In this document: piece after piece, positions 1 through 64,000 of the stretch | Numbering within the stretch: position 1 is the first letter of the stretch | Layout of the letters: every line of letters begins with the position of its first letter | NCBI RefSeq assembly: GCF_001447785.1 | Contig: NW_015166451.1 | Location: 279,030-343,029 of the forward strand | Length of the DNA: 64,000 bases | Source: Gekko japonicus | Taxonomy: Eukaryota | Reading direction: 5' to 3' | The notes under the pieces: generated by a model | What the model was told of the DNA's origin: nothing | What the model saw: the letters and a program-made list of their open reading frames with translations, nothing else | Database searches by the model: none | Translations under genes and position numbers: made by a program

Positions 1-134
1 GGGTAGCCCAGGTCCTCCTGGCCCACCAGGCCCAAGAGGCGCAACTGGCCACACAGGTGCTCCTGGACCACAGGGTACATCAGGGCAACCCGGATACTGT
101 GACCCCTCTTCCTGTGCTGGTTACGGAACAGGAG
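1..134 (+). CDS. COL14A1: Collagen XIV alpha-1, last collagenous (COL1/NC1 junction) exon, 5'-truncated by the window
   Basis: Frame from nt 2 reads [44 protein letters not shown]: Gly-X-Y repeats followed by the FACIT C-x4-C motif (GYCDPSSC). Donor G|gtgagt at 135 (phase 1). Confidence 0.95.
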
Positions 135-717
135 GTGAGTATACTTTTTGAGGACTTTTAAAAAACTTACTCCAGTTCTACCCTGCTTCTTGGCAGTGAC
201 TTCAAAGGTAATGCTGCACTAATTTTTCAATTTTTGTTGAGAAAAGTCATTTCAGTGCTATGTATAGGGGGAGAAGTTGGTGTCCCTGCTTCTCTTTCCA
301 CCGCAGTGTCTTGTGTTCTCCCCCCCCCCCAACTTCTGAGGTTCAGGTGGACAGAACGCTCTGCAGTGTGGTACAAGGGGTTTCGTATTTTGAAGGAAGG
401 TGGCAATGATTGGGAATTGCCAGTCAACTCATGTGTGATCAGATGTAAATTTCCACTCTTTGATCTTCGAATCCAAGCCCAAGTCCATTTGCAGGAACTA
501 AAAAACATTAGTCCACCAGCTCATTCATAGATAGGTATCCCCTTATAGAGACTGAAATCTGATTTATGCTTATTTTCTGTGCGACATACCTCATCAACTA
601 TATTTACAAGTTTAGAAAGCAAGCAAAAGCAAACAAAGAAAGCCCCATTACGGGGGTAACACGGTCCAGTTGTTAGAGTGTGGCTGATTCTTCTGTCTAC
701 TTTCCCCCCATACTATT

Positions 718-960
718 CAGACCAATGGTCCATCTAGTCTCACACAGTGGCCGACCAGTTCCTCTGGATGGCTAACAACAGGGCATAGAGGCTGATGCCT
801 TCCCCTGGTGTTGCCTCCTGGCTCTGGGATTCAGATTAGTGCCTCTGAATGTGGAGGTTCCCCTCAGTCACCATGGCTAGTAGCCACTGATAGACTTCTG
901 CTCCATGAATCTATCAAATCCCCTTTTAAAGCTGTTTATTTCTGTGGCTATCACTACATA
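718..960 (-). mobile_element. CR1 LINE 3' fragment
   Basis: ggtccatctagtc...caccatggctagtagccactgatagac...ccttttaaag. Similar copies at 26058-26380 and 58340-58590. Confidence 0.7.
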
Positions 961-1536
961 TTTTGACATGCAGAAACTATTCAGGAGAGGCACCGGCATT
1001 ACAGGACACAATGGTGGCAAAGGATATTTGTGCAAATTTTTTTGGAGATGATTACTTCAACACTCCCTACCTGTGGATGAATTTGCCACGGCTCTGATCT
1101 AGGGCTGCATGTAGGAAGCCCCACTTACTGGGGTCTGATTGGTTGTCTAGCAGGGGGAAATGGTAGCAGGTGGGGTGGAGGGAAAAATTCAAATGCTTTT
1201 CGAACAGCTAATAAGCACTAGGGTGATGTTTACACAGCCCCGACTACTGAACTGGGCAGGGGAATTGTATGCGCCACAACTTGTTTTCATATGCACGTGT
1301 GGCCACAGTAGGGTCAGGACCTATGCCCAGTTGTCTTGCCCATCAAGGAAAACACTGACAATTTGAGTTGGTCGTTGTGAAATCCGTTGTTATATCAAAT
1401 GTTTCATTTTCTGTGTGTCATACTTCTGTGGCATTGTCACGTTGTCTGAGTCATCCATCCCATCGTACTTGCATGTCTCATTTGTCTCTATCTTCCACAT
1501 ATCTGCCTTGGCGTTTTACATTTGTGGTTGCCTCAG

Positions 1537-1550
1537 GTGGGGAAGAATAA
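1537..1550 (+). CDS. COL14A1: Candidate very short alternative COL14A1 NC1 ending (GGEE*)
   Basis: cctcag| acceptor after an AG-free, pyrimidine/UG-rich zone (1451-1534). Phase 1 gives GGT GGG GAA GAA TAA. No homology support recalled. Confidence 0.3.
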
Positions 1551-2300
1551 CTCTCCACCCGACTTGCTTATCTGCATGTTTTTAAACGACATGAGGGCAT
1601 GACTGCCACTAACCAAACGTACTTGAATACCCTGAAGTGATGTTGCCACGAATGAACGAAACATCAGCTTTGAAAGAATAGGTTGGCTTCAAGAATTTTC
1701 ACTGCATGGGAAACCTATAAAGGAATAACGATTGTTCTAGGGCAGTGTTTTTCAAATTGTGACCCATGGACATCTCTTGCCAAAAGTTTCCTCTACTAGA
1801 CCAGGGATGGTGGCAGAATCCTTTATGAGATGGCTGTCCCCAGTTCTACCAGTTTCCCCCTGCAGGGTATAACGACATTGGGTGAAACCGAAAGTGTACA
1901 CCCAATTCACTGCACGTGAACCTCGGGCCATGCCTCTGAATTTTCTGTTAAACAGGAGTGCCATGGCAGACAACTTCGTAAAGAAGAGCTTCTTGTGGGT
2001 AAGGAGCTTGAAAAACAGTGTTCTAGCACAAACAGAGCCATTCAGAAACTTTGGCACGTGACATCTGGATCTTAAAAACGTTTGGGCTGGCAAAGCATGA
2101 AATAAAAAACTTAACCATGCAGTTATTAAATCCGCGGCTCGGGGTACTTCAAATGTAAGACGCAAGATTAACGTGTGGCTAAATTGGCCTGTGAGATTTT
2201 CTTGTTTTACTGACCTGGATGTTTTTGTTTGTGTTCATGTGCTCCCTTCCCTGTTCTTCCTCTTTCCCCTCCCGTCCCTCACCCATTTCCAACTTTAAAG

Positions 2301-2338
2301 GTTCATTTCCTTACAATGGCTACCAATACAGAACGTGA
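2301..2338 (+). CDS. COL14A1: COL14A1 alternative short NC1 exon (GSFPYNGYQYRT*)
   Basis: Long polypyrimidine tract and tttaaag| acceptor. The phase-1 translation resembles the mammalian short isoform ending (DLIPYNDYQH). Possible donor cgg|gtagag at 2354. Confidence 0.8.
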
Positions 2339-2701
2339 AAGACACTGATTCGGGTAGAGTTTTTGTTTTTTTCTTTCGCTTGACGGAGGTCGCAAATGGC
2401 TACTGAAGCACTTTGGAGCTCCCCCCTGCCCTGCCACCAGCACTACTGATCACCACTAACCAAGGATTGCTTGCTTAGTAGTCTTAGGTTTCTTGCTAAA
2501 GTTCAGGCATTGGGCACATTTCTTCCATTGGCCAGATTTGCTAGACACAACCGATGGCTATCCCAGCTGTGTGAGGTCCTTGAAGAGTTTAACCCCCCCC
2601 CCCCATAATCACTCTCCTTATTAAGATCCATACACAAGAACCAGACTTCTGCTCCTGCGCTAATACTGCAGGCAGGTACACATCGAGAAATTCACCCCAA
2701 C

Positions 2702-2907
2702 CGGTGTTCCCTCTAAGCTGAGCTAGTGTGAACCAGCTCACAGTTTTTTAGCCTCTAGCTCACAGTTTTGTCTTAGTTCCTGAAGGATGGCTCCAGAGCA
2801 AACTAATTTATGCAGCAGCCAAATCGCTCACTCCCAACTTTAATGCCGGTAGATCATAAAGTAGATTTTTTTTTTCCACGAGACCCCACAGCTTAGAGGG
2901 AGCATTG
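2702..2907 (+). mobile_element. ~205-bp hAT-type MITE (CAGTGTTCCCTCTAAGC TIR family)
   Basis: TIRs cggtgttccctctaagc / gcttagagggagcattg, with a degenerate 8-bp TSD (accccaac/accccatt). Confidence 0.8.
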
Positions 2908-4131
2908 ACCCCATTAGAATAGCTAGCGGCATCATTTGATGCGGCTGGCAAGGAGCATCACCATTATGGTTTAATTGTGTATCTGTATGTTTAATTATTG
3001 GTATTATATTTTTATTAGATGTGTATATATATTTATCAGTGTGTAGAAAAGCTGGGCAGAGGTGCCGTAAATAAATACATGCAATCAGGGACACCCTAGT
3101 TTTAGGCAAAGTGGATCAAGACTAGTGACAGTCTTATGCTTCAGTATATCCTGCATCTTGGATGATACGGCTCTACCTTGCAGAGACTGAAATACATTTT
3201 CTCTTTAAAAGACATTCAACATGTGAAGATCCCTTATCGTGAATCAGACCACTGGCCCACCTAGCTCTGTACTGTTCTTGAGGACCTCTGGTAGAGATGG
3301 GTCACCAATGGACTTATTTAACTGGAGATGCTAAAGATGGGACCTTCTTCTGTGTGCTCTACCACTGAGCCACACACCCTCCCCACCCCGAGCAAACACT
3401 TTCTCCAGAGGTGACCATGCCCAACCAAGCCCATATCAGCTCCACCAGGAGAGAACTAGTTCAGTGCCTTGTAGTTTGATGCATTGCTGGTCCTTCCAAT
3501 TATCGCAAATATTAAAACTCTGTGGCATAAATTGGGGGGAGGGGCTTTTAAAAGGTTATCAAGTGTTTTAATCTCTCCCAAATAAATATACAGGCACAGC
3601 CCAACTGAACATAAGACCTTTAGGTACCACTGATTTCAGGGAGATAGTAAGTTCCAGTCTAGGAGAAATTGTGCTGAACTCTTACTGAAAGCAATGGGAC
3701 AAACTGATTATAAGTACCTTAAATCCCTTAATTTAAATCACACTTAAGTACGACTAACTTTCTTTTGAGTTGTGGCTATTTATCTTCCTCCCACTGGAAT
3801 CAGTGAGACCCAGGCATCTTTCGTTTCTGCTGTTTTGTTCGTGCTGTTATTTTGAGGATTTTCTAATCACACCGGTATTAAGAGAATTCATTTCTAATAC
3901 AGCAAGCACATTGCTATTGCTGGTGATGGTTTCCAACTAACTGAACTTAAAGCTGTAAAATAATAAGGCTGTCCCCTTTCATCAATGCTTATTTAATTTT
4001 TGAAAAGGCTAATCGCTTCATAAGTCAACAACGGCTGTAGAGCTCTATAACAGGCCAAGTTCCTAATGATTGCTTTCGTTTTCCTTTCCTCTTCACATTA
4101 ACCATATGACCGTTCTTGGTGGTGGGTTAAG

Positions 4132-4442
4132 GTGGATATGGGGATCCAACAGATGAAGATATCCCAGTCGTGCCGTTGCCGCATAACTCCTACCAGCTCT
4201 ATGACCCCGAGGACCTCTACGATGGGGAACAGCAGCCCTATCTAGTTCACGGGTCCTACCCTCACCCCCAGTCCTTCTACCCAGTGCCTCGTATCGCTCA
4301 GCCAGAGTTCACACCTGTTCAGGATGAAACTGAGGCTGTTGAACTGAGATCCCCCGGAATCAGCCGCTTCACCAGCAGAATCTCCAAACGAAGCATCAGC
4401 TCTCCAGTCCGCAAGACGGTGATTAAGAAAACGTCTTCATGA
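4132..4442 (+). CDS. COL14A1: COL14A1 long NC1 terminal exon
   Basis: ttaag| acceptor, phase 1: [44 protein letters not shown]...[25 protein letters not shown]...SS*. Closely matches the chicken collagen XIV long NC1 as recalled. Confidence 0.93.
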
Positions 4443-5005
4443 ACTGTTTCTTTTATGTGTGCGTACATTATATATTATTTTTAGGCCTTGGTCCAGTTGC
4501 CTAAATGATGTCACAATATTGTTTACAGGCTTGTATGTTAAAGGGAATATATATATATACTGTACATGACCACTGGCAGAACAAGAGAAATGCTAATTAC
4601 ATTGCATGCCAGAAGTTATTAGCATTAAAAAGGTTACTAGATGAATCCTCCAAGGAACCTTTTTTTCCTGGTTCTGTGCAATTGTCACATGACTATGCTT
4701 CAGTTCACATTTAAAAAACACTGCATAACCAGCTGGTTTATTTGAGTAAATCAAGAAGAATTAAGTGCAGTAGTGTCTTGCTTTTTGAATGTCTCTGTTC
4801 AAATTTTTATTGTGTGTAAACCTACTAAAGCCAGTTGTATTGGTTGATTTTTTTTAAAATACCCTGTTTGAAAAGAAGATTTTTATGATGGGATTGTCTT
4901 CCCATAGTATTCCTATAAATACCTTTTAGAAACACATCAATAATTTATTGTGGATCCATTACTACTTTGTTTTATACATGAATAAACATGGCAAACTTTT
5001 ATAAA
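4443..5005 (+). other. COL14A1: COL14A1 3' UTR with AATAAA poly(A) signal at 4981-4986
   Basis: AT-rich UTR after the stop codon, with a canonical AATAAA. End position is approximate. Confidence 0.6.
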
Positions 5006-5444
5006 TTAATTCCTCGACGGTATTGATTTTATACTTTTAAACAGTGGCTCTGCAAACTGGGGACTGGAGATGTTAAGACGGCTGCAGAAATCCCCCGATT
5101 ACAAGGATTTCACCATTTACTTGAAACAAAAGAACTCATTTACTTCTGCACACCGCTCTCCTTTGCTGAACTGGCATGTAGTTCATGCAGCCAGACTGTA
5201 TGGTGGGGCAGTGGGAAATAAGGACAGCCATAGTCATATCGCTACCTTTTCTTTAATTACTGCAGTCATGAAGATGGTTGTGTCTGTCTTGGTGTACTCC
5301 CCCCCACCCCGTTCGCTCTAATGTTCCTTCAAGCACTTGCATGCCAAGTAGATCACTGGCCAGGTCTGAGCTCTGGAAACATGCCTCGGATTATATTTTG
5401 TTTAGTTTCTATATCTAAATCCCAAACCATTTGCAGTACAATAA

Positions 5445-5592
5445 CCCAGTTAGCTGTTGTGGATTTTCCGAGTTGTACTGCTGTGGTCTTGGCATTGTAG
5501 GACCTGATGTTTCGCCGAGACCACAGCCATACAACCCGGAAAATCTAAAACAGCTAATGAACTCCGGCCATGAAAGCCTTTGACAACAAGTA
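5445..5592. mobile_element. Penelope-like element remnant with inverted junction
   Basis: Inverted pair ggattttccgagttgta..ctgtggtct / agaccacagccatacaacccggaaaatc, followed by ccggccatgaaagcctttgac, typical of squamate Penelope ends. Confidence 0.55.
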
Positions 5593-6346
5593 ACCCAGTT
5601 ATTACTCACCTAACTTTTAACTTTATCACCACTGGCTACAGACATCAGTCCATTTTATGTTAAGTTTTGATTGTCTTATGTGTTTTGGAAGCCTCATCCT
5701 TGAGTATTAAACTAGTCCAACAAATCATCCTGCAAGATGACAGCTGCTTCTTTTTTTCTCATGGTCTATTTGCTTAAGGATTGACCTGTACTCAATTTTC
5801 CCCCATCAAGATGGTCACATATGCTTATATTCTGCACATTTTATCAATGCTTCTAGCTGTCTCATTCCTTCCATTCCCCTATAATTAGGTCAGACTAAAT
5901 TGCAAATGCGAGGTTAGTAGTAGGTTACAGTCATTTCCCCCATCAACGGTTTATGAGAGAAAAAACACTGGAATGGTACAGAATAATTGATTCTGATTAC
6001 ATTTCATGCAATTATCTATGCACACTGCAGTACTGGTAGCCTTTGCCAGAAAATGCTCAGTTCTCAGGCACACCAGAAGTAAATGAAGATGGTCTTTCTT
6101 CTAGACAAATGAAGATGGGAATGTGATGAATGATGGCTTGTTTCCGATGAGCTAGAAATCACTAGCATCTTTCAGCGTTCCACGTTAGCTGTTCCTTTAG
6201 TCAACAATAACGTTCCCCTACCTGATCTCAAACATCCTAAAGCACTCGGGTAAAGGGGAAGTATCAAATGGCAGCGTAGATTACAACTTAATTCACAGGT
6301 ATAGAATTCCCTTCACCTTGAAGACTCCTTGGAGCTCAAGCTTGAG

Positions 6347-6561
6347 TAGGGTTGCAACCTACAGGTGGGCCAGGAGATCTCCCAGAATTGTAACTGATCT
6401 CCAGATGACAGAGATCAGTTTCCCTGGAGGAAATGGCTGCTTTAGAGGGTAGAGTCTATGTGGCATTATACCCCATTGAAGTCCCTCCCCTCCCCAACCA
6501 CCCTCTTCAGGCTGCACCCCCAAATCTCCAGAGATTTCCTAACCCAAAGCTGGCAACCCTA
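6347..6561 (+). mobile_element. Non-autonomous DNA transposon (TAGGGTTGC TIR, hAT-like)
   Basis: tagggttgcaa ... tggcaacccta with a degenerate 8-bp TSD (agcttgag/agcattag). Related copy at about 62108-62349. Confidence 0.7.
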
Positions 6562-7509
6562 AGCATTAGCACCTTCGGAAACATTGCTAAGGCGTTGTAT
6601 GTCGCCTTACTTACTAAGTCAGGCCACTGGACTTGGTGGCATCAGACAATAACCTTTGCATTTGGTGTTAAGAAATAGGCCAGTAGGGTTCCAAAGTTTA
6701 ATCTGCGTTTTAATTCTAGTGAATGGTCTGAGCTCTTTCTGTAAGGTATTTTGAATTATTTTTAATGTCCCCATCTGCAGTACTTGTTCTGAGAATTCAC
6801 TATTAACTCATTGAGTTAAACGTGACGTGAGCATCTAGTTCTAAGCCTGGAAAATGATGGGCTGGTGGTGGTGAAGGTTGGGAAACAGTGTCCTAGATGG
6901 TAGAACCCAAACTTCAAATGAGCACAAACCCAGTTCCTCTTTTATGGCCAGTCTACATGCAACACTGGAATGCCATGTTTCGAACTCCAGCCACATTATT
7001 TAGCCTTAAAGAGCAGCTCCAGGGAAGCCAGCTTTCAGCCATCCTAATCTTACATTACTTATTGGATGTCCTGTCCTGGTGATTGTATTGACTTGCACTG
7101 TGTAATTCTGCCTTGAGTCTCAGTGAGAAAGGCAGACTGTACGTAATGTAAAGAATTTCATGCGGGGTGGTCAGCAGTAAAAGCAAGATTTGAATCCAGA
7201 AGCGCCTTAAAGACCAATAAGACTTTCCAGGGTATAAACTTTTGAGAGTCAACGTTCCCTTCAGCAAACTGTTTCTCCTATGTCCCTTCCCAAACTAAGA
7301 ATGACCCCAAACTCCCAGGGGCTGCTTTAAGTCTCAGCAGGGAAACAAAAGTCAGGTCCAGTCTTTGTCTTTTCTGGGTTAGGCCCAGGAGTGTGCGTCT
7401 GGGTTACAGGGAGGGAGGAAGAGTTAAACCTCCCTTCCTCAGCACACAGCCTAGTTCTAGACTTGCCACTGCCCCCATACACTTTTAAAGGCCAAACTAC
7501 ACGCCAGGA

Positions 7510-7852
7510 CGAGGAGCTGCGGTGGCTCAAGTTGTTTAAGATGCTGAACTGCAGGCTGTGGAAGATCAGTAGTTCAGCAGTTCAAGACCCAGGTGTGCTG
7601 CATGACGGAGTGATCTCCCGTCTCTAGTTCCAGCTCCTGCCAACCTAGCATTTCGAAAGCAAGAAATTGCAAGTAGATAAATAGGTACCACTTTGGTGGG
7701 AAGGTAACAGTGTTTAGTCATGCCGGCCACATGACCACGGAAACGTCTTCGGACAGCGCTGGCTCTTCGGCTTTGAAACGGAGATGAGCACCGTAACCCT
7801 AGAGTCGGACTCGACTGGCTTTCGAGCAAGGGAACCCTTACCTTTACCTTTT
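7510..7852 (+). mobile_element. Full-length Sauria SINE
   Basis: tRNA-like head, conserved core, BovB-like tail ending (acctt)n. 13-bp TSD ctacacgccagga at 7497-7509 and 7853-7865. Confidence 0.92.
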
Positions 7853-10800
7853 CTACACGCCAGGAATTCCAGCCACAGACACCCAACCATCCTATGTAGT
7901 CAGTGCTTTAGAGAGTATGTGTTTCAGTCCGCATGGTGAAAGGGCAGCTTTAGACACATTAAAAACCTTAGGCTTAACAAGTAAGATGCTGGTTCAAACT
8001 ATCTTTTTCAGTACCCGTTTCAGCTGAATACAACTTTGGTAAAATTCCTATAATTACACTCTCAAAAGTCATACTAAATATCCTGTCCAAGATCTCCGCT
8101 GGTGTATTTAAACAAGGCCTCAAAAATCATGAGCTAATCTTGCAGCTAGTGGAGCTTTTGGAGTGATGAAGGTTTACTTTAGATGAGTATCTGGTCCATT
8201 AGCTAAGCATATTGTACCACAAAATCAAAAGTAGCATAAACTACAGTCTTTGACTGGCAGTAGACAGCATGCAATGATATCATCTACTTTGGTCAGCGGG
8301 AGTCGCTCCTAAATTAAAAACTGAAAGGGAATTATTTACAGTACTTTGCATATTATGTGCAATGCAACCCCAGTGTTCTAAATGGTCTAGGAGCCATGCA
8401 AATATTTGAATAAACAGTTTGGAGTGTTTTATGTAGGATTAACATTGACACTAAGGACAAAGAGACTGCTTTGAAGAGCTATCTTTGAGGAGCCAGAGAT
8501 GGGAAGCACGCATAAGAGGGACCACTGGCTGGCAGCAAGTCTTGCGAAAACTCTTGACCTTTGTATAACAGTCCAAAGAAGCCCAGCTAATGGAAGCTTA
8601 TTCTTTGAAGCAGAACATTTACTTCTGTCACAAGGAATCAATTAAGTAATAGGATTACTCTGTGGCACACAGTGCCTTAAACCAACTTTGACTGGTACTG
8701 CAACTGCAGCCATTCCTCAATAACCATGACCTGGCTACGTTCACTCATATTCTGTGCCCATCCAGGCTGTCTTAATGCAATACCCTCTATATGGGACTGC
8801 CTTTGAAGACCGTTTGGAACCTTCAGCTGGGGCAAAATTCAACAGCGAGATTGTTGACAGAGGTCTGCAACAAAACTGGTTTCCGGCCAATTTTGAAAGA
8901 GGCACATTCACTGCTAATCTGAAAGTGCTGGTGATTCCCTACTGTGATAATCAGTTGGAAGAGAGCATGGGAAAACATTTTTAAAATGTAATTTTAATGT
9001 TCGTCAGAGGCCCTGTGTGTGCAATTGACCCTGCACAGAAAAGCACAATATATGAAAGAAATCCTATGCAGGTCTACTCAAAACCTTACTCATCTATTTA
9101 GTGTAGGAGTGTTTTCAGGATTGCACGGTAAACTACCTAAATAAAAACGCAACAGGGGCTCAGAGGGACATGGCTCCAAAGCACCTGAAGGACCACCTCT
9201 CCACCTATGGTCCCATCTGTGCTCCAAGATTGGTCAAGGGGACTCTACGGCAGGAAGTCACGTTTTGCTGATCCATGTGGCCAAGACGCATACAAAGACC
9301 TTGTCAGCAGGAGCCCCTGAACTGCAGAAGACCCTCGGCCAAGAGCCTTCCTGCGCCTTTCAAAGGTTTGCCTGGTCTAGAAGACCCACATAGGACATCT
9401 CCCCTCCCCCAATTTTAATTATGGCTTTTAGTTTTTATGCTGTTGATTGGGGATTTGTGTAGTACTGTATTTTGTGTGTTTTAATTTCTATAAACAGTTC
9501 TGCTTAACACACAGGAGAGTAGTGCATAAAATATCTAAAATAAAAAGGAACTAGAAGAGCTGCAAATGACAGCTGAGGGGGAAAGGGTGAATTTTAAGTA
9601 CTGATAAATAGCACGGTGACTACAATCTCATGCCTGCTTTAGTTGGAAGTAAGTCCCACTGGACTCAACTAGCCTTTTGAATAAACATGCTTGGGAGGAT
9701 GTGCTGCCTGAAGCTCCTGAGCTCATTTGTATTAAAGGTCGATAAAAAGTTAATTTTTCCTGGTTTTACACGGCTAAAGAATACGCACTCTCTCTAATGT
9801 TCTTACCATCGGTATGAATATATTAACCCGCCTTGAATCTTTTGTTAGAGAAATTAGGGTTAAAATATCATTAAGTATAATAAATAAAATAATGCCATAC
9901 ATTCTTGCGACAAGATTGAATTTTCCCCCCAACAAGGCTGAATTCACTGTGTATGAGCTTTCAACTTTCACTTTTTGTCTCGCAGTACAAGACATAAATG
10001 TGTTTAAAGAAACTGGAATAACAGCCAAAATATCTCTTACGAGCTTTCAGAATGACTTTTATAGCGTTAGAATTCAATCCTACAATTTAGTCTTGATAAA
10101 CTGCATTAACTTTATGTGAACAAATGACTGACATCATAGGAAAACTGCTCACGGCACCTCAGTAACAAATCACTAACAACCCTCATTTAACTGATTTCAT
10201 CGTGTTTTATTTAGCATTTTATCTCTTTGCCAAGAATAGTAGGAGACAGATGTACAGTTTCAAAATTGCCTCCAAAATCTAGTCACTCTTTAACCTTAGG
10301 AGAGTTAACAGACTTTCCCAGATGGTCTACGAAATTAAAAATAACCATGAAGCATTTTGCACAGGGTGAACAGCTGAAGCACCTATCTCAACATACCCAC
10401 CACTTCTTTGGGATGGATGCATTTCTGCCCCAGCAGATTGCATTTTAATGTAAATTCTTTAATGTTTATTTAACTTCTCTGTTCACAGTCCATTACAGGC
10501 ATTGCTATCTGCAAATGCCTATCTACCCAATAAAAGGTTGGAGCTATTCGTATAGAGACAGCTGATGAGTGAGATGGGGGCTCCTGCATCCGAGTACCCC
10601 TCGCTTTGCCTCCTGACGGAACAGCCTTCGTTCCAGCCACCTCCAGCTGACTTGGGCTAATGTGGACGAAGCCAACCATCTACTTAGTGCTTGCTTCTCA
10701 ACCCAACAAGGGATGCCTGTGTGAAAGCCCTTGCTGGAACAGAGTGCCTGGAATTTGCTGTGAGATCACCAGTCAACTGTAGGCTTCAACGGGAATGTGC

Positions 10801-11401
10801 CAATTTAACAGCCAGCACATTTGCTCAGTCTTTCTGTGCATCACACAGCAACTAAGCCACAGAAATGAGTTCACCCAAAGGCCAAAGAAAGAGGTTTCAT
10901 ATACAGATGAATGTGCACATATCACAAAACTGTTTTATGAAAACATGTTTTATTGTCACTACTTACCAAATCAAGGTGGTACTTTAAAAAAAAAAGTCTG
11001 TGGTCACAGCTTCGTGATGTTATTGAAGATTATTCATTTTGGCCAAGCAATAATGTCTATATCAAAACACATTTCCACTATTTACAGCAAATTTCTAAAA
11101 GTTTATGCATGTAACTGAACTGCGAACATCCCAGTAGGTCCAGTGCTCAGGAGAGATGTAGGCGCCACGTCCTATCCCTTTAAACTCTCCCTTCTACTTC
11201 CATTCAAAGTCTTTAGGCCTGCAAATAACAAGAGGAAAATGAATACTATTAGAGAGATAACCTGCAAAATAAAGAAGAAACAGAGCAGTCCTAAATTATG
11301 ATTGCAGTAACCAGCATACTGGCACCTGATGAATAAAGTAGCAAGAGACAAACACAAAAGCAAAACAACTTGTTCTTTGAGAGTTCACTTATGGTTATTT
11401 C

Positions 11402-11768
11402 CAGGGCTTTTTTGGTAGAAAANNNNNNNNNNNNNNNNNNNNNNNNNNNNNNNNNNNNNNNNNNNNNNNNNNNNNNNNNNNNNNNNNNNNNNNNNNNNNN
11501 NNNNNNNNNNNNNNNNNNNNNNNNNNNNNNNNNNNNNNNNNNNNNNNNNNNNNNNNNNNNNNNNNNNNNNNNNNNNNNNNNNNNNNNNNNNNNNNNNNNN
11601 NNNNNNACTCCTTTGCATGTTAGGCCACACACCCCTAATGTAGCCAATCCTAATGAGTTCCTGCTGTTGGGTGTGGCCTATTATGCTAATGAGTTCTTGC
11701 TGGGTGTAGCCAACTTGGGAGCCAGCCGGAACTCCGTTCCTGTGCGTTCCTGCCCAAAAATAGCCCTG
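11402..11768. mobile_element. hAT-type MITE (CAGGGCT TIR) spanning an N gap
   Basis: cagggcttttttt ... aaaaatagccctg with a perfect 8-bp TSD gttatttc (11394-11401, 11769-11776). Confidence 0.85.
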
Positions 11769-13434
11769 GTTATTTCAGTTTCCAATAGCCACCTCTGCAG
11801 GTAAAAACGAAAACAGAAAAGTGAACTTTTCTAGGAAAAAATATCCTTTATCTAGAGTACTCAGGCTCGCCTCCTCCCACGCTGCTTATTCCACCTGCTA
11901 TGATCTTCCTCACAAGCCCTGGGCTCTGTGCCCCCCCTTGTCAGAGAGGAGGTGGGTGGCAGTAATGGGCTTTTCCAGTAATGGTTCGCCTGGTGGCCTT
12001 GTGCCTATACTATCCTCTTTTGGGCACCAGGCCAAAATGTTTCTGTTTAACCAATATTTTAATTAAGGGGCTGAATCTCTTAAGCACTGACTGAAAACTG
12101 TTAAATTCATTTTAAGCTGTTTTGGTAGTTCGCTCTTATGCTCTGGGTGGGTTTTTAATGCTGGGTTTTAACTAACATTTAATGTTTTATGCATTGATTA
12201 TGCTTAATTTTGTAGACTACCTCAGCCAGGTTTCCTGGAGAGGTGGCATGGGAATTTCTAAATAAATAAATAAATAAACAAACACACTTTGTGCTGCTGT
12301 TCCCCCCCCACTCCCCAAAATTACACAAACAAGATAACTAGACAAGTTCAATATATAAGCCAAGGAATATATATCTGTGTGCCTAATATGGTAAGGAAAG
12401 CTAGGAAACAGACCACAGAGATTTAACGAACATAATAAGGAAGCCTCCAGTTCTCCTGACCCCACAGAACTTGGGGTTCTGGTGAACAGATGCTAGTTGC
12501 TGAAGTTGGCCACAGCTTCGTTCAGCGGCTAAAAATGAAGACAGGCTTCAGAGACCAGTATCTACATGCCCTGCAAGTTCCTCCATGATCTGGAGCCTGA
12601 GCCTTGCAGTGTATTCTGAAGAATGACCACATGGAATTCTTCATACGTTGCATGTGTCAGAAACATTCTTTAGGTTTTTAACAAAGGTCGTGCAAAGAGA
12701 CTCTCCAGGATACCTATACTACGTGGCTTTTACCAGTCAAACGTGAAATTTTACATCACGTTTGCTTCATTAAACTCTTTACTACCAAACCATGTGCTAT
12801 AATCCACTGCAGTACTGTTAGTGTAGAGTTTCAATGTTGCTCTTCCCTCTTACTCTGTGTTTGCACACTCCTTATATAATCTTGTGCTGACAGCCATAAA
12901 AGACAAAGTGACTGGCACTTTAGACCAGAGGTGCTGAACTCATTTGTTACGAGGGCTGCATCTGACATAAATGTCACATGGTCAGGTTGGGCAATGGTGT
13001 GCCATAAAATGTAATGCCAGATACCAGAGATATAAACTTTATAAAGGACACAGGCAAACCAAATTAACAATGTTATTTTTTACTCAGAATACACACATGC
13101 TTAAAACGTTAACACTCTTACTATATTTCCTTACAGTACCTCCCTGATGCCCACCCTCCCACTTCCACGGCCCGTTACCCATTAGCACTGGGACAGTGTA
13201 CAGGAACATAATGCACTGTCTCTGTCATCTGCCAATAAATGTAATGACCAGTTTCTCGCAGGTTGGATAAGAGCCCTGGAGGGGCTGTATGTTTGACACC
13301 CATGCTTCAGACAGTTTGCTATGTTGCCCTGAGAGCAGACAGGGCCACCTTGGGCTTCCTCAGCACAGCACCTGCAACCTTAAGAAGAAGAAGGGGAAAA
13401 GAGAATGGATTTATACCCCCCCTTCCCTACCTGA

Positions 13435-13666
13435 TCCTGCCAACCTAGCAGTTCGAAAGCAAGAAATTGCAAGTAGATAAATAGGGACCACTTCGGTGGG
13501 AAGGTAAAAGCGTTCCGTGCGCCTTGGTGTTTAGTCATGCCGGCCACATGACCACAGAGACGTCTTTGGACAGCACTGGCTCTTCGGCTTTGAAACGGAG
13601 ATGAGCACCGCAACCCTAGAGTCGGACTCAACTGGCTTTCGAGCAATGGAACCTTTACCTTTACTT
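13435..13666 (+). mobile_element. 5'-truncated Sauria SINE
   Basis: Matches the 3' part of the 7510 copy. 12-bp TSD ttccctacctga (13423-13434, 13667-13678). Confidence 0.9.
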
Positions 13667-13850
13667 TTCCCTACCTGAAGGGGTCTCAGAGCAGCTTACA
13701 ATCCCTTCCCCTTCCCAAAACAGATACTCTGTGAGGTAGGTGGGGCTGAGAGAACTGCCCTTGAGAGAACAGCTCTGAAAGAACTTATGACAGACCCAAG
13801 GTCACACCAGCAGCTGCCTGTGGAGGAGTGGGAAATCAAACCTGGCGGCC

Positions 13851-14032
13851 CAGGGCTCTTTTTGTAGCAGGAACTCCTTTGCATATTAGGCCACACACCC
13901 CTAATGTAGCCAATCCTCCAAGAGCTTACAGAGCTCTTCTTACAGGAGCTACTGTAAGCTCTTGGAGGATTGTCTACATTAGGGGTGTGTCGCTTAATAT
14001 GCAAATGAGTACCTGCTACAAAAAGAGCCCTG
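13851..14032. mobile_element. Palindromic hAT-type MITE
   Basis: Near-perfect ~80-bp inverted arms (cagggctctttttgtagcagg... / ...cctgctacaaaaagagccctg). Same family as 11402. Confidence 0.85.
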
Positions 14033-14509
14033 CCGGGCTGGTCCTCTCAGATTAGCATCCGCGATCCTAACCACTACAGCAAACTGGCTTAGAGGTAAGG
14101 AACGCAAGAAGCCCTCAAATGATAGATCCTCAAGTTTTCCTGCAGCAATAAAATAAGGCACAAGAAGTTAGAAATACTGGAGAACTGGCTGCTGCAGCCC
14201 ATACTAACACTGTTACATCATTACAAGGAATATATACAAATTTTAAAAGGAGATGTTTAAATTTAACAATGTTTGTACTAATGGCAAGTTTCTCTACAAT
14301 CCTCTGTCAGATTAATGCTGCCAGGTTTGTTTGTTTGAAAAACATAGCTGTTCTCTACAGTGTAGCACAGGCCAAAAGGCCCAGTCCCTTCTCGAAGAGG
14401 CTTTCTGTCTGTATCTTGAAAAGGAGAGAGGGAAGGAAAATGGGGTGAACATGATTTCGTCTGAGGATGGAAGGAGACAGAACTGTCATCCTGATGAGGT
14501 CCTGTCTAG

Positions 14510-14683
14510 AAGAAGGAGGAGGAGAAGGAGATTGGATTTATACCCCGCCCTTCACTACCCAAAGGTGTCTCAGAGCGGGTTACAAACTCCTTTCCCCTCC
14601 CCTCCCCACAACAGGCACCCTGTGAGGTAGGTGAGGCTGAGAGAGCTCTTCACAGAAACGACTCTTTTTTTCAAGAATAGTGT
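14510..14683 (-). mobile_element. 5'-truncated Squam3-like SINE
   Basis: Tail plus ggatttataccccgcccttcactacc...gagagctc. Confidence 0.85.
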
Positions 14684-16274
14684 CCAATATGTAGGTTTGA
14701 GAAAATCAGAGCCTCAATTTCCAACTTTCTAGAAGTCAACGGAGCTTACTAATGAACTGTGTAGGGGGAAAAACTGTTAACAAAAACAAAGGCAATTGAA
14801 ACTCCCCCCCCCCCCCCCAGCCATTGGTCATTTTCTTGCTTAGCTTTGGCTTTAGGCAGAGCTTTAGGCCCTAGTACTGTTCAGTCCTAAAGAAGATTGC
14901 TTTTGGCAGCTATGACCTCAGTGTTTTGCCAAAGGGAATATAGGTTTACAGAACAGAACAACTCCAATCCAAAACGATAGGCTCAGAAAACACTCATAGG
15001 ATATCCTTATGAGTGACAGGCATACACATCTGAAGTTCTGTCTATGAAATCCCCCTAACAAAAAACCACTAATTATTCTACTGTTGGAACAAATCAGCTA
15101 GATCAATGTCACCTAAGGAAGTAAATGACCTTTGCAACTTCAACAAGGAAATGAAGATCTTTTGGAAGAGATCTGGATGAACTGGGGCAAGGAAGACGTT
15201 CTTTACAGTGTGCGTGGGATAAGTGGAAGGATTATATGAACTGAGAAAGCCTCCCTCTCCAGTACACAAATACAGTGGGGAGTGCAGATGTTTAGGTTTG
15301 CCAGTTAACACACATTCCTACTCTAGACATCAGCTATCTAGCACCAAAACCACAAACAGCTGTGACTGATGTTACTTGCAGGAAATCTATTCTGCTTAGA
15401 AAACAATGCCCAAGGGTTCAAGTTCCAACGCACTTTCTCATGGACTCATTCTGTATTCTTGGACAAGCCACAGCTATCCACTTAAGTGGTTGCTTGACAA
15501 GGTATTTTGTAAGGGCAAACACAACTGTAAAGCTCTATTAACTACAAGGGAAATTTTCACTTCCTCCAACAGAAGACCTACTTAAGTTAGAAGAAGGCTC
15601 CTTAGGCAGGAGGAAGGCTTCAGACACTGCAAAGCGGAGCACTTGGATCCATCCGATTGAAAATTCCAAATCTAAGAGAGGCTAGAGAGTGGGTTTCAGC
15701 ACTGGGAAAACACTTCTTGATGTAAGACGGGGCCAGTTCCTGCCTCCACCAGTGGAAGGTGGCCTCCCTTGCCTCCCAGAAGGCTCCGGAACTACAGAAC
15801 AAGCTAACATCCTGTGCTATAGCCAACATGGCAACAAGGAAAACCAGAAGAAGCACATGGCAAACATCCTGATGAGGTCCTGTCTAGTGCCCAACATGTG
15901 CCCATAAGCACAGTCCAAATACTCTTTGCCCTCTCAAGAACAGGAATTGAAGGCAAGTCAAAATGTTCTTTTCTCCTTGGGGAGATCAGAGGGCACCATA
16001 CATCTTTGGGAAGTATAAAAGCAACATTGTCCCCCAGGACAGGCCTTGCAGCCGATGGTGCCAATGCTCAAAATCAATACTCTCTGAATTATCTTTCTCT
16101 TTGACCCAAAGAATAGCCTAGGAACACCTAATGTTAAGGAGGTGTGATTTAAGCAATCCCTTGGGTGGAAGACCACAGGGAGCCCCATATAAGACCCCTT
16201 CCCTAAGTGCTTCTAGGGAGAAATTTAACTGGGGTCCTTCCTGCAGGCCACCAGAAGATAACTGTGCTTTCCAT

Positions 16275-16545
16275 AAGAAGAGGAAACTGGATTTATACCC
16301 CGCCCTTCACTACCCAAAGGAGTCTCAGAGTGGCTTACAATCTCCTTTCCCTTCCCCTCCCCACAACAGTCACCCTGTGAAGTAGGAGGGGCTGAGAGAG
16401 CTCTTTTGAGAACTGCTTGTGAGAGAACAGCTGAGAGAGCCTGTGGCTGACCCAAGGTCACACCAGCAGCTGCATGTGGAGGAGTGGGGAATTAGACCCA
16501 GTTCTCCCAGATTAGAGTCCACGCTTCTAAACCACTACGCCAAGG
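16275..16545 (-). mobile_element. Squam3-like SINE
   Basis: Matches the other copies over its full length. Confidence 0.85.
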
Positions 16546-16745
16546 AAGCGGCACTTTGCTGAAGCCAGAGATCACCCCCTGGACTTCTGCTCCCATGAAC
16601 CTTTCTTATTAAGATGGAAAGCAACCAGTTACAAACATCAGTCCTAAAGGTCACTAGCAAGTTCCCTTTGGCCCGTCTGGATCATTTCAGCACTTTGCAC
16701 AGTTGCAAAGCCAGTGTTTCCAACTTCCATATCTTCACAAAGGAA

Positions 16746-17593
16746 ACAGGGTCTGCTAACTGTGGCCAGTCATGCACGAACATTCATTTCTCTCATCAAT
16801 ATTTACTCAACACACCTAAGGGGCTTAAGTGGAATGCTGAGATCCCCCAAAGCGACTTCGGCTCGAAGAGACAAACCAGCCAGCTACACAGCATTCAAAC
16901 CAGACACCTACACAGCATTCAAACTGTATTACATACAGCAAGCCTGAACCCAGATTTCTGCCCAAGGAGATACATATGAAAATGTTTTAAATGGGCAACA
17001 AAGAGGTGAAGGTGGCAGAGCTGGCACTGTGTTTTTCCAGAGAAAATAGAACGAGCCATCTATCTAGCTTATGATTGTCCTTCTTGGTTCAGACTTATGG
17101 TTTTATACATCACAAAATCACAGCAGGTTGCCCCAATCCTAATACTTTTCCAAGATGAGGAATTACCCCCTCCAATACCACACAGGGTCTGCTAACTGTG
17201 GCCAGTCATGCACGAACATTCATTTCTCTCATCAATATTTACTCAACACACCTAAGGGGTTTAAATGGAATGCTGAGATCCCCCAAAGCGACTTTGGCTC
17301 CAAGAGACAAACCAGCCACCTACACAGCATTCAAACGGTATTACATACAGCAAGCCTGAACCCAGATTTCTGCCCAAGGAGATACATATGAAAATGTTTT
17401 AAATGGGCAACAAAGAGGTGAAGGTGGCAGAGCTGGCACTGTGTTTTTCCAGAGAAAATAGAACGAGCCATCTATCTAGCTTATGATTGTCCTTCTTGGT
17501 TCAGACTTATGGTTTTATACATCACAAAATCACAGCCGGTTGCCCCAATCCTAATACTTTTCCAAGATGAGGAATTACCCCCTCCAATACCAC
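16746..17593 (+). repeat. Tandem duplication of unique sequence (436 + 412 bp)
   Basis: 16746-17181 is repeated at 17182-17593, with a few SNPs and a 24-bp indel. Confidence 0.95.
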
Positions 17594-20500
17594 TTTAAAA
17601 AAAGGAATTTGTTGGCGAAACTCACAAGAATGCTTTAACTATTTAAGAGGTAGGAGGAGGTAAGAAGGGGGGAAGTGAAAAAAATGGATATGCAATGCTT
17701 TTTGTGAGAAGTATTTCATTACCACGAAACACCCTTCTTGTTTGAGAGGAGGCAGAATAGCTAGCTGTTCTGTATCTCTTGGCTACTGTTGCTCCAACAT
17801 AAAAAGAAATGGGGCAATCTTGGGGGGGGGGGAAGAGAGATGTGGCGCTGAAGAGCCCAGTGCCAATGCAAATCCTGTCTCTTAAGATTCCAAAATGGTG
17901 ACCAGCATTAGTGACTGCGTGGGCATGCAGTCTGGACTCTCTGACATGGCTCCACAATGGCGTTCAGCCAACAAGCAACCTATATACAAGGATGGTTCAG
18001 ACAGAATGCCAAACCAAGCCTCGCTGGCATGAAAGGAATGAATTGGCCTTGGCGCTCTCCTTTCTAATTATGCACACCGAATACATTTTTGACCTGCGTT
18101 CCAAACTAGGACTGAGAACCATGCTTCGGAGCTCATAGTCTGGTTTGTGATCCTAGTCTGGATGAGAAATGCAAACCAGAATTTGTTGTCTTCAGTGCAA
18201 CAGTCAGCTATGGCTTGTGAAAAACTGGAAGCCAATAAATTAACAGCAATGCAAGAGAGGAAGCAGGGAGGGAGGGCCATGTAAGCACAGGCTCCTTGTC
18301 TCAGTGCTAACCCCACAGCTGGCATTACCTCCGAAACTATAGAGTGCACACAGCTTCAATTTAATGTTATACAACAAGTAAAGAAGGGAAGGTCCAAGAT
18401 CCAATCCCTAGCTCTTCTAATTTAAAAGGAGAATGCAAAGCTGAGAGGCCACTGTCTAAAAGTTCAGACCGCCAGTCAAAAGTATGTATTACTGGACTAT
18501 TAGATACACCAATGGCCTAAACCAATGTAAGGCAGCTGCATCTATTCCAATAGTTGCTATTTTTAAAAATCTGCCAGAAGTTAATAGGACTTCCATATTC
18601 CATAGTGTAATGCTCACACACACCTACGATTTTCCCTTGTTGAAACATACTTTTCAATAGGCAGAACAGTTTGGGGAGGGGGGGGAATCAAGGGTTAATT
18701 TGCTCAAGAAGCTCTGCTTTAACTAGCAAAAGAAGCCGGTGATAGCATTCTGTCAGGTCTCAACAGAGCTGCTGCAGAGTTCCCTCTGGCAAAACCGCAG
18801 GCAGCACATTCCAATCAAGGGGGTCTCTTTTTGCCTAGCAATCTGCTGCAGAACAAATGCAGTGATCTGGCTGATGATGTAAGAGGTGGAGCTATTGGAC
18901 ATGGGGGGAGGGGAGCGGTGTGGTGAAGAGGGCAGCATTTATTTTGCACTAAGAGGACTTTGCAACCTTTTAGGGCAAGGAACATGGTCACACACTCCAT
19001 TGCTGGCCGTCAAGAGGGCTTCCAGATCCAGTACTATAATATGTAAAGGCAATAAATCTGGGGCAAAAGAGCAAACGGGTCCTCGAAAGAAATCTGGAGC
19101 CAAGTCTCTGAATACTACATCAGCTTCTTATCTTACATTCATTATTTTGCGGGGAGGGCGGGGTAAAAATGTTAACAATAAATAAATTTTTTTTACATAT
19201 TAAATACAACTGAGGAGTTAAAGGTAAAGTTACTGGGCCCCAATCCAGATAAAGCTATCCTTCAATCTGAAACTAATTAAATTTAGAGTTAATTGTGATT
19301 AATTTAAGTTTGGTTTCAAACTTTCAATGGATCATACAGGAAAAGGTACAGCATCATTATCATTGTCCATTTTGGTCTATTAGATAACCATCCAGTACCC
19401 AAAGCTGTTAATTTTTGTCCCATATGTCTCAAAACAGCTATGACAATAATTTAACAGAAATACTTTATAGGAGATTACAGAAGGTTTATTTAGCAAGCAC
19501 TATTGTTTGTAGTTCTTTGGCACTTATTTCAAAGTGGAAAACATTAGCTATTTGCAACTACTAATTACTTTTAAAGCACACCAATTCAATACTGACCAAC
19601 ATGGAAGTCAAGAAAAAGAAACATATTTTTCTATCACCCTAATTGTGAAAATTCTGCTATGTAAAGTAGGGAGGGAATTAAAGCATACCAACATTTATCC
19701 AAATGGCCTGAGAGAAACAGAATCCAAAAGACACAACATATAAGCCAATATTTGGTTTGGATAAAAAGAAGCACTCACTTTCCTTCTAGATTATAACCAG
19801 AGGAGTCTATATAACTGGGAATGTATTATACTACTTCCAAGGGGCCCCAGTAATGGAAGACTCTGAAGTGCATATTACTTGGGGAGAAACAAAACAAAAT
19901 ACCCCCCCAAACTATTTTCCTTCAAAATTCCCTTGCTCTAGGACACCAAGCAACATATTCAATGATGACAATGAACAAAGTCAGTGTCATCAACAACCAA
20001 TTTTACTGTCAGCTCCATCTCAAAAGCAACCTTTACCTTTATCATGTCTATGGATTTTTTAAATTGCAAACACAGACGTACCAAACCTATTCTGTGGGAC
20101 TTAAGAAGTTACATCACAGTCAGCCATGTGCATCTGGCGTGACAGCTCTGAAGCCTTCAAAACTGCATTTCCTTCCATTCCTGCCGCCCTAATCAGTGAT
20201 AAAAGTGACCCCCCCAGCAAAACAGTGAGTGGCAGGTATTCATCACCTTTTTGCCAAGGACAGGTCTAATTTTTCAGACAAGATTTCAGCTCCCATCAAC
20301 ACTGCACGGGGTCAGTGCCTTCCAGCTAATGTATTAGCAGCCTACACCAATGATCTGACACAAAGAGGTATATAATGGGACAAATGTAAAGTTGAAAGGG
20401 ACACTAATGAGTCTGGACTACAGTTTCTTTAGGGAGTGAGTGAAATTTTTTCCCAGACAGGGAATCAATGCTGACTTGACCTCTCTGCAAATTTAAATAA

Positions 20501-21174
20501 CCATTTTATGTCTGAGGGTTCCTCTCGCACCCACACTTAAATCCACCCCATGGATTCCTGATAGAAATAACTTCAGCTTTTTTACAGCACACAAAATGTT
20601 CATGTCATTGGCACCTGAAGGCAATTCCTGCCTTCTAAAGGTTGAAGTAGAAACTCAAATCTTTTGGAGAGCGCTTGCACAGCAATTACTGGCCAGACTA
20701 TTAAGGCAATTTTATTAGAAATACCTGCTGAGGTTTGTAGACTGCATGGTTCAGCACTAAGGCCGTGAGCTGCTCATGACTCCTGCCCTGTTCCGGCCTG
20801 TGGCTCATAGTGAAGGAGGAAGAAAGCAGGAAATCCTTGGGACTGCACTGGCAGGTGTGGTTTCTTCCTGTCTTTTCTGGGGGCTCCCCTCCGAGCGGCT
20901 GCCTCCAGCCCAGCAGCCCTTGGCCCAGGTCTCCTCCATTCCTGGGTACTTCTTTCTTCCTCCAGCCAGGTACAGCCTCCCAGAAGCCCCTCGTTGCTGA
21001 CTCCACTCCCCCCAATTTGGCTCACTTTATCCTTTTAAATGCCTGGCTCGCTAAATACAGGTCCCCTTCAGCATCTCCTTGCCCCTCAACAGCCCAGCTG
21101 TCTGTCTGGAACTTCCAGATACCACTTGAACCCTGCGTACCCATTCAAGACAGTCACAGATTCCTTTACAAAGG

Positions 21175-21518
21175 TAAAGGTTCCCTTGCTCGAAAGCCAG
21201 TCGAGTCCGACTCTAGGGATGCGGTGCTCATCTCCGTTTCAAAGCCGAAGAGCCAGCACTGTCCGAAGACATTTCAGTGGTCATGTGGCCGGCATGACTA
21301 AACACTAAGGCGCACGGAACGCTGTTACCTTCCCACCAAAGCGGTACCTATTTATCTACTGGCAATTTCTTGCTTTCGAACTGCTAGGTTGGCAGGAACT
21401 GGAACTAGAGATGGGAGCTCACTCCGTCATGCGGCACACTCGGGTCTCGAACTGCTGAACTACCGACCTTCCATAGCCTGCAGTTCAGCGTCTTAACCAC
21501 TTGAGCCACCGCAGCTCC
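21175..21518 (-). mobile_element. Full-length Sauria SINE
   Basis: Reverse complement of the 7510 copy. 14-bp TSD ttcctttacaaagg (21161-21174, 21519-21532). Confidence 0.92.
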
Positions 21519-22234
21519 TTCCTTTACAAAGGAAACAGCTAAATTTTAGGGTTGCATTCAGGCAGCAAACGTGATCACTGTTGAGTTAAAGTGTGCACAA
21601 ACCCAGACTGTAGCTTGGTTTGCACACGTCCTTCACTCCACCCCCCCCCCACCTTTCTTGATTTAGAATCCCAGGTTGTGGAGGGAAGCAAAATCCAAGT
21701 TGCCACGACACCTATGGGGACCACGGCTCAGTGGCTGAGCACATGTTTTTACACGCAAGAGGTCTTAAATTCAATCCCCAGGATCAGGAAGCAGGTGATG
21801 CAAAAGATACCAAGAAGTGACTGCTAGTCTGAGTGAACAATGCCCTGACAGACCCAGTTATAAGGCAATTTCATGTGTGAGGATGTCACACACTGGAGTT
21901 TGATTGAAGCCTTCCCAAATCTGGAAAAGTTCAACCATACTCCATGTGCAAGGGAAAGTCAGAGGGGAACACGTGGGCACAAAAAATGAGCTGCATTTGT
22001 ACCTGCCACAGACAAACAGGGGTGTCCCGTGGTATATAAATGCAGCCACTATTTAGCCTCCTCTAGGAACTTAACAGTGGGATTTCCTCTGTTGGTTCTC
22101 ACATCTTTCCTCAATGGGCAAAAGGATAATGGTAATGTGGCCATGACTTCAGAAGAATGATGTGACCCAAAGATGTCCTGTTCAGCTTCTTGAGATGGAT
22201 CTATTGCACCTAACTCAACAAAAATGATCCCTGT

Positions 22235-22440
22235 GGGCCCTGACCAAGATAGCCCAGCCAAGCCTGATCTCATCAGATCTCAGAAGCTAAGCAGGGCCGG
22301 CCTTGCAAGTACTTGGAGGGGAGACCTCCAAGGAATAACAGGGTTGTAACACAGAGGCAGACAATAGCAAGCTACCTCTGAACATCTCTTGCTTTCAAGT
22401 CCCATTAGGGGTCGCCAGAATTGGCTTGACCCGATGGCAA
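22235..22440 (+). mobile_element. 5S rRNA-derived SINE (5S-Sauria-like)
   Basis: gcctgatctcatcagatctcagaagctaagcagggccggcc..agtacttgga..ggagacc is a degenerate 5S head. Reverse copies at about 25205-25412 and 62385-62515. Confidence 0.7.
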
Positions 22441-22894
22441 AACGGTGATCCCTGTGAAAAACCCACCATCCACGACAAAGAATGAAAAAGCAAAACAGCT
22501 TAAGTTGCTGCATATTAGGCCCAAAATAAATGACACTATGGAGAACTGCAAGAAGCTGCTGAGAGAAGATTCAGAATCCATATTAAGCAAGTTTTCTGGG
22601 AGACAAATGCGCACGAGCAATAATTTAGGTTTAATGAATCTGGCCACGGTATGGCATATGATAATTACGAAGCCACCTTCCAGACTTCTAATTTAATCCT
22701 CCACCTACCTCCCCACAAAATTTTATTTCTAGAACAGAGTTTTGCAAGTGGGTTATTGCTAGGGGCAAAAAATTATTCTCAGAATGAAACGTCTCTCTTT
22801 AAAAGAGAACAACTTTTGCAGTGGACCAATGGCCTTTACCATTTTACATTCAATGATGTTTTGACAGCTTCCCATTTTCATATAATAACAATTC

Positions 22895-23205
22895 TATCAG
22901 TCAATCCTAAAAGAAATCAACCGTGACTGTTCCCTGGAAGACCAGATAATGAAACTGAAGCTCAAATACTTTGGCCACCAAATGAGAAGGGAGCCCTCAC
23001 TGGAGAAGACCCTGATGCTGGGAAAGATTGAAGGTCAAAGAAGACGGGGACAGCAAAGGATGAGATGGTTAGACAGTGTCATAGATGCAACGAACATGAA
23101 ATTGAGCCAACTTCAGAGGACGGCGGAAGACAGGAAGGCCTGGCGGGATCTGGTCCATGGGGTCGCGAAGAGTCGGACTCGACTGTGCAACTGAACAACA
23201 ACAAA
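22895..23205 (+). mobile_element. BovB (RTE LINE) 3' fragment
   Basis: Translates MKLKLKYFGHQMRR..LEKTLMLGKIEGQRRRGQQRMRWLD..WRDLVHGVAKSRTRL and ends in a (caa)n tail. Confidence 0.93.
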
Positions 23206-23659
23206 CATTTGTTTATTGATGCTATTTTTAGTCCACCTTTCTCACTGAGATGCAAGGCGGCTTACTCAGTGCAAGTCAACGGAATCAGCAGGATGCAATA
23301 CCCAAACAATGCAATAGGATTTGGATTGCAGAAGTCTGAACCAAAGCATAAGCACTAACAAGACACATTAAATGAGCAAGGGGCAACCCACTCCTAGGCA
23401 ACTCCCACTGTTGACTGAAGATGTTCTTCAGGTAGCCACAGACCATGCTGCTGATTCCTCGACAGCCACCAAAACAGTCCTTCCAGACTCCACTTTCGGT
23501 TGGTCCCTTGGCCCTGGGGTGCTTATGCTTATGCGCACCTGCAGGAGAGTGAGGCCTGTCTGCAGCAAAACTATCCCCTGAGCCCACAAAGAGCTCTGAG
23601 GCCCATGAGCTACAGATATTCACTGTGGCAACTGTTTGGACCAATCCTCACCACGGGAT

Positions 23660-24320
23660 AGGTGAGCAATGAATTTGACACAGTTGCAGAAGTTTTAGCA
23701 GGTCCAGGCTTCCCCAGGTCAGGTTCACTAACACCGTTCAAGGAACGTCAGTGTGTACGTATTGGGGTATTGGGGGGGGTGCCTGCGAGGCTCTGGTTAC
23801 CCCAGCAGGTTGGACATTTATCGGCGGGTTTTTATGTTAGCGAGATTCAATCTTTTCCCTTCCGCTGTGGTCTTAGGCAGATATAGGGGTATCCCCTATA
23901 GGGACAGAACCTGCAATTGCCTCTATAGTGAACCTGATTCAGTTGCTCATATTCTTCTACGCTGTTCCCAATATTCTATTATGCGTAGCCATCTGATTAG
24001 CCCCCATTTACCTACCACAAGGAATCCGACTGACAAAGATCTTAAAATTCTATTGTCTGATAAGTCCAAGGCACTTACTTTGTCTGTTGCCGAATTCTTA
24101 GCCTATGTCTGGAAGCTTAGGGTAAGGGCGTACAAGTCTTAATCCTCCTGTGTTCTCTAGAATTGTTATATTTTTAACTGTGTATATTATTTACGAGAAG
24201 CTTCTAGAAGATCTTTTGTTGGGGCAGCTTGGTGTAATTTGCCGTGACCTATTAATTTGTTTATTTTTCTAACTGTTTCACTGCCCTTTCTGTTGCTGTG
24301 TTATGCCAATAAAGGTTTAT
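23660..24320 (+). mobile_element. Non-LTR retrotransposon 3' end (RTE-X-like C-terminal Cys/His knuckle)
   Basis: GRYRGIPYRDRTCNC...E.DSVAHILLRC..Y, ending atgccaataaagg. Related copy at about 57735-58045 (ESIAHILLRC..., atgccaataaagg). Confidence 0.65.
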
Positions 24321-24475
24321 GTATGTGTGTGTAGGTTGGACAAGGGACCTAAAATGAGACTAGGGAATCCCCTGCAACACCTCTTCCCAAGCTGATTTGC
24401 ACTCCCCATTTGCACTGGTTTCTTAAACTCGTTCTTCTGAAAAACAAAAGCCCAACATGTATATCTGAAGCACAA

Positions 24476-24685
24476 CAGCTTGGTGTAGTGGTTAAGAGCA
24501 GTGGACTCTAATCTGGAGAACTGCAGCCAGCTGGGGGACCTTGGGTCAGTCACAGTTCTCTCAGAGCTCTCTCAGCTCCACCTGCCTCACACGGTGTCTG
24601 TTGTGATGAGAGGAAGGGAAGGAGATTGTAAGCCTCTCTGAGATTCCAAGTGAAGGGCGGGGTATAAATCCAACTCTTCTTCTTC
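24476..24685 (+). mobile_element. Squam3-like SINE (internally deleted)
   Basis: tggtgtagtggttaagagc head and (ttc)n tail. Confidence 0.8.
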
Positions 24686-27600
24686 ACCATGGTTAAGAGA
24701 TGGGAGTGAGCCACTGAACTGTCTCTCTCTTCCTGCAGTCTCTTCCCAGGATCTGAAGATGGTGCCAACAGATTCTTTAACCACAGGAATAGGGGACGGA
24801 CAACAACCCATCTTGTTCTAGATCAAATGATCAGACCCATTGTCTGTGCCAGCCCAAGAAATGCTAGATAAGGGGGGGGGGACACTTTGTGCGCCAACAT
24901 TTTGAGGTCAAATCTGGTCTAAATTACTCTGCTTCAGCAGCTAAAAATCTAGCCCATTATTTCCTAGTTTTCAGCTGTAAAAACCCATTGTGCCTAATGT
25001 ACAATGATTCCATCTCTATAAGAATACCGCACACACAGGAATGTGGTATTATTACTAGCTGATGACAGCAGTACAGCCTCATAATAAAATGTCATTGCCT
25101 ATCTTTCATGCTCCCTTAATAAACTACATTTTCAATAGTTTTTCTTTAGGGTTCTGCACCACCTGCTTGTAGATAATTACAGTAAAACAGTCTGTATTTT
25201 AAACTTTGGTGGTGGAAGGTGCCGTCAAGTCACATTCGACTTAAGGGAAATCCATAGGGTTTTCGAGGCAATTAACGTTAAGAGGTGGTTTGCTGCTGTA
25301 ATGACTCCAGAATTCCTTGGTGGTCTCCCATCCAAATACTAACCAAGGTCAGCCCTGCTTAGCTTCCAGGATCTGACGAGATTAGGCTAGCCTGAGCCAT
25401 CCAGACCAGGGCATTTAAAACTTTATTATGAAACATTTTGCGGTTGTTAAAGTGTTAAACATAATATCAATAAAGTAAAACTCATCTCTCTCACCCTTAG
25501 AAGTTGCCCCTTTAAGTATAAGGGGAGGGGGGGAAATCAAGATTATCTTGGAAAACGAAAAGTATTAATTTCTTGCTTATATGCTATTCCAAAGTCAGTA
25601 TGATCATCATTTGTTCATTATACTAAAACTATATGGAGGTTAACAGTTTTGAGTTAGATACCGTTCACCTAACCTTTCCAGCTGAAAGGAAAGAAAAGAA
25701 AAAAGAAGGGTCCCCTTTGACCAGCAAAAAAGCTATGCAGGGGACCGTGGGACTCACACTGACAAAAGTCAGGTGCAATGGGGGCTTTTGTAAGGAGGGG
25801 AACTGGAGAGCACTGACAAAGCTGCCTGGATCCAACTCAAAATCTTACATTTAAGTAGCAAGGAATAAGAATACAAGACCTACTATTCTAAATCTGACAG
25901 TCTCTCTCTCTCTCCTTCCCTCCATTCTATCTACGATGGAATGTTATCCATGTGTCTTTTAATATCCTTCTTTGAACCAACTAATCCTCTTATTTTTGAG
26001 AAATGTTCCCCCTTTCAGAATAAATATGATTTTCTCACCTGCTGTCTGCCTTCCTACCTTAAGAACACAAGTAGGGCCTGCTTGATATGACCAGAGGTCC
26101 ATCTAGTCCAGCATACCATTTCACACAGTGGCCAGCCAGTTGCCCTGGAGGTCCAACAAACAGGCACAGAGGCTGAGGCCTTCCCTTGAAGCTGCCTCCC
26201 AGTACTGTTATTCAGAGGTTTGCTGTCTCTGTAGAGGAAGGCTTCCTTCAGCCACTGTGGCTAACAGCCACTGACAGACCTCTCCTCCATCAATCTGTCT
26301 AACCACCTTTTAAAAGCCACCTACACTTGTGGCCATCTCCAACTCCATGGCCATGAATTCCACAGTTCAATTGCTTCTTGAGTATAGAGCAGTTGCAGCT
26401 CCCTCCTTTCTCAAATGACCACAACTACGAAAGATGTGCAAGTGTGTCAGGCCACCAGCAGCTGCCTAATTTTTCTTTGGCTTCTCTAGACAGTACTGAT
26501 TTTCCAGCTTTGGTACTCCACAAGAAGCCTCACAGGAACTCATGGTCTCCTTGTCCCGTACTAATGTATGGATGACTTCTTGGACAGAGTCACCAGCAAC
26601 CCTACCCTAGGAGGCAGAGCAAAAATGGTAGTCTTGCAATATAGTCATGGTCTGGATCATGCCCCTGAGCCCTATACTTAGAAACAGAAGAAAGTGCTGA
26701 AGAATTTACTGGAAGAAACAAAACATCACCAGATGTAGCACCATGAAAAGGCATTCAAAAATATCATGTCCTGAATTGCTTAACTGACTTATTTTCACTG
26801 AGTAATTCTCCTGCTTCAGTTCTTTCTGTATTGTTCTAATTACAACTCTGCATAAACTATTTTACGGCATTTTATGATCACCCTGTGCCATTCAGCAGGT
26901 ACTGCATATATGCTTTAGCTGACAAGAACAAAGGCTGTATTTGCAGCTGGAATTCTAACTGGAGAAAAAGGTTAGGAAGGAAAGCAATATAATACTTAAG
27001 AGAGAAATCATGGGATTAACTTTAAACAGCTGAAAGGCTTAAATGTGGATTTGCTGACCTTTCAGGATTTTTTTTAAGACAACATATTAGAATACTGTTC
27101 TGTCAGTCTGGCTCTTTGCCACTGGGCAAAACCTTCATCTCCAAAGGAAAGCAAGTACCTCTTTTCAAGTACCTCTTTGCGTAAGCATTCCTCTAGGGGA
27201 AAAATAAGTTCTATTCAGGTTGCCACAGCTTGCAAGCAAAGCATTTAGTAATTTTGTACCCCCTGGAGTACACAGCTCCAGCAACAGAGGAGTTCAGTGC
27301 CTCTTTACTTCTCTCCACTGTACAGACTACTATTGGTTCAGGAAAGTAATCCTGGAATACAGAATTTCCAAATGCAACATTTGTTGAGAAGTTTATTAAC
27401 TGCAGCATTCATAAGCATGCTTGAGGATTAAGGAAGGCTTATTCAGTGGCTCAAACCAGTTTAGGTTCAACGGACAGGATACAAAATTTAGTAGCTTTAT
27501 TTAAAATTCAAGTTTTTAAAAACCTTCATCTTAATTTACTTTCTGCCCTTTCCATGTCCAGGAATGAAGTAAAAAAGTAAAAAAGCTTTCATTTCAATTG

Positions 27601-28559
27601 TCTGATGCAACATCTCTATTCACGGTGAAAAGAGGAAAATATAAAATATTGCTGTATCTTGACCAGGTGGGCTAAAACACATATCCAGACCTTTAGTGTC
27701 AAACAGGACCTTTAAGATGAACAAAAAAGTAGCTAATTCTCAGCACCTTTTTTGTTCTTCGTAACAACCAATACTGCAATTGCAGTTTTTAGCATCTCAA
27801 GTAACACATACCCCCTAATCCATTTTAAACATGTTTGTGAAATGCAAACACACACACCAACATAAATCTTAGCTTCCTTACTTTTTAATCTTTCCTTCTT
27901 TTGAGTGAATATAACCTCCATTTCCTAAAATCCTCACAGCAAGCGAGTGATGTCTGCCGCAAGGAGATAGTCGTTTCTATAGTACTGGGACAGCCTCCCA
28001 TTTAAGCTAACTTCTAATCAAAGAGGCTTCTCTTTTAGAAACTGCTCAGAAACTCACAGGCTCACACCAGGAGGGTATTCCCATAAATCCACAAAAACAC
28101 TTTTGTATCTCAAGTATAACAACCAAATGATTGCAGTAGGCTACCTCAATGATTGCTCCTGTTCCAATTTTGGGAGACAGAAGGGGCAATTAAAAAAAAT
28201 AATCAACGGACCTTATTATCTTGCTGCTAAAGATGGTCCTGCAGCACTGGGTGAGGACAAGGATAGGGTATGCCATTAATCAGAACTGCTTATATTGAAG
28301 TGACTGACAGAAGGCATGTCAGCCTTTTGCCAAATGACACACACTAACATGGGCTACAGGAGAGTTTGAAAACGTTCATGCATTCCCTAGTAATACTACC
28401 TAGTACTCATGCAGCTGATTTCAAATGCTCCTTTCAATACATTCTTACATCAGCACTGTAGGCTGTATCACTGCCTCCCTCCCCCCCTGGAGATAGAACA
28501 GAAGCTAGCAGAAAACCACCTGTCGAGTCGAAGCCTGCCATGTGAACGGAACCAAAATG

Positions 28560-28909
28560 TCAGACACCCTGTGAGGTAGGTGCGGCTGAGAGAGCACTTT
28601 CAAGGAAGGCTCTTGAGAAAACAGCTCTGAGAGAACTTGAGACTGACCCAAGGTCACATCAGTAGCTGCATGTAGGGAATCAAACCCAGTTCTCCCAGAT
28701 TAGAGTCCGTAATCCTAAACTGTGGAGTCTTGTGAGCAAAAATTCTACTTGGTGAGCTACTGGCATTAAAGTTGTGAGTGAGCGATTTGGCTGCTGCATA
28801 AATCAGTCTGCTCTGGAGCCATCCTTTCTGAGCTAAGACAAAAATCTGTGAGCTGGACGCTAAAAAACTGTGAGCTAGCGCACACTAACTCACCTTAGAG
28901 GGAACACTG
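28560..28909 (-). mobile_element. Squam3-like SINE fragment plus truncated hAT MITE (28720-28909)
   Basis: SINE body followed by MITE sequence ending agagggaacactg. Confidence 0.8.
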
Positions 28910-28961
28910 ATCCTAACCCAAACTCACTCCTGATCACTACAACAAACTACTGCCCCCCCCC

Positions 28962-29030
28962 CGTTACGACGGGCGTGTGCGCAACCCTTTCAACGAGTAC
29001 GAGTGCGGTTCGTGGTACGCCCGCGCCATG
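28962..29030 (+). other. 69-bp foreign-looking coding patch resembling a bacterial GH116 glycoside hydrolase C-terminal motif
   Basis: Translates [23 protein letters not shown]; 12 CpG in 69 bp; starts immediately after a poly-C run. Confidence 0.7.
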
Positions 29031-30347
29031 CTCTCAGGAGGTTGGGGGAAGTGCACATTCGCTCTCTGAAGAAGCAAAGTAAGTGGGGCCAGTCCCACAG
29101 AAGCGTCTTCTGACGCATGATTTACCCTGGGGTGGGTTATTTGGTTCTTGCCTTTCCTCAAGACAGCTGGAGCGGAAGGGGCCTGTAATTTTCCACCTGA
29201 AACGGTGCCTAATATTTACAACTGAAGACAGACACCTTTAATGCACTACCTAAATTATAAGCTCTCCTGCTAAGTACAATTTTTGCACGTAATAACCACA
29301 CTGCATCTCTCTACGTTAAATCAGATGGCTTCCTGTAACCTCCTTGTAATTGGGATGATAATAGATGTCAGTTTCACAGCCTAACATTGCAAAGGCCCAA
29401 ATTTAACAAGGGTTTTATTAAAACACCCTCTGCCTTACTTTTCTGAATAATGAAACAGTTTGGCAAGATCGGTATCAATCTGGCTGGATAACTCATATCC
29501 AGTTTTGTATCCAGATATTTCCCAAACTATTCTTTCTTCACTCAGGATTCTTGCGTGCAGGGTATTTTGTGCTGTAATCGCTTCATCTTGCTTATGTGAG
29601 AGGAAATTTTGTGCTTTCCCACCATTTCTCAGTAGAAGGAAGAACAGCTCTTTTGATTTCCCCAAATTCCTTTTGAGGTTTAAGCAATGTTAAAGCAAAA
29701 CACATTTTCAAGGCAAGTCAAAAAGACTGCAACTAATAGCTATATACTGGTAATTTCTAGGGATGATTGTAAAATCCTAGTAGGGCAGACTTCACAACTG
29801 AATCCTGTCCCTTCCCCATCAGATTTAATCTTTGGATTGAAACCCCAAACCTTGGGACACCTGATGAGCAGTCCAATAAGCATCGGTAATCAGATGGGTT
29901 TCCTGCTTCCTTGCCTCCTAACTACATATTATGAAAAACCCAATAAGTAAAAAAATTATATACACACACACACAAAATGTGAATTAGACCAAGTTATCCA
30001 ATACTACCTACATTTATGCAAAACTGAATGTGTATGTATGTGTGTAGAGCACTTTTTGAGCACAAAAAATTGTTTCTCACACTCCCACTCAGTAAACAAC
30101 CCTGTAAGGTACTACTTCATTATAATTCCTTTCTTAAATATGGGATATGTGTGTTGAAATAACTGTATTTTGTTCAAGGCCACCCAGTGAGCTCACGGCT
30201 GTAGCAAACTCTGGGTTGTCTTGGTCACTATGTTACATCAGCTGATTGAAACACAAAGTGCTTCAGGGAATGGAAGCACTTGGACCATCACAGAATTTTG
30301 ATCCCTTCATAATTACTCCATGATCAGCAGCCTGGATAGCTCCGTTT

Positions 30348-30396
<49 letters not shown>

Positions 30397-30437
30397 GAAG
30401 GAAGGAAGGAAGGAAGGAAGGAAGGAAGGAAGGAAGG
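30348..30437. repeat. Compound microsatellite (GCAA)n(GGAA)n
   Basis: Directly visible. Confidence 0.97.
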
Positions 30438-30627
30438 ACCTTCAATAATAAGGTCAAAACTGAGCTGATTCCAGCTCTGAGGACTTTCTCTCCCCCATTC
30501 TGGGGGGATAAAAATCTAATAAAATAAATAAATAAATCCTAGACAGTTTCATTACGTCCCTCTTTCTATCTGATCCAGGAGATACTAATGCACTGAGTTT
30601 TCCTGTATTCTAGCTACAACTGGTGGG

Positions 30628-30831
30628 CAGTGTTCCCTCTAAGCTGAGTTAGTGTGCGCTAGCTCAGTTTTTTAGCCACCGGCTCACACATTTTTGTCTT
30701 AGCTCAGGAAGGATGGCTCCAGAACAAACCAATTTATGCAGTAGCCAAACTGCCTGCTCACAACTTTAATACCAGCAGCTCACAAAGCAGAATTTGTGCT
30801 CACAAGACTCAAAGGCTTAGAGGGAGCATTG
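30628..30831 (+). mobile_element. hAT-type MITE (CAGTGTTCCC family)
   Basis: TIRs plus a perfect 8-bp TSD ctggtggg (30620-30627, 30832-30839). Confidence 0.9.
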
Positions 30832-31013
30832 CTGGTGGGTAGCCGGGGTTGGTCTGAAGTAGCGGAACACTGGGCTCAAACTTTGTTCTAAGTAATTACA
30901 GTACACAATTATCTTCAGTATCATGAAAAGGCATGGATACATGCATACTATACTGGTGAATGGCCAAGGAATGTTTCAAGTCTGGAGAGCATGCCATTTG
31001 CTCCTCAGATGGA

Positions 31014-31451
31014 CTTCAGATATGGGCGGAACCATGTTGGAGGTGTATTGCCAATATCGACTGCTGATCCTGACTTCCATGATCACTTTTATAAACACTG
31101 TCTCTTAGTAAAAAACCTGCCTGCGGCAACTAAAGCAACAATTACAGTGACAGTGAAACAACGCAGAAAATATCCTTATTTCACCAAAGCCTGTGTGCTC
31201 TGTATGAGCGGCATCAACTTAGCTGCCCTTATCTTCAGATATGGGCGGAACCATGTTGGGGGTGTATTGCCAATATCGACTGCTGATCCCGACTTCCATG
31301 ATCACTTTTATAAACACTGCCTCTTAGTAAAAAACCTGCCTGCGGCAACGTAAAGCAACAATTACAGTGACAGTGAGACAACGTGGAAAACATCCTTATT
31401 TCACCAAAGCCTGTGTGCTCTGTATGGGCGGCATCAACTTAGCTGCCCTTA
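31014..31451. repeat. Tandem duplication with 219-bp period, just 3' of the MRPL13 stop
   Basis: cttcagatatgggcggaacc... starts at 31014 and again at 31233. Confidence 0.95.
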
Positions 31452-31583
31452 AGAGGCACCTCTGACGTGAATATTGATGTGAGCAACTGTTTCAAGATGC
31501 CAGCCTGATTAGGTAAGGGAAATTTAATCAGATCTGTGCCTCCTCCTCTTTGTGTTTTATATTCAGGTCTCCAATGGAATGCC

Positions 31584-31605
31584 TTACCAATGAGGATTTT
31601 CAGGA
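31584..31605 (-). CDS. MRPL13: MRPL13 exon 7 (PPENPHW*)
   Basis: ttacag| acceptor and 22 coding nt, which bring the CDS to 537 nt (178 aa + stop). Confidence 0.85.
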
Positions 31606-32053
31606 CTGTAACCTAACCCTGGTAAGCCTGCTTTTTTCCCTATCAAAGATACTCCACACAAAATCATGCCACTGTGTTTGCTTTTACAGAGAATGCAATC
31701 GTGTTTACTGATGACTGTTCTGAAAATTGCACCCCAGAGGGTGAAGAGATTATTTGATTTTGTTTGTGTACCCATTATTTCTTGAACCAGCTTTAAGATC
31801 ACCCAGTTCTTTTATTTACTCCAGATACACAGAACATTTAAAAAAAAAAAATAAGAAAAAAGGGTAACAGAAATCAATTGCTTAAAATAATCCAAAACAT
31901 GAAGGAACGTACCTCCACATTCAAAAGCACTGTCTGCCTCAAAGGCATACTTAAAGCACGTCTTATCTACTTAAAGGATAATGAATTCTTTAAAAGCTAA
32001 TCTATCACATAAGCAGTCATAAACACCCCTTTCAAGGACTATTAGACACTTAC

Positions 32054-32175
32054 GGAGTCCAGACCCTTGGAAAAGCATTGATTTCCTCTTGTGTGTATTC
32101 ATTTAACCTCTTGGGCACTTTGCGGGGCTGCGGAAGCAATTCTACCAAATTCTTATGTATTTCTTCAGGAATATC
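32054..32175 (-). CDS. MRPL13: MRPL13 exon 6
   Basis: [41 protein letters not shown]; ag/gt boundaries; 122 nt. Confidence 0.97.
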
Positions 32176-33144
32176 CTGTGGGGGATGACAAGACAAAATT
32201 CCAAAGTCCATCCTGAACTCTTTATTCACATCATTCACTTTCCGAAAGGAACCCCCCTCCCAAAACCCATTTCGGTTATGCATAATTCTTAGAACATTAT
32301 TAGTTTTGTTTTGACTCAGGCCACATGCAGATGTCATGACAGAGAGAGAGGTTTGTCCAGGATGGGGGCATGAACACAACTTGTTGCTGTGTGCCACACA
32401 CTCCACTTGTACAGCCTATTGTCATGTGCAGTGGCATGAAGTGTGATTGAAAATGAAAAAAAAAAGAAGTTCAATTGAAAACTATATTGGGAAGTCATTC
32501 GTCAAGATCCAATTTGCTGTGACATCTGAATGCAGGTGCCTTGGCAAACTACTGTCTGCTTCCCTTCACAAATGGGCATTTTAAACTAGCCATTAGACCA
32601 TGATTTAGAACCCTGGTTCATGGTGGGACAAAACTCTGATTTGCTGGCACCCGCACTGAGGTGTCCCGGCAAACTGGAACCTGACCGGAAGCTTCATAAG
32701 CCAGGGAGTTTTCAGTCACCCTCTGTGCACAAGGGGAGGGCTGGTGCAAGCACTTAGACATAAAATCAAGCTGTGTTGGTGCCCCCTGTAGACAGACTTG
32801 TTTCTTGCCATGTCTAAGTGCAGCCTTAGCCTTTATCTGATTACTCTAAATAAAAAATGACGGACATGAGAGATCAATACCAAGAACAACTGTATAGTCC
32901 ATTTAACCCAAAGGCTGCAGGACACATGACAAACAATGGTGGGTTTAAATCTCCCGCCACGGTCCCATTGGTCCCCCAGTGGAGGGACCAGGAGCCTAGG
33001 CCCCATTGTTCTTCCAGAGTCAAGCTCTGGGGTATTCGCTGTCCCTGGTGGCAGTCAGCGGACACAACATCAGCCAAGGGCAATGTTGCATGACAGCTCC
33101 ATTTTGCTAATGGAATTTTTGATGTGTAACATGTTGCTTTACCC

Positions 33145-33357
33145 CAGGGCTGGCCAAACTTGCTTAACATAAGAGCCACATAGAATAAACATCAGATATT
33201 TGAGAGTCGCAAGATATGAACAAATATCACACACGCTTTTTATTGGACAACATGCAAATTTGCTTTTTTAACATTAAATGATATTGCCAAAAATAAAAAT
33301 AACAGAGGTAAAACAGATATTGATAATGATATTTATTTGTCCAATGATATTTATTTT

Positions 33358-33423
<66 letters not shown>

Positions 33424-34058
33424 AAGAGAGAGAAAAAGANNNNNNNNNNNNNNNNNNNNNNNNNNNNNNNNNNNNNNNNNNNNNNNNNNNNNNNNNNNNN
33501 NNNNNNNNNNNNNNNNNNNNNNNNNNNNNNNNNNNNNNNNNNNNNNNNNNNNNNNNNNNNNNNNNNNNNNNNNNNNNNNNNNNNNNNNNNNNNNNNNNNN
33601 NNNNNNNNNNNNNNNNNNNNNNNNNNNNNNNNNNNNNNNNNNNNNNNNNNNNNNNNNNNNNNNNNNNNNNNNNCAGATTAGAGTCCATGCACTTAACCAC
33701 TACGCCAAACTGGAGAGAGAGAAAGAGAGAAAGAAACAAAGAAAGCAAGTAGATGGGGGAGGGAGGGAGGGGGAAGGAAAGAAGAAAGGAAGGGTGAAAT
33801 AAAGGAAGGGAGAAGGAGAGAGAGACAGAGCGAAAGAAAGAAAATAGATGGGGGGAAGGGAGAGGTGGAAAGAAAACAACCTTAACTTTAAATGCGTCCT
33901 CCAAGCTCCCCCCCCCCCCCGGCTGGCTTGGCTTGGCAAAGGGAAGACTGACCAGGGAGGCATGCCTCCGATTCGCTTCCCAGGTGCCCTGCCGGGAGCC
34001 ACACAATATGTGTGAAAGAGCTGCATGTGGCTCCTGAGCTGCAGCTTGGCCACCCCTG
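33145..34058. mobile_element. hAT non-autonomous element containing (AG)n, an N gap and a SINE end
   Basis: cagggctggccaaact ... agcttggccacccctg with TSD ctttaccc/ctttatcc. Confidence 0.8.
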
Positions 34059-34064
34059 CTTTAT

Positions 34065-34502
34065 CCTAAGACTTTAGGATGACGATAAAGCCTGAGGAAA
34101 TGAAGGCAAAGGCAGCCATCTCAATTTTTGCCATCTGTTGCTTAAACTAGGGCCCCCACGGGAGCACACAAGTGTGGGGCAGCCAAAATACTGATGGGAT
34201 TACATCCATTTACTCAGTCTCTTATGGGAATCGATGTGGTGGCAACTATGTATCTGTATTTCCACTTCAAGGAGCTGGTTTGACCTAAGGCTTTAGGATG
34301 ATGATAAAGCCTGAGGAAATGAAGGCAAAGGCAGCCATCTCCATTTTTGCCACCTGTTGCTTAAACTAGGGCCCCCACAGGAGCACACAAGTGTGGGCCA
34401 GCCAAAATACTGATGGGATTTCATCCATTTACTCAGTCTCTTATGGGAATTGATGTGGTGGCAACTATGTACCTGTATTTCCACTTCAAGGAGCTGGTTT
34501 GA
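34065..34502. repeat. Tandem duplication with 219-bp period
   Basis: cctaag(a/g)ctttaggatga... starts at 34065 and again at 34284. Confidence 0.95.
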
Positions 34503-36092
34503 GCCTTTAGAGCCCACAATGCTTTGAGCCCTGCTTCCCTGAGAGATAGTCCATCTCCTCTCATTTCTTCTTTCTCATGCCCTTTGGTTACTGAATGATT
34601 CCCTGCTGGGGTTCTGCCCTTCAGCCAGCTGAGATCGCAGAGGGCACAAGGCAAGGCCTTCTCAACTGTGGTGCCCGCTCTCTGAAATGCTCTGCCAAGG
34701 GACCTCAAGATGGCTGCCTTCTTGGATACATGGTCATGCGGGTTCAGTTCTATTTTGTGACTTGGTGTTTTATGCTGCTGGATCCACTCTTTCGTGTATT
34801 TTTTTAAATTTTAATTATTTTTATGAGGCCACCCCGAAGTACTCCTGAGTTCAAAAGCAATTCCTACAAAATGAACTATACTGCAGCCCCCGGGTTCCTC
34901 ATTAGCTGAATGCTAACAGCGAGGGTGCACATTTCTTAATCCAGAGCACTAACAGGCAAACGGATGGCAGAGATCCCAGCACAGTGTTCCCTGAACTGCA
35001 AATCAGATAACAGTGCTCCTGGAGGCATGAAGCTGCCCTATACTAAATCAGACCCGTGGTTCATCAAGGTTAATACTGTCTACTCAGACTGGCAGCAGCT
35101 CTCCAGAGTCTCAGAGGTCTTTCACATCATCTGCAACTTGATACTTTACCTGGAGATGCTGAGGATTGAACCTGGGACCTTCTGCATGCAAAGCAGATGC
35201 TCTCCCACTGAACAAACCCTCTCTTTTGGTTGGGCAAGAATTCCTTGCATGTGCAAAGAAACTTTCAGAGGCATTGTGTGACGTGGGAGAATCTGTGTCC
35301 TAAAATTTTAGAAACCCTCTTTTAAGCATATATTCTGGACAAACAATCTAACAGAGGTAAACATCATAGCTGGGAAAGACTACACTCCATTGTAGCAGTC
35401 TGCACTATCAACAAGAAATTCCAAAGCAATTAGAAAAAGACCCCCAAAATCTCACTGAAGAAAAACCTTAGACAATGCTAACATACGGTAATTTCTATCC
35501 TTTGAAGGACTTCCAGGAAGTCTACTTTTAAGACATGCACACTAGGACACAGAAAACCTCTCAAATCGTAGGATGAAGAATAGGTTGAATGTATATTGTA
35601 CTGAATATGCTACCTAATGTGTATTCAGCAATCTCACTGCTCAATTTAGGCAAGACTGAGACATGTACGAATAATAGTAATAATAATTCTCGTACGGCAT
35701 TGTCTATAGAATAGCCAGGAGATCCTAAGATTGTCTGGCAGCCGCCAGTTTTAGCTCTTAGTGTTGTGCACCACTAGGTGGTGAGCTAACTACTGACCAT
35801 TAAAGCTCAAACTCCAGTATGCTACTCAAGCAAATCTCGATTCATACTTACAATCCCTTTCAGATACAAAAATTTAAGGATGTGTGAATGCTTTGTAAAC
35901 AGATTATTTCATTCTTGTCAGTAACATTTACTTGAAATTTGAACTCCACTGGAGTGAAACATTCATTGTTCATTAGAAACAGGACTGTGCAGTAAATAAT
36001 TTCTGTAGCATCTTTTAGTGTATGAAGTGCTTATTTTGAATAAACAGATAGATCAACCATTGAACTAGATAATGATCCAGCTTTTGACTTAC

Positions 36093-36179
36093 ATCATCTG
36101 CAAAGAGATGCAGTCTTTGCATCATTGTTCTTCTGAGAAGGTTTTTGGGCAGCATTCCATAGATAGCCAGTTTTACAAT
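36093..36179 (-). CDS. MRPL13: MRPL13 exon 5
   Basis: [29 protein letters not shown]; ttttgcag| and |gtaagt; 87 nt. Confidence 0.97.
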
Positions 36180-38043
36180 CTGCAAAAGAAAGATTTATGT
36201 TACATACATGATACCGCCTTTCCTAACATTTCAGAAATGTAGAGCCAACTCACACAGAACTAAATATGAGAATTAACAATGAAATAAATGGGGGGGGGGG
36301 GATTGTTAAAGCCACAGTGACTGAAGGGAGCCTCCATCTACAGAGGCAGCAGACCTTTGAACAAGAACAGCTAGGAGGCGGCAGCAGCGGAGGGGCTTGG
36401 CCTTTATGCCCTGCTTGTTTCAAATGTAAAAGCAAACTGTGGTTTGTGCTAAAGCAGAAGTCACTAATCAAGGCCTGATTTAAATGAAGCTGGGTGGAGA
36501 GAAGAACTTATCTATGCAATAGTTCCGTGTGCCCAGTGTCTCATTTAAACAGAGATTAGCATGCCAAATATAGGAAGCCTGGGTGTGCTAGCGTGGCACA
36601 TGTAGTGAGACTGCACAGCTGAACTCTGGATGCATGCCAAGGTTTCATGGGTATGTTCTTCTTGCCCAACAGTGTCACATTTATATCAAGCCACACTTAG
36701 AACACATTAGGAGAGGACAGACAGGATAGTGCACAAACACAGCACCAAAACATGGTTAAGCATTATTTTATTTATTTGGAAAATTTAAATGCTGTATCTC
36801 CAAAGACACGCTGGAAGTGAACAGCAAGATAAGAAATACAATAAAGCAGAACCATAACATACTGTTCCTAAAAGATTCTTCAGGCTAGCAGCATGTCACA
36901 TTTCTCTCATTCTGCAGGAGGGCATTTTTATACAAGTAATAGGGCTACAGTATAATGGAACGGTTCAGGGAAGCGGTTTTAATAAAGGCAACCAAGGGTG
37001 CAGATCATACCACTGTGTGTAGTATGCAATATCTGCTTGCTATACGCATTGCCTTATCTCACTGCATTGTTTTCTACTTATTCAATACGGTTTTCTGCAT
37101 TAACATATCATGTCTAATATTATTTATTATTAGATTTATTAGATTAGATTTATTTAATTATTAGATTCATTAGATGATGAATGATGATAATAATAATATC
37201 TGAAACAAAGTATAAAGTTTCTGCAATTCTAATGCCTCCTCCTGCTGATACGCTGACTTACACTGTGCAATCTGCCTTGAGTCTCAGTGAGAAAATGTAA
37301 ATTTAAAAAAATCAAATTACACTAACAAGATTTAACTCTTTGACTAAAAGCCTGGGTAAAAAGGAATGTTTCAGCCAAGCCTCAAAGGGGAGGATGTTCC
37401 AAAGGCAAGGGATATCTAATGGAGATCCCTGCCTTACCTCTGAAGACAGGAGCACAGGAAGGCTCGGGAGGAGGCTCTTAACTTAACCTGAACTGACCTA
37501 CAGAACTCAGCATACTGTTGTGTGTCCCCCCCTCTACCCCCTCCCCCCGTGCACAACCAATTCCACATCACTGGAGAGGCAGGAAACACTCAGTGTACCA
37601 ACATCAGGATGCAGCATTTTCCAATTAGGTGTCATACAGAAGGAGGGAACCGGACACGGGGCTGCCAGTTCTAGAGGCAAGCCTGCATATTTTTTTGTAA
37701 TGTGCAGTTCCGCCTTCACTGTAGGCATTTGCTTTGTGAAAATGACCTGACAGCTATTTGTTCCGGATGAACAGCCTCATTCATAAGGCTACTAGGAATG
37801 AATAAGACCTACGGACCCACATTAACTTATGCATAAGAGCTACAGTTCAGGGCGGTTTTTCTTGGGCTGAAGATCTGAGTGTGCCAATATATTCCTTTAT
37901 GTAAGAACTAAATAGCCATATGGACTTTACCGAAAGGGAAAAGTATTACATAAAATAAACAGCAGAAGCCAATGTCCTCCATTCTTTAAAGCACCAACAA
38001 AAGCAGTGAGCTCCATACAGAGCAGTCCTTTCTGAGGATGTAA

Positions 38044-38722
38044 TAGAATCACAGACTCACAGAGCTGGAAGGGGCCAAACAGGCCATCTGGTCCAAACCC
38101 CTGCTCAATGCAGGATCAGCCTAGAGCAGTGATGGTGAACCTTTTAGAGACCGAGTGCCCAAACTGTGACCCAAAACCCACTTATTTATCGCAAAGTGCC
38201 AACACGGCAATTTAACCTGAATACTGAGGTTTTTACTTTAGAAAAAACAATCCATACATTAACTTAAGATGATCCAAACATAGTGAGGAAAGCAATCCCA
38301 AATGCTTTAATTTACTTAACATTATTTGGCAGAGAATTCAACACTTTAATAATGGTCTGGGCCTGGTTGGGGCGATGGCACGCTTGCCCACAGAGAGGGC
38401 TCTGAGTGCCACCTCTGGCACCCATGCCATAGGTTCGCCACCACTGGCCTAAAGCATCCCTGACAAGTGTTTCTCCAGCTGCTGCTTAAAAGACTGCCAG
38501 TAAGGGGGAGCTCACAACCTCCCTAGGCAGCTGATTCCACTGCTGCACAACTCTTACTGTAAAAAAGGTTTTCCTAATATCCAGCCAGTACTTTCCCACC
38601 CTTAACTGAAACCCATTATTGCGAGTCCTATCCCCTGCTGCCAACAGGAACAGCTCCCTTCCATTCTCTGAAAGCCCTTCAAATACATAAAGAGAGCAAT
38701 CATGTCCCCCCTCAACCTCCTC
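38044..38722 (-). mobile_element. CR1 LINE 3' fragment, interrupted by a hAT element
   Basis: Minus-strand CR1 ORF2 C-terminus (RTRNNGFQLRVGKYWLDIRKTFFTVRVVQQWNQLPREVVSSP). Confidence 0.9.
38127..38446 (+). mobile_element. Non-autonomous hAT element (CAGTGATGGCGAACCT TIR; hAT1/OC1-type)
   Basis: cagtgatggtgaacct / aggttcgccaccactg with TSD gcctagag/gcctaaag. Confidence 0.9.
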
Positions 38723-39083
38723 ACGGGGCTTGGTCTTTCCCCCCCACAATTGGCAAGATCAGATAATTTTACACAATCAATATATGAGGCTGGTCACTGG
38801 CTCCATAGTTTAGGTTGCAACAGTGAAGAGTAGCAAAGGAAGAAAACTTTACAAGACTCAAATATCTGATACTTTTAAAAAGTGTCACAAATTTTAGATG
38901 GCTCTTCTTTTGCAGACCTCATTGAGCATCCATTTTGGCTATTCTGTTTTGATTTTTCTCCTTTGCACAGATCTACCTCAGAGTAAGAATTATTGGAGTC
39001 CATTACAAGAACTGCTGTTACCTCACATCTGGAATTTCCCTTTTGCCAATACAGTTTCAATGGCTTTTAGTCTGAGAGATGTT

Positions 39084-39613
39084 GGCCCCGTTCACACGGA
39101 GCAGAAGCCACGCTAAATAGACGGAAGAGAGGCGGAGTTACCTGGCACGATCACACGGCAACATCTGGGGAGCGTAGAGCTCCCGTGGTTGAACTGTGGC
39201 GAACCGCCGATAAAACGGAGCAAAAAACTAGTACCTCGGAGGTACTAGTTTCCGGAAACTGCGGGGCAAGGGCGGGCGTCTGATCACATTTCCGGTGGCA
39301 TCCGGCGTTCGCCCATGTCCCCTTGCGAAGAAGGTTTTTTTCCCCCCCAAGTCTTCGTGGTTGCGCACACGCACCCAACGGAGCATGCTCATTCGTAGTG
39401 TACACAAAAAAGAAACCCAGTTCGCCGCGCCGCGCGCTTCTTCGTTGCGCGCAGGCATGTGTTGTGATCGACGCCTCTCCGTAACCACGGAAGCTCCACG
39501 GTACCTCCACAGAACCTCCACAGGAGGTATGATCACTTTACTGCGTGTTAGTTTGCCCCGGGGCAAACAGCCACACTTCTCCCCCGCAGTTTCCTGCGCG
39601 TGTGACCGGGGCC
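39084..39613. mobile_element. CpG-rich MITE, PIF/Harbinger-like
   Basis: TIR ggccccgttcacacg / cgtgtgaccggggcc with a 3-bp flanking duplication gtt. Confidence 0.75.
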
Positions 39614-40364
39614 GTTTTAAAGCAGAAAACTTTACATTTTTCAGGTGCTTCTTTTCAGTGTGTGAAATCCTGGATGTAAGCCAAAAAAGATACCATCAAT
39701 GTTCTTTTTTTCATCAGACAGCTTATGATACAGTAATAAAATGTGGGGAAGACAAAAACCAGAAGCCTAAAACCAAAGCTTGTTCACTTACAAGTCTAAA
39801 ACAGTCATTTACTCATCTTCAAATATATGTGATTATATAGAGGTATAACCTTTCTGTTTCCATATATATGGGCACTTGTTTTATACGATCACAGACACAC
39901 TTTTGCTAACTGTAAACCAATCTCTCTTTCACCTGTCTACCACCTAACAAAGAGAATGACAATAATGCTCCTTTGGAAAAAGGGGAGAGATAAAAGTAAG
40001 AACTCTTTTACAAATGCCAAATGCCTCACGTTAGTGGAAGGGTCTTATGCTAGGAATGTGAAAGCACCAATAGAGTGAAATGGCTGGCTCAAATGTAAAT
40101 AAATCTACACCATATTGCCGCAAGCAATTACATAAAATATTTCAGATGTACTGATACAATGATGCCTTTCATCTTTCTTAGATACAATTCTGACTGGCAT
40201 CCTAAACGAAACTGAGACAGACTCAGCTGCCCCTAAGTGCGGGTTCAACAGGCTTGCTAGCAACAAAGAGCCTGGCCATGGGAGAAACTGTGACCTGCTG
40301 AGGCACCAATTCTGAGCCCAATTTGCAACACATTCCCGTAGCCCACCAACTCAGCAATGACCGA

Positions 40365-40717
40365 ACTCTAAATAAGTGGGTTCTAGATCAAATCAAGTGA
40401 ACTCTAAATTAGTGGGTTCTAGATCATATCAAGCCTGAACTCTCCCAAGAAGCTCAAATGACCAGACTGAGACTACTGCACTTTGGTCAAACGATGAGAA
40501 GACAAAAGTCATGGGAAAAGACTATCATGCTAGGAAAAGTTGAAAGCAGTGGGAAAAGAAGAAGACCCAACACGAGATGGATTGTCTCAATCAACGAAGC
40601 CGTGGCCCTCAGTTTGCAAGACCTGAGCAAAGCTGTTAACGATAGGATGTTTCGGAGGTCTTTAACTCATAGGGTCGCCATAGGTTGGAAATGACTTGAT
40701 GGCCCTTAACACACACA
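40365..40717 (+). mobile_element. Degenerate RTE/BovB-related 3' fragment
   Basis: RLRLLHFGQTMRR..WEKTIMLGKVE..RRRPNTRWI; includes a ~36-bp local duplication. Confidence 0.8.
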
Positions 40718-41599
40718 AAGCTACCCTCTAATCAATGCCCAGTCACCCAAATCTGCGCAAGCTTTTGAGTTTCCCAGAACTCTTCATCAGCCTGTACGGT
40801 CAATATAATGAAGGAGGAGGGAGAGAACCTATAGTTTCAGGGCATGGTGGAATTATTACCATGCCTGCAGTTTCTAGAGCAGGGGTGTCAAACTCATTTG
40901 TTATGAGGGCCAGATCTGACAGAAATGCTACTTTGTTGGGACAGGCCATTTATGCCATAATATACTAGGTACCAGAGATATAAACTTTGTAAGTGACACA
41001 GGCAAACCCTGAGAGGTGGCCAGACTGGTCAACTGGCCCCGGATGACAGGGTCCTGTCTTAGGAGGAGGGGGATCTGAATCAAGCTCTTCCGGATCCCCC
41101 CCACCCCAGTTCTCATCTCTCTTGCGTCTCCCAGAGAAACGGTGGAGTTGAGGGAAGAGGAAGACCTGACAGAGAGGCCGTTTCCGATACCTCAAGGGGG
41201 TGCTTTTTGACTTCCGGCAACCACTTTTCCTCACAGGCTGCAAACAGGTGGGGGGGGGGGAGAAGCGAGGTTGCCATTCCCCACCCACCCCAACACTCAC
41301 TCTGCCTCCCGATTCTGTGACTGTTCAGACGCACCGTGGCATCAGTGCCCCTTTTCCCCTTTGCTCCTCCACCCACTTCCGAGGCTGGGAGGTATATTCC
41401 CCTCAGAGCAGCATGCACAAGACAGCCCAGTTGCCTCCCAAGCCACATGTTGGCCCTCCTCCTCCTCCTCCCTTCCCCACTGCCCCCGTCCGTCAGCTAA
41501 CTGCTGCTCTATGTGCCTGCTCTTGGTTGCCATTTGAAAAATGCGAAGCCAGTTGGTTGCAGTGCTGGCAGCACTGGCCACTCTCAACGCCAAACTGGA

Positions 41600-42300
41600 C
41601 AGTGTTCAAAAACAACTGAATCAAATGGATAAAAAAACCTCAGTAACTGAGAAAACATTGAAAAAAATGGAAAAACAGACAGAGTATCAACAAGAGAGTA
41701 GATGAAGCAGAGAAAGAAAGATCCTCCGATAAAACACAATTAATACAGCTCCAGCTGGAAAGATCTACATATGTTTTATGCTTCCATGGGATCCCTGAAG
41801 AGAAGAACAAGGACTTAAAAGAACTTTTGGCGGAGGCCTTGGCTCCATTAATGGATTACAAATAGGAAGACCTATTGAAAGAGATGGATGTAGCCTACAG
41901 GACCAGATTTTATAAAGAAAAATAAACTCCCAGGGGAAACCTATTTAAAATTCACAAAATGATCTACCAGAGAACTGGTGTTAAAATTTACAATGGGGGA
42001 ACCCTTAAAAATTAAGAATGAAGAGATAAAAATACTAAAAGACATTCCCTTTGAAGTCAGAAAACAGAGGAAAGTATACAGGATGCTTACTCTCACTCTG
42101 TAAAAAAGGGGGGGGGAGTACCATACAGATGGTTATTCCCAGAAGAACTGAGCTTCAGTTATCTGGATAAAAAAATACAAAATTGATTCTTTTCGAAAAG
42201 CGGAAAAATTTATGGACCAAATGTTCAACTCAAAATATAAGAAGAAAGAAAAGAACTCAAAACCAGATCAGGAGGAGGAGGAAGAATCCTACTCACAGGA
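41600..42300 (+). mobile_element. Degenerate L1-clade ORF1 remnant
   Basis: A-rich coiled-coil-like region, then ...FHGIPEEKNKDLKELLAEAL..., KILKDIPFEVRKQR, YRWLFPEEL, with frameshifts. Confidence 0.6.
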
Positions 42301-42325
42301 TTCAAAAAGCACTACTTCCACATTA

Positions 42326-42600
42326 GAGCCAGTTTGGTGTAGTGGTTAAGTGTGCGGACTCTAATCTGGGAGAACTGGGTTTGATTCCCCACTCCTCCAC
42401 TTGCACCAGCTGATGTGACCTTGGGTCAGTCACAAGCTCTGGCACAGCTGTCCTCGAAAAAGAGCAGTTTGTGTCAGCCCCACCCACCTCACAGGGTGTC
42501 TGTTGTGGGGAGGGGAAGGGAAAGGAGTTTGTAAGCCGCTCTGAGACTCCAAATGAAGGGTGGGGTATAAATCCAATCTCTTCTCTTCTTCTTCTTCTTC
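42326..42600 (+). mobile_element. Full-length Squam3-like SINE
   Basis: agagccagtttggtgtagtggttaag head and (ttc)n tail. Confidence 0.9.
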
Positions 42601-44189
42601 AAAATTGTTAGATAGTGCTTCACAATCCAAAGCTGTGTGCAGAATTCCTAGTATAATGCTATGGGATTTTATTTTATATTATAACAGAGTGATGCATCTC
42701 AGCTGTTCACTTCCATTTCTTTGTTTTTTGGCAATGGTGATGGGAATGAGCAAACGATGCACAATAGAGGCAAGAAAGTCCAACTCCTTGCAGTCGTGGC
42801 TATTCTGGTGGTCAAATGGGAAATCCATGGAGAACTCTTTGACTCCATGGTTTACAAATTGCCTATTCCCCTCGTAAAATGCTATAAAAATGGCAAGAGC
42901 CAAAAACGCACTCCATTAAACATTAAACAGTTTCTGAGAAATGTGGACAAGCTCTGTAGGAAGGAACTAATAAAACTGCCAGACAGACATCTCTAAAGAG
43001 AAAAAATGTAAAGATACAATGGCAAAGATTTAAAATGATGATCTATAAATTCACCCACATATTATATGCTATAGCTGGAAAGTCAGAAAATTGGATGCTC
43101 TAATTTGTTAAACATTCAATGAGAAATCTGGACAACTCATAACCATTTGAGAAGATCCTGTTAGAGCAAGATGAATTCAAGGGGAAGATCTGGTTCGAAA
43201 AGTAAATTGAAGCCCTGTTTTGATTCCAGGAGACGGATGATGCTAGAAAAATAACGATGTCATTTTCACAAAGATTATTTTGTAGTCTCGTGTAAAAAGC
43301 CAAAGAAACCCCAGTTATTAAGTTCTATAGAGCACCACTATCAACACCAACAGGATGATGGATTAAAATACTGCTCTTAAAAAAAACAACCCAAACAAAT
43401 GAACACAACTCCAATAAATATGGAGACAAAGTTCACAATGAGCCTGGCTGCCAAATCACGCATCCAGTAAGATCTCTGTTACCATACTCCACTGCACTGA
43501 AGGAGGGGGGGACGGGGCTATAAAAGGAAATGAAGACTAGGATCCATGTTGGATTGCTGACATTAGTCTACAACCCTATTTTAATAACCAAAAAAGTATT
43601 ATAGTCAGCTCTCCGAAACACTGTTAAAGATGGGCAACAATATAAACATCATTGAAATCAAACTACTCAATAATACTATCTGTGATGCCATGATAGAATC
43701 ATGAAAATATATTGGCAGGTGCCCTTATAAGTCATAAGCACCCAAACCATCATTAAAATGGATAGCATTTGGCCTGTATTTCTTAGGTCAAATGATGGAA
43801 AACAGCTTGTGGAAACAGTTGATGAAACAGATGTTTTCTCTCCCTTTTCCTTCTCCAGTGAGTCTAGAAAATTCTCTAAGGTATCACAAAATATATCGCA
43901 GAATGGGAAGATCCAGTGAGTGGGAGCGGGGAACTGGGTGAAAATGCCGCCTTCTCCCCACTGTTGCATCCTACTAAAGGTAGAGGAAGGTGCAGAAAGC
44001 TCACAGAAGCTCATGGAGTGTATCTTTACTCAAGATCTAACCCCCCTTTCTGCAGCTGTGTTTACTGTATTATTGGATGAACTGTGGATTTTCAAAAAAA
44101 ATATCTGGATACACTTTTACGATTCTAATATACTCCATTTTTGAGAACTGTTTTCTGAACAGCAGAAAAGAACAAGCACCTTAAAGATG

Positions 44190-44705
44190 AACAAAATTCT
44201 TGCACCCCCTCAATATGCTTCACAATTTTTGTTAGTTTTTTTGTTGACATTTATTTTCAGTCCCGCTACTTGACCATATTCTTGAATCCTTTCTTTTAGT
44301 TTAACGGCTACTTCCATCGGTTGTTCCATAATAAATGCAATATCATCCGCAAAAGCTAATAATTTGTATTTGTTTCCTTTCAATTTTAGTCCAATAATCT
44401 CTTTATCCCTTCTTATTACATTGTTTAATACCTCTAAGGCTAGGATAAATATAAGAGGTGATAAAGGGCAGCCTTGTCTAGTCCCCCCTTTTGAATCTTA
44501 ACATTATTTGTCAATTCGCCATTCACCATTACTCTTGCTCTTTGTTCATTATATATAGCTTGAATCATCTTAATAGTTTTCACCTGCTTCCACCATTCTC
44601 AATGTCTCTATAATAAATGGCCAAGTAACGTTGTCATCAAACGCTTTCTCTGCATCCAAAAATACCAGGGCCAGTTGCTTACCATGATGTATTTCGTAAT
44701 ATTTT
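44190..44705 (-). mobile_element. L1-clade ORF2 reverse transcriptase fragment
   Basis: Minus strand reads LVFLDAEKAFD..., GTRQGCPLSPLIFILALE, YKLLAFADDI. Confidence 0.9.
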
Positions 44706-44756
44706 GTTAGTTTTTAAGTTGCCACTGGACTCTTGCTCTCTCCTGCTGCTATAGAC

Positions 44757-44850
44757 ACAGCTACCCATCTTGGTTTCTGAACAGTGGCTTACAAATTCTT
44801 AAACAGCTACCCATCTTGTTTTCTGAACAGTGGCTTACAAATTCTTAAAC
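44757..44850. repeat. 46-bp tandem duplication
   Basis: acagctacccatcttg(g/t)tttctgaacagtggcttacaaattcttaa occurs twice. Confidence 0.9.
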
Positions 44851-45988
44851 ACACTGTACCTAAAGCGCAAACTCCATGATAAATTCAGAATATGCATCTG
44901 ACAACCCCAGTATCATTCAGGCTTAGGAAGAGGCAACTGGGATGGTGTGGCAAGGGAAGCAAGCACACAGGCTTAAAGCCTGGCCATAATTTTACTGCGT
45001 GTAGAGGAGATAGCAATGCAGCGGAGGAAGTAACAGCCCCTTAATAGCAGCATGTAAGAACATGTGCTTCTCCTCTAAAAATATACCCATAAAATTAAAA
45101 AGATCAATCAACCCAACGATTTCTTGTCTATTAAAATGCATTTGCCATATTTAGGTAACTACTACTTTGATTCATTTTGTCATCAGTAGACAAGCACTCC
45201 CTATTGATTTTCAAAGCTGTGCAAGCGCCACGTTAATCAAAAGGACAAATTCCCACTGATTAGCTGTGTCTGTTAGCTCTGGTACATACCACTGAAGAGT
45301 AATAAAAGAGCTGAGGATGAGAGGGGCTGGGAGACAGCTGGAAGAATAAGGAAAGGGATGTGGGTTTAGGCAGAAAGCTTGTCTAGGCGAGAAGGCAGGA
45401 GGAAAAATTATTTGGATTTTCACCCAGGATTTTAAAAAAACCCTATTCACTGTAAGGACTATAATGAAGGATCTGTGCAGTTTCTACTTATATATATATA
45501 TATAAAAAGCTGGAAGGGAAAGGGTGGGTGGAATTGAAGGAAGATTAGTCTAGCTTTCCACTTGTAAAAACTATACTCTAAGCTACATTTACTTGCACGC
45601 TAAGTTTGATAGACCTTAGTTCCAAGCATCCCATTTCTGGATTTCTTCCACAAAACTATTCTATTTCTAAAACACAGTTGTAGAGTCGTATGGCTGTGTT
45701 TTTCAAATGGAGACTGCAATGATTCCATCACAGAATAAAAAAAACCCCTTCATCCTATGTTGCCTGCCTGCACAATCCCTCTCCCAACACAGCAGCAAAT
45801 AACATTTAAAGGAGAGTGACAAGAGAACTGAGCCAGTGTGCCCACCAGGCAAATGAGGTATCAACTAGTCCTCCACCCCCAGATTTGCGTGCATGAAAGT
45901 CTTCCACACTTAAGACAAAATTCACAGTGCAAAACTTCGCAGATAACATACCCAATTATGACAGCTGCAATCTTTATTTCACTTCCTT

Positions 45989-46360
45989 CAAATTCAGATT
46001 TGAAAATGTAGGCTCCATTTTGCATTCTAGGCAGTTACAGAGCACTTTCTGTCCCCTCCCTTCTGGCCGTTTCCTCTTCAGCCCCCACGGCTTTCACCCC
46101 CTTTCCCTTGCCCAGCTGATCTTGTCCTTGCTTTCAGCAGCTTCGTCTCTGCCTTCTTCCTCCAAATTCAGGTTTGAAAACGTAGGCTCCATTTTGCATT
46201 CTAGGCCAAATGCCATTTTTAAAAGGTCTGCTGCAGTTACAGAGCACTTTCTGTCCCCTCCCTTCTGACCCTTTCCTCTTCAGCCCCCACGGCTTTCACC
46301 CCCTTTCCCTTGCCCAGCTGATCTTGTCCTTGCTTTCAGTAGCTTCGTCTCTGCCTTCCT
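45989..46360. repeat. Tandem duplication (174-bp first copy; second copy with a ~27-bp insert)
   Basis: caaattcag(a/g)tttgaaaa.. starts at 45989 and again at 46163. Confidence 0.9.
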
Positions 46361-46791
46361 CCTACAACCTGCTTTGCTTAGTAAACATTCTGGGAACTTG
46401 CCAGGTACACGAGATTGATCTGGAATGGTGTGTTTAAATCCCATTCTTAAAACCAGTGTTTTAGAGCAAGAGGATTCCCCAAGTGTTTCATAAGTGACCA
46501 TATCAAGTTGGAGGCTACTGGATGCTACAAGACCTTTTTGAACAATTATGCTAGCAGCGGGTTGGGGAAGTGGGAGGAATTGGTCTGCTAGCTACTATTA
46601 TGATATAAATGACAGCCAGTGGGGTACAGCAGTTGAAGTGTCGGGAAAGGATCTGACAGAGCCAGGTTCAAATCCCTACTCTTCCATGGAAGCTGCTGGA
46701 TGACCTTGGGCACATTCTTAGCCTAACCCACCTCATAGAGCTGTAAGGATAAAATGAAGGAGAAGAGAATGATGTAAACTGTTTTGGATCC

Positions 46792-47514
46792 TGTCCAGCC
46801 ACAGGCATGGCTGGCCCTTACTCCAACACCCCTGACACCACCACAAACCCAACAATCCCTCCAGGCCCCGCAGTGACTGCATCAATTTCCCAGGGCCCCA
46901 ACGCAGCCAGGCCGGGTTCTCCACAGAGCAGGGGAGAGATGCAAGGAGCCCTGGGTCCCACCCCGTGCCATCATCCAGCCCAGGGCCCTGAAAGCTGAAG
47001 TGGCCAGGAGTTGCACTGGGCAGGCCAAAGGCCACCAGGCCACAGAATGGCTGGCTGGCTGACACAACCAGCATGCACAGCAGGGTGAGGCCCCATCTGA
47101 GAAGGGAGCAAGGCACAACACATGCAGCAGGGCCTGAAACAGCAAGTGCCAGTGCAGATGGGTGGGGCTCACAGAAAGGAAGGCGATGGGGGCTTAAATG
47201 GGGAGGCAGGGCCAGAGGGCCAGTAGAGGGGTGGAGGCAAAAATGAGGGGGAGGGCTATAAAAGGGGGAAGCAGACGGCAGGTTATGGAAGAAGTGGCCA
47301 GACTGCTGGGCAGAGCAGGAGAGAGAAAGAAAGTGCTCCAGAGCCCAGCAGGTTGAGTGAGATGACTCACCACAGCCGGACCTGCTATTCTGAGACCTAG
47401 CCAACTGTAGTCTCAAGCCCTCCCGTCAGAGAAGACGAAAGCGGGAGGCGCCCCTGGGCTCCTGTGCTACCTCATCAGGGCAAGACCATCAAGGGGTGGA
47501 GGTGGAGTGTGATA
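46792..47514 (+). mobile_element. Solo LTR (Gypsy-like) inserted in an old SINE
   Basis: Begins tgtc, ends gtgata (decayed gtgaca); 5-bp TSD gatcc (46787-46791, 47515-47519); tataaaagggg at about 47258. Confidence 0.75.
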
Positions 47515-49616
47515 GATCCCCCACTGTGAAGCAAATACATATATTCAGCTTCCACACAGAAACACCAGATAGCCTTTTGAAAACGGGCATGAATGGAAAC
47601 CTGTATCTGATGTGGTGAGTTTTCACCTTTAAAAGCTCATACCTCAAGAAATCTTGTGCTACAGAACTAAATCCTGTTTCTCAATCATAGCCCATCTTCT
47701 CCCCGCCCACACACACACTTCCAACAAGATTCCTGTTCCTCAGGGGTCTTGTTATCTCAATGCTGAACTCCAAGTATGATGTCCTCCAAACAAACACCAT
47801 ACATAATACCAACATGAAATGTCCAAGTATATGCATAACACCATTCTACCTTTTGCAGATTCACTGTCCAAAACATTTTTACAATTTATAATTTACTTTA
47901 CATTGTTCTTATTGAAATTCTTCTGAAGTCTGGTCACCAGAACACAACCCAGAGTAAATATTAGCAAGGAAATACTCTGGTGTGTCATTCTTAGACATGC
48001 TAAGGTTATGCTGCCCTCTAGTGTTTGGCTGTGAACACGTGTCGCTGAAGGAAAAAAATAAAACAAAAACAGTTTGCCACGTGGGGCAGTTTTCCATCTT
48101 CTTAGCACTGTATTTGCTCCTGATAAGCATCATTTGGACTGTCATGATAAAACTGTTGCTGCATGACTTTAATCACAAGCATACTTAACTCTGCTACTGT
48201 TAGTAGTAGCTCACCTAAAAAGCCACCAGTACACCAGGCACCGGATAACTTTATGAGCAAAGTCTGTTTCAACAGGATACAACAGATACATTTGTCCTTT
48301 TGTACAAGAGTGCTTCAACTCAAGACCAAAACATCAGGCAGAGCAGCTCTAAGGTACAGTCAGCATATATACAGCTCCTGATGCCATGGTACACTTGTCT
48401 GTCTAATCATCTAGGGAGCTAGCACAGTATAGTTTGGAAGAAGAGGCAAGAACATAAATTGGTTTTGAGGAGGAGGAGGACAACAGGTGTTATTACAGAT
48501 GTAAGACCCTGAGTCAGTGAAGTAGTCTTGTACTGAGTTAAACTTAAAGCAGCCTACTCTGACTGGTGGGGAGTGAAAACTCCTTACTGGGATCACTTAT
48601 GAGCTGGTTGTGGCTTAACAGCACATACAAACTTACAGTGACTGGTTACAGCTCTCTAGGGTCCCAGGAAGATCTACTCCAGCCTTCCTTAAAATTTTTT
48701 TTGATTTTGTACAGTTTTAAGAAAAATAATTGAAGAGTCATAAAAGGGCATGGTATTTTTGCAGTGACCTTCCTAGGAAGATCAGTTTTAGCCACTATCA
48801 TTTCTGCCTTTCCTGTAGCAGATCTATTCTTGCAGGGTTTTCTTTAAATTATGTTTGTTACCCTTTCTGGCTCAACCCAGAAATTGCTCTAATTTTAGGT
48901 GTATTGTTTTTAAAGTTGTGCTTTTATATTGCTTATACGCATCTCTTTTGTAGAAAAAACTGATGCACTGGAAAAGGAAGAGATAATGGGTGATGAGCAA
49001 GCTGGCATCAGAAAGGGTCACTCTTGTGTGGACCACTGCTTTATGCTGGCCTCACTGATAAGCAAATATGTGTTACACAAAGTCTTGTGTGTTTGACATA
49101 GGTGTGAATATGTCAGGGTTACATAGTCACCCAGCCACACAGTTCCAGCTTTGAGAAATACAATGTACCTAGTGCCCCCCCTTCCTTCCTAATTCATTGA
49201 AGCGACAGCAGTGGGAAGTTTCCAAAACAGGCATAGTTATTAGTTGTCCGCCTATACTAGTTGAAGGGTTGTCTTGAGTTAGACCTAGGGAAAGGGTATG
49301 AGGCTGATTTCATTCAATGCTAGTTGCAGGGGGGAAAAACACAGCACAACAGTTATTGTTGGAACTTCTATTTCAACTCTAACAGAGCAAATTCCTTGAG
49401 TGCATAAAAATACAGAAGACTAGCTGGCACTAGGAATGGGAGCTGACTTGCATTGCCACGTTTCCCGAAATCAAGGTGAAGCATAGGAAACCTGTGAAGA
49501 TAGACACCATTCTGGGATCTGTGATGCCGTTGCTTCCTATCTGCTTTGCTTTCTTTACCAGTCCTTTTAGAGCAAGTCCCCCCCCAACATAGCGTTTCTA
49601 ATGTAAGTGTCCTTTC

Positions 49617-51179
49617 CTACTCTTCACAGTCTGTCACCAGAGTCCACACTTGCCGTACAACCTCCGCAAACTCCCTCATTGCCTCAGCATGAAGGTTGGG
49701 GTCTTGTGCCAAGTGCTTAAAAAGATTGACAGGTACAGCAGTGCGAAGAGCCTTGGGCATAGGTATCTGAATGGGCAGGGAGACATTTCCAATCAGGAAG
49801 TGCTTAAGACCTTTCTCCTGCAGGGCAGTATGCATGAATAAGAGGATGTCCTGCAGCCTTTGCACAATATCTTCACGGGCCCAGTCTGAGAGGGGCCGAA
49901 AGAGCAGGAGATGCATCAGACAAGTCTTGTAATGGTAGTCAGTGAGCACAGGGTTCTTCCCATCTGATGGGTTGGACTCTTTGAGGTAGAGGATGATCTG
50001 TAAACATTTCAGGTGGCAGCTCTCCTCTGGGACTTGCTGGTTTACCCTTTTGAAAAAGAGCAGCTCCTGGATTGCAAAGGTCCTCTGCCAAACTGTACCA
50101 GCTGAACGGTCCATCTCAGCACCCTGGGTGGCCAGGAAAACTAAGCTGTCTCCTTGCTGGACTCCAAGTATGATGTCAACAGAGATTGTCTTTCCAGATC
50201 TAAATGCCAGGTTCAGCTTGCATGCAGTGTTGGAAGGCTTGGGCAGGAGATCAAGATTGTACTTATAACTTATATTTTTCCAGGCCTTCCTCACAAGACT
50301 CTGGAACCAGTGGATGGTTTTATCCACATCTAAGTGGGAGCTGGTACACAAAACATCCATGAGGAAGGCACCTTGCTTGTCTTCACTCAGCGTTTGCTCA
50401 GGATGATGAAGGAAGCATACCACATCTCCTCTTTCTCTCTTGCACACACACTCCATCTCCACCAAGATGTGTCCATGTTTGCTTGAGGTGCCTTCAGAAG
50501 CACTTGTTTCCAAATGGAAATAGTGTCCCTTGGGTGGCACTACCGGCACCAGTACACTGAATGCCTTGGTCTTTTCTTCTTCTTCTTCTTGTATGTGCCA
50601 TCCTTCAAAGGCACTGTCCACCCCAATACAGTTCACCAACAGAGGAAGGGTGTTCTGATAGGGAAGGTAATTCCGGCAGGCCTCCAGCAAGTCATTCACA
50701 AAGGACTCCACAAAATCGCACATATGGGTTAGGTCACTGGTGTCCACATCTGTGAGGCAGTCACAGAAAGCCTCTAGTACTTTTTGCTTGTTGCCACATG
50801 TTTCACTTTCCATGTCAGTATCCTCCTCCTCCTCTCTGTTGGTACTACTGAAGGTATCAGTGTTAGAATCATCACTGGGTTCCTCTTCCAAGGAGTATAT
50901 GTAGCACATCAAGAACAGAAGGCTCACATAGTGCCACACATCCCAGGTTTCATCATCCATAGGTTGATCAGTTGTAATCCAGTCTTTTGGAGTCTTCAGC
51001 GGCTCCAAGGTCCAGCCTTTCTGGTCAAACTCTGTCCGCAAGAGCTCCATTTCCTGTTTCATTCGCTCCTCATGGTCCTGGAGCCGGTTCAGCGTGGTCA
51101 AGTCTGTATGGTCACTGACGATCAAAGGGTGGTGGACCAGAGTTAGCACAGACAGGAAGATGAAAGGACCCCAAAACAT
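49617..51179 (-). CDS. ITPRIP/ITPRIPL1-like protein (signal peptide, coiled coil, TM, acidic linker, Mab-21/cGAS-like domain), single coding exon, 520 aa
   Basis: Uninterrupted ORF from ATG at 51179. Family motifs: CIGVDSAFEGW, VLVPVVPPKGHYFHLE, MECVC..CFLHHPE, LCTSSHLDVDKTIHWFQ, SCHLKCLQI, YHYKTCLMHLL, LKHFLIGN..P..I..P.....PVNLF. The exact paralog cannot be assigned. Confidence 0.9.
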   Translation of the reverse strand: MFWGPFIFLSVLTLVHHPLIVSDHTDLTTLNRLQDHEERMKQEMELLRTEFDQKGWTLEPLKTPKDWITTDQPMDDETWDVWHYVSLLFLMCYIYSLEEEPSDDSNTDTFSSTNREEEEDTDMESETCGNKQKVLEAFCDCLTDVDTSDLTHMCDFVESFVNDLLEACRNYLPYQNTLPLLVNCIGVDSAFEGWHIQEEEEEKTKAFSVLVPVVPPKGHYFHLETSASEGTSSKHGHILVEMECVCKRERGDVVCFLHHPEQTLSEDKQGAFLMDVLCTSSHLDVDKTIHWFQSLVRKAWKNISYKYNLDLLPKPSNTACKLNLAFRSGKTISVDIILGVQQGDSLVFLATQGAEMDRSAGTVWQRTFAIQELLFFKRVNQQVPEESCHLKCLQIILYLKESNPSDGKNPVLTDYHYKTCLMHLLLFRPLSDWAREDIVQRLQDILLFMHTALQEKGLKHFLIGNVSLPIQIPMPKALRTAVPVNLFKHLAQDPNLHAEAMREFAEVVRQVWTLVTDCEE

Positions 51180-51707
51180 CCTGACTTGCACCGGTTTCTA
51201 GAGAAAAACACTAAAGGAAACTATTCAAGCTGAAGTCCAAGGAAGACAATAGGCAAGGCTGTACTGCTGAAAGAAATTAAAATTCTTCACTCAGGATCAT
51301 GCCATCTGTATGAATAATATGGAACCTTATTTGATTAATTTTGTTCTAAGTCTGATAGTTGCAAGAAGGCATTCCACAGGGAGCCGAAACCCCACTCCCA
51401 GCTTCAGTCAGTTTTCAGCTTTTAATTTCAACAGGCAATGCCACTTCCTTTAATAAGGAAGTAACTCTTCCTTATTAAAAACCTGAGCCTCTCCAAGCCG
51501 TTCTGGCTTCTTTAAACCTTGCTGGCTGCTACTGACTGCAACTTCAGCCTCTCCCATTATTACCTGGTCGTCTGTGAAGTCACATCTGTCCTGAAGTCAT
51601 AGCTGTGGGTTGTCTGTGTATTTTTAAATTTAACAGGCATTGCTACATATTTTAACTCTTATCTTAGACATATCGTGGAGACAGAAAGGGGGTGTACAAA
51701 CCAACTG

Positions 51708-52026
51708 GGAGGAGGAGGAGAGATTGGATTTATACCCCGCCCTTCACTACCCAAGGGAGTCTCAGAGCGGCTTACAAACTCCTTTCCCTTCCCCTCCCGA
51801 CAACAGACACCCTGTGAAGTAGGTGGGGCTGAGAGAGCTCTGACAGAAACTGCTCTTTTTCAAGAACAGCTGTGCCAGAACTACGGCTTGCCCAAGGTCA
51901 TCCAGCAGGTGCAAGTGGAGGAGTGGGGAATCAAACCCAGTTCTCCCAGATTAGAGTCTGCACACTTAACCACTACACCAAACAGTGGTTTGCACTGTGT
52001 CTGCTCACTTAACCACTACACCAAAC
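51708..52026 (-). mobile_element. Squam3-like SINE with duplicated head segment
   Basis: Full-length match; cacttaaccactacaccaaaca is present twice. Confidence 0.85.
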
Positions 52027-52714
52027 AAATCCTAAACAGAGTTAAACCCTTCTACGTGCATTGAAGGCACTGGTTTTAGGAGGGTGTAATTGTTTAGAAC
52101 TGTATTGTAAATAACTTTACAACTATAGAAGCTAGAAATTTACGGTGTGTGTGAGAGATGAAGCTGAAATGTCTAATCCAGGGGTGTCGAACTCATTTGT
52201 TATAAGGGCCAGATCTTACATAAATAGGACTCTTTAAAACTGTTTTTTCCTGCTGCCATCTGGAAGCAAATTTCACATTTAAATTACTCTCTATGTAAAG
52301 TAGTCTCTCCTTTTGTCTGTCCTGAACCTACTGCCCACCAGTTTCATTGGATGCCCATGAGTGCTGGTATTTTGGGAGAGGGAGAAAAATTTCTCTTTGT
52401 CAACTCTCTCCGCCCCTTGCATAATTTTATAAATTTCTATCATGTTTCCTCTTATTTGTCTCTAACCTGTTCCAGGCTGCAGAGAAAACAAAAAAGGAGC
52501 TCAAGTCTCTCTTGTTGCTTCTCTAAATAATAACGGTCTTCCATCAACTCGCAACTGACTTGTGACGAACCCAGGACCATGGGGTTTTCAAGGCAAAAGA
52601 TGAGCAGAAGTGGTTTCCCACTACCTTCCTCTCCGCCCATGTGAAACTAACTTGCTCCATCCCTAAAGTTCTCTGTGTGTGCAAAAGAAGGGCAGGGGGA
52701 GGGTCAGTGGTGAG

Positions 52715-52991
52715 AGAAGAGATTGGATGTATACCCCGCCCTTCACTACCCAAAGGAGTCTCAGAGCGGCTTACAATCTCTTTTCCCTCCCCCTCCCCAC
52801 CACAGACACCCTGTGAGGTAGCTGGGGCTGAGAGAGCTCTTTCAAGAACTGCTCGTGAGAGACCCACTCTGAAGGAACTTGCAGATCACCCAAGATCACA
52901 CCAGCAGCTGCATGTGGAGGAGTGGGGAAATCAAACTCGGTTCTCCCAGATTAGAGCCCACGCTCCTAACCACAACACAAAACTGGCTCTC
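52715..52991 (-). mobile_element. Squam3-like SINE
   Basis: Full-length match to the other copies. Confidence 0.85.
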
Positions 52992-53537
52992 CAAAAATGG
53001 GTAAAACTTGAACAACAATGGCTAAAACTTGAACTTCTGAGTAGAGGAAGTGTCAGGTGGCAGATAAAGCACAGCCTGGACCATTCAGAAATTGTTTCAC
53101 AGAAGAGGTCGCCTTGAAGGAAGAGAAAGCAGCTTGACGAAGATGAAAAAATTCTTCAAGCATAGCATGGCAAACAGCGCTGAGACTTGAGTGGGAGGAG
53201 ATGGAGGGGTGACAGTAGATGAGTTTGTGCAGAAAACAGCAGGACTGAAAGGCAGTAGATTAGGGAAGAGGTTGGCATGCAGAGAAACTGAGAAGTGTGA
53301 AAAGTCATCGCATGGAAAGGCTCTCAGTGGCCTGGATGTGGGAGACAAAGGATAGGAAAGAATCAGATGTGGCTCCAGAGTTACATGGCTGCCCTTGCGA
53401 TGGTGACAAATGAGAATAATGAGTTCAGGCGCTCTTCTTTCAGTACCTTGAACTGGATACGCTTACAGGAAAATTCAGGTGAAAGTCTGGCAAGTCTATT
53501 CAAGAAGTACAGGGTGAAGGGAAGGATTAGCACTTAC

Positions 53538-53598
53538 TGCTGTTGGATCCTTTCTATGAAGCTGAGTTGCTGTAACTTGCGTGAAACCACCAGGATAT
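53538..53598 (-). CDS. MRPL13: MRPL13 exon 4
   Basis: (G)YPGGFTQVTATQLHRKDPTA; tgtag| and |gtaagt; 61 nt; ends in phase 0. Confidence 0.97.
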
Positions 53599-54594
53599 CT
53601 ACAATACAAAAGATATAAATAAGCAAATTTAAAAAGCCTGCATCTTGAAAAATAAAAACCTGTGTATGAACCAATGCTGGCTTCTATATGGATCAAGTGC
53701 TTCACAGGAAGGACAGGTCTAACAACAGCAGAATTTATGTTTAAAGGCCAATGAGATACCGTAGTGGTCATATGGCCATGAATGTAAACGGTGGCTGAGT
53801 GAGAAGGCAAGTGCGTGCACCAACTCTCCTTCCCTGCTCACAACTTCATCTCTCCTTCCCTTCACCCTCTTCCTTCTCCATCCCCTCTCTTTGCTTACGC
53901 CCCAATCTTGTCCCACCCCAAGCTTCGTTTCCCTTGGCTTTCCCTTTCTTCACATTTCCCCTGTTAGGCTGTCTGTTTTGCTGTGAATCAGAAAAGGAAT
54001 ATGAAACACATTAATCACTCTTTGTTTTTCTGATATATCACAAATTAAGGAGCAATTAAGGAATCCATGTACCCTTTAATGTCATTTCACATCATGTCCT
54101 CTGAACACCAGAATCAAAGTTCAGGGTGTCATTTGAGTATACACGTAAAAAGGAGGGACCAGAAATGACTGGTGGGACACAGGTGCCATGCAAAAATCAG
54201 GTCTGCTGCCTGACACGTAAAAAAAATATATTGTAATTCCCCTGACCACCACTATAGTCTTATAGTCCCAAGGTATGGATAGAAGGTGCATAATACATTA
54301 TCCTTGCTGAAGCTAAGCATATATGGGACTAATCTGTACCTGAATGGATGATTTCTTAGGAACCTATGTACACTGTTTTAGATTCCGTGACAGAAAAAAG
54401 GTGGAAAGTTAACACTAAGTAGATGAATAGATGTAGATGACACTCTGCTTTCTGGGGCCTAGCCTGGAAAAATGTGATGCCATGATGTACTTAGGATGGA
54501 TGAGAAGGAGGAACTCTGTGTTCTATAGGGGAAGTCTGCTGGTAAGGATGCTTGATTAAGGGTGGGGGCATATAAATGTTAGGAACCTGGAGCC

Positions 54595-55560
54595 CAGGGG
54601 TCTTTTGGGGCCGGAGTGCACCGGAGCACCGCTCCGGGAGCCCAGGCGCCGGAACAAATGGCGGTGGCAACAAGCCCCGCCCCCAGCTCCCCACGCTGCG
54701 GCCCCCTGCCACTTCCCCGGGCCAGTGCTGGAGCGCTGCGGCTTGTGGGAGGCCAGAAGAGGGCCCCCCACTGCCTCCCTGGGCCAGCGCCGGAGCGCAG
54801 AGGCCCCCCCGCCGCCTTCCAGGGCCAGCGCCGGAGTGCTGCGGCCAATGGGAGGGCAGAAGAGGGCCCCCCCCACCGCCTCCCCGAGCCAGCGCCAGAG
54901 CGCTGCGGCCTGTGGGAGGGCAGAAGAGGCCCCCCCACCGCCTCCCAGTGCCAGTGCCGGAGTGCTACGGCCCGTGGGAGGGCAGAAGAGGCCCCCCGCT
55001 GCCTCCCCAGGCCAGCGCCGGAGCGCTGCAGCCCTGGGAGGGCAGAAGAGGCCCCCCACGCCGCCTCCCGGGGTAAGTGAGGGATCCGTGGGGGGTCGGA
55101 GAACCTCCCCCCATCTCTTTGCCCTCTTTCTTTCCCTCCTTTTCTTTCTCTTTCCCNNNNNNNNNNNNNNNNNNNNNNNNNNNNCCTTCTTCCCTTCTCG
55201 CTCTTTATTTCCCTCCTTCTTTCCTTTTCTTTCTTTTCCTCTTTCCTTCTCTTTAACTCCTTCGTTCCTTCTCTCTACACTCTCTCTCTTTCCTTCCCTC
55301 TTTCCTCCTTCTACGGCCCAACTCTAGTGAGAAGGGGTTTAAACTTCTCTCTTCGCTTCCCCCCCCCCCCGCTGGCTGGGGAAAGGAAGGGGAGGCTTTT
55401 GAATATGCCTCCCCCCCTTTTCCTTCCCCTTCTGACATCACTTCCGGTGATGTCAGGGGCCGTTGCATATGCTAATGAGTTATGCTAATAGCCTAGTAGC
55501 TCATTAGCATACCATATGTTAATGAGCTCCTCCAACTCTTTTTCTAGGAAAAGACCCCTG
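54595..55560. mobile_element. Young hAT-type non-autonomous element with an internal GC-rich minisatellite
   Basis: Perfect 12-bp TIR caggggtctttt and perfect 8-bp TSD ctggagcc (54587-54594, 55561-55568). Confidence 0.9.
54718..55072. repeat. ~60-bp GC-rich minisatellite, about 6 units
   Basis: Unit approximately gccagcgccggagcgctgcggcctgtgggagggcagaagaggcccccccaccgcctcccc. Confidence 0.9.
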
Positions 55561-56212
55561 CTGGAGCCATTCCCACAACTGCCAGCTCAAGCTTAGTTAT
55601 GGATGTATGGAGACTACATTATAAACTGAGAATGCAATCACCTGGACATTTAGTGCATTTCCAGCAAATCCTATGCAGAGTTAATTCTATGCAGGGTTTA
55701 GACTGGAATGAAATTAATCTGCAGTTTTCAGAGGAATCTAAAACTGAGGCTGTAACACAGAATGTACGACTGAATGGGGACAGCAAAAGTATGGAAACAT
55801 TTTCTAGCTCCTTTTCTGTTTCATCCATCAGTCAAAGCCAACAACAAGTGAATGTTTACAGCTTTTCTGTTTTTCAAGGATACAATGAATAATTTCTTTA
55901 TCCCATCCTCAAAGTTGTGTATGTTTGTTTTCTAAATAGGACATTATTTCTCACTTTAGGTCCCAGTCAGTGATGACTTGCAAGTATTACAGCAGTATTT
56001 AAGTACTGTGCAATTAAAAAAGAAAAAAAAAGAAAAATTAATTTCAAGCAAGTATGCAATCTTTTAAAAGAAAAAGCTAGTTAAGGAAAACTCAGCGCAG
56101 GCTGAAACTAGATAATTGTGTTAGACATAGAAGGGCAGGGGGTTTCCAACTAGGTCTGTAGGGTTCCAGCCTGGGTGTAGCTTATTTCTACACTGCCATG
56201 TAGAACTATGGT

Positions 56213-56900
56213 TGTCACATGAGCTGGATGACCCCTCGTCACTGTCGCTGGTCCCCTGCTGCTCCGACCTATAAGCCACCACAACCTGTCACCCGGGAAG
56301 TGGAAGAGGGGAACCATAGAGACCTCAGACAGTCGGGAGGGGAGGAGGTTACGTCACCACCCTTCATCATACACCCTTGGCATATTCAGGCTGCTCCTTC
56401 TCTCTCTCCCGCCCTTAGTGCCGCCAGTGCCGTTTCATCCTTCTCGGCCTCTGTTCCTGTTCCCCTTTTTATTCCTGCTCCGTGATACCTGCTCTGCCCG
56501 AAGTTCCACCATCCACCCACCACTTTGGCCCCGCCCTCCCTTCTTAGGCTAGGGCGCTGAGCTGGGGGCGCGGTCTCCTTCCGGTTCCCTCTCTCCAGCC
56601 CCAGCAGCTGTGCTCTCCTCACATCTCTCTCCCTTCAGCCAGCTTGGGGCTGAGGGCGTGACCTCGCGCCGGGCCAGCCCCCCGTTCCAGGACATCTCCT
56701 TCTGAAGCCGGGTCTCCACCACTGGGAGTCCGGCCCGGGCGCCTCGGAGGCATCTCCTTGGGTCCTGGGGACGACGGCGTTGGTGCGGCTGGTCGGCTCC
56801 AGGCCTCGGTAAGTGCTGCTGAGGTCGGGGCTGGGGTGGTTGGCAGTTCCCGAGTCCCGAGCGGCAGAGGCCAGCCCTGGGGAGGTTCGCCCTCGGGACA
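56213..56900 (-). mobile_element. CpG-rich solo LTR (Gypsy-like)
   Basis: tgtc...gaca ends; 5-bp TSD atggt (56208-56212, 56901-56905). The minus strand has a GC box followed by aataaaaaggg. Confidence 0.8.
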
Positions 56901-58820
56901 ATGGTATGATATGGTTATGGACCATGGCTTCCACTGGGCAGTGCTTCAATAGCACAGGGATGATTCTGCATAGAAACATGATTTGCTTTGGGAGGGGAAA
57001 AGAGTAAATGGTTAAACCTTTGATTCAGGTGGGTTGCCGTGTTGGTCTGAAGCAACAGAACAAAGTTTGAGTCCAGTGGCACCTCTAAGACCAACAAAGT
57101 TGAATTCTGAATATAAGCTTCTGACACTCCTATCTTCTTTAAAAGTACACAGCTTCCTTTTCAAACAGTTCAGTCCTACACAGTTACACAGAGTTACACA
57201 GTTTCTAAGACCACTGACTTCAGTGGACTTAGAAGGGTGTAACTGTGCTTATTGCTTACTGTAGGTGACTTTGAAAAGAAATTCAATACAAATTATAAGC
57301 TACCGCATTGGGCATTGGATGGATCCAAAAATAATAAAAATATGGTCAAGTGAGCAATCAAATACTGGACAATTTTTGTAAAGCATTAACTTTGTTAGAA
57401 CAATAAAGATATCTGTATGGAGAACTGTAGCATAAATACTTAAATAAAAAAGTCAAACATAAAATACTTTATACAGGTTTGATACTTCTGCTCCTTATAA
57501 AAGCAGCTTAGTTAACTGTTATTGTGGATCAAACTTTTAAAAAGCGTATTGACAGCTTTTAATAAGGTTAGTTCCTGTATGGAGATGCTGGCAAGTTATA
57601 TTAGTCAGTGACGTGGGACAGAAAATTTTCTGATGCTGCATTTTTCCATGGACAATTTTCTGCCTCACGTATGAAAATACAGTCTTTTTATCTATCAGAG
57701 TTGCTATGTTGCAAATTATTCTATGGAAAATTTGACAGTCAGTCGTAGGGAACCAGAATCGATTGCTCATATTTTGCTTCGATGTGGATTTTATGTCAAA
57801 ATACGGGATGTCTTAATTAGCCCTATTTTGCATAACAGACATAGCCTCCCAGATGTGAGACTTGTTTCCCTTCTCTTATTGGATCAGTGTTCCCATATTA
57901 TCCATTCAGTAGTGAGGTTTCTTCTGATTGCTATGAGGATCGGGGAATATAAGATTAAAGTTCTGGAGAGATGACTGATTTTGATTGTACTCTGTATATT
58001 TAAACACTGGTTTTGTTTGATTTTAATCTATGCCAATAAAGGTACTGAATGACAAAGGTGGAACATTTCCTGGCCCGCATATGTACATATAGCCAGTTTA
58101 TCTATGTCAACATTACTGTGCTGCAAATCAATCATGTCAGATATGCTATGTGCAGCATATGAAATATGGACAAATCCCAGTGACATTATTTAAATTCATC
58201 ACCGAAATTATTTAAATTTGAATTGGAAAATTTTCTTATTCGAATCCCCCCCCCAAACCCGACGTCACTGACAGCAGGTGGTGAGTAGAAGCTTTGCTAA
58301 CTTGCTAGATTTGTCCCCAACAGCTCCCTCACACTTCTGTATGGAGCACAGGTCCATCAGTGGTTATTAGCCACAAGGTATAGATAGGAACTCTCAGTCT
58401 GGGGCAAGTGATGCTCTGTATTCTTGGTGCTTGGGGGGGGGGAGTAACAGTGGGAGGGCTTCTAGTGTCCTGGCCCCACTGCTGGATCTCCTGATGGCAT
58501 CTGGTATTTTTGTCCACTGTGTGACAGAGTGTTGGACTGGATGGGCCACTGGCCTGATCCAACATTGGCTTCTCTGATGTTCTTATGTTAATGAATAACT
58601 CTACAAATAAATAATAAAGGAAAGCACAGGGGCACTCTTGACTTCCAGAAATATTTGACCACAATCAAATAACAGGTAATCAGCTGACAATATTTTGGCC
58701 ATTTGTTTGACAGACATGCAATCCTTTGTATGCCTCAGTGAGCTGTTTACCGTATTCGAATATTTGGCCAAAATACCAATTTGTTCAATATCTGTATTCC
58801 TAAAACTCTGAAACGCTTAC

Positions 58821-58914
58821 CCAGTATGTGACGAGTACACCTTCTGTTCCCATTTATTGCCAGAAAAAGCAATATGCCTTGTATTTATTACGACAGCATG
58901 ATCTCCAAGGTCAC
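58821..58914 (-). CDS. MRPL13: MRPL13 exon 3
   Basis: (S)[31 protein letters not shown]; 94 nt; ag/gt boundaries. Confidence 0.97.
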
Positions 58915-59117
58915 CTAATTTAAAAAACAAAAAAGGTCTTGGTTAATAAGATCACCTGTAACCTAAGAACTCTAATTATGCAGAACAACATTGTTAATGG
59001 TTCTCAGCATGAAATGATTCATACAAAATACCAGAAACATAAGTACTGTGCCGCAATGTCACACAAGCACTACAGTCCAGTTGGAGAGCACATTGCGAAC
59101 ACATAAGACCCACTTAC

Positions 59118-59241
59118 TTAGTGCGTGGTACACAGGCTTATGCTTCCCTTGAAGTATGATCTTGCACATTTCTGCAATTTTTCCAGGTGGCTGCATCTTT
59201 GCATCCAAGAGATACCAGGTTCGAGCAAATGTGGCCCATTG
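59118..59241 (-). CDS. MRPL13: MRPL13 exon 2
   Basis: [41 protein letters not shown]; 124 nt; ag/gt boundaries. Confidence 0.97.
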
Positions 59242-59381
59242 CTGAGAAAGAATCGGAGAGCCGTTAATGCAGTGAAACAGATATACTGTAACAAAATGGC
59301 CTAAATCCCATCATATTTTGCCTGATGCTTTGAAAATTACGAATTTAAGAGGTTTTTTTAAAAAATAACCTTGCTCACAAG

Positions 59382-59591
59382 CAATGTTCCCTCTAAGCCG
59401 TGGAGTCTTGTGAGCAAAAATTCTACTTTGTGAGCTACTGGCATTAAAGTTGTGAGCAAGCGATTTGGCTGCTACATAACTTAGTTTCCTCTACAGCCAT
59501 CCTTCCTGAGCTGAGACAAAAAAACATGTGTGAGCTGGAGGCTAAAAAATGGTGAGCTAGCTCACACTAACTCAGCTTAGAGGGAACACTG
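59382..59591 (-). mobile_element. hAT-type MITE (CAGTGTTCCC family)
   Basis: TIRs plus a perfect TSD ctcacaag (59374-59381, 59592-59599). Confidence 0.9.
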
Positions 59592-59744
59592 CTCACAAGA
59601 TCTAAGTCACAAGATGTGCAACAGAGCTGCTGCATTAAAGTACAATATAGGGGCCTACACAGCAACTTAATGACTGAAGATCTTTTGACTTCGCAAAGGC
59701 GTAGAAAAGGGGAAAAGCAACAAAATTATCACCTTTAAGACAAG

Positions 59745-59875
59745 CAAAGTTTTATTTCAGGTATGAGCTTTCATATTCATGCACACTTCGTCAGGTGTCA
59801 TCGTCTGAAGAAGTGTGCCTGCACAGGAAACCTCACACCTTGAATATAAAACTTTGTTGGTCTGAAAGGTGCCAT
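59745..59875. mobile_element. Penelope-like inverted remnant with hammerhead-like cores
   Basis: Inverted repeat carrying CTGANGA...GAAA on both strands. Confidence 0.55.
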
Positions 59876-60127
59876 CGGGCTCTAACACACATATAATAGT
59901 GAGAGATAAAATGCACAGAAAACAGATACCAACGCCGAAATTTAAATCGGGGGCATTAAAAAATAAAATAAAAATAAAGCTCTGTTCGCTCGGTATCGAA
60001 GTGCCATCGGGCTCTAACACACATATGTGAGAGATAAAATGTACCGAACACAGATACCAACGCCGAAATTTAGATCGGGGGCATTAAAAAAAAAATTAAA
60101 AATAAAGCTCTGTTCGCTCGGTATCGA
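59869..60127. repeat. Tandem duplication (~132-bp period) in MRPL13 intron 1
   Basis: gtgccatcgggctctaacacacatat.. starts at 59869 and again at 60001. Confidence 0.92.
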
Positions 60128-60252
60128 GCCCACTGAAGGCAACGGGGCCTACTCCCGAGTAAACATCACGGGATTGCAGCCGGGGGGGGCCCAGCAATTT
60201 CCGAGGCGAGTCCCCGAGGCGAAGAGCGGAGGGGGAGAGGAGGCGCCCTTAC

Positions 60253-60279
60253 CTGCGCGGCCTTACTGTAGCTCGACAT
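60253..60279 (-). CDS. MRPL13: MRPL13 exon 1 (MSSYSKAAQ)
   Basis: gccATG context; 27 nt; donor CAG|gtaagg (phase 0). Confidence 0.95.
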
Positions 60280-60507
60280 GGCCGAGGGAACAGGCGGCCG
60301 CGTTTCTGAGGGAAGCGTCGCCCGGCCTGGAGGCGGAAAGAGAAGGGCGGCCTTAGCCGCAGCAGCAGCACCGGCCTGGGCGGGCGGCGGGAAGCGGAAG
60401 AGCCTCCTCCGCCGGAGGAGGAGCCTGATGCCGCGGCGCGGGGCTTTCGAAGGAAGACGGGAGGCGGCGATTGCTGAGGGGGCGGCGGGCCGGGCCGGGC
60501 CACCACA

Positions 60508-60568
60508 ATGGACCGCTACCTTCTCTTCATGAGCTGGCGAGGCGAGGGGGGACCCGAAGGCCCCTCAG
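60508..60568 (+). CDS. MTBP: MTBP (Mdm2-binding protein) coding exon 1
   Basis: MDRYLLFMSWRGEGGPEGPS resembles the human N-terminus MDRYLLLVIWGEG; donor CAG|gtgaag; conserved head-to-head synteny with MRPL13. Exon 2 was not identified in the window. Confidence 0.85.
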
Positions 60569-60859
60569 GTGAAGCCTCAAGACGGAATGGGGGGCGTGGA
60601 GGGGAGGGGGGGGAATAGCAGCGGCTGTCTGAGGGAAACTTGTCTGTTCGCAGGTACCGGGTACCGGGGCGGGTGGGGGGGATGTTTAAGCGGTGTTAGT
60701 TCGTCTGTTGCAGGAAAAATAGCCGCGAATCTTGTGGCAGTTTGGAGGTAGGAAGTGCCCTTGAAGCCGCAGCCGACCCTTGCAGGTAGATCAAGATGGG
60801 TAGCCGCGTTAGTCTGCCCGGTAGGTAGCAGGAGAAAAGAGTGAGAGTCCAGTAGCGCC

Positions 60860-61410
60860 TTTGTTGTTGTTGTTGTTCAGTCGCACAGTCGAGTCCGACT
60901 CTTCGCGACCCCATGGACCAGACCCCGCCAGGCCCTCCTGTCCTCCGCCGTCCTCTGACGTTGGCTCGACTTCATGTTCGTTGCACCTATGACCAATGTT
61001 CCCTCTAAGCTGTGGAGTCTTGTGAGCAAAAATTCTACTTTGTGAGCTCTTGGCATTCAGGTTGTGAGCGAGCGATTTGGCTGCTGCGGAAATTAATTTG
61101 CTCTGGAGCCATCCTTCCTGAGCTAAGATAAAAATGTGTGAGCCGGAGGCTAAAAAACTGTGAGCTGGCTCACACTAACTCAGCTTAGAGGGGACACTGT
61201 CTACGACACTGTCTAACCATCTCATCCTTTGCCGTCCCCGTCTTCTTTGACCTTCAATCTTTCCCAGCTTCAGGGTCTTCTCCAGGGAGTGCTCCCTTCT
61301 CATTGGGTGGCCAAAGTATTTGAGCTTCAGTTTCATTATCTGGCCTTCCAGGGAACAGTCAGGGTTGATTCCCTTTAGGGTTGACTGATTTGATCTTCTT
61401 GCAGTCCAGG
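60860..61410 (-). mobile_element. BovB 3' fragment with a nested hAT MITE (60994-61199)
   Basis: Reverse complement of the 22895 fragment. The MITE has TSD cctatgac/tctacgac. Confidence 0.9.
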
Positions 61411-62609
61411 GGCCTTAAAGACTAACAAAATTTCTGGCAGGGTGGGAGCTTTTTTGTGAGTCACCGCTCACTTCTTCAGATCAGGCAAGAAGTTACAGAG
61501 ACGTACATTATCCATATGGAGATAGACCAAGATGGGTAGCCGGGTTAGTATCTCTCTAGCAGTAGAAAAAGAGCAAGAGTCCAGGAGCACCCGAAAGACT
61601 AACAACATTTGTACCAGACAGCTTTTGGGAAATGGAGGCTGCCGGCATCTGTCTGTTTCATCCTTTGAGATGCTCGGAAACCTTTGTCTGTTCATTCCAT
61701 TTGTATCCTGCCACATTGCTTTAGAAATGCTCCAAGGAAACCAACATAAAGTTAAAAACAAACCAGGAAGGCAACTAGCAGCAGGGTTTCTTTACAGGGG
61801 GCTGGCAAGGGAGAAGACCCCATGTGGTGCATTTGCATTAACCATGTGTGTGTGAGTGTGAAGTGCCTTCAAGTTGCTCCCAACTTTGCATTCATCCTAA
61901 AATGCATTTATGTTTAAAAATGGGGGGGGGGACGCCAGAAGGTGTCCTCGCCTAGTGTGCAAAAAAACCTGAGCTTTTTGAGTCACTGCTCACCTCTTCA
62001 GATATCTGAAGAAATGAGCAGTGACTCACAAAAGCTCCTACCCTACTACAAATATTTTGTTAGTCTTTAAGGTGCTACTGGGCTCTTGCTCTTTTGTACC
62101 AACCCCGTAGGGTTTGCAACCCGGGGATCTCCTGGGATTACAGCTCATCTCCAGGCTACAGAAATTAGTTCCCCTGGGGGGAATGGGTGCTTTGGAGGGT
62201 GGCCTCTAGGGCATTGTATCCCACTGAGGTCCCTGTCCTCCCCTGGCTCTACCTCCAAATCTCCAGGGATCTCCCAAACTGGATTGGGCAATCCTAGCCC
62301 CCCCCCCACTCCTCCCGCTGGTGGCCAGGGGGGGGACCTGGCAACCCTATTTTCAAGTCAGGAGATGAGCAGAGGCAGTTTGCCATTGCCTGCCATTGCA
62401 TAGCAACCCTGGACTTTTCTTGGTGGTCTCCTGACCAAGTCCTAAGCAGGGCTGAAACTGCTTAGGTTCCAAGATCTGAGGAGATTGGGCTAGCTTGGGC
62501 CATCCAGGTCAGGGCTGTGACATCTTAAAAGGCTAACAAGATGTTATTCCAGCAGACGGGTTTGTGTATTTCTTAAACCTTAAGTATTTCCTGCCTTTTC
62601 AGATAGAAC

Positions 62610-63146
62610 TAGGGATGTAAAATTTCCGGAAATTTTGAAGCTCAGAAAAAAAAACCTTTTCCCCCCAGTTTTTTTCGGGGGGAAAACGGAAATTTTTGGG
62701 GAAATTGAAAAAAATGCTACATTAGCATTTCTTTTGTCTTTTCTAGATTGAAAGTCATTCTGTTACTTTAGGAACATAAAATATGACTATGGACATTTTT
62801 ACTTGGCATGAAATTATCACAACTAGCATATTAAAAATATAGTGTATCCAAACAATTATTACAAACAGAATACCCACCCACATGCAAAAACAAAACTGAA
62901 ACTTTTTTATTTTCTTCTGACAATCGCACCTCCTAAAGGAAGAAATGCATCTTGTTCTTGCATTGGAGAGTTCAGTTTGTAACCTAGGACTTAATTGTCC
63001 TCAGCCATAAACTTTTTTTTTCTTTTCTTTTTTCAATTTTTCCAATTTTTTGGAAAAAAACAAAAAAAGCCTGCAGGAAAAAAACGGGAAAAAAGCTGTT
63101 TTTTCCCCGAATTTTTCCGGTTTTTTTCCGGGCCTTCACATCTCTA
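62610..63146. mobile_element. hAT-type non-autonomous element (TAGGGATGT TIR)
   Basis: tagggatgtaaa / ttcacatctcta; subterminal ttccggaa repeats; perfect TSD gatagaac (62602-62609, 63147-63154). Confidence 0.88.
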
Positions 63147-64000
63147 GATAGAACCAGTGGACCCCCTCTGTGCACACATTTTCGGTAACAGGCATTATGC
63201 AAAATGGCACTATAGAGAGAAAAATAAAACTGAAGTCCAGCGGCACCTTAAAAACTAACAACATTTGCTTTGTCTAAGATGCTTTTGTTTTATTTTGTTA
63301 CAGCCAACTACAGTTATGGGTAGTAAGAAGCCCATCACAGAATTTGAAGAAATGGTTTATAGTCGATAAAAACTTGTGCTGGATCAACAACATCTATTGT
63401 ATTTGTTTGTAGAGTTCCAGAACAGTCAGTGTGTTTCAACAAGAGCAGACAGAAATCTTGTTGCCTCTTAATAACACTAACACATTTTTAATCCTAGCAG
63501 AGGCTTTTGTGGGATAGGGTCTGTTTTTTTCAGGTGTGATGAATATGACTATGCAGATGTGTAGGAGATATCGACCCTGTTCTATGTGTGTCATAGCTGA
63601 ACCAGTAAGACTTGCATGACTGAATGTTCCTTCAAAAGTTCCTTACTCATAGCAAACTAGCATGTCAGTACTCTTCTACCTGAGATGTTAGCTTTCTGTG
63701 TGCAGGAAATTTTTTGTACAGAAGGTCTTTCGATCATGTGAAGCCTTGTGTGCACTCTAAAGTGGTACAGCCCAGACATAAGGGTACCACCTAATTCATT
63801 CTTTATGAGGCCTGGGTCTGTGGCTTTTAAATCATGTCGGGGCTCAGTCCTTCAGTCTATACAATAAGCATTGGCTGATCTTGAATACTAATTGAATTGG
63901 ATATGCAATAAGAATAGATGAAACTAAGTCCCAATACATGAGCATGCATGCTGCTGGACATTAATGGTTTGAATGTACAGACTTTTGTTCATCTGATGTT

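Follow-up and report, generated by a model that had tools for sequence, protein, structure and literature searches.

A Gekko ITPRIPL1 duplicate in MRPL13 intron 4 carries a parental splice acceptor and is entered out of frame by exon 4 in one of five runs examined

A duplicate of ITPRIPL1 was found on the same strand within intron 4 of MRPL13 in the window, the whole 64,000-nucleotide stretch of Gekko japonicus DNA that was analysed. The favored reading, to which we assign a probability of about three in four, is that this copy carries the acceptor of its parent, that MRPL13 exon 4 enters it out of frame to give stubs of 102 or 134 residues (in one run), and that the 520-aa protein likely comes from an unspliced transcript with a start of its own. 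What the data show directly is the duplication with its direction, an acceptor taken over from the parent, two joins that leave the reading frame, and contigs without splicing.

The host gene was delineated by the following exons.

60253..60279, minus strand: coding part of MRPL13 exon 1 (27 nt, 9 codons, phase 0)
59118..59241, minus strand: MRPL13 exon 2 (124 nt)
58821..58914, minus strand: MRPL13 exon 3 (94 nt)
53538..53598, minus strand: MRPL13 exon 4 (61 nt; cumulative 306 nt, ending in phase 0)
36093..36179, minus strand: MRPL13 exon 5, to which exon 4 is normally joined

All coding exons were bounded by GT-AG, and exons 1 to 6 agreed at 171/171 residues with P0243, the named uL13m of Gekko japonicus. 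The phase 0 ends of exon 1 and exon 4, on which the original prediction of an in-frame fusion had been built, were confirmed. An ATG at 60508 on the plus strand, head to head with MRPL13 exon 1, presumably belongs to an MTBP-like gene, as judged from its N-terminal sequence. Seven of the 22 runs, none of which is catalogued as RNA, were aligned to the locus, from libraries without a clear strand signal. Five of these were examined at the acceptor (X1, X2, X10, X15 and X21), X2 being presumed RNA and X15 of uncertain kind, while X20 and X22 were aligned to a repeat-rich stretch only, with low depth at the acceptor site. Reads across the junction of exons 4 and 5 numbered 4 (X20), 58 (X21) and 10 (X22), and the contig with this junction had a depth of 145 in X1; the junction is dominant in X21 and X1. 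Truncated uL13m isoforms from Gekko were not found among the 120 matches listed of 144, nor in a 3-member cluster.

The identity and origin of the nested gene were deduced from the following features.

49617..51179, minus strand: ITPRIPL1-like ORF of 520 aa, with a Mab-21_C domain and a hydrophobic N-terminus
49578..52178, minus strand: duplicated block from the parent ITPRIPL1 locus, 88% alike
51710..52030, no strand assigned: high-copy SINE-like repeat within the block, absent from the parent

The ORF passed the Pfam cut-off for PF20266 (E=2e-9), with PF03281 below it. Its best named matches were gecko ITPRIPL1 proteins (73-86%), with other geckos giving one match each; it was 81% alike over its full length to Paroedura ITPRIPL1, compared with only 38% for the ITPRIP-like gene of the same genome. 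The parent locus (G000:C12355:149861-152195) is flanked on its contig by Cnd2 matches at 119-131 kb and Sec63 matches at 214-230 kb, and thus sits between NCAPH and SNRNP200, as the window copy does not; Pfam searches of 116 of the 186 open frames around the parent returned retro-element domains only. In human, ITPRIPL1 is presumably likewise placed between SNRNP200 and NCAPH. Since the parent copy rather than the window copy holds the ancestral position, the latter is deduced to be the derived paralog. By sequence comparison, the nested ORF is judged to be a Gekko-lineage duplicate of ITPRIPL1 whose acceptor was copied from the parent, and the SINE-like repeat to have inserted after the duplication. 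The block comprises the coding exon and about 0.7 kb of parental non-coding sequence upstream. Retention of this sequence and of the acceptor itself led us to reject a processed retrogene, and at the block a poly(A) tract or target-site duplication was not found, only 9-10-mers at chance level. Some 40 nt past the stop the resemblance to the parent is lost, the 3' border being indistinct. A search of the literature, supplements aside, returned nothing on an MRPL13/ITPRIPL1 locus, on ITPRIPL1 in geckos or on its duplication in reptiles.

Three acceptors at the start of the nested gene bear on the question of fusion.

51197..51199, minus strand: in-frame acceptor inherited from the parent; use seen in no run examined
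51210..51212, minus strand: acceptor AG at 51212-51211, used by exon 4 in X2; CA in the parent
51114..51116, minus strand: cryptic acceptor within the ORF, joined to exon 4 in X2

The minus strand at the first of these reads tttcctttagtgtttttctctag/AAACCG, with the AG at 51198 and the first exonic base at 51197. The prediction of a phase 0, stop-free acceptor 18 nt ahead of the ATG at 51179 held in the sequence, and the TAG of this acceptor doubles as the in-frame stop delimiting the open frame of 526 codons. Likewise, the computed joins reproduced on paper the product lengths that had been predicted, 628 aa from exon 4 and 535 aa from exon 1. The phase match with the MRPL13 exons is nevertheless cheap: when four donors were paired with the nine AGs between 51305 and 51114, 5/36 pairs exceeded 500 aa, and none of the four donors lacked an AG of this sort. 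The pyrimidine tract and TAG/AAAC are also present in the parent copy on another contig, and the acceptor is therefore, on this comparison, judged not special to MRPL13. Entry into the ITPRIPL1 coding exon just before the ATG is implied by human isoforms (DAEAS-M) and by Paroedura X1 (KYVQVR-M); contigs of the parent at 85% likeness were not found in four runs, so that use of the parent acceptor is implied by protein N-termini only.

Host exon splicing into the nested gene was observed in one of the five runs examined. In X2, contigs joined exon 4 at 51210 (depth 4.7) and at 51114 (depth 2.45); both joins were canonical GT-AG, and the 28-nt loose ends matched only the 3' end of exon 4. The join at 51210 is out of frame, with a predicted product of 134 aa, and the join at 51114 places a TGA directly after exon 4, with a predicted product of 102 aa. 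Both share this one terminating TGA and would yield uL13m stubs. The X2 contig entering at 51210 ran unbroken past 51197, and X2 had no depth above 51274. The two joins come from one run and from assembled contigs of depth 2-5. That they represent splicing noise or assembly debris of no standing in the locus is highly improbable: they were confined to a single run at low depth and were absent from X21, but two independent canonical joins share the same annotated donor, and their depths sum to about the ORF contig depth in X2 (8.5). In X21, 58 reads joined exon 4 to exon 5 and none entered the nested exon, which sets an upper bound near 5%, and none of its 54 reads on 49000-51700 continued for at least 20 unlike letters. 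The exon trap is judged real but minor, and of a known kind. The idea that the nested gene serves as an alternative terminal exon of MRPL13 is accordingly borne out for exon 4, through the two X2 joins, and not for exon 1, whose join was not seen in X1, X2, X10, X15 or X21 as judged by loose ends at the acceptor.

A genuine uL13m-ITPRIPL1 isoform, formed by in-frame joining of exon 4 (or exon 1) to 51197 and perhaps confined to a tissue outside those sampled, is considered very unlikely. The acceptor at 51197 is in frame and, among the candidates, its pyrimidine tract is the best (0.85), and since contigs lose rare forms, rare joins can be hidden in them and low-level use may occur. Moreover, a Gekko kuhli gene model (P0002, KAL8181699.1, 648 aa) combines L13 and Mab-21 domains. 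That model, however, is flagged hypothetical and unverified, and reads about 30 codons past the exon 4 donor, with a linker that opens with VSANPSL like intron 4 in the window; the K-x-x residues belonging to the -18 site are missing from it. No entry at 51197 was found in contigs or reads of X1, X2, X10, X15 and X21, and exon 4 enters at other AGs. Public annotation of Gekko japonicus keeps a 179-aa uL13m and a 520-aa protein separate, and a fusion would break off the L13 domain near position 88 of 119. The original prediction had specified the junctions 53538 to 51197 and 60253 to 51197, neither of which appeared in the five runs, and had itself named the out-of-frame AG 13 nt upstream as the competitor whose use would count against it; this AG is the one used in X2, and with the join at 51114 it replaces the predicted in-frame products of 628 and 535 aa by out-of-frame ones. 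The fusion is thus unsupported by the RNA examined. The suggested gain of mitochondrial targeting is also unsupported, as exon 1 would add nine residues through a join that was not seen. A true in-frame join would mean a new chimeric mitoribosomal protein, and the RNA examined points away from it.

The choice of 51210 over 51197 in X2 is proposed to follow from a gained AG. The AG at 51212-51211, which gives an exon start of 51210, is CA in the parent and was therefore likely gained, outcompeting the old acceptor. Within the nested copy it would have appeared in that acceptor's AG-free zone, which is now 13 nt at 51197 compared with 23-44 nt at the five MRPL13 acceptors tested, and, being nearer the branch point, it would win and silence the in-frame site. 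A further AG lies 10 nt upstream of 51210, and no strict yTnAy was found within 60 nt of either AG. A stronger version, in which an in-frame trap of an essential mitoribosomal gene was defused by selection, is regarded as doubtful. By that account the two-letter AG gain prevents the fusion, the trap is kept as a tissue-dependent switch to truncated uL13m, and the G. kuhli gene model, in which the -18 site is likewise passed over, would reflect a second repair.

The favored reading further holds that the nested gene has its own start, and the features that bear on this are as follows.

51460..51606, minus strand: 146-bp element with two copies at the parent locus; candidate own promoter
48168..48173, minus strand: ATTAAA, candidate poly(A) signal, the only AATAAA/ATTAAA within 2.1 kb behind the stop
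50052..50426, minus strand: tract identical to the parent (375 bp), from which RNA contigs differ at 10 sites

Contigs of X1, X10 and X15 crossed the acceptor unspliced. The upper ends of those from X10 (51092-51341) and X1 (50429-51350) agreed within 9 nt and fell about 110-120 nt behind the 146-bp element, one parental copy of which directly precedes the stretch matching the upstream exon of Paroedura; this element may serve as the promoter of the copy. Contig ends at about 51345 are not in themselves proof of a transcription start. A private spliced exon upstream, with a possible donor near 51564, was considered and rejected: it is joined in none of the contigs, and X2, X10 and X21 had a depth of 0 across 51366-51700. 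Coverage reached about 48260-48610 in X15 and X1, fading near the candidate poly(A) signal, at which the trapped mRNAs would end, mostly as non-productive leakage.

Alternatively, the nested copy could be promoterless and depend on MRPL13 transcription, the unspliced contigs being host RNA that retains the intron and is cleaved at the poly(A) site of the nested copy, and the protein being made by re-initiation or from downstream ATGs, of which that at 51062 would yield 481 aa lacking the hydrophobic N-terminus. This is judged unlikely. It would account for exon 4 being the source of every 5' entry in X2 and for X15 being unspliced through the candidate promoter up to the repeat at about 51737, and an in-frame ATG does lie 50 nt behind the shared TGA. 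Against it, the X1 and X10 contigs both end near 51345, and repeat-free intron bins in X1 held 0-1 compared with 5-13 across the nested copy. Ribosomes re-initiate poorly after 100 or more codons, and the start codon and first 39 residues are kept in both Gekko species.

The 520-aa frame is intact in both species, and its dN/dS against the parent was 0.54 (Fisher p=0.004, 355 codons), a value that mixes both lineages. Simulated neutral copies stayed stop-free in 0.7-5.6%. The frame thus looks to be under selection, and some mRNA therefore likely presents the ATG at 51179, which is overlapped by an upstream ORF in the 51210 join and skipped in the 51114 join; these observations are in keeping with the favored unspliced, own-start transcript. 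The tract identical to the parent is likely a collapsed assembly.

The locus offers a young, dated case of a housekeeping gene coping with a same-strand duplicate that bears a working acceptor, and with the parent sequence at hand the letters that change the outcome are testable. It also serves as a warning for annotation that an in-frame AG before a nested ORF is no proof that a fusion is made, even where a sister species has a fused gene model.

In human, AGs newly arisen in the AG exclusion zone are described as often creating an acceptor or silencing the old one (PMC9284458; PMC10655562). Here too an established acceptor gives way to an AG that lies 13 nt ahead of it, with a shift of frame; the known cases, however, are human disease alleles, whereas in the gecko it is two paralogs that differ. 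The gecko AG is seen in RNA contigs from four studies and could be harmless or of use. Nested genes can interfere with their hosts (PMC3192792). ITPRIPL1, a Mab-21 fold protein, is called CD3L1 in bioRxiv 10.1101/2022.02.25.481189; the gecko nested gene is a second, relocated copy. The nested intronless coding sequences YY2 in MBTPS2 and GALNT4 in POC1B similarly trap splicing and end the host early; they are termed retrogenes and are held down by SAFB via A-rich sequence (PMC10901741). Such control was rejected for the gecko copy (26.9% A), the link being unsupported because the copy keeps parental upstream non-coding sequence and is not A-rich. A further likeness is to the 3' terminal exon trap of CSB(ERCC6)-PGBD3 (PMC2268245), where a same-strand single-exon ORF in a host intron has its acceptor just before the ATG, a host donor splices in and the ORF probably also has a solo transcript of its own. 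That trap makes an abundant in-frame join and a fusion protein that has been detected, and its insert is a transposon showing a target-site duplication, whereas a duplicated host gene forms the insert at the gecko locus, where the joins are out of frame and in most runs minor or missing.

The nested ITPRIPL1-like ORF (51179-49617, minus strand), encoding 520 aa with a Mab-21_C domain, is hosted by the 17.4-kb intron 4 of MRPL13, for which the following exons were located.

60279-60253, minus strand, MRPL13 coding exon 1, GT-AG
59241-59118, minus strand, MRPL13 coding exon 2, GT-AG
58914-58821, minus strand, MRPL13 coding exon 3, GT-AG
53598-53538, minus strand, MRPL13 coding exon 4, GT-AG
36179-36093, minus strand, MRPL13 coding exon 5, GT-AG
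32175-32054, minus strand, MRPL13 coding exon 6, GT-AG
near 11218, minus strand, MRPL13 last exon

The translation of exons 1-6 was identical to the named G. japonicus uL13m (P0243) at 171 of 171 residues. The MRPL13 start (60279, minus) lies head to head with that of a gene at 60508 (plus), which we take to be MTBP-like, and the roughly 230 nt between them are GC-rich. Also observed were a 128-bp tandem duplication in intron 1 (59869-60127), a GC-rich 62-bp tandem array in intron 3 (54799-55073), and three SINE-like copies in intron 4 (42325-42600, 51710-51990, and 52713-52990), which flank the nested gene, one inverted relative to the other two, and attract very high RNA depth originating elsewhere.

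A second genomic copy, on contig C12355, showed 88% DNA likeness to 49578-51709 and 52030-52178. It was deduced to be the parent because it is flanked by matches to Cnd2 (NCAPH) and Sec63 (SNRNP200), the neighbors of human ITPRIPL1. The original prediction was that MRPL13 exons could be spliced in frame to the nested ORF at 51197. This acceptor was present as claimed, 18 nt upstream of the nested ATG in phase 0, and the on-paper fusions were indeed 628 aa from exon 4 and 535 aa from exon 1. However, 5 of 36 donor-AG pairs tested gave products of >500 aa, and the phase match therefore carries little weight. The parent has the identical pyrimidine tract and TAG/AAAC at the acceptor, which by sequence comparison is inherited. 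At the protein level, the residues before the start Met are KYVQVR-M in Paroedura isoform X1 versus KPVQVR-M in the window; those farther upstream in that isoform matched the parent (153754-153680) and nothing in the window. Human ITPRIPL1 isoforms share DAEAS-M and differ in the N termini before it. These data hint that an acceptor directly ahead of the ATG is the normal design of the ITPRIPL1 family. An ITPRIP-like gene (C12293, 2592000-2594000) has an acceptor 13 nt ahead of its ATG and an assembled frameshift near codon 100, possibly an assembly error.

Seven of the 22 sequencing runs were compared with the window, first over 36000-54000 and then over 49000-51700 only, because repeats dominated the joins of the larger region. 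The exon 4-to-5 junction was found in 4 (X20), 58 (X21), and 10 (X22) reads of the first alignment and in an X1 contig of depth 145. In X2, presumed to be RNA, two contigs terminate in the same 28 letters, unique in the window, which are the 3' end of exon 4. One is joined to 51210 (depth 4.7) and runs unbroken past 51197, with zero depth farther upstream, and the other is joined to 51114 (depth 2.45); these libraries showed no clear strandedness. Exon 4 enters at the out-of-frame AG 13 nt upstream of the proposed one and at 51114, and neither entry at 51197 nor an exon 1 join was seen in any run examined at the site, with the caveat that contigs drop rare forms. The nested gene as a terminal exon of MRPL13 is borne out by the exon 4 joins in contigs of this one run, but not as an in-frame fusion. 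In X21 (raw reads), none of 54 reads on 49000-51700 had at least 20 unlike letters, and depth stopped near 51190; 0 trapped versus 58 exon 4-to-5 reads places an upper bound near 5% on trapping in that sample. Unspliced contigs crossed the acceptor in X1 (922 nt, 50429-51350, depth 9 versus 0 to 1 in repeat-free intron bins) and X10 (reaching 51341), and a single contig of X15, a run of unknown kind, spanned all of 49000-51700.

The neglect of 51197 may be explained by position 51212-51211, which is AG in the window, and in the contigs of X1, X2, X10, and X15, but CA in the parent. This AG leaves 51197 with an AG-free zone of 13 nt, versus 23 to 44 nt for five MRPL13 acceptors, and would divert splicing from the in-frame site. 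In human data, AGs in this zone mostly give rise to an additional acceptor or inactivate the established one (PMC9284458, PMC10655562); use of 51210 plus the downstream cryptic 51114 fits both outcomes. Against this explanation, 51210 is itself preceded by an AG 10 nt upstream, and the comparison of parent CA with window AG makes this AG only a candidate gain. No strict yTnAy branch-point motif was found within 60 nt of either AG.

The strongest point in favor of the predicted fusion is P0002 (KAL8181699.1), a fused gene model from G. kuhli, which indicates that the nested layout is conserved there. However, this model is labeled hypothetical and unverified, and it avoids the proposed join, its linker beginning with intron 4 read-through and its entry lying closer to the ATG. 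By eye, the start of intron 4 (53537 to about 53460) resembles this linker and terminates with GTAAG, a donor-like site that P0002 likely uses.

Both joins in X2 lead into the same wrong frame and stop at TGA 51114-51112, with predicted products of 134 aa (uL13m 1-102 plus 32 residues) for 51210 and 102 aa for 51114; the L13 domain would be cut off around position 88 of its 119-position profile. Since the upstream ORF overlaps the ITPRIPL1 ATG in the 51210 form and that ATG is omitted from the 51114 form, neither should yield the 520-aa protein. That protein is likely made from a separately initiated, unspliced transcript. A 146-bp element at 51460-51606 is a candidate for the ITPRIPL1 promoter. 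The parent locus has two copies of it, one immediately ahead of the upstream exon that resembles Paroedura's. In X1 and X10, contigs end 110 to 120 nt behind this element, although contig ends are no proof of a transcription start and the X15 contig runs through it. A genome search found the element at three sites only (C12355, 153779-153924 and 151775-151916, and the window). Roughly 140 nt ahead of the parent's acceptor (near 151640) stands a good GT donor, where the nested copy reads AT (51330). Should the parent use this donor for a short first exon, its loss would have left the nested copy with no private donor and would account for the unspliced transcripts.

Both copies are present in G. 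kuhli. A tree built from 15 proteins paired the window ORF with the ITPRIPL1 part of P0002 and the parent with P0003, a second G. kuhli protein (support 100/99 each), while Paroedura, Heteronotia, Eublepharis, Euleptes, and Sphaerodactylus gave one match apiece in an ITPRIPL1 protein search. Judged from these data, the duplication happened before the two Gekko species diverged and is likely restricted to the Gekko lineage. An origin from spliced mRNA was ruled out, as the block retains about 0.7 kb of parental sequence 5' of the acceptor; neither a poly(A) tract nor a target-site duplication was found at the block. The nested ORF looks to be under selection: dN/dS against the parent was 0.54 (P = 0.004; 355 codons, collapsed tract excluded), the ORF is intact in both species, and only 0.7 to 5.6% of neutral simulations remained without a stop. 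Five added residues (EEEEEK) from a 15-nt GAA expansion (50580-50566) occur in the nested protein only. The tract at 50052-50426 (375 bp) is the same as the parent in the assembly, and RNA contigs from three studies deviate from it at 10 sites, 9 common to all three; with 50521 included, four of seven amino acid changes agree with the nested copy of G. kuhli. This identity is likely a collapsed assembly of two paralogs, with gene conversion as the alternative.

A literature search, supplementary material lying outside it, found nothing on the nested MRPL13/ITPRIPL1 locus. The case behaves as a 3' terminal exon trap: nested ITPRIPL1 resembles YY2/MBTPS2 and GALNT4/POC1B (PMC10901741) as well as the CSB-PGBD3 trap (PMC2268245), except that the CSB-PGBD3 fusion is in frame and the joins to nested ITPRIPL1 are not.
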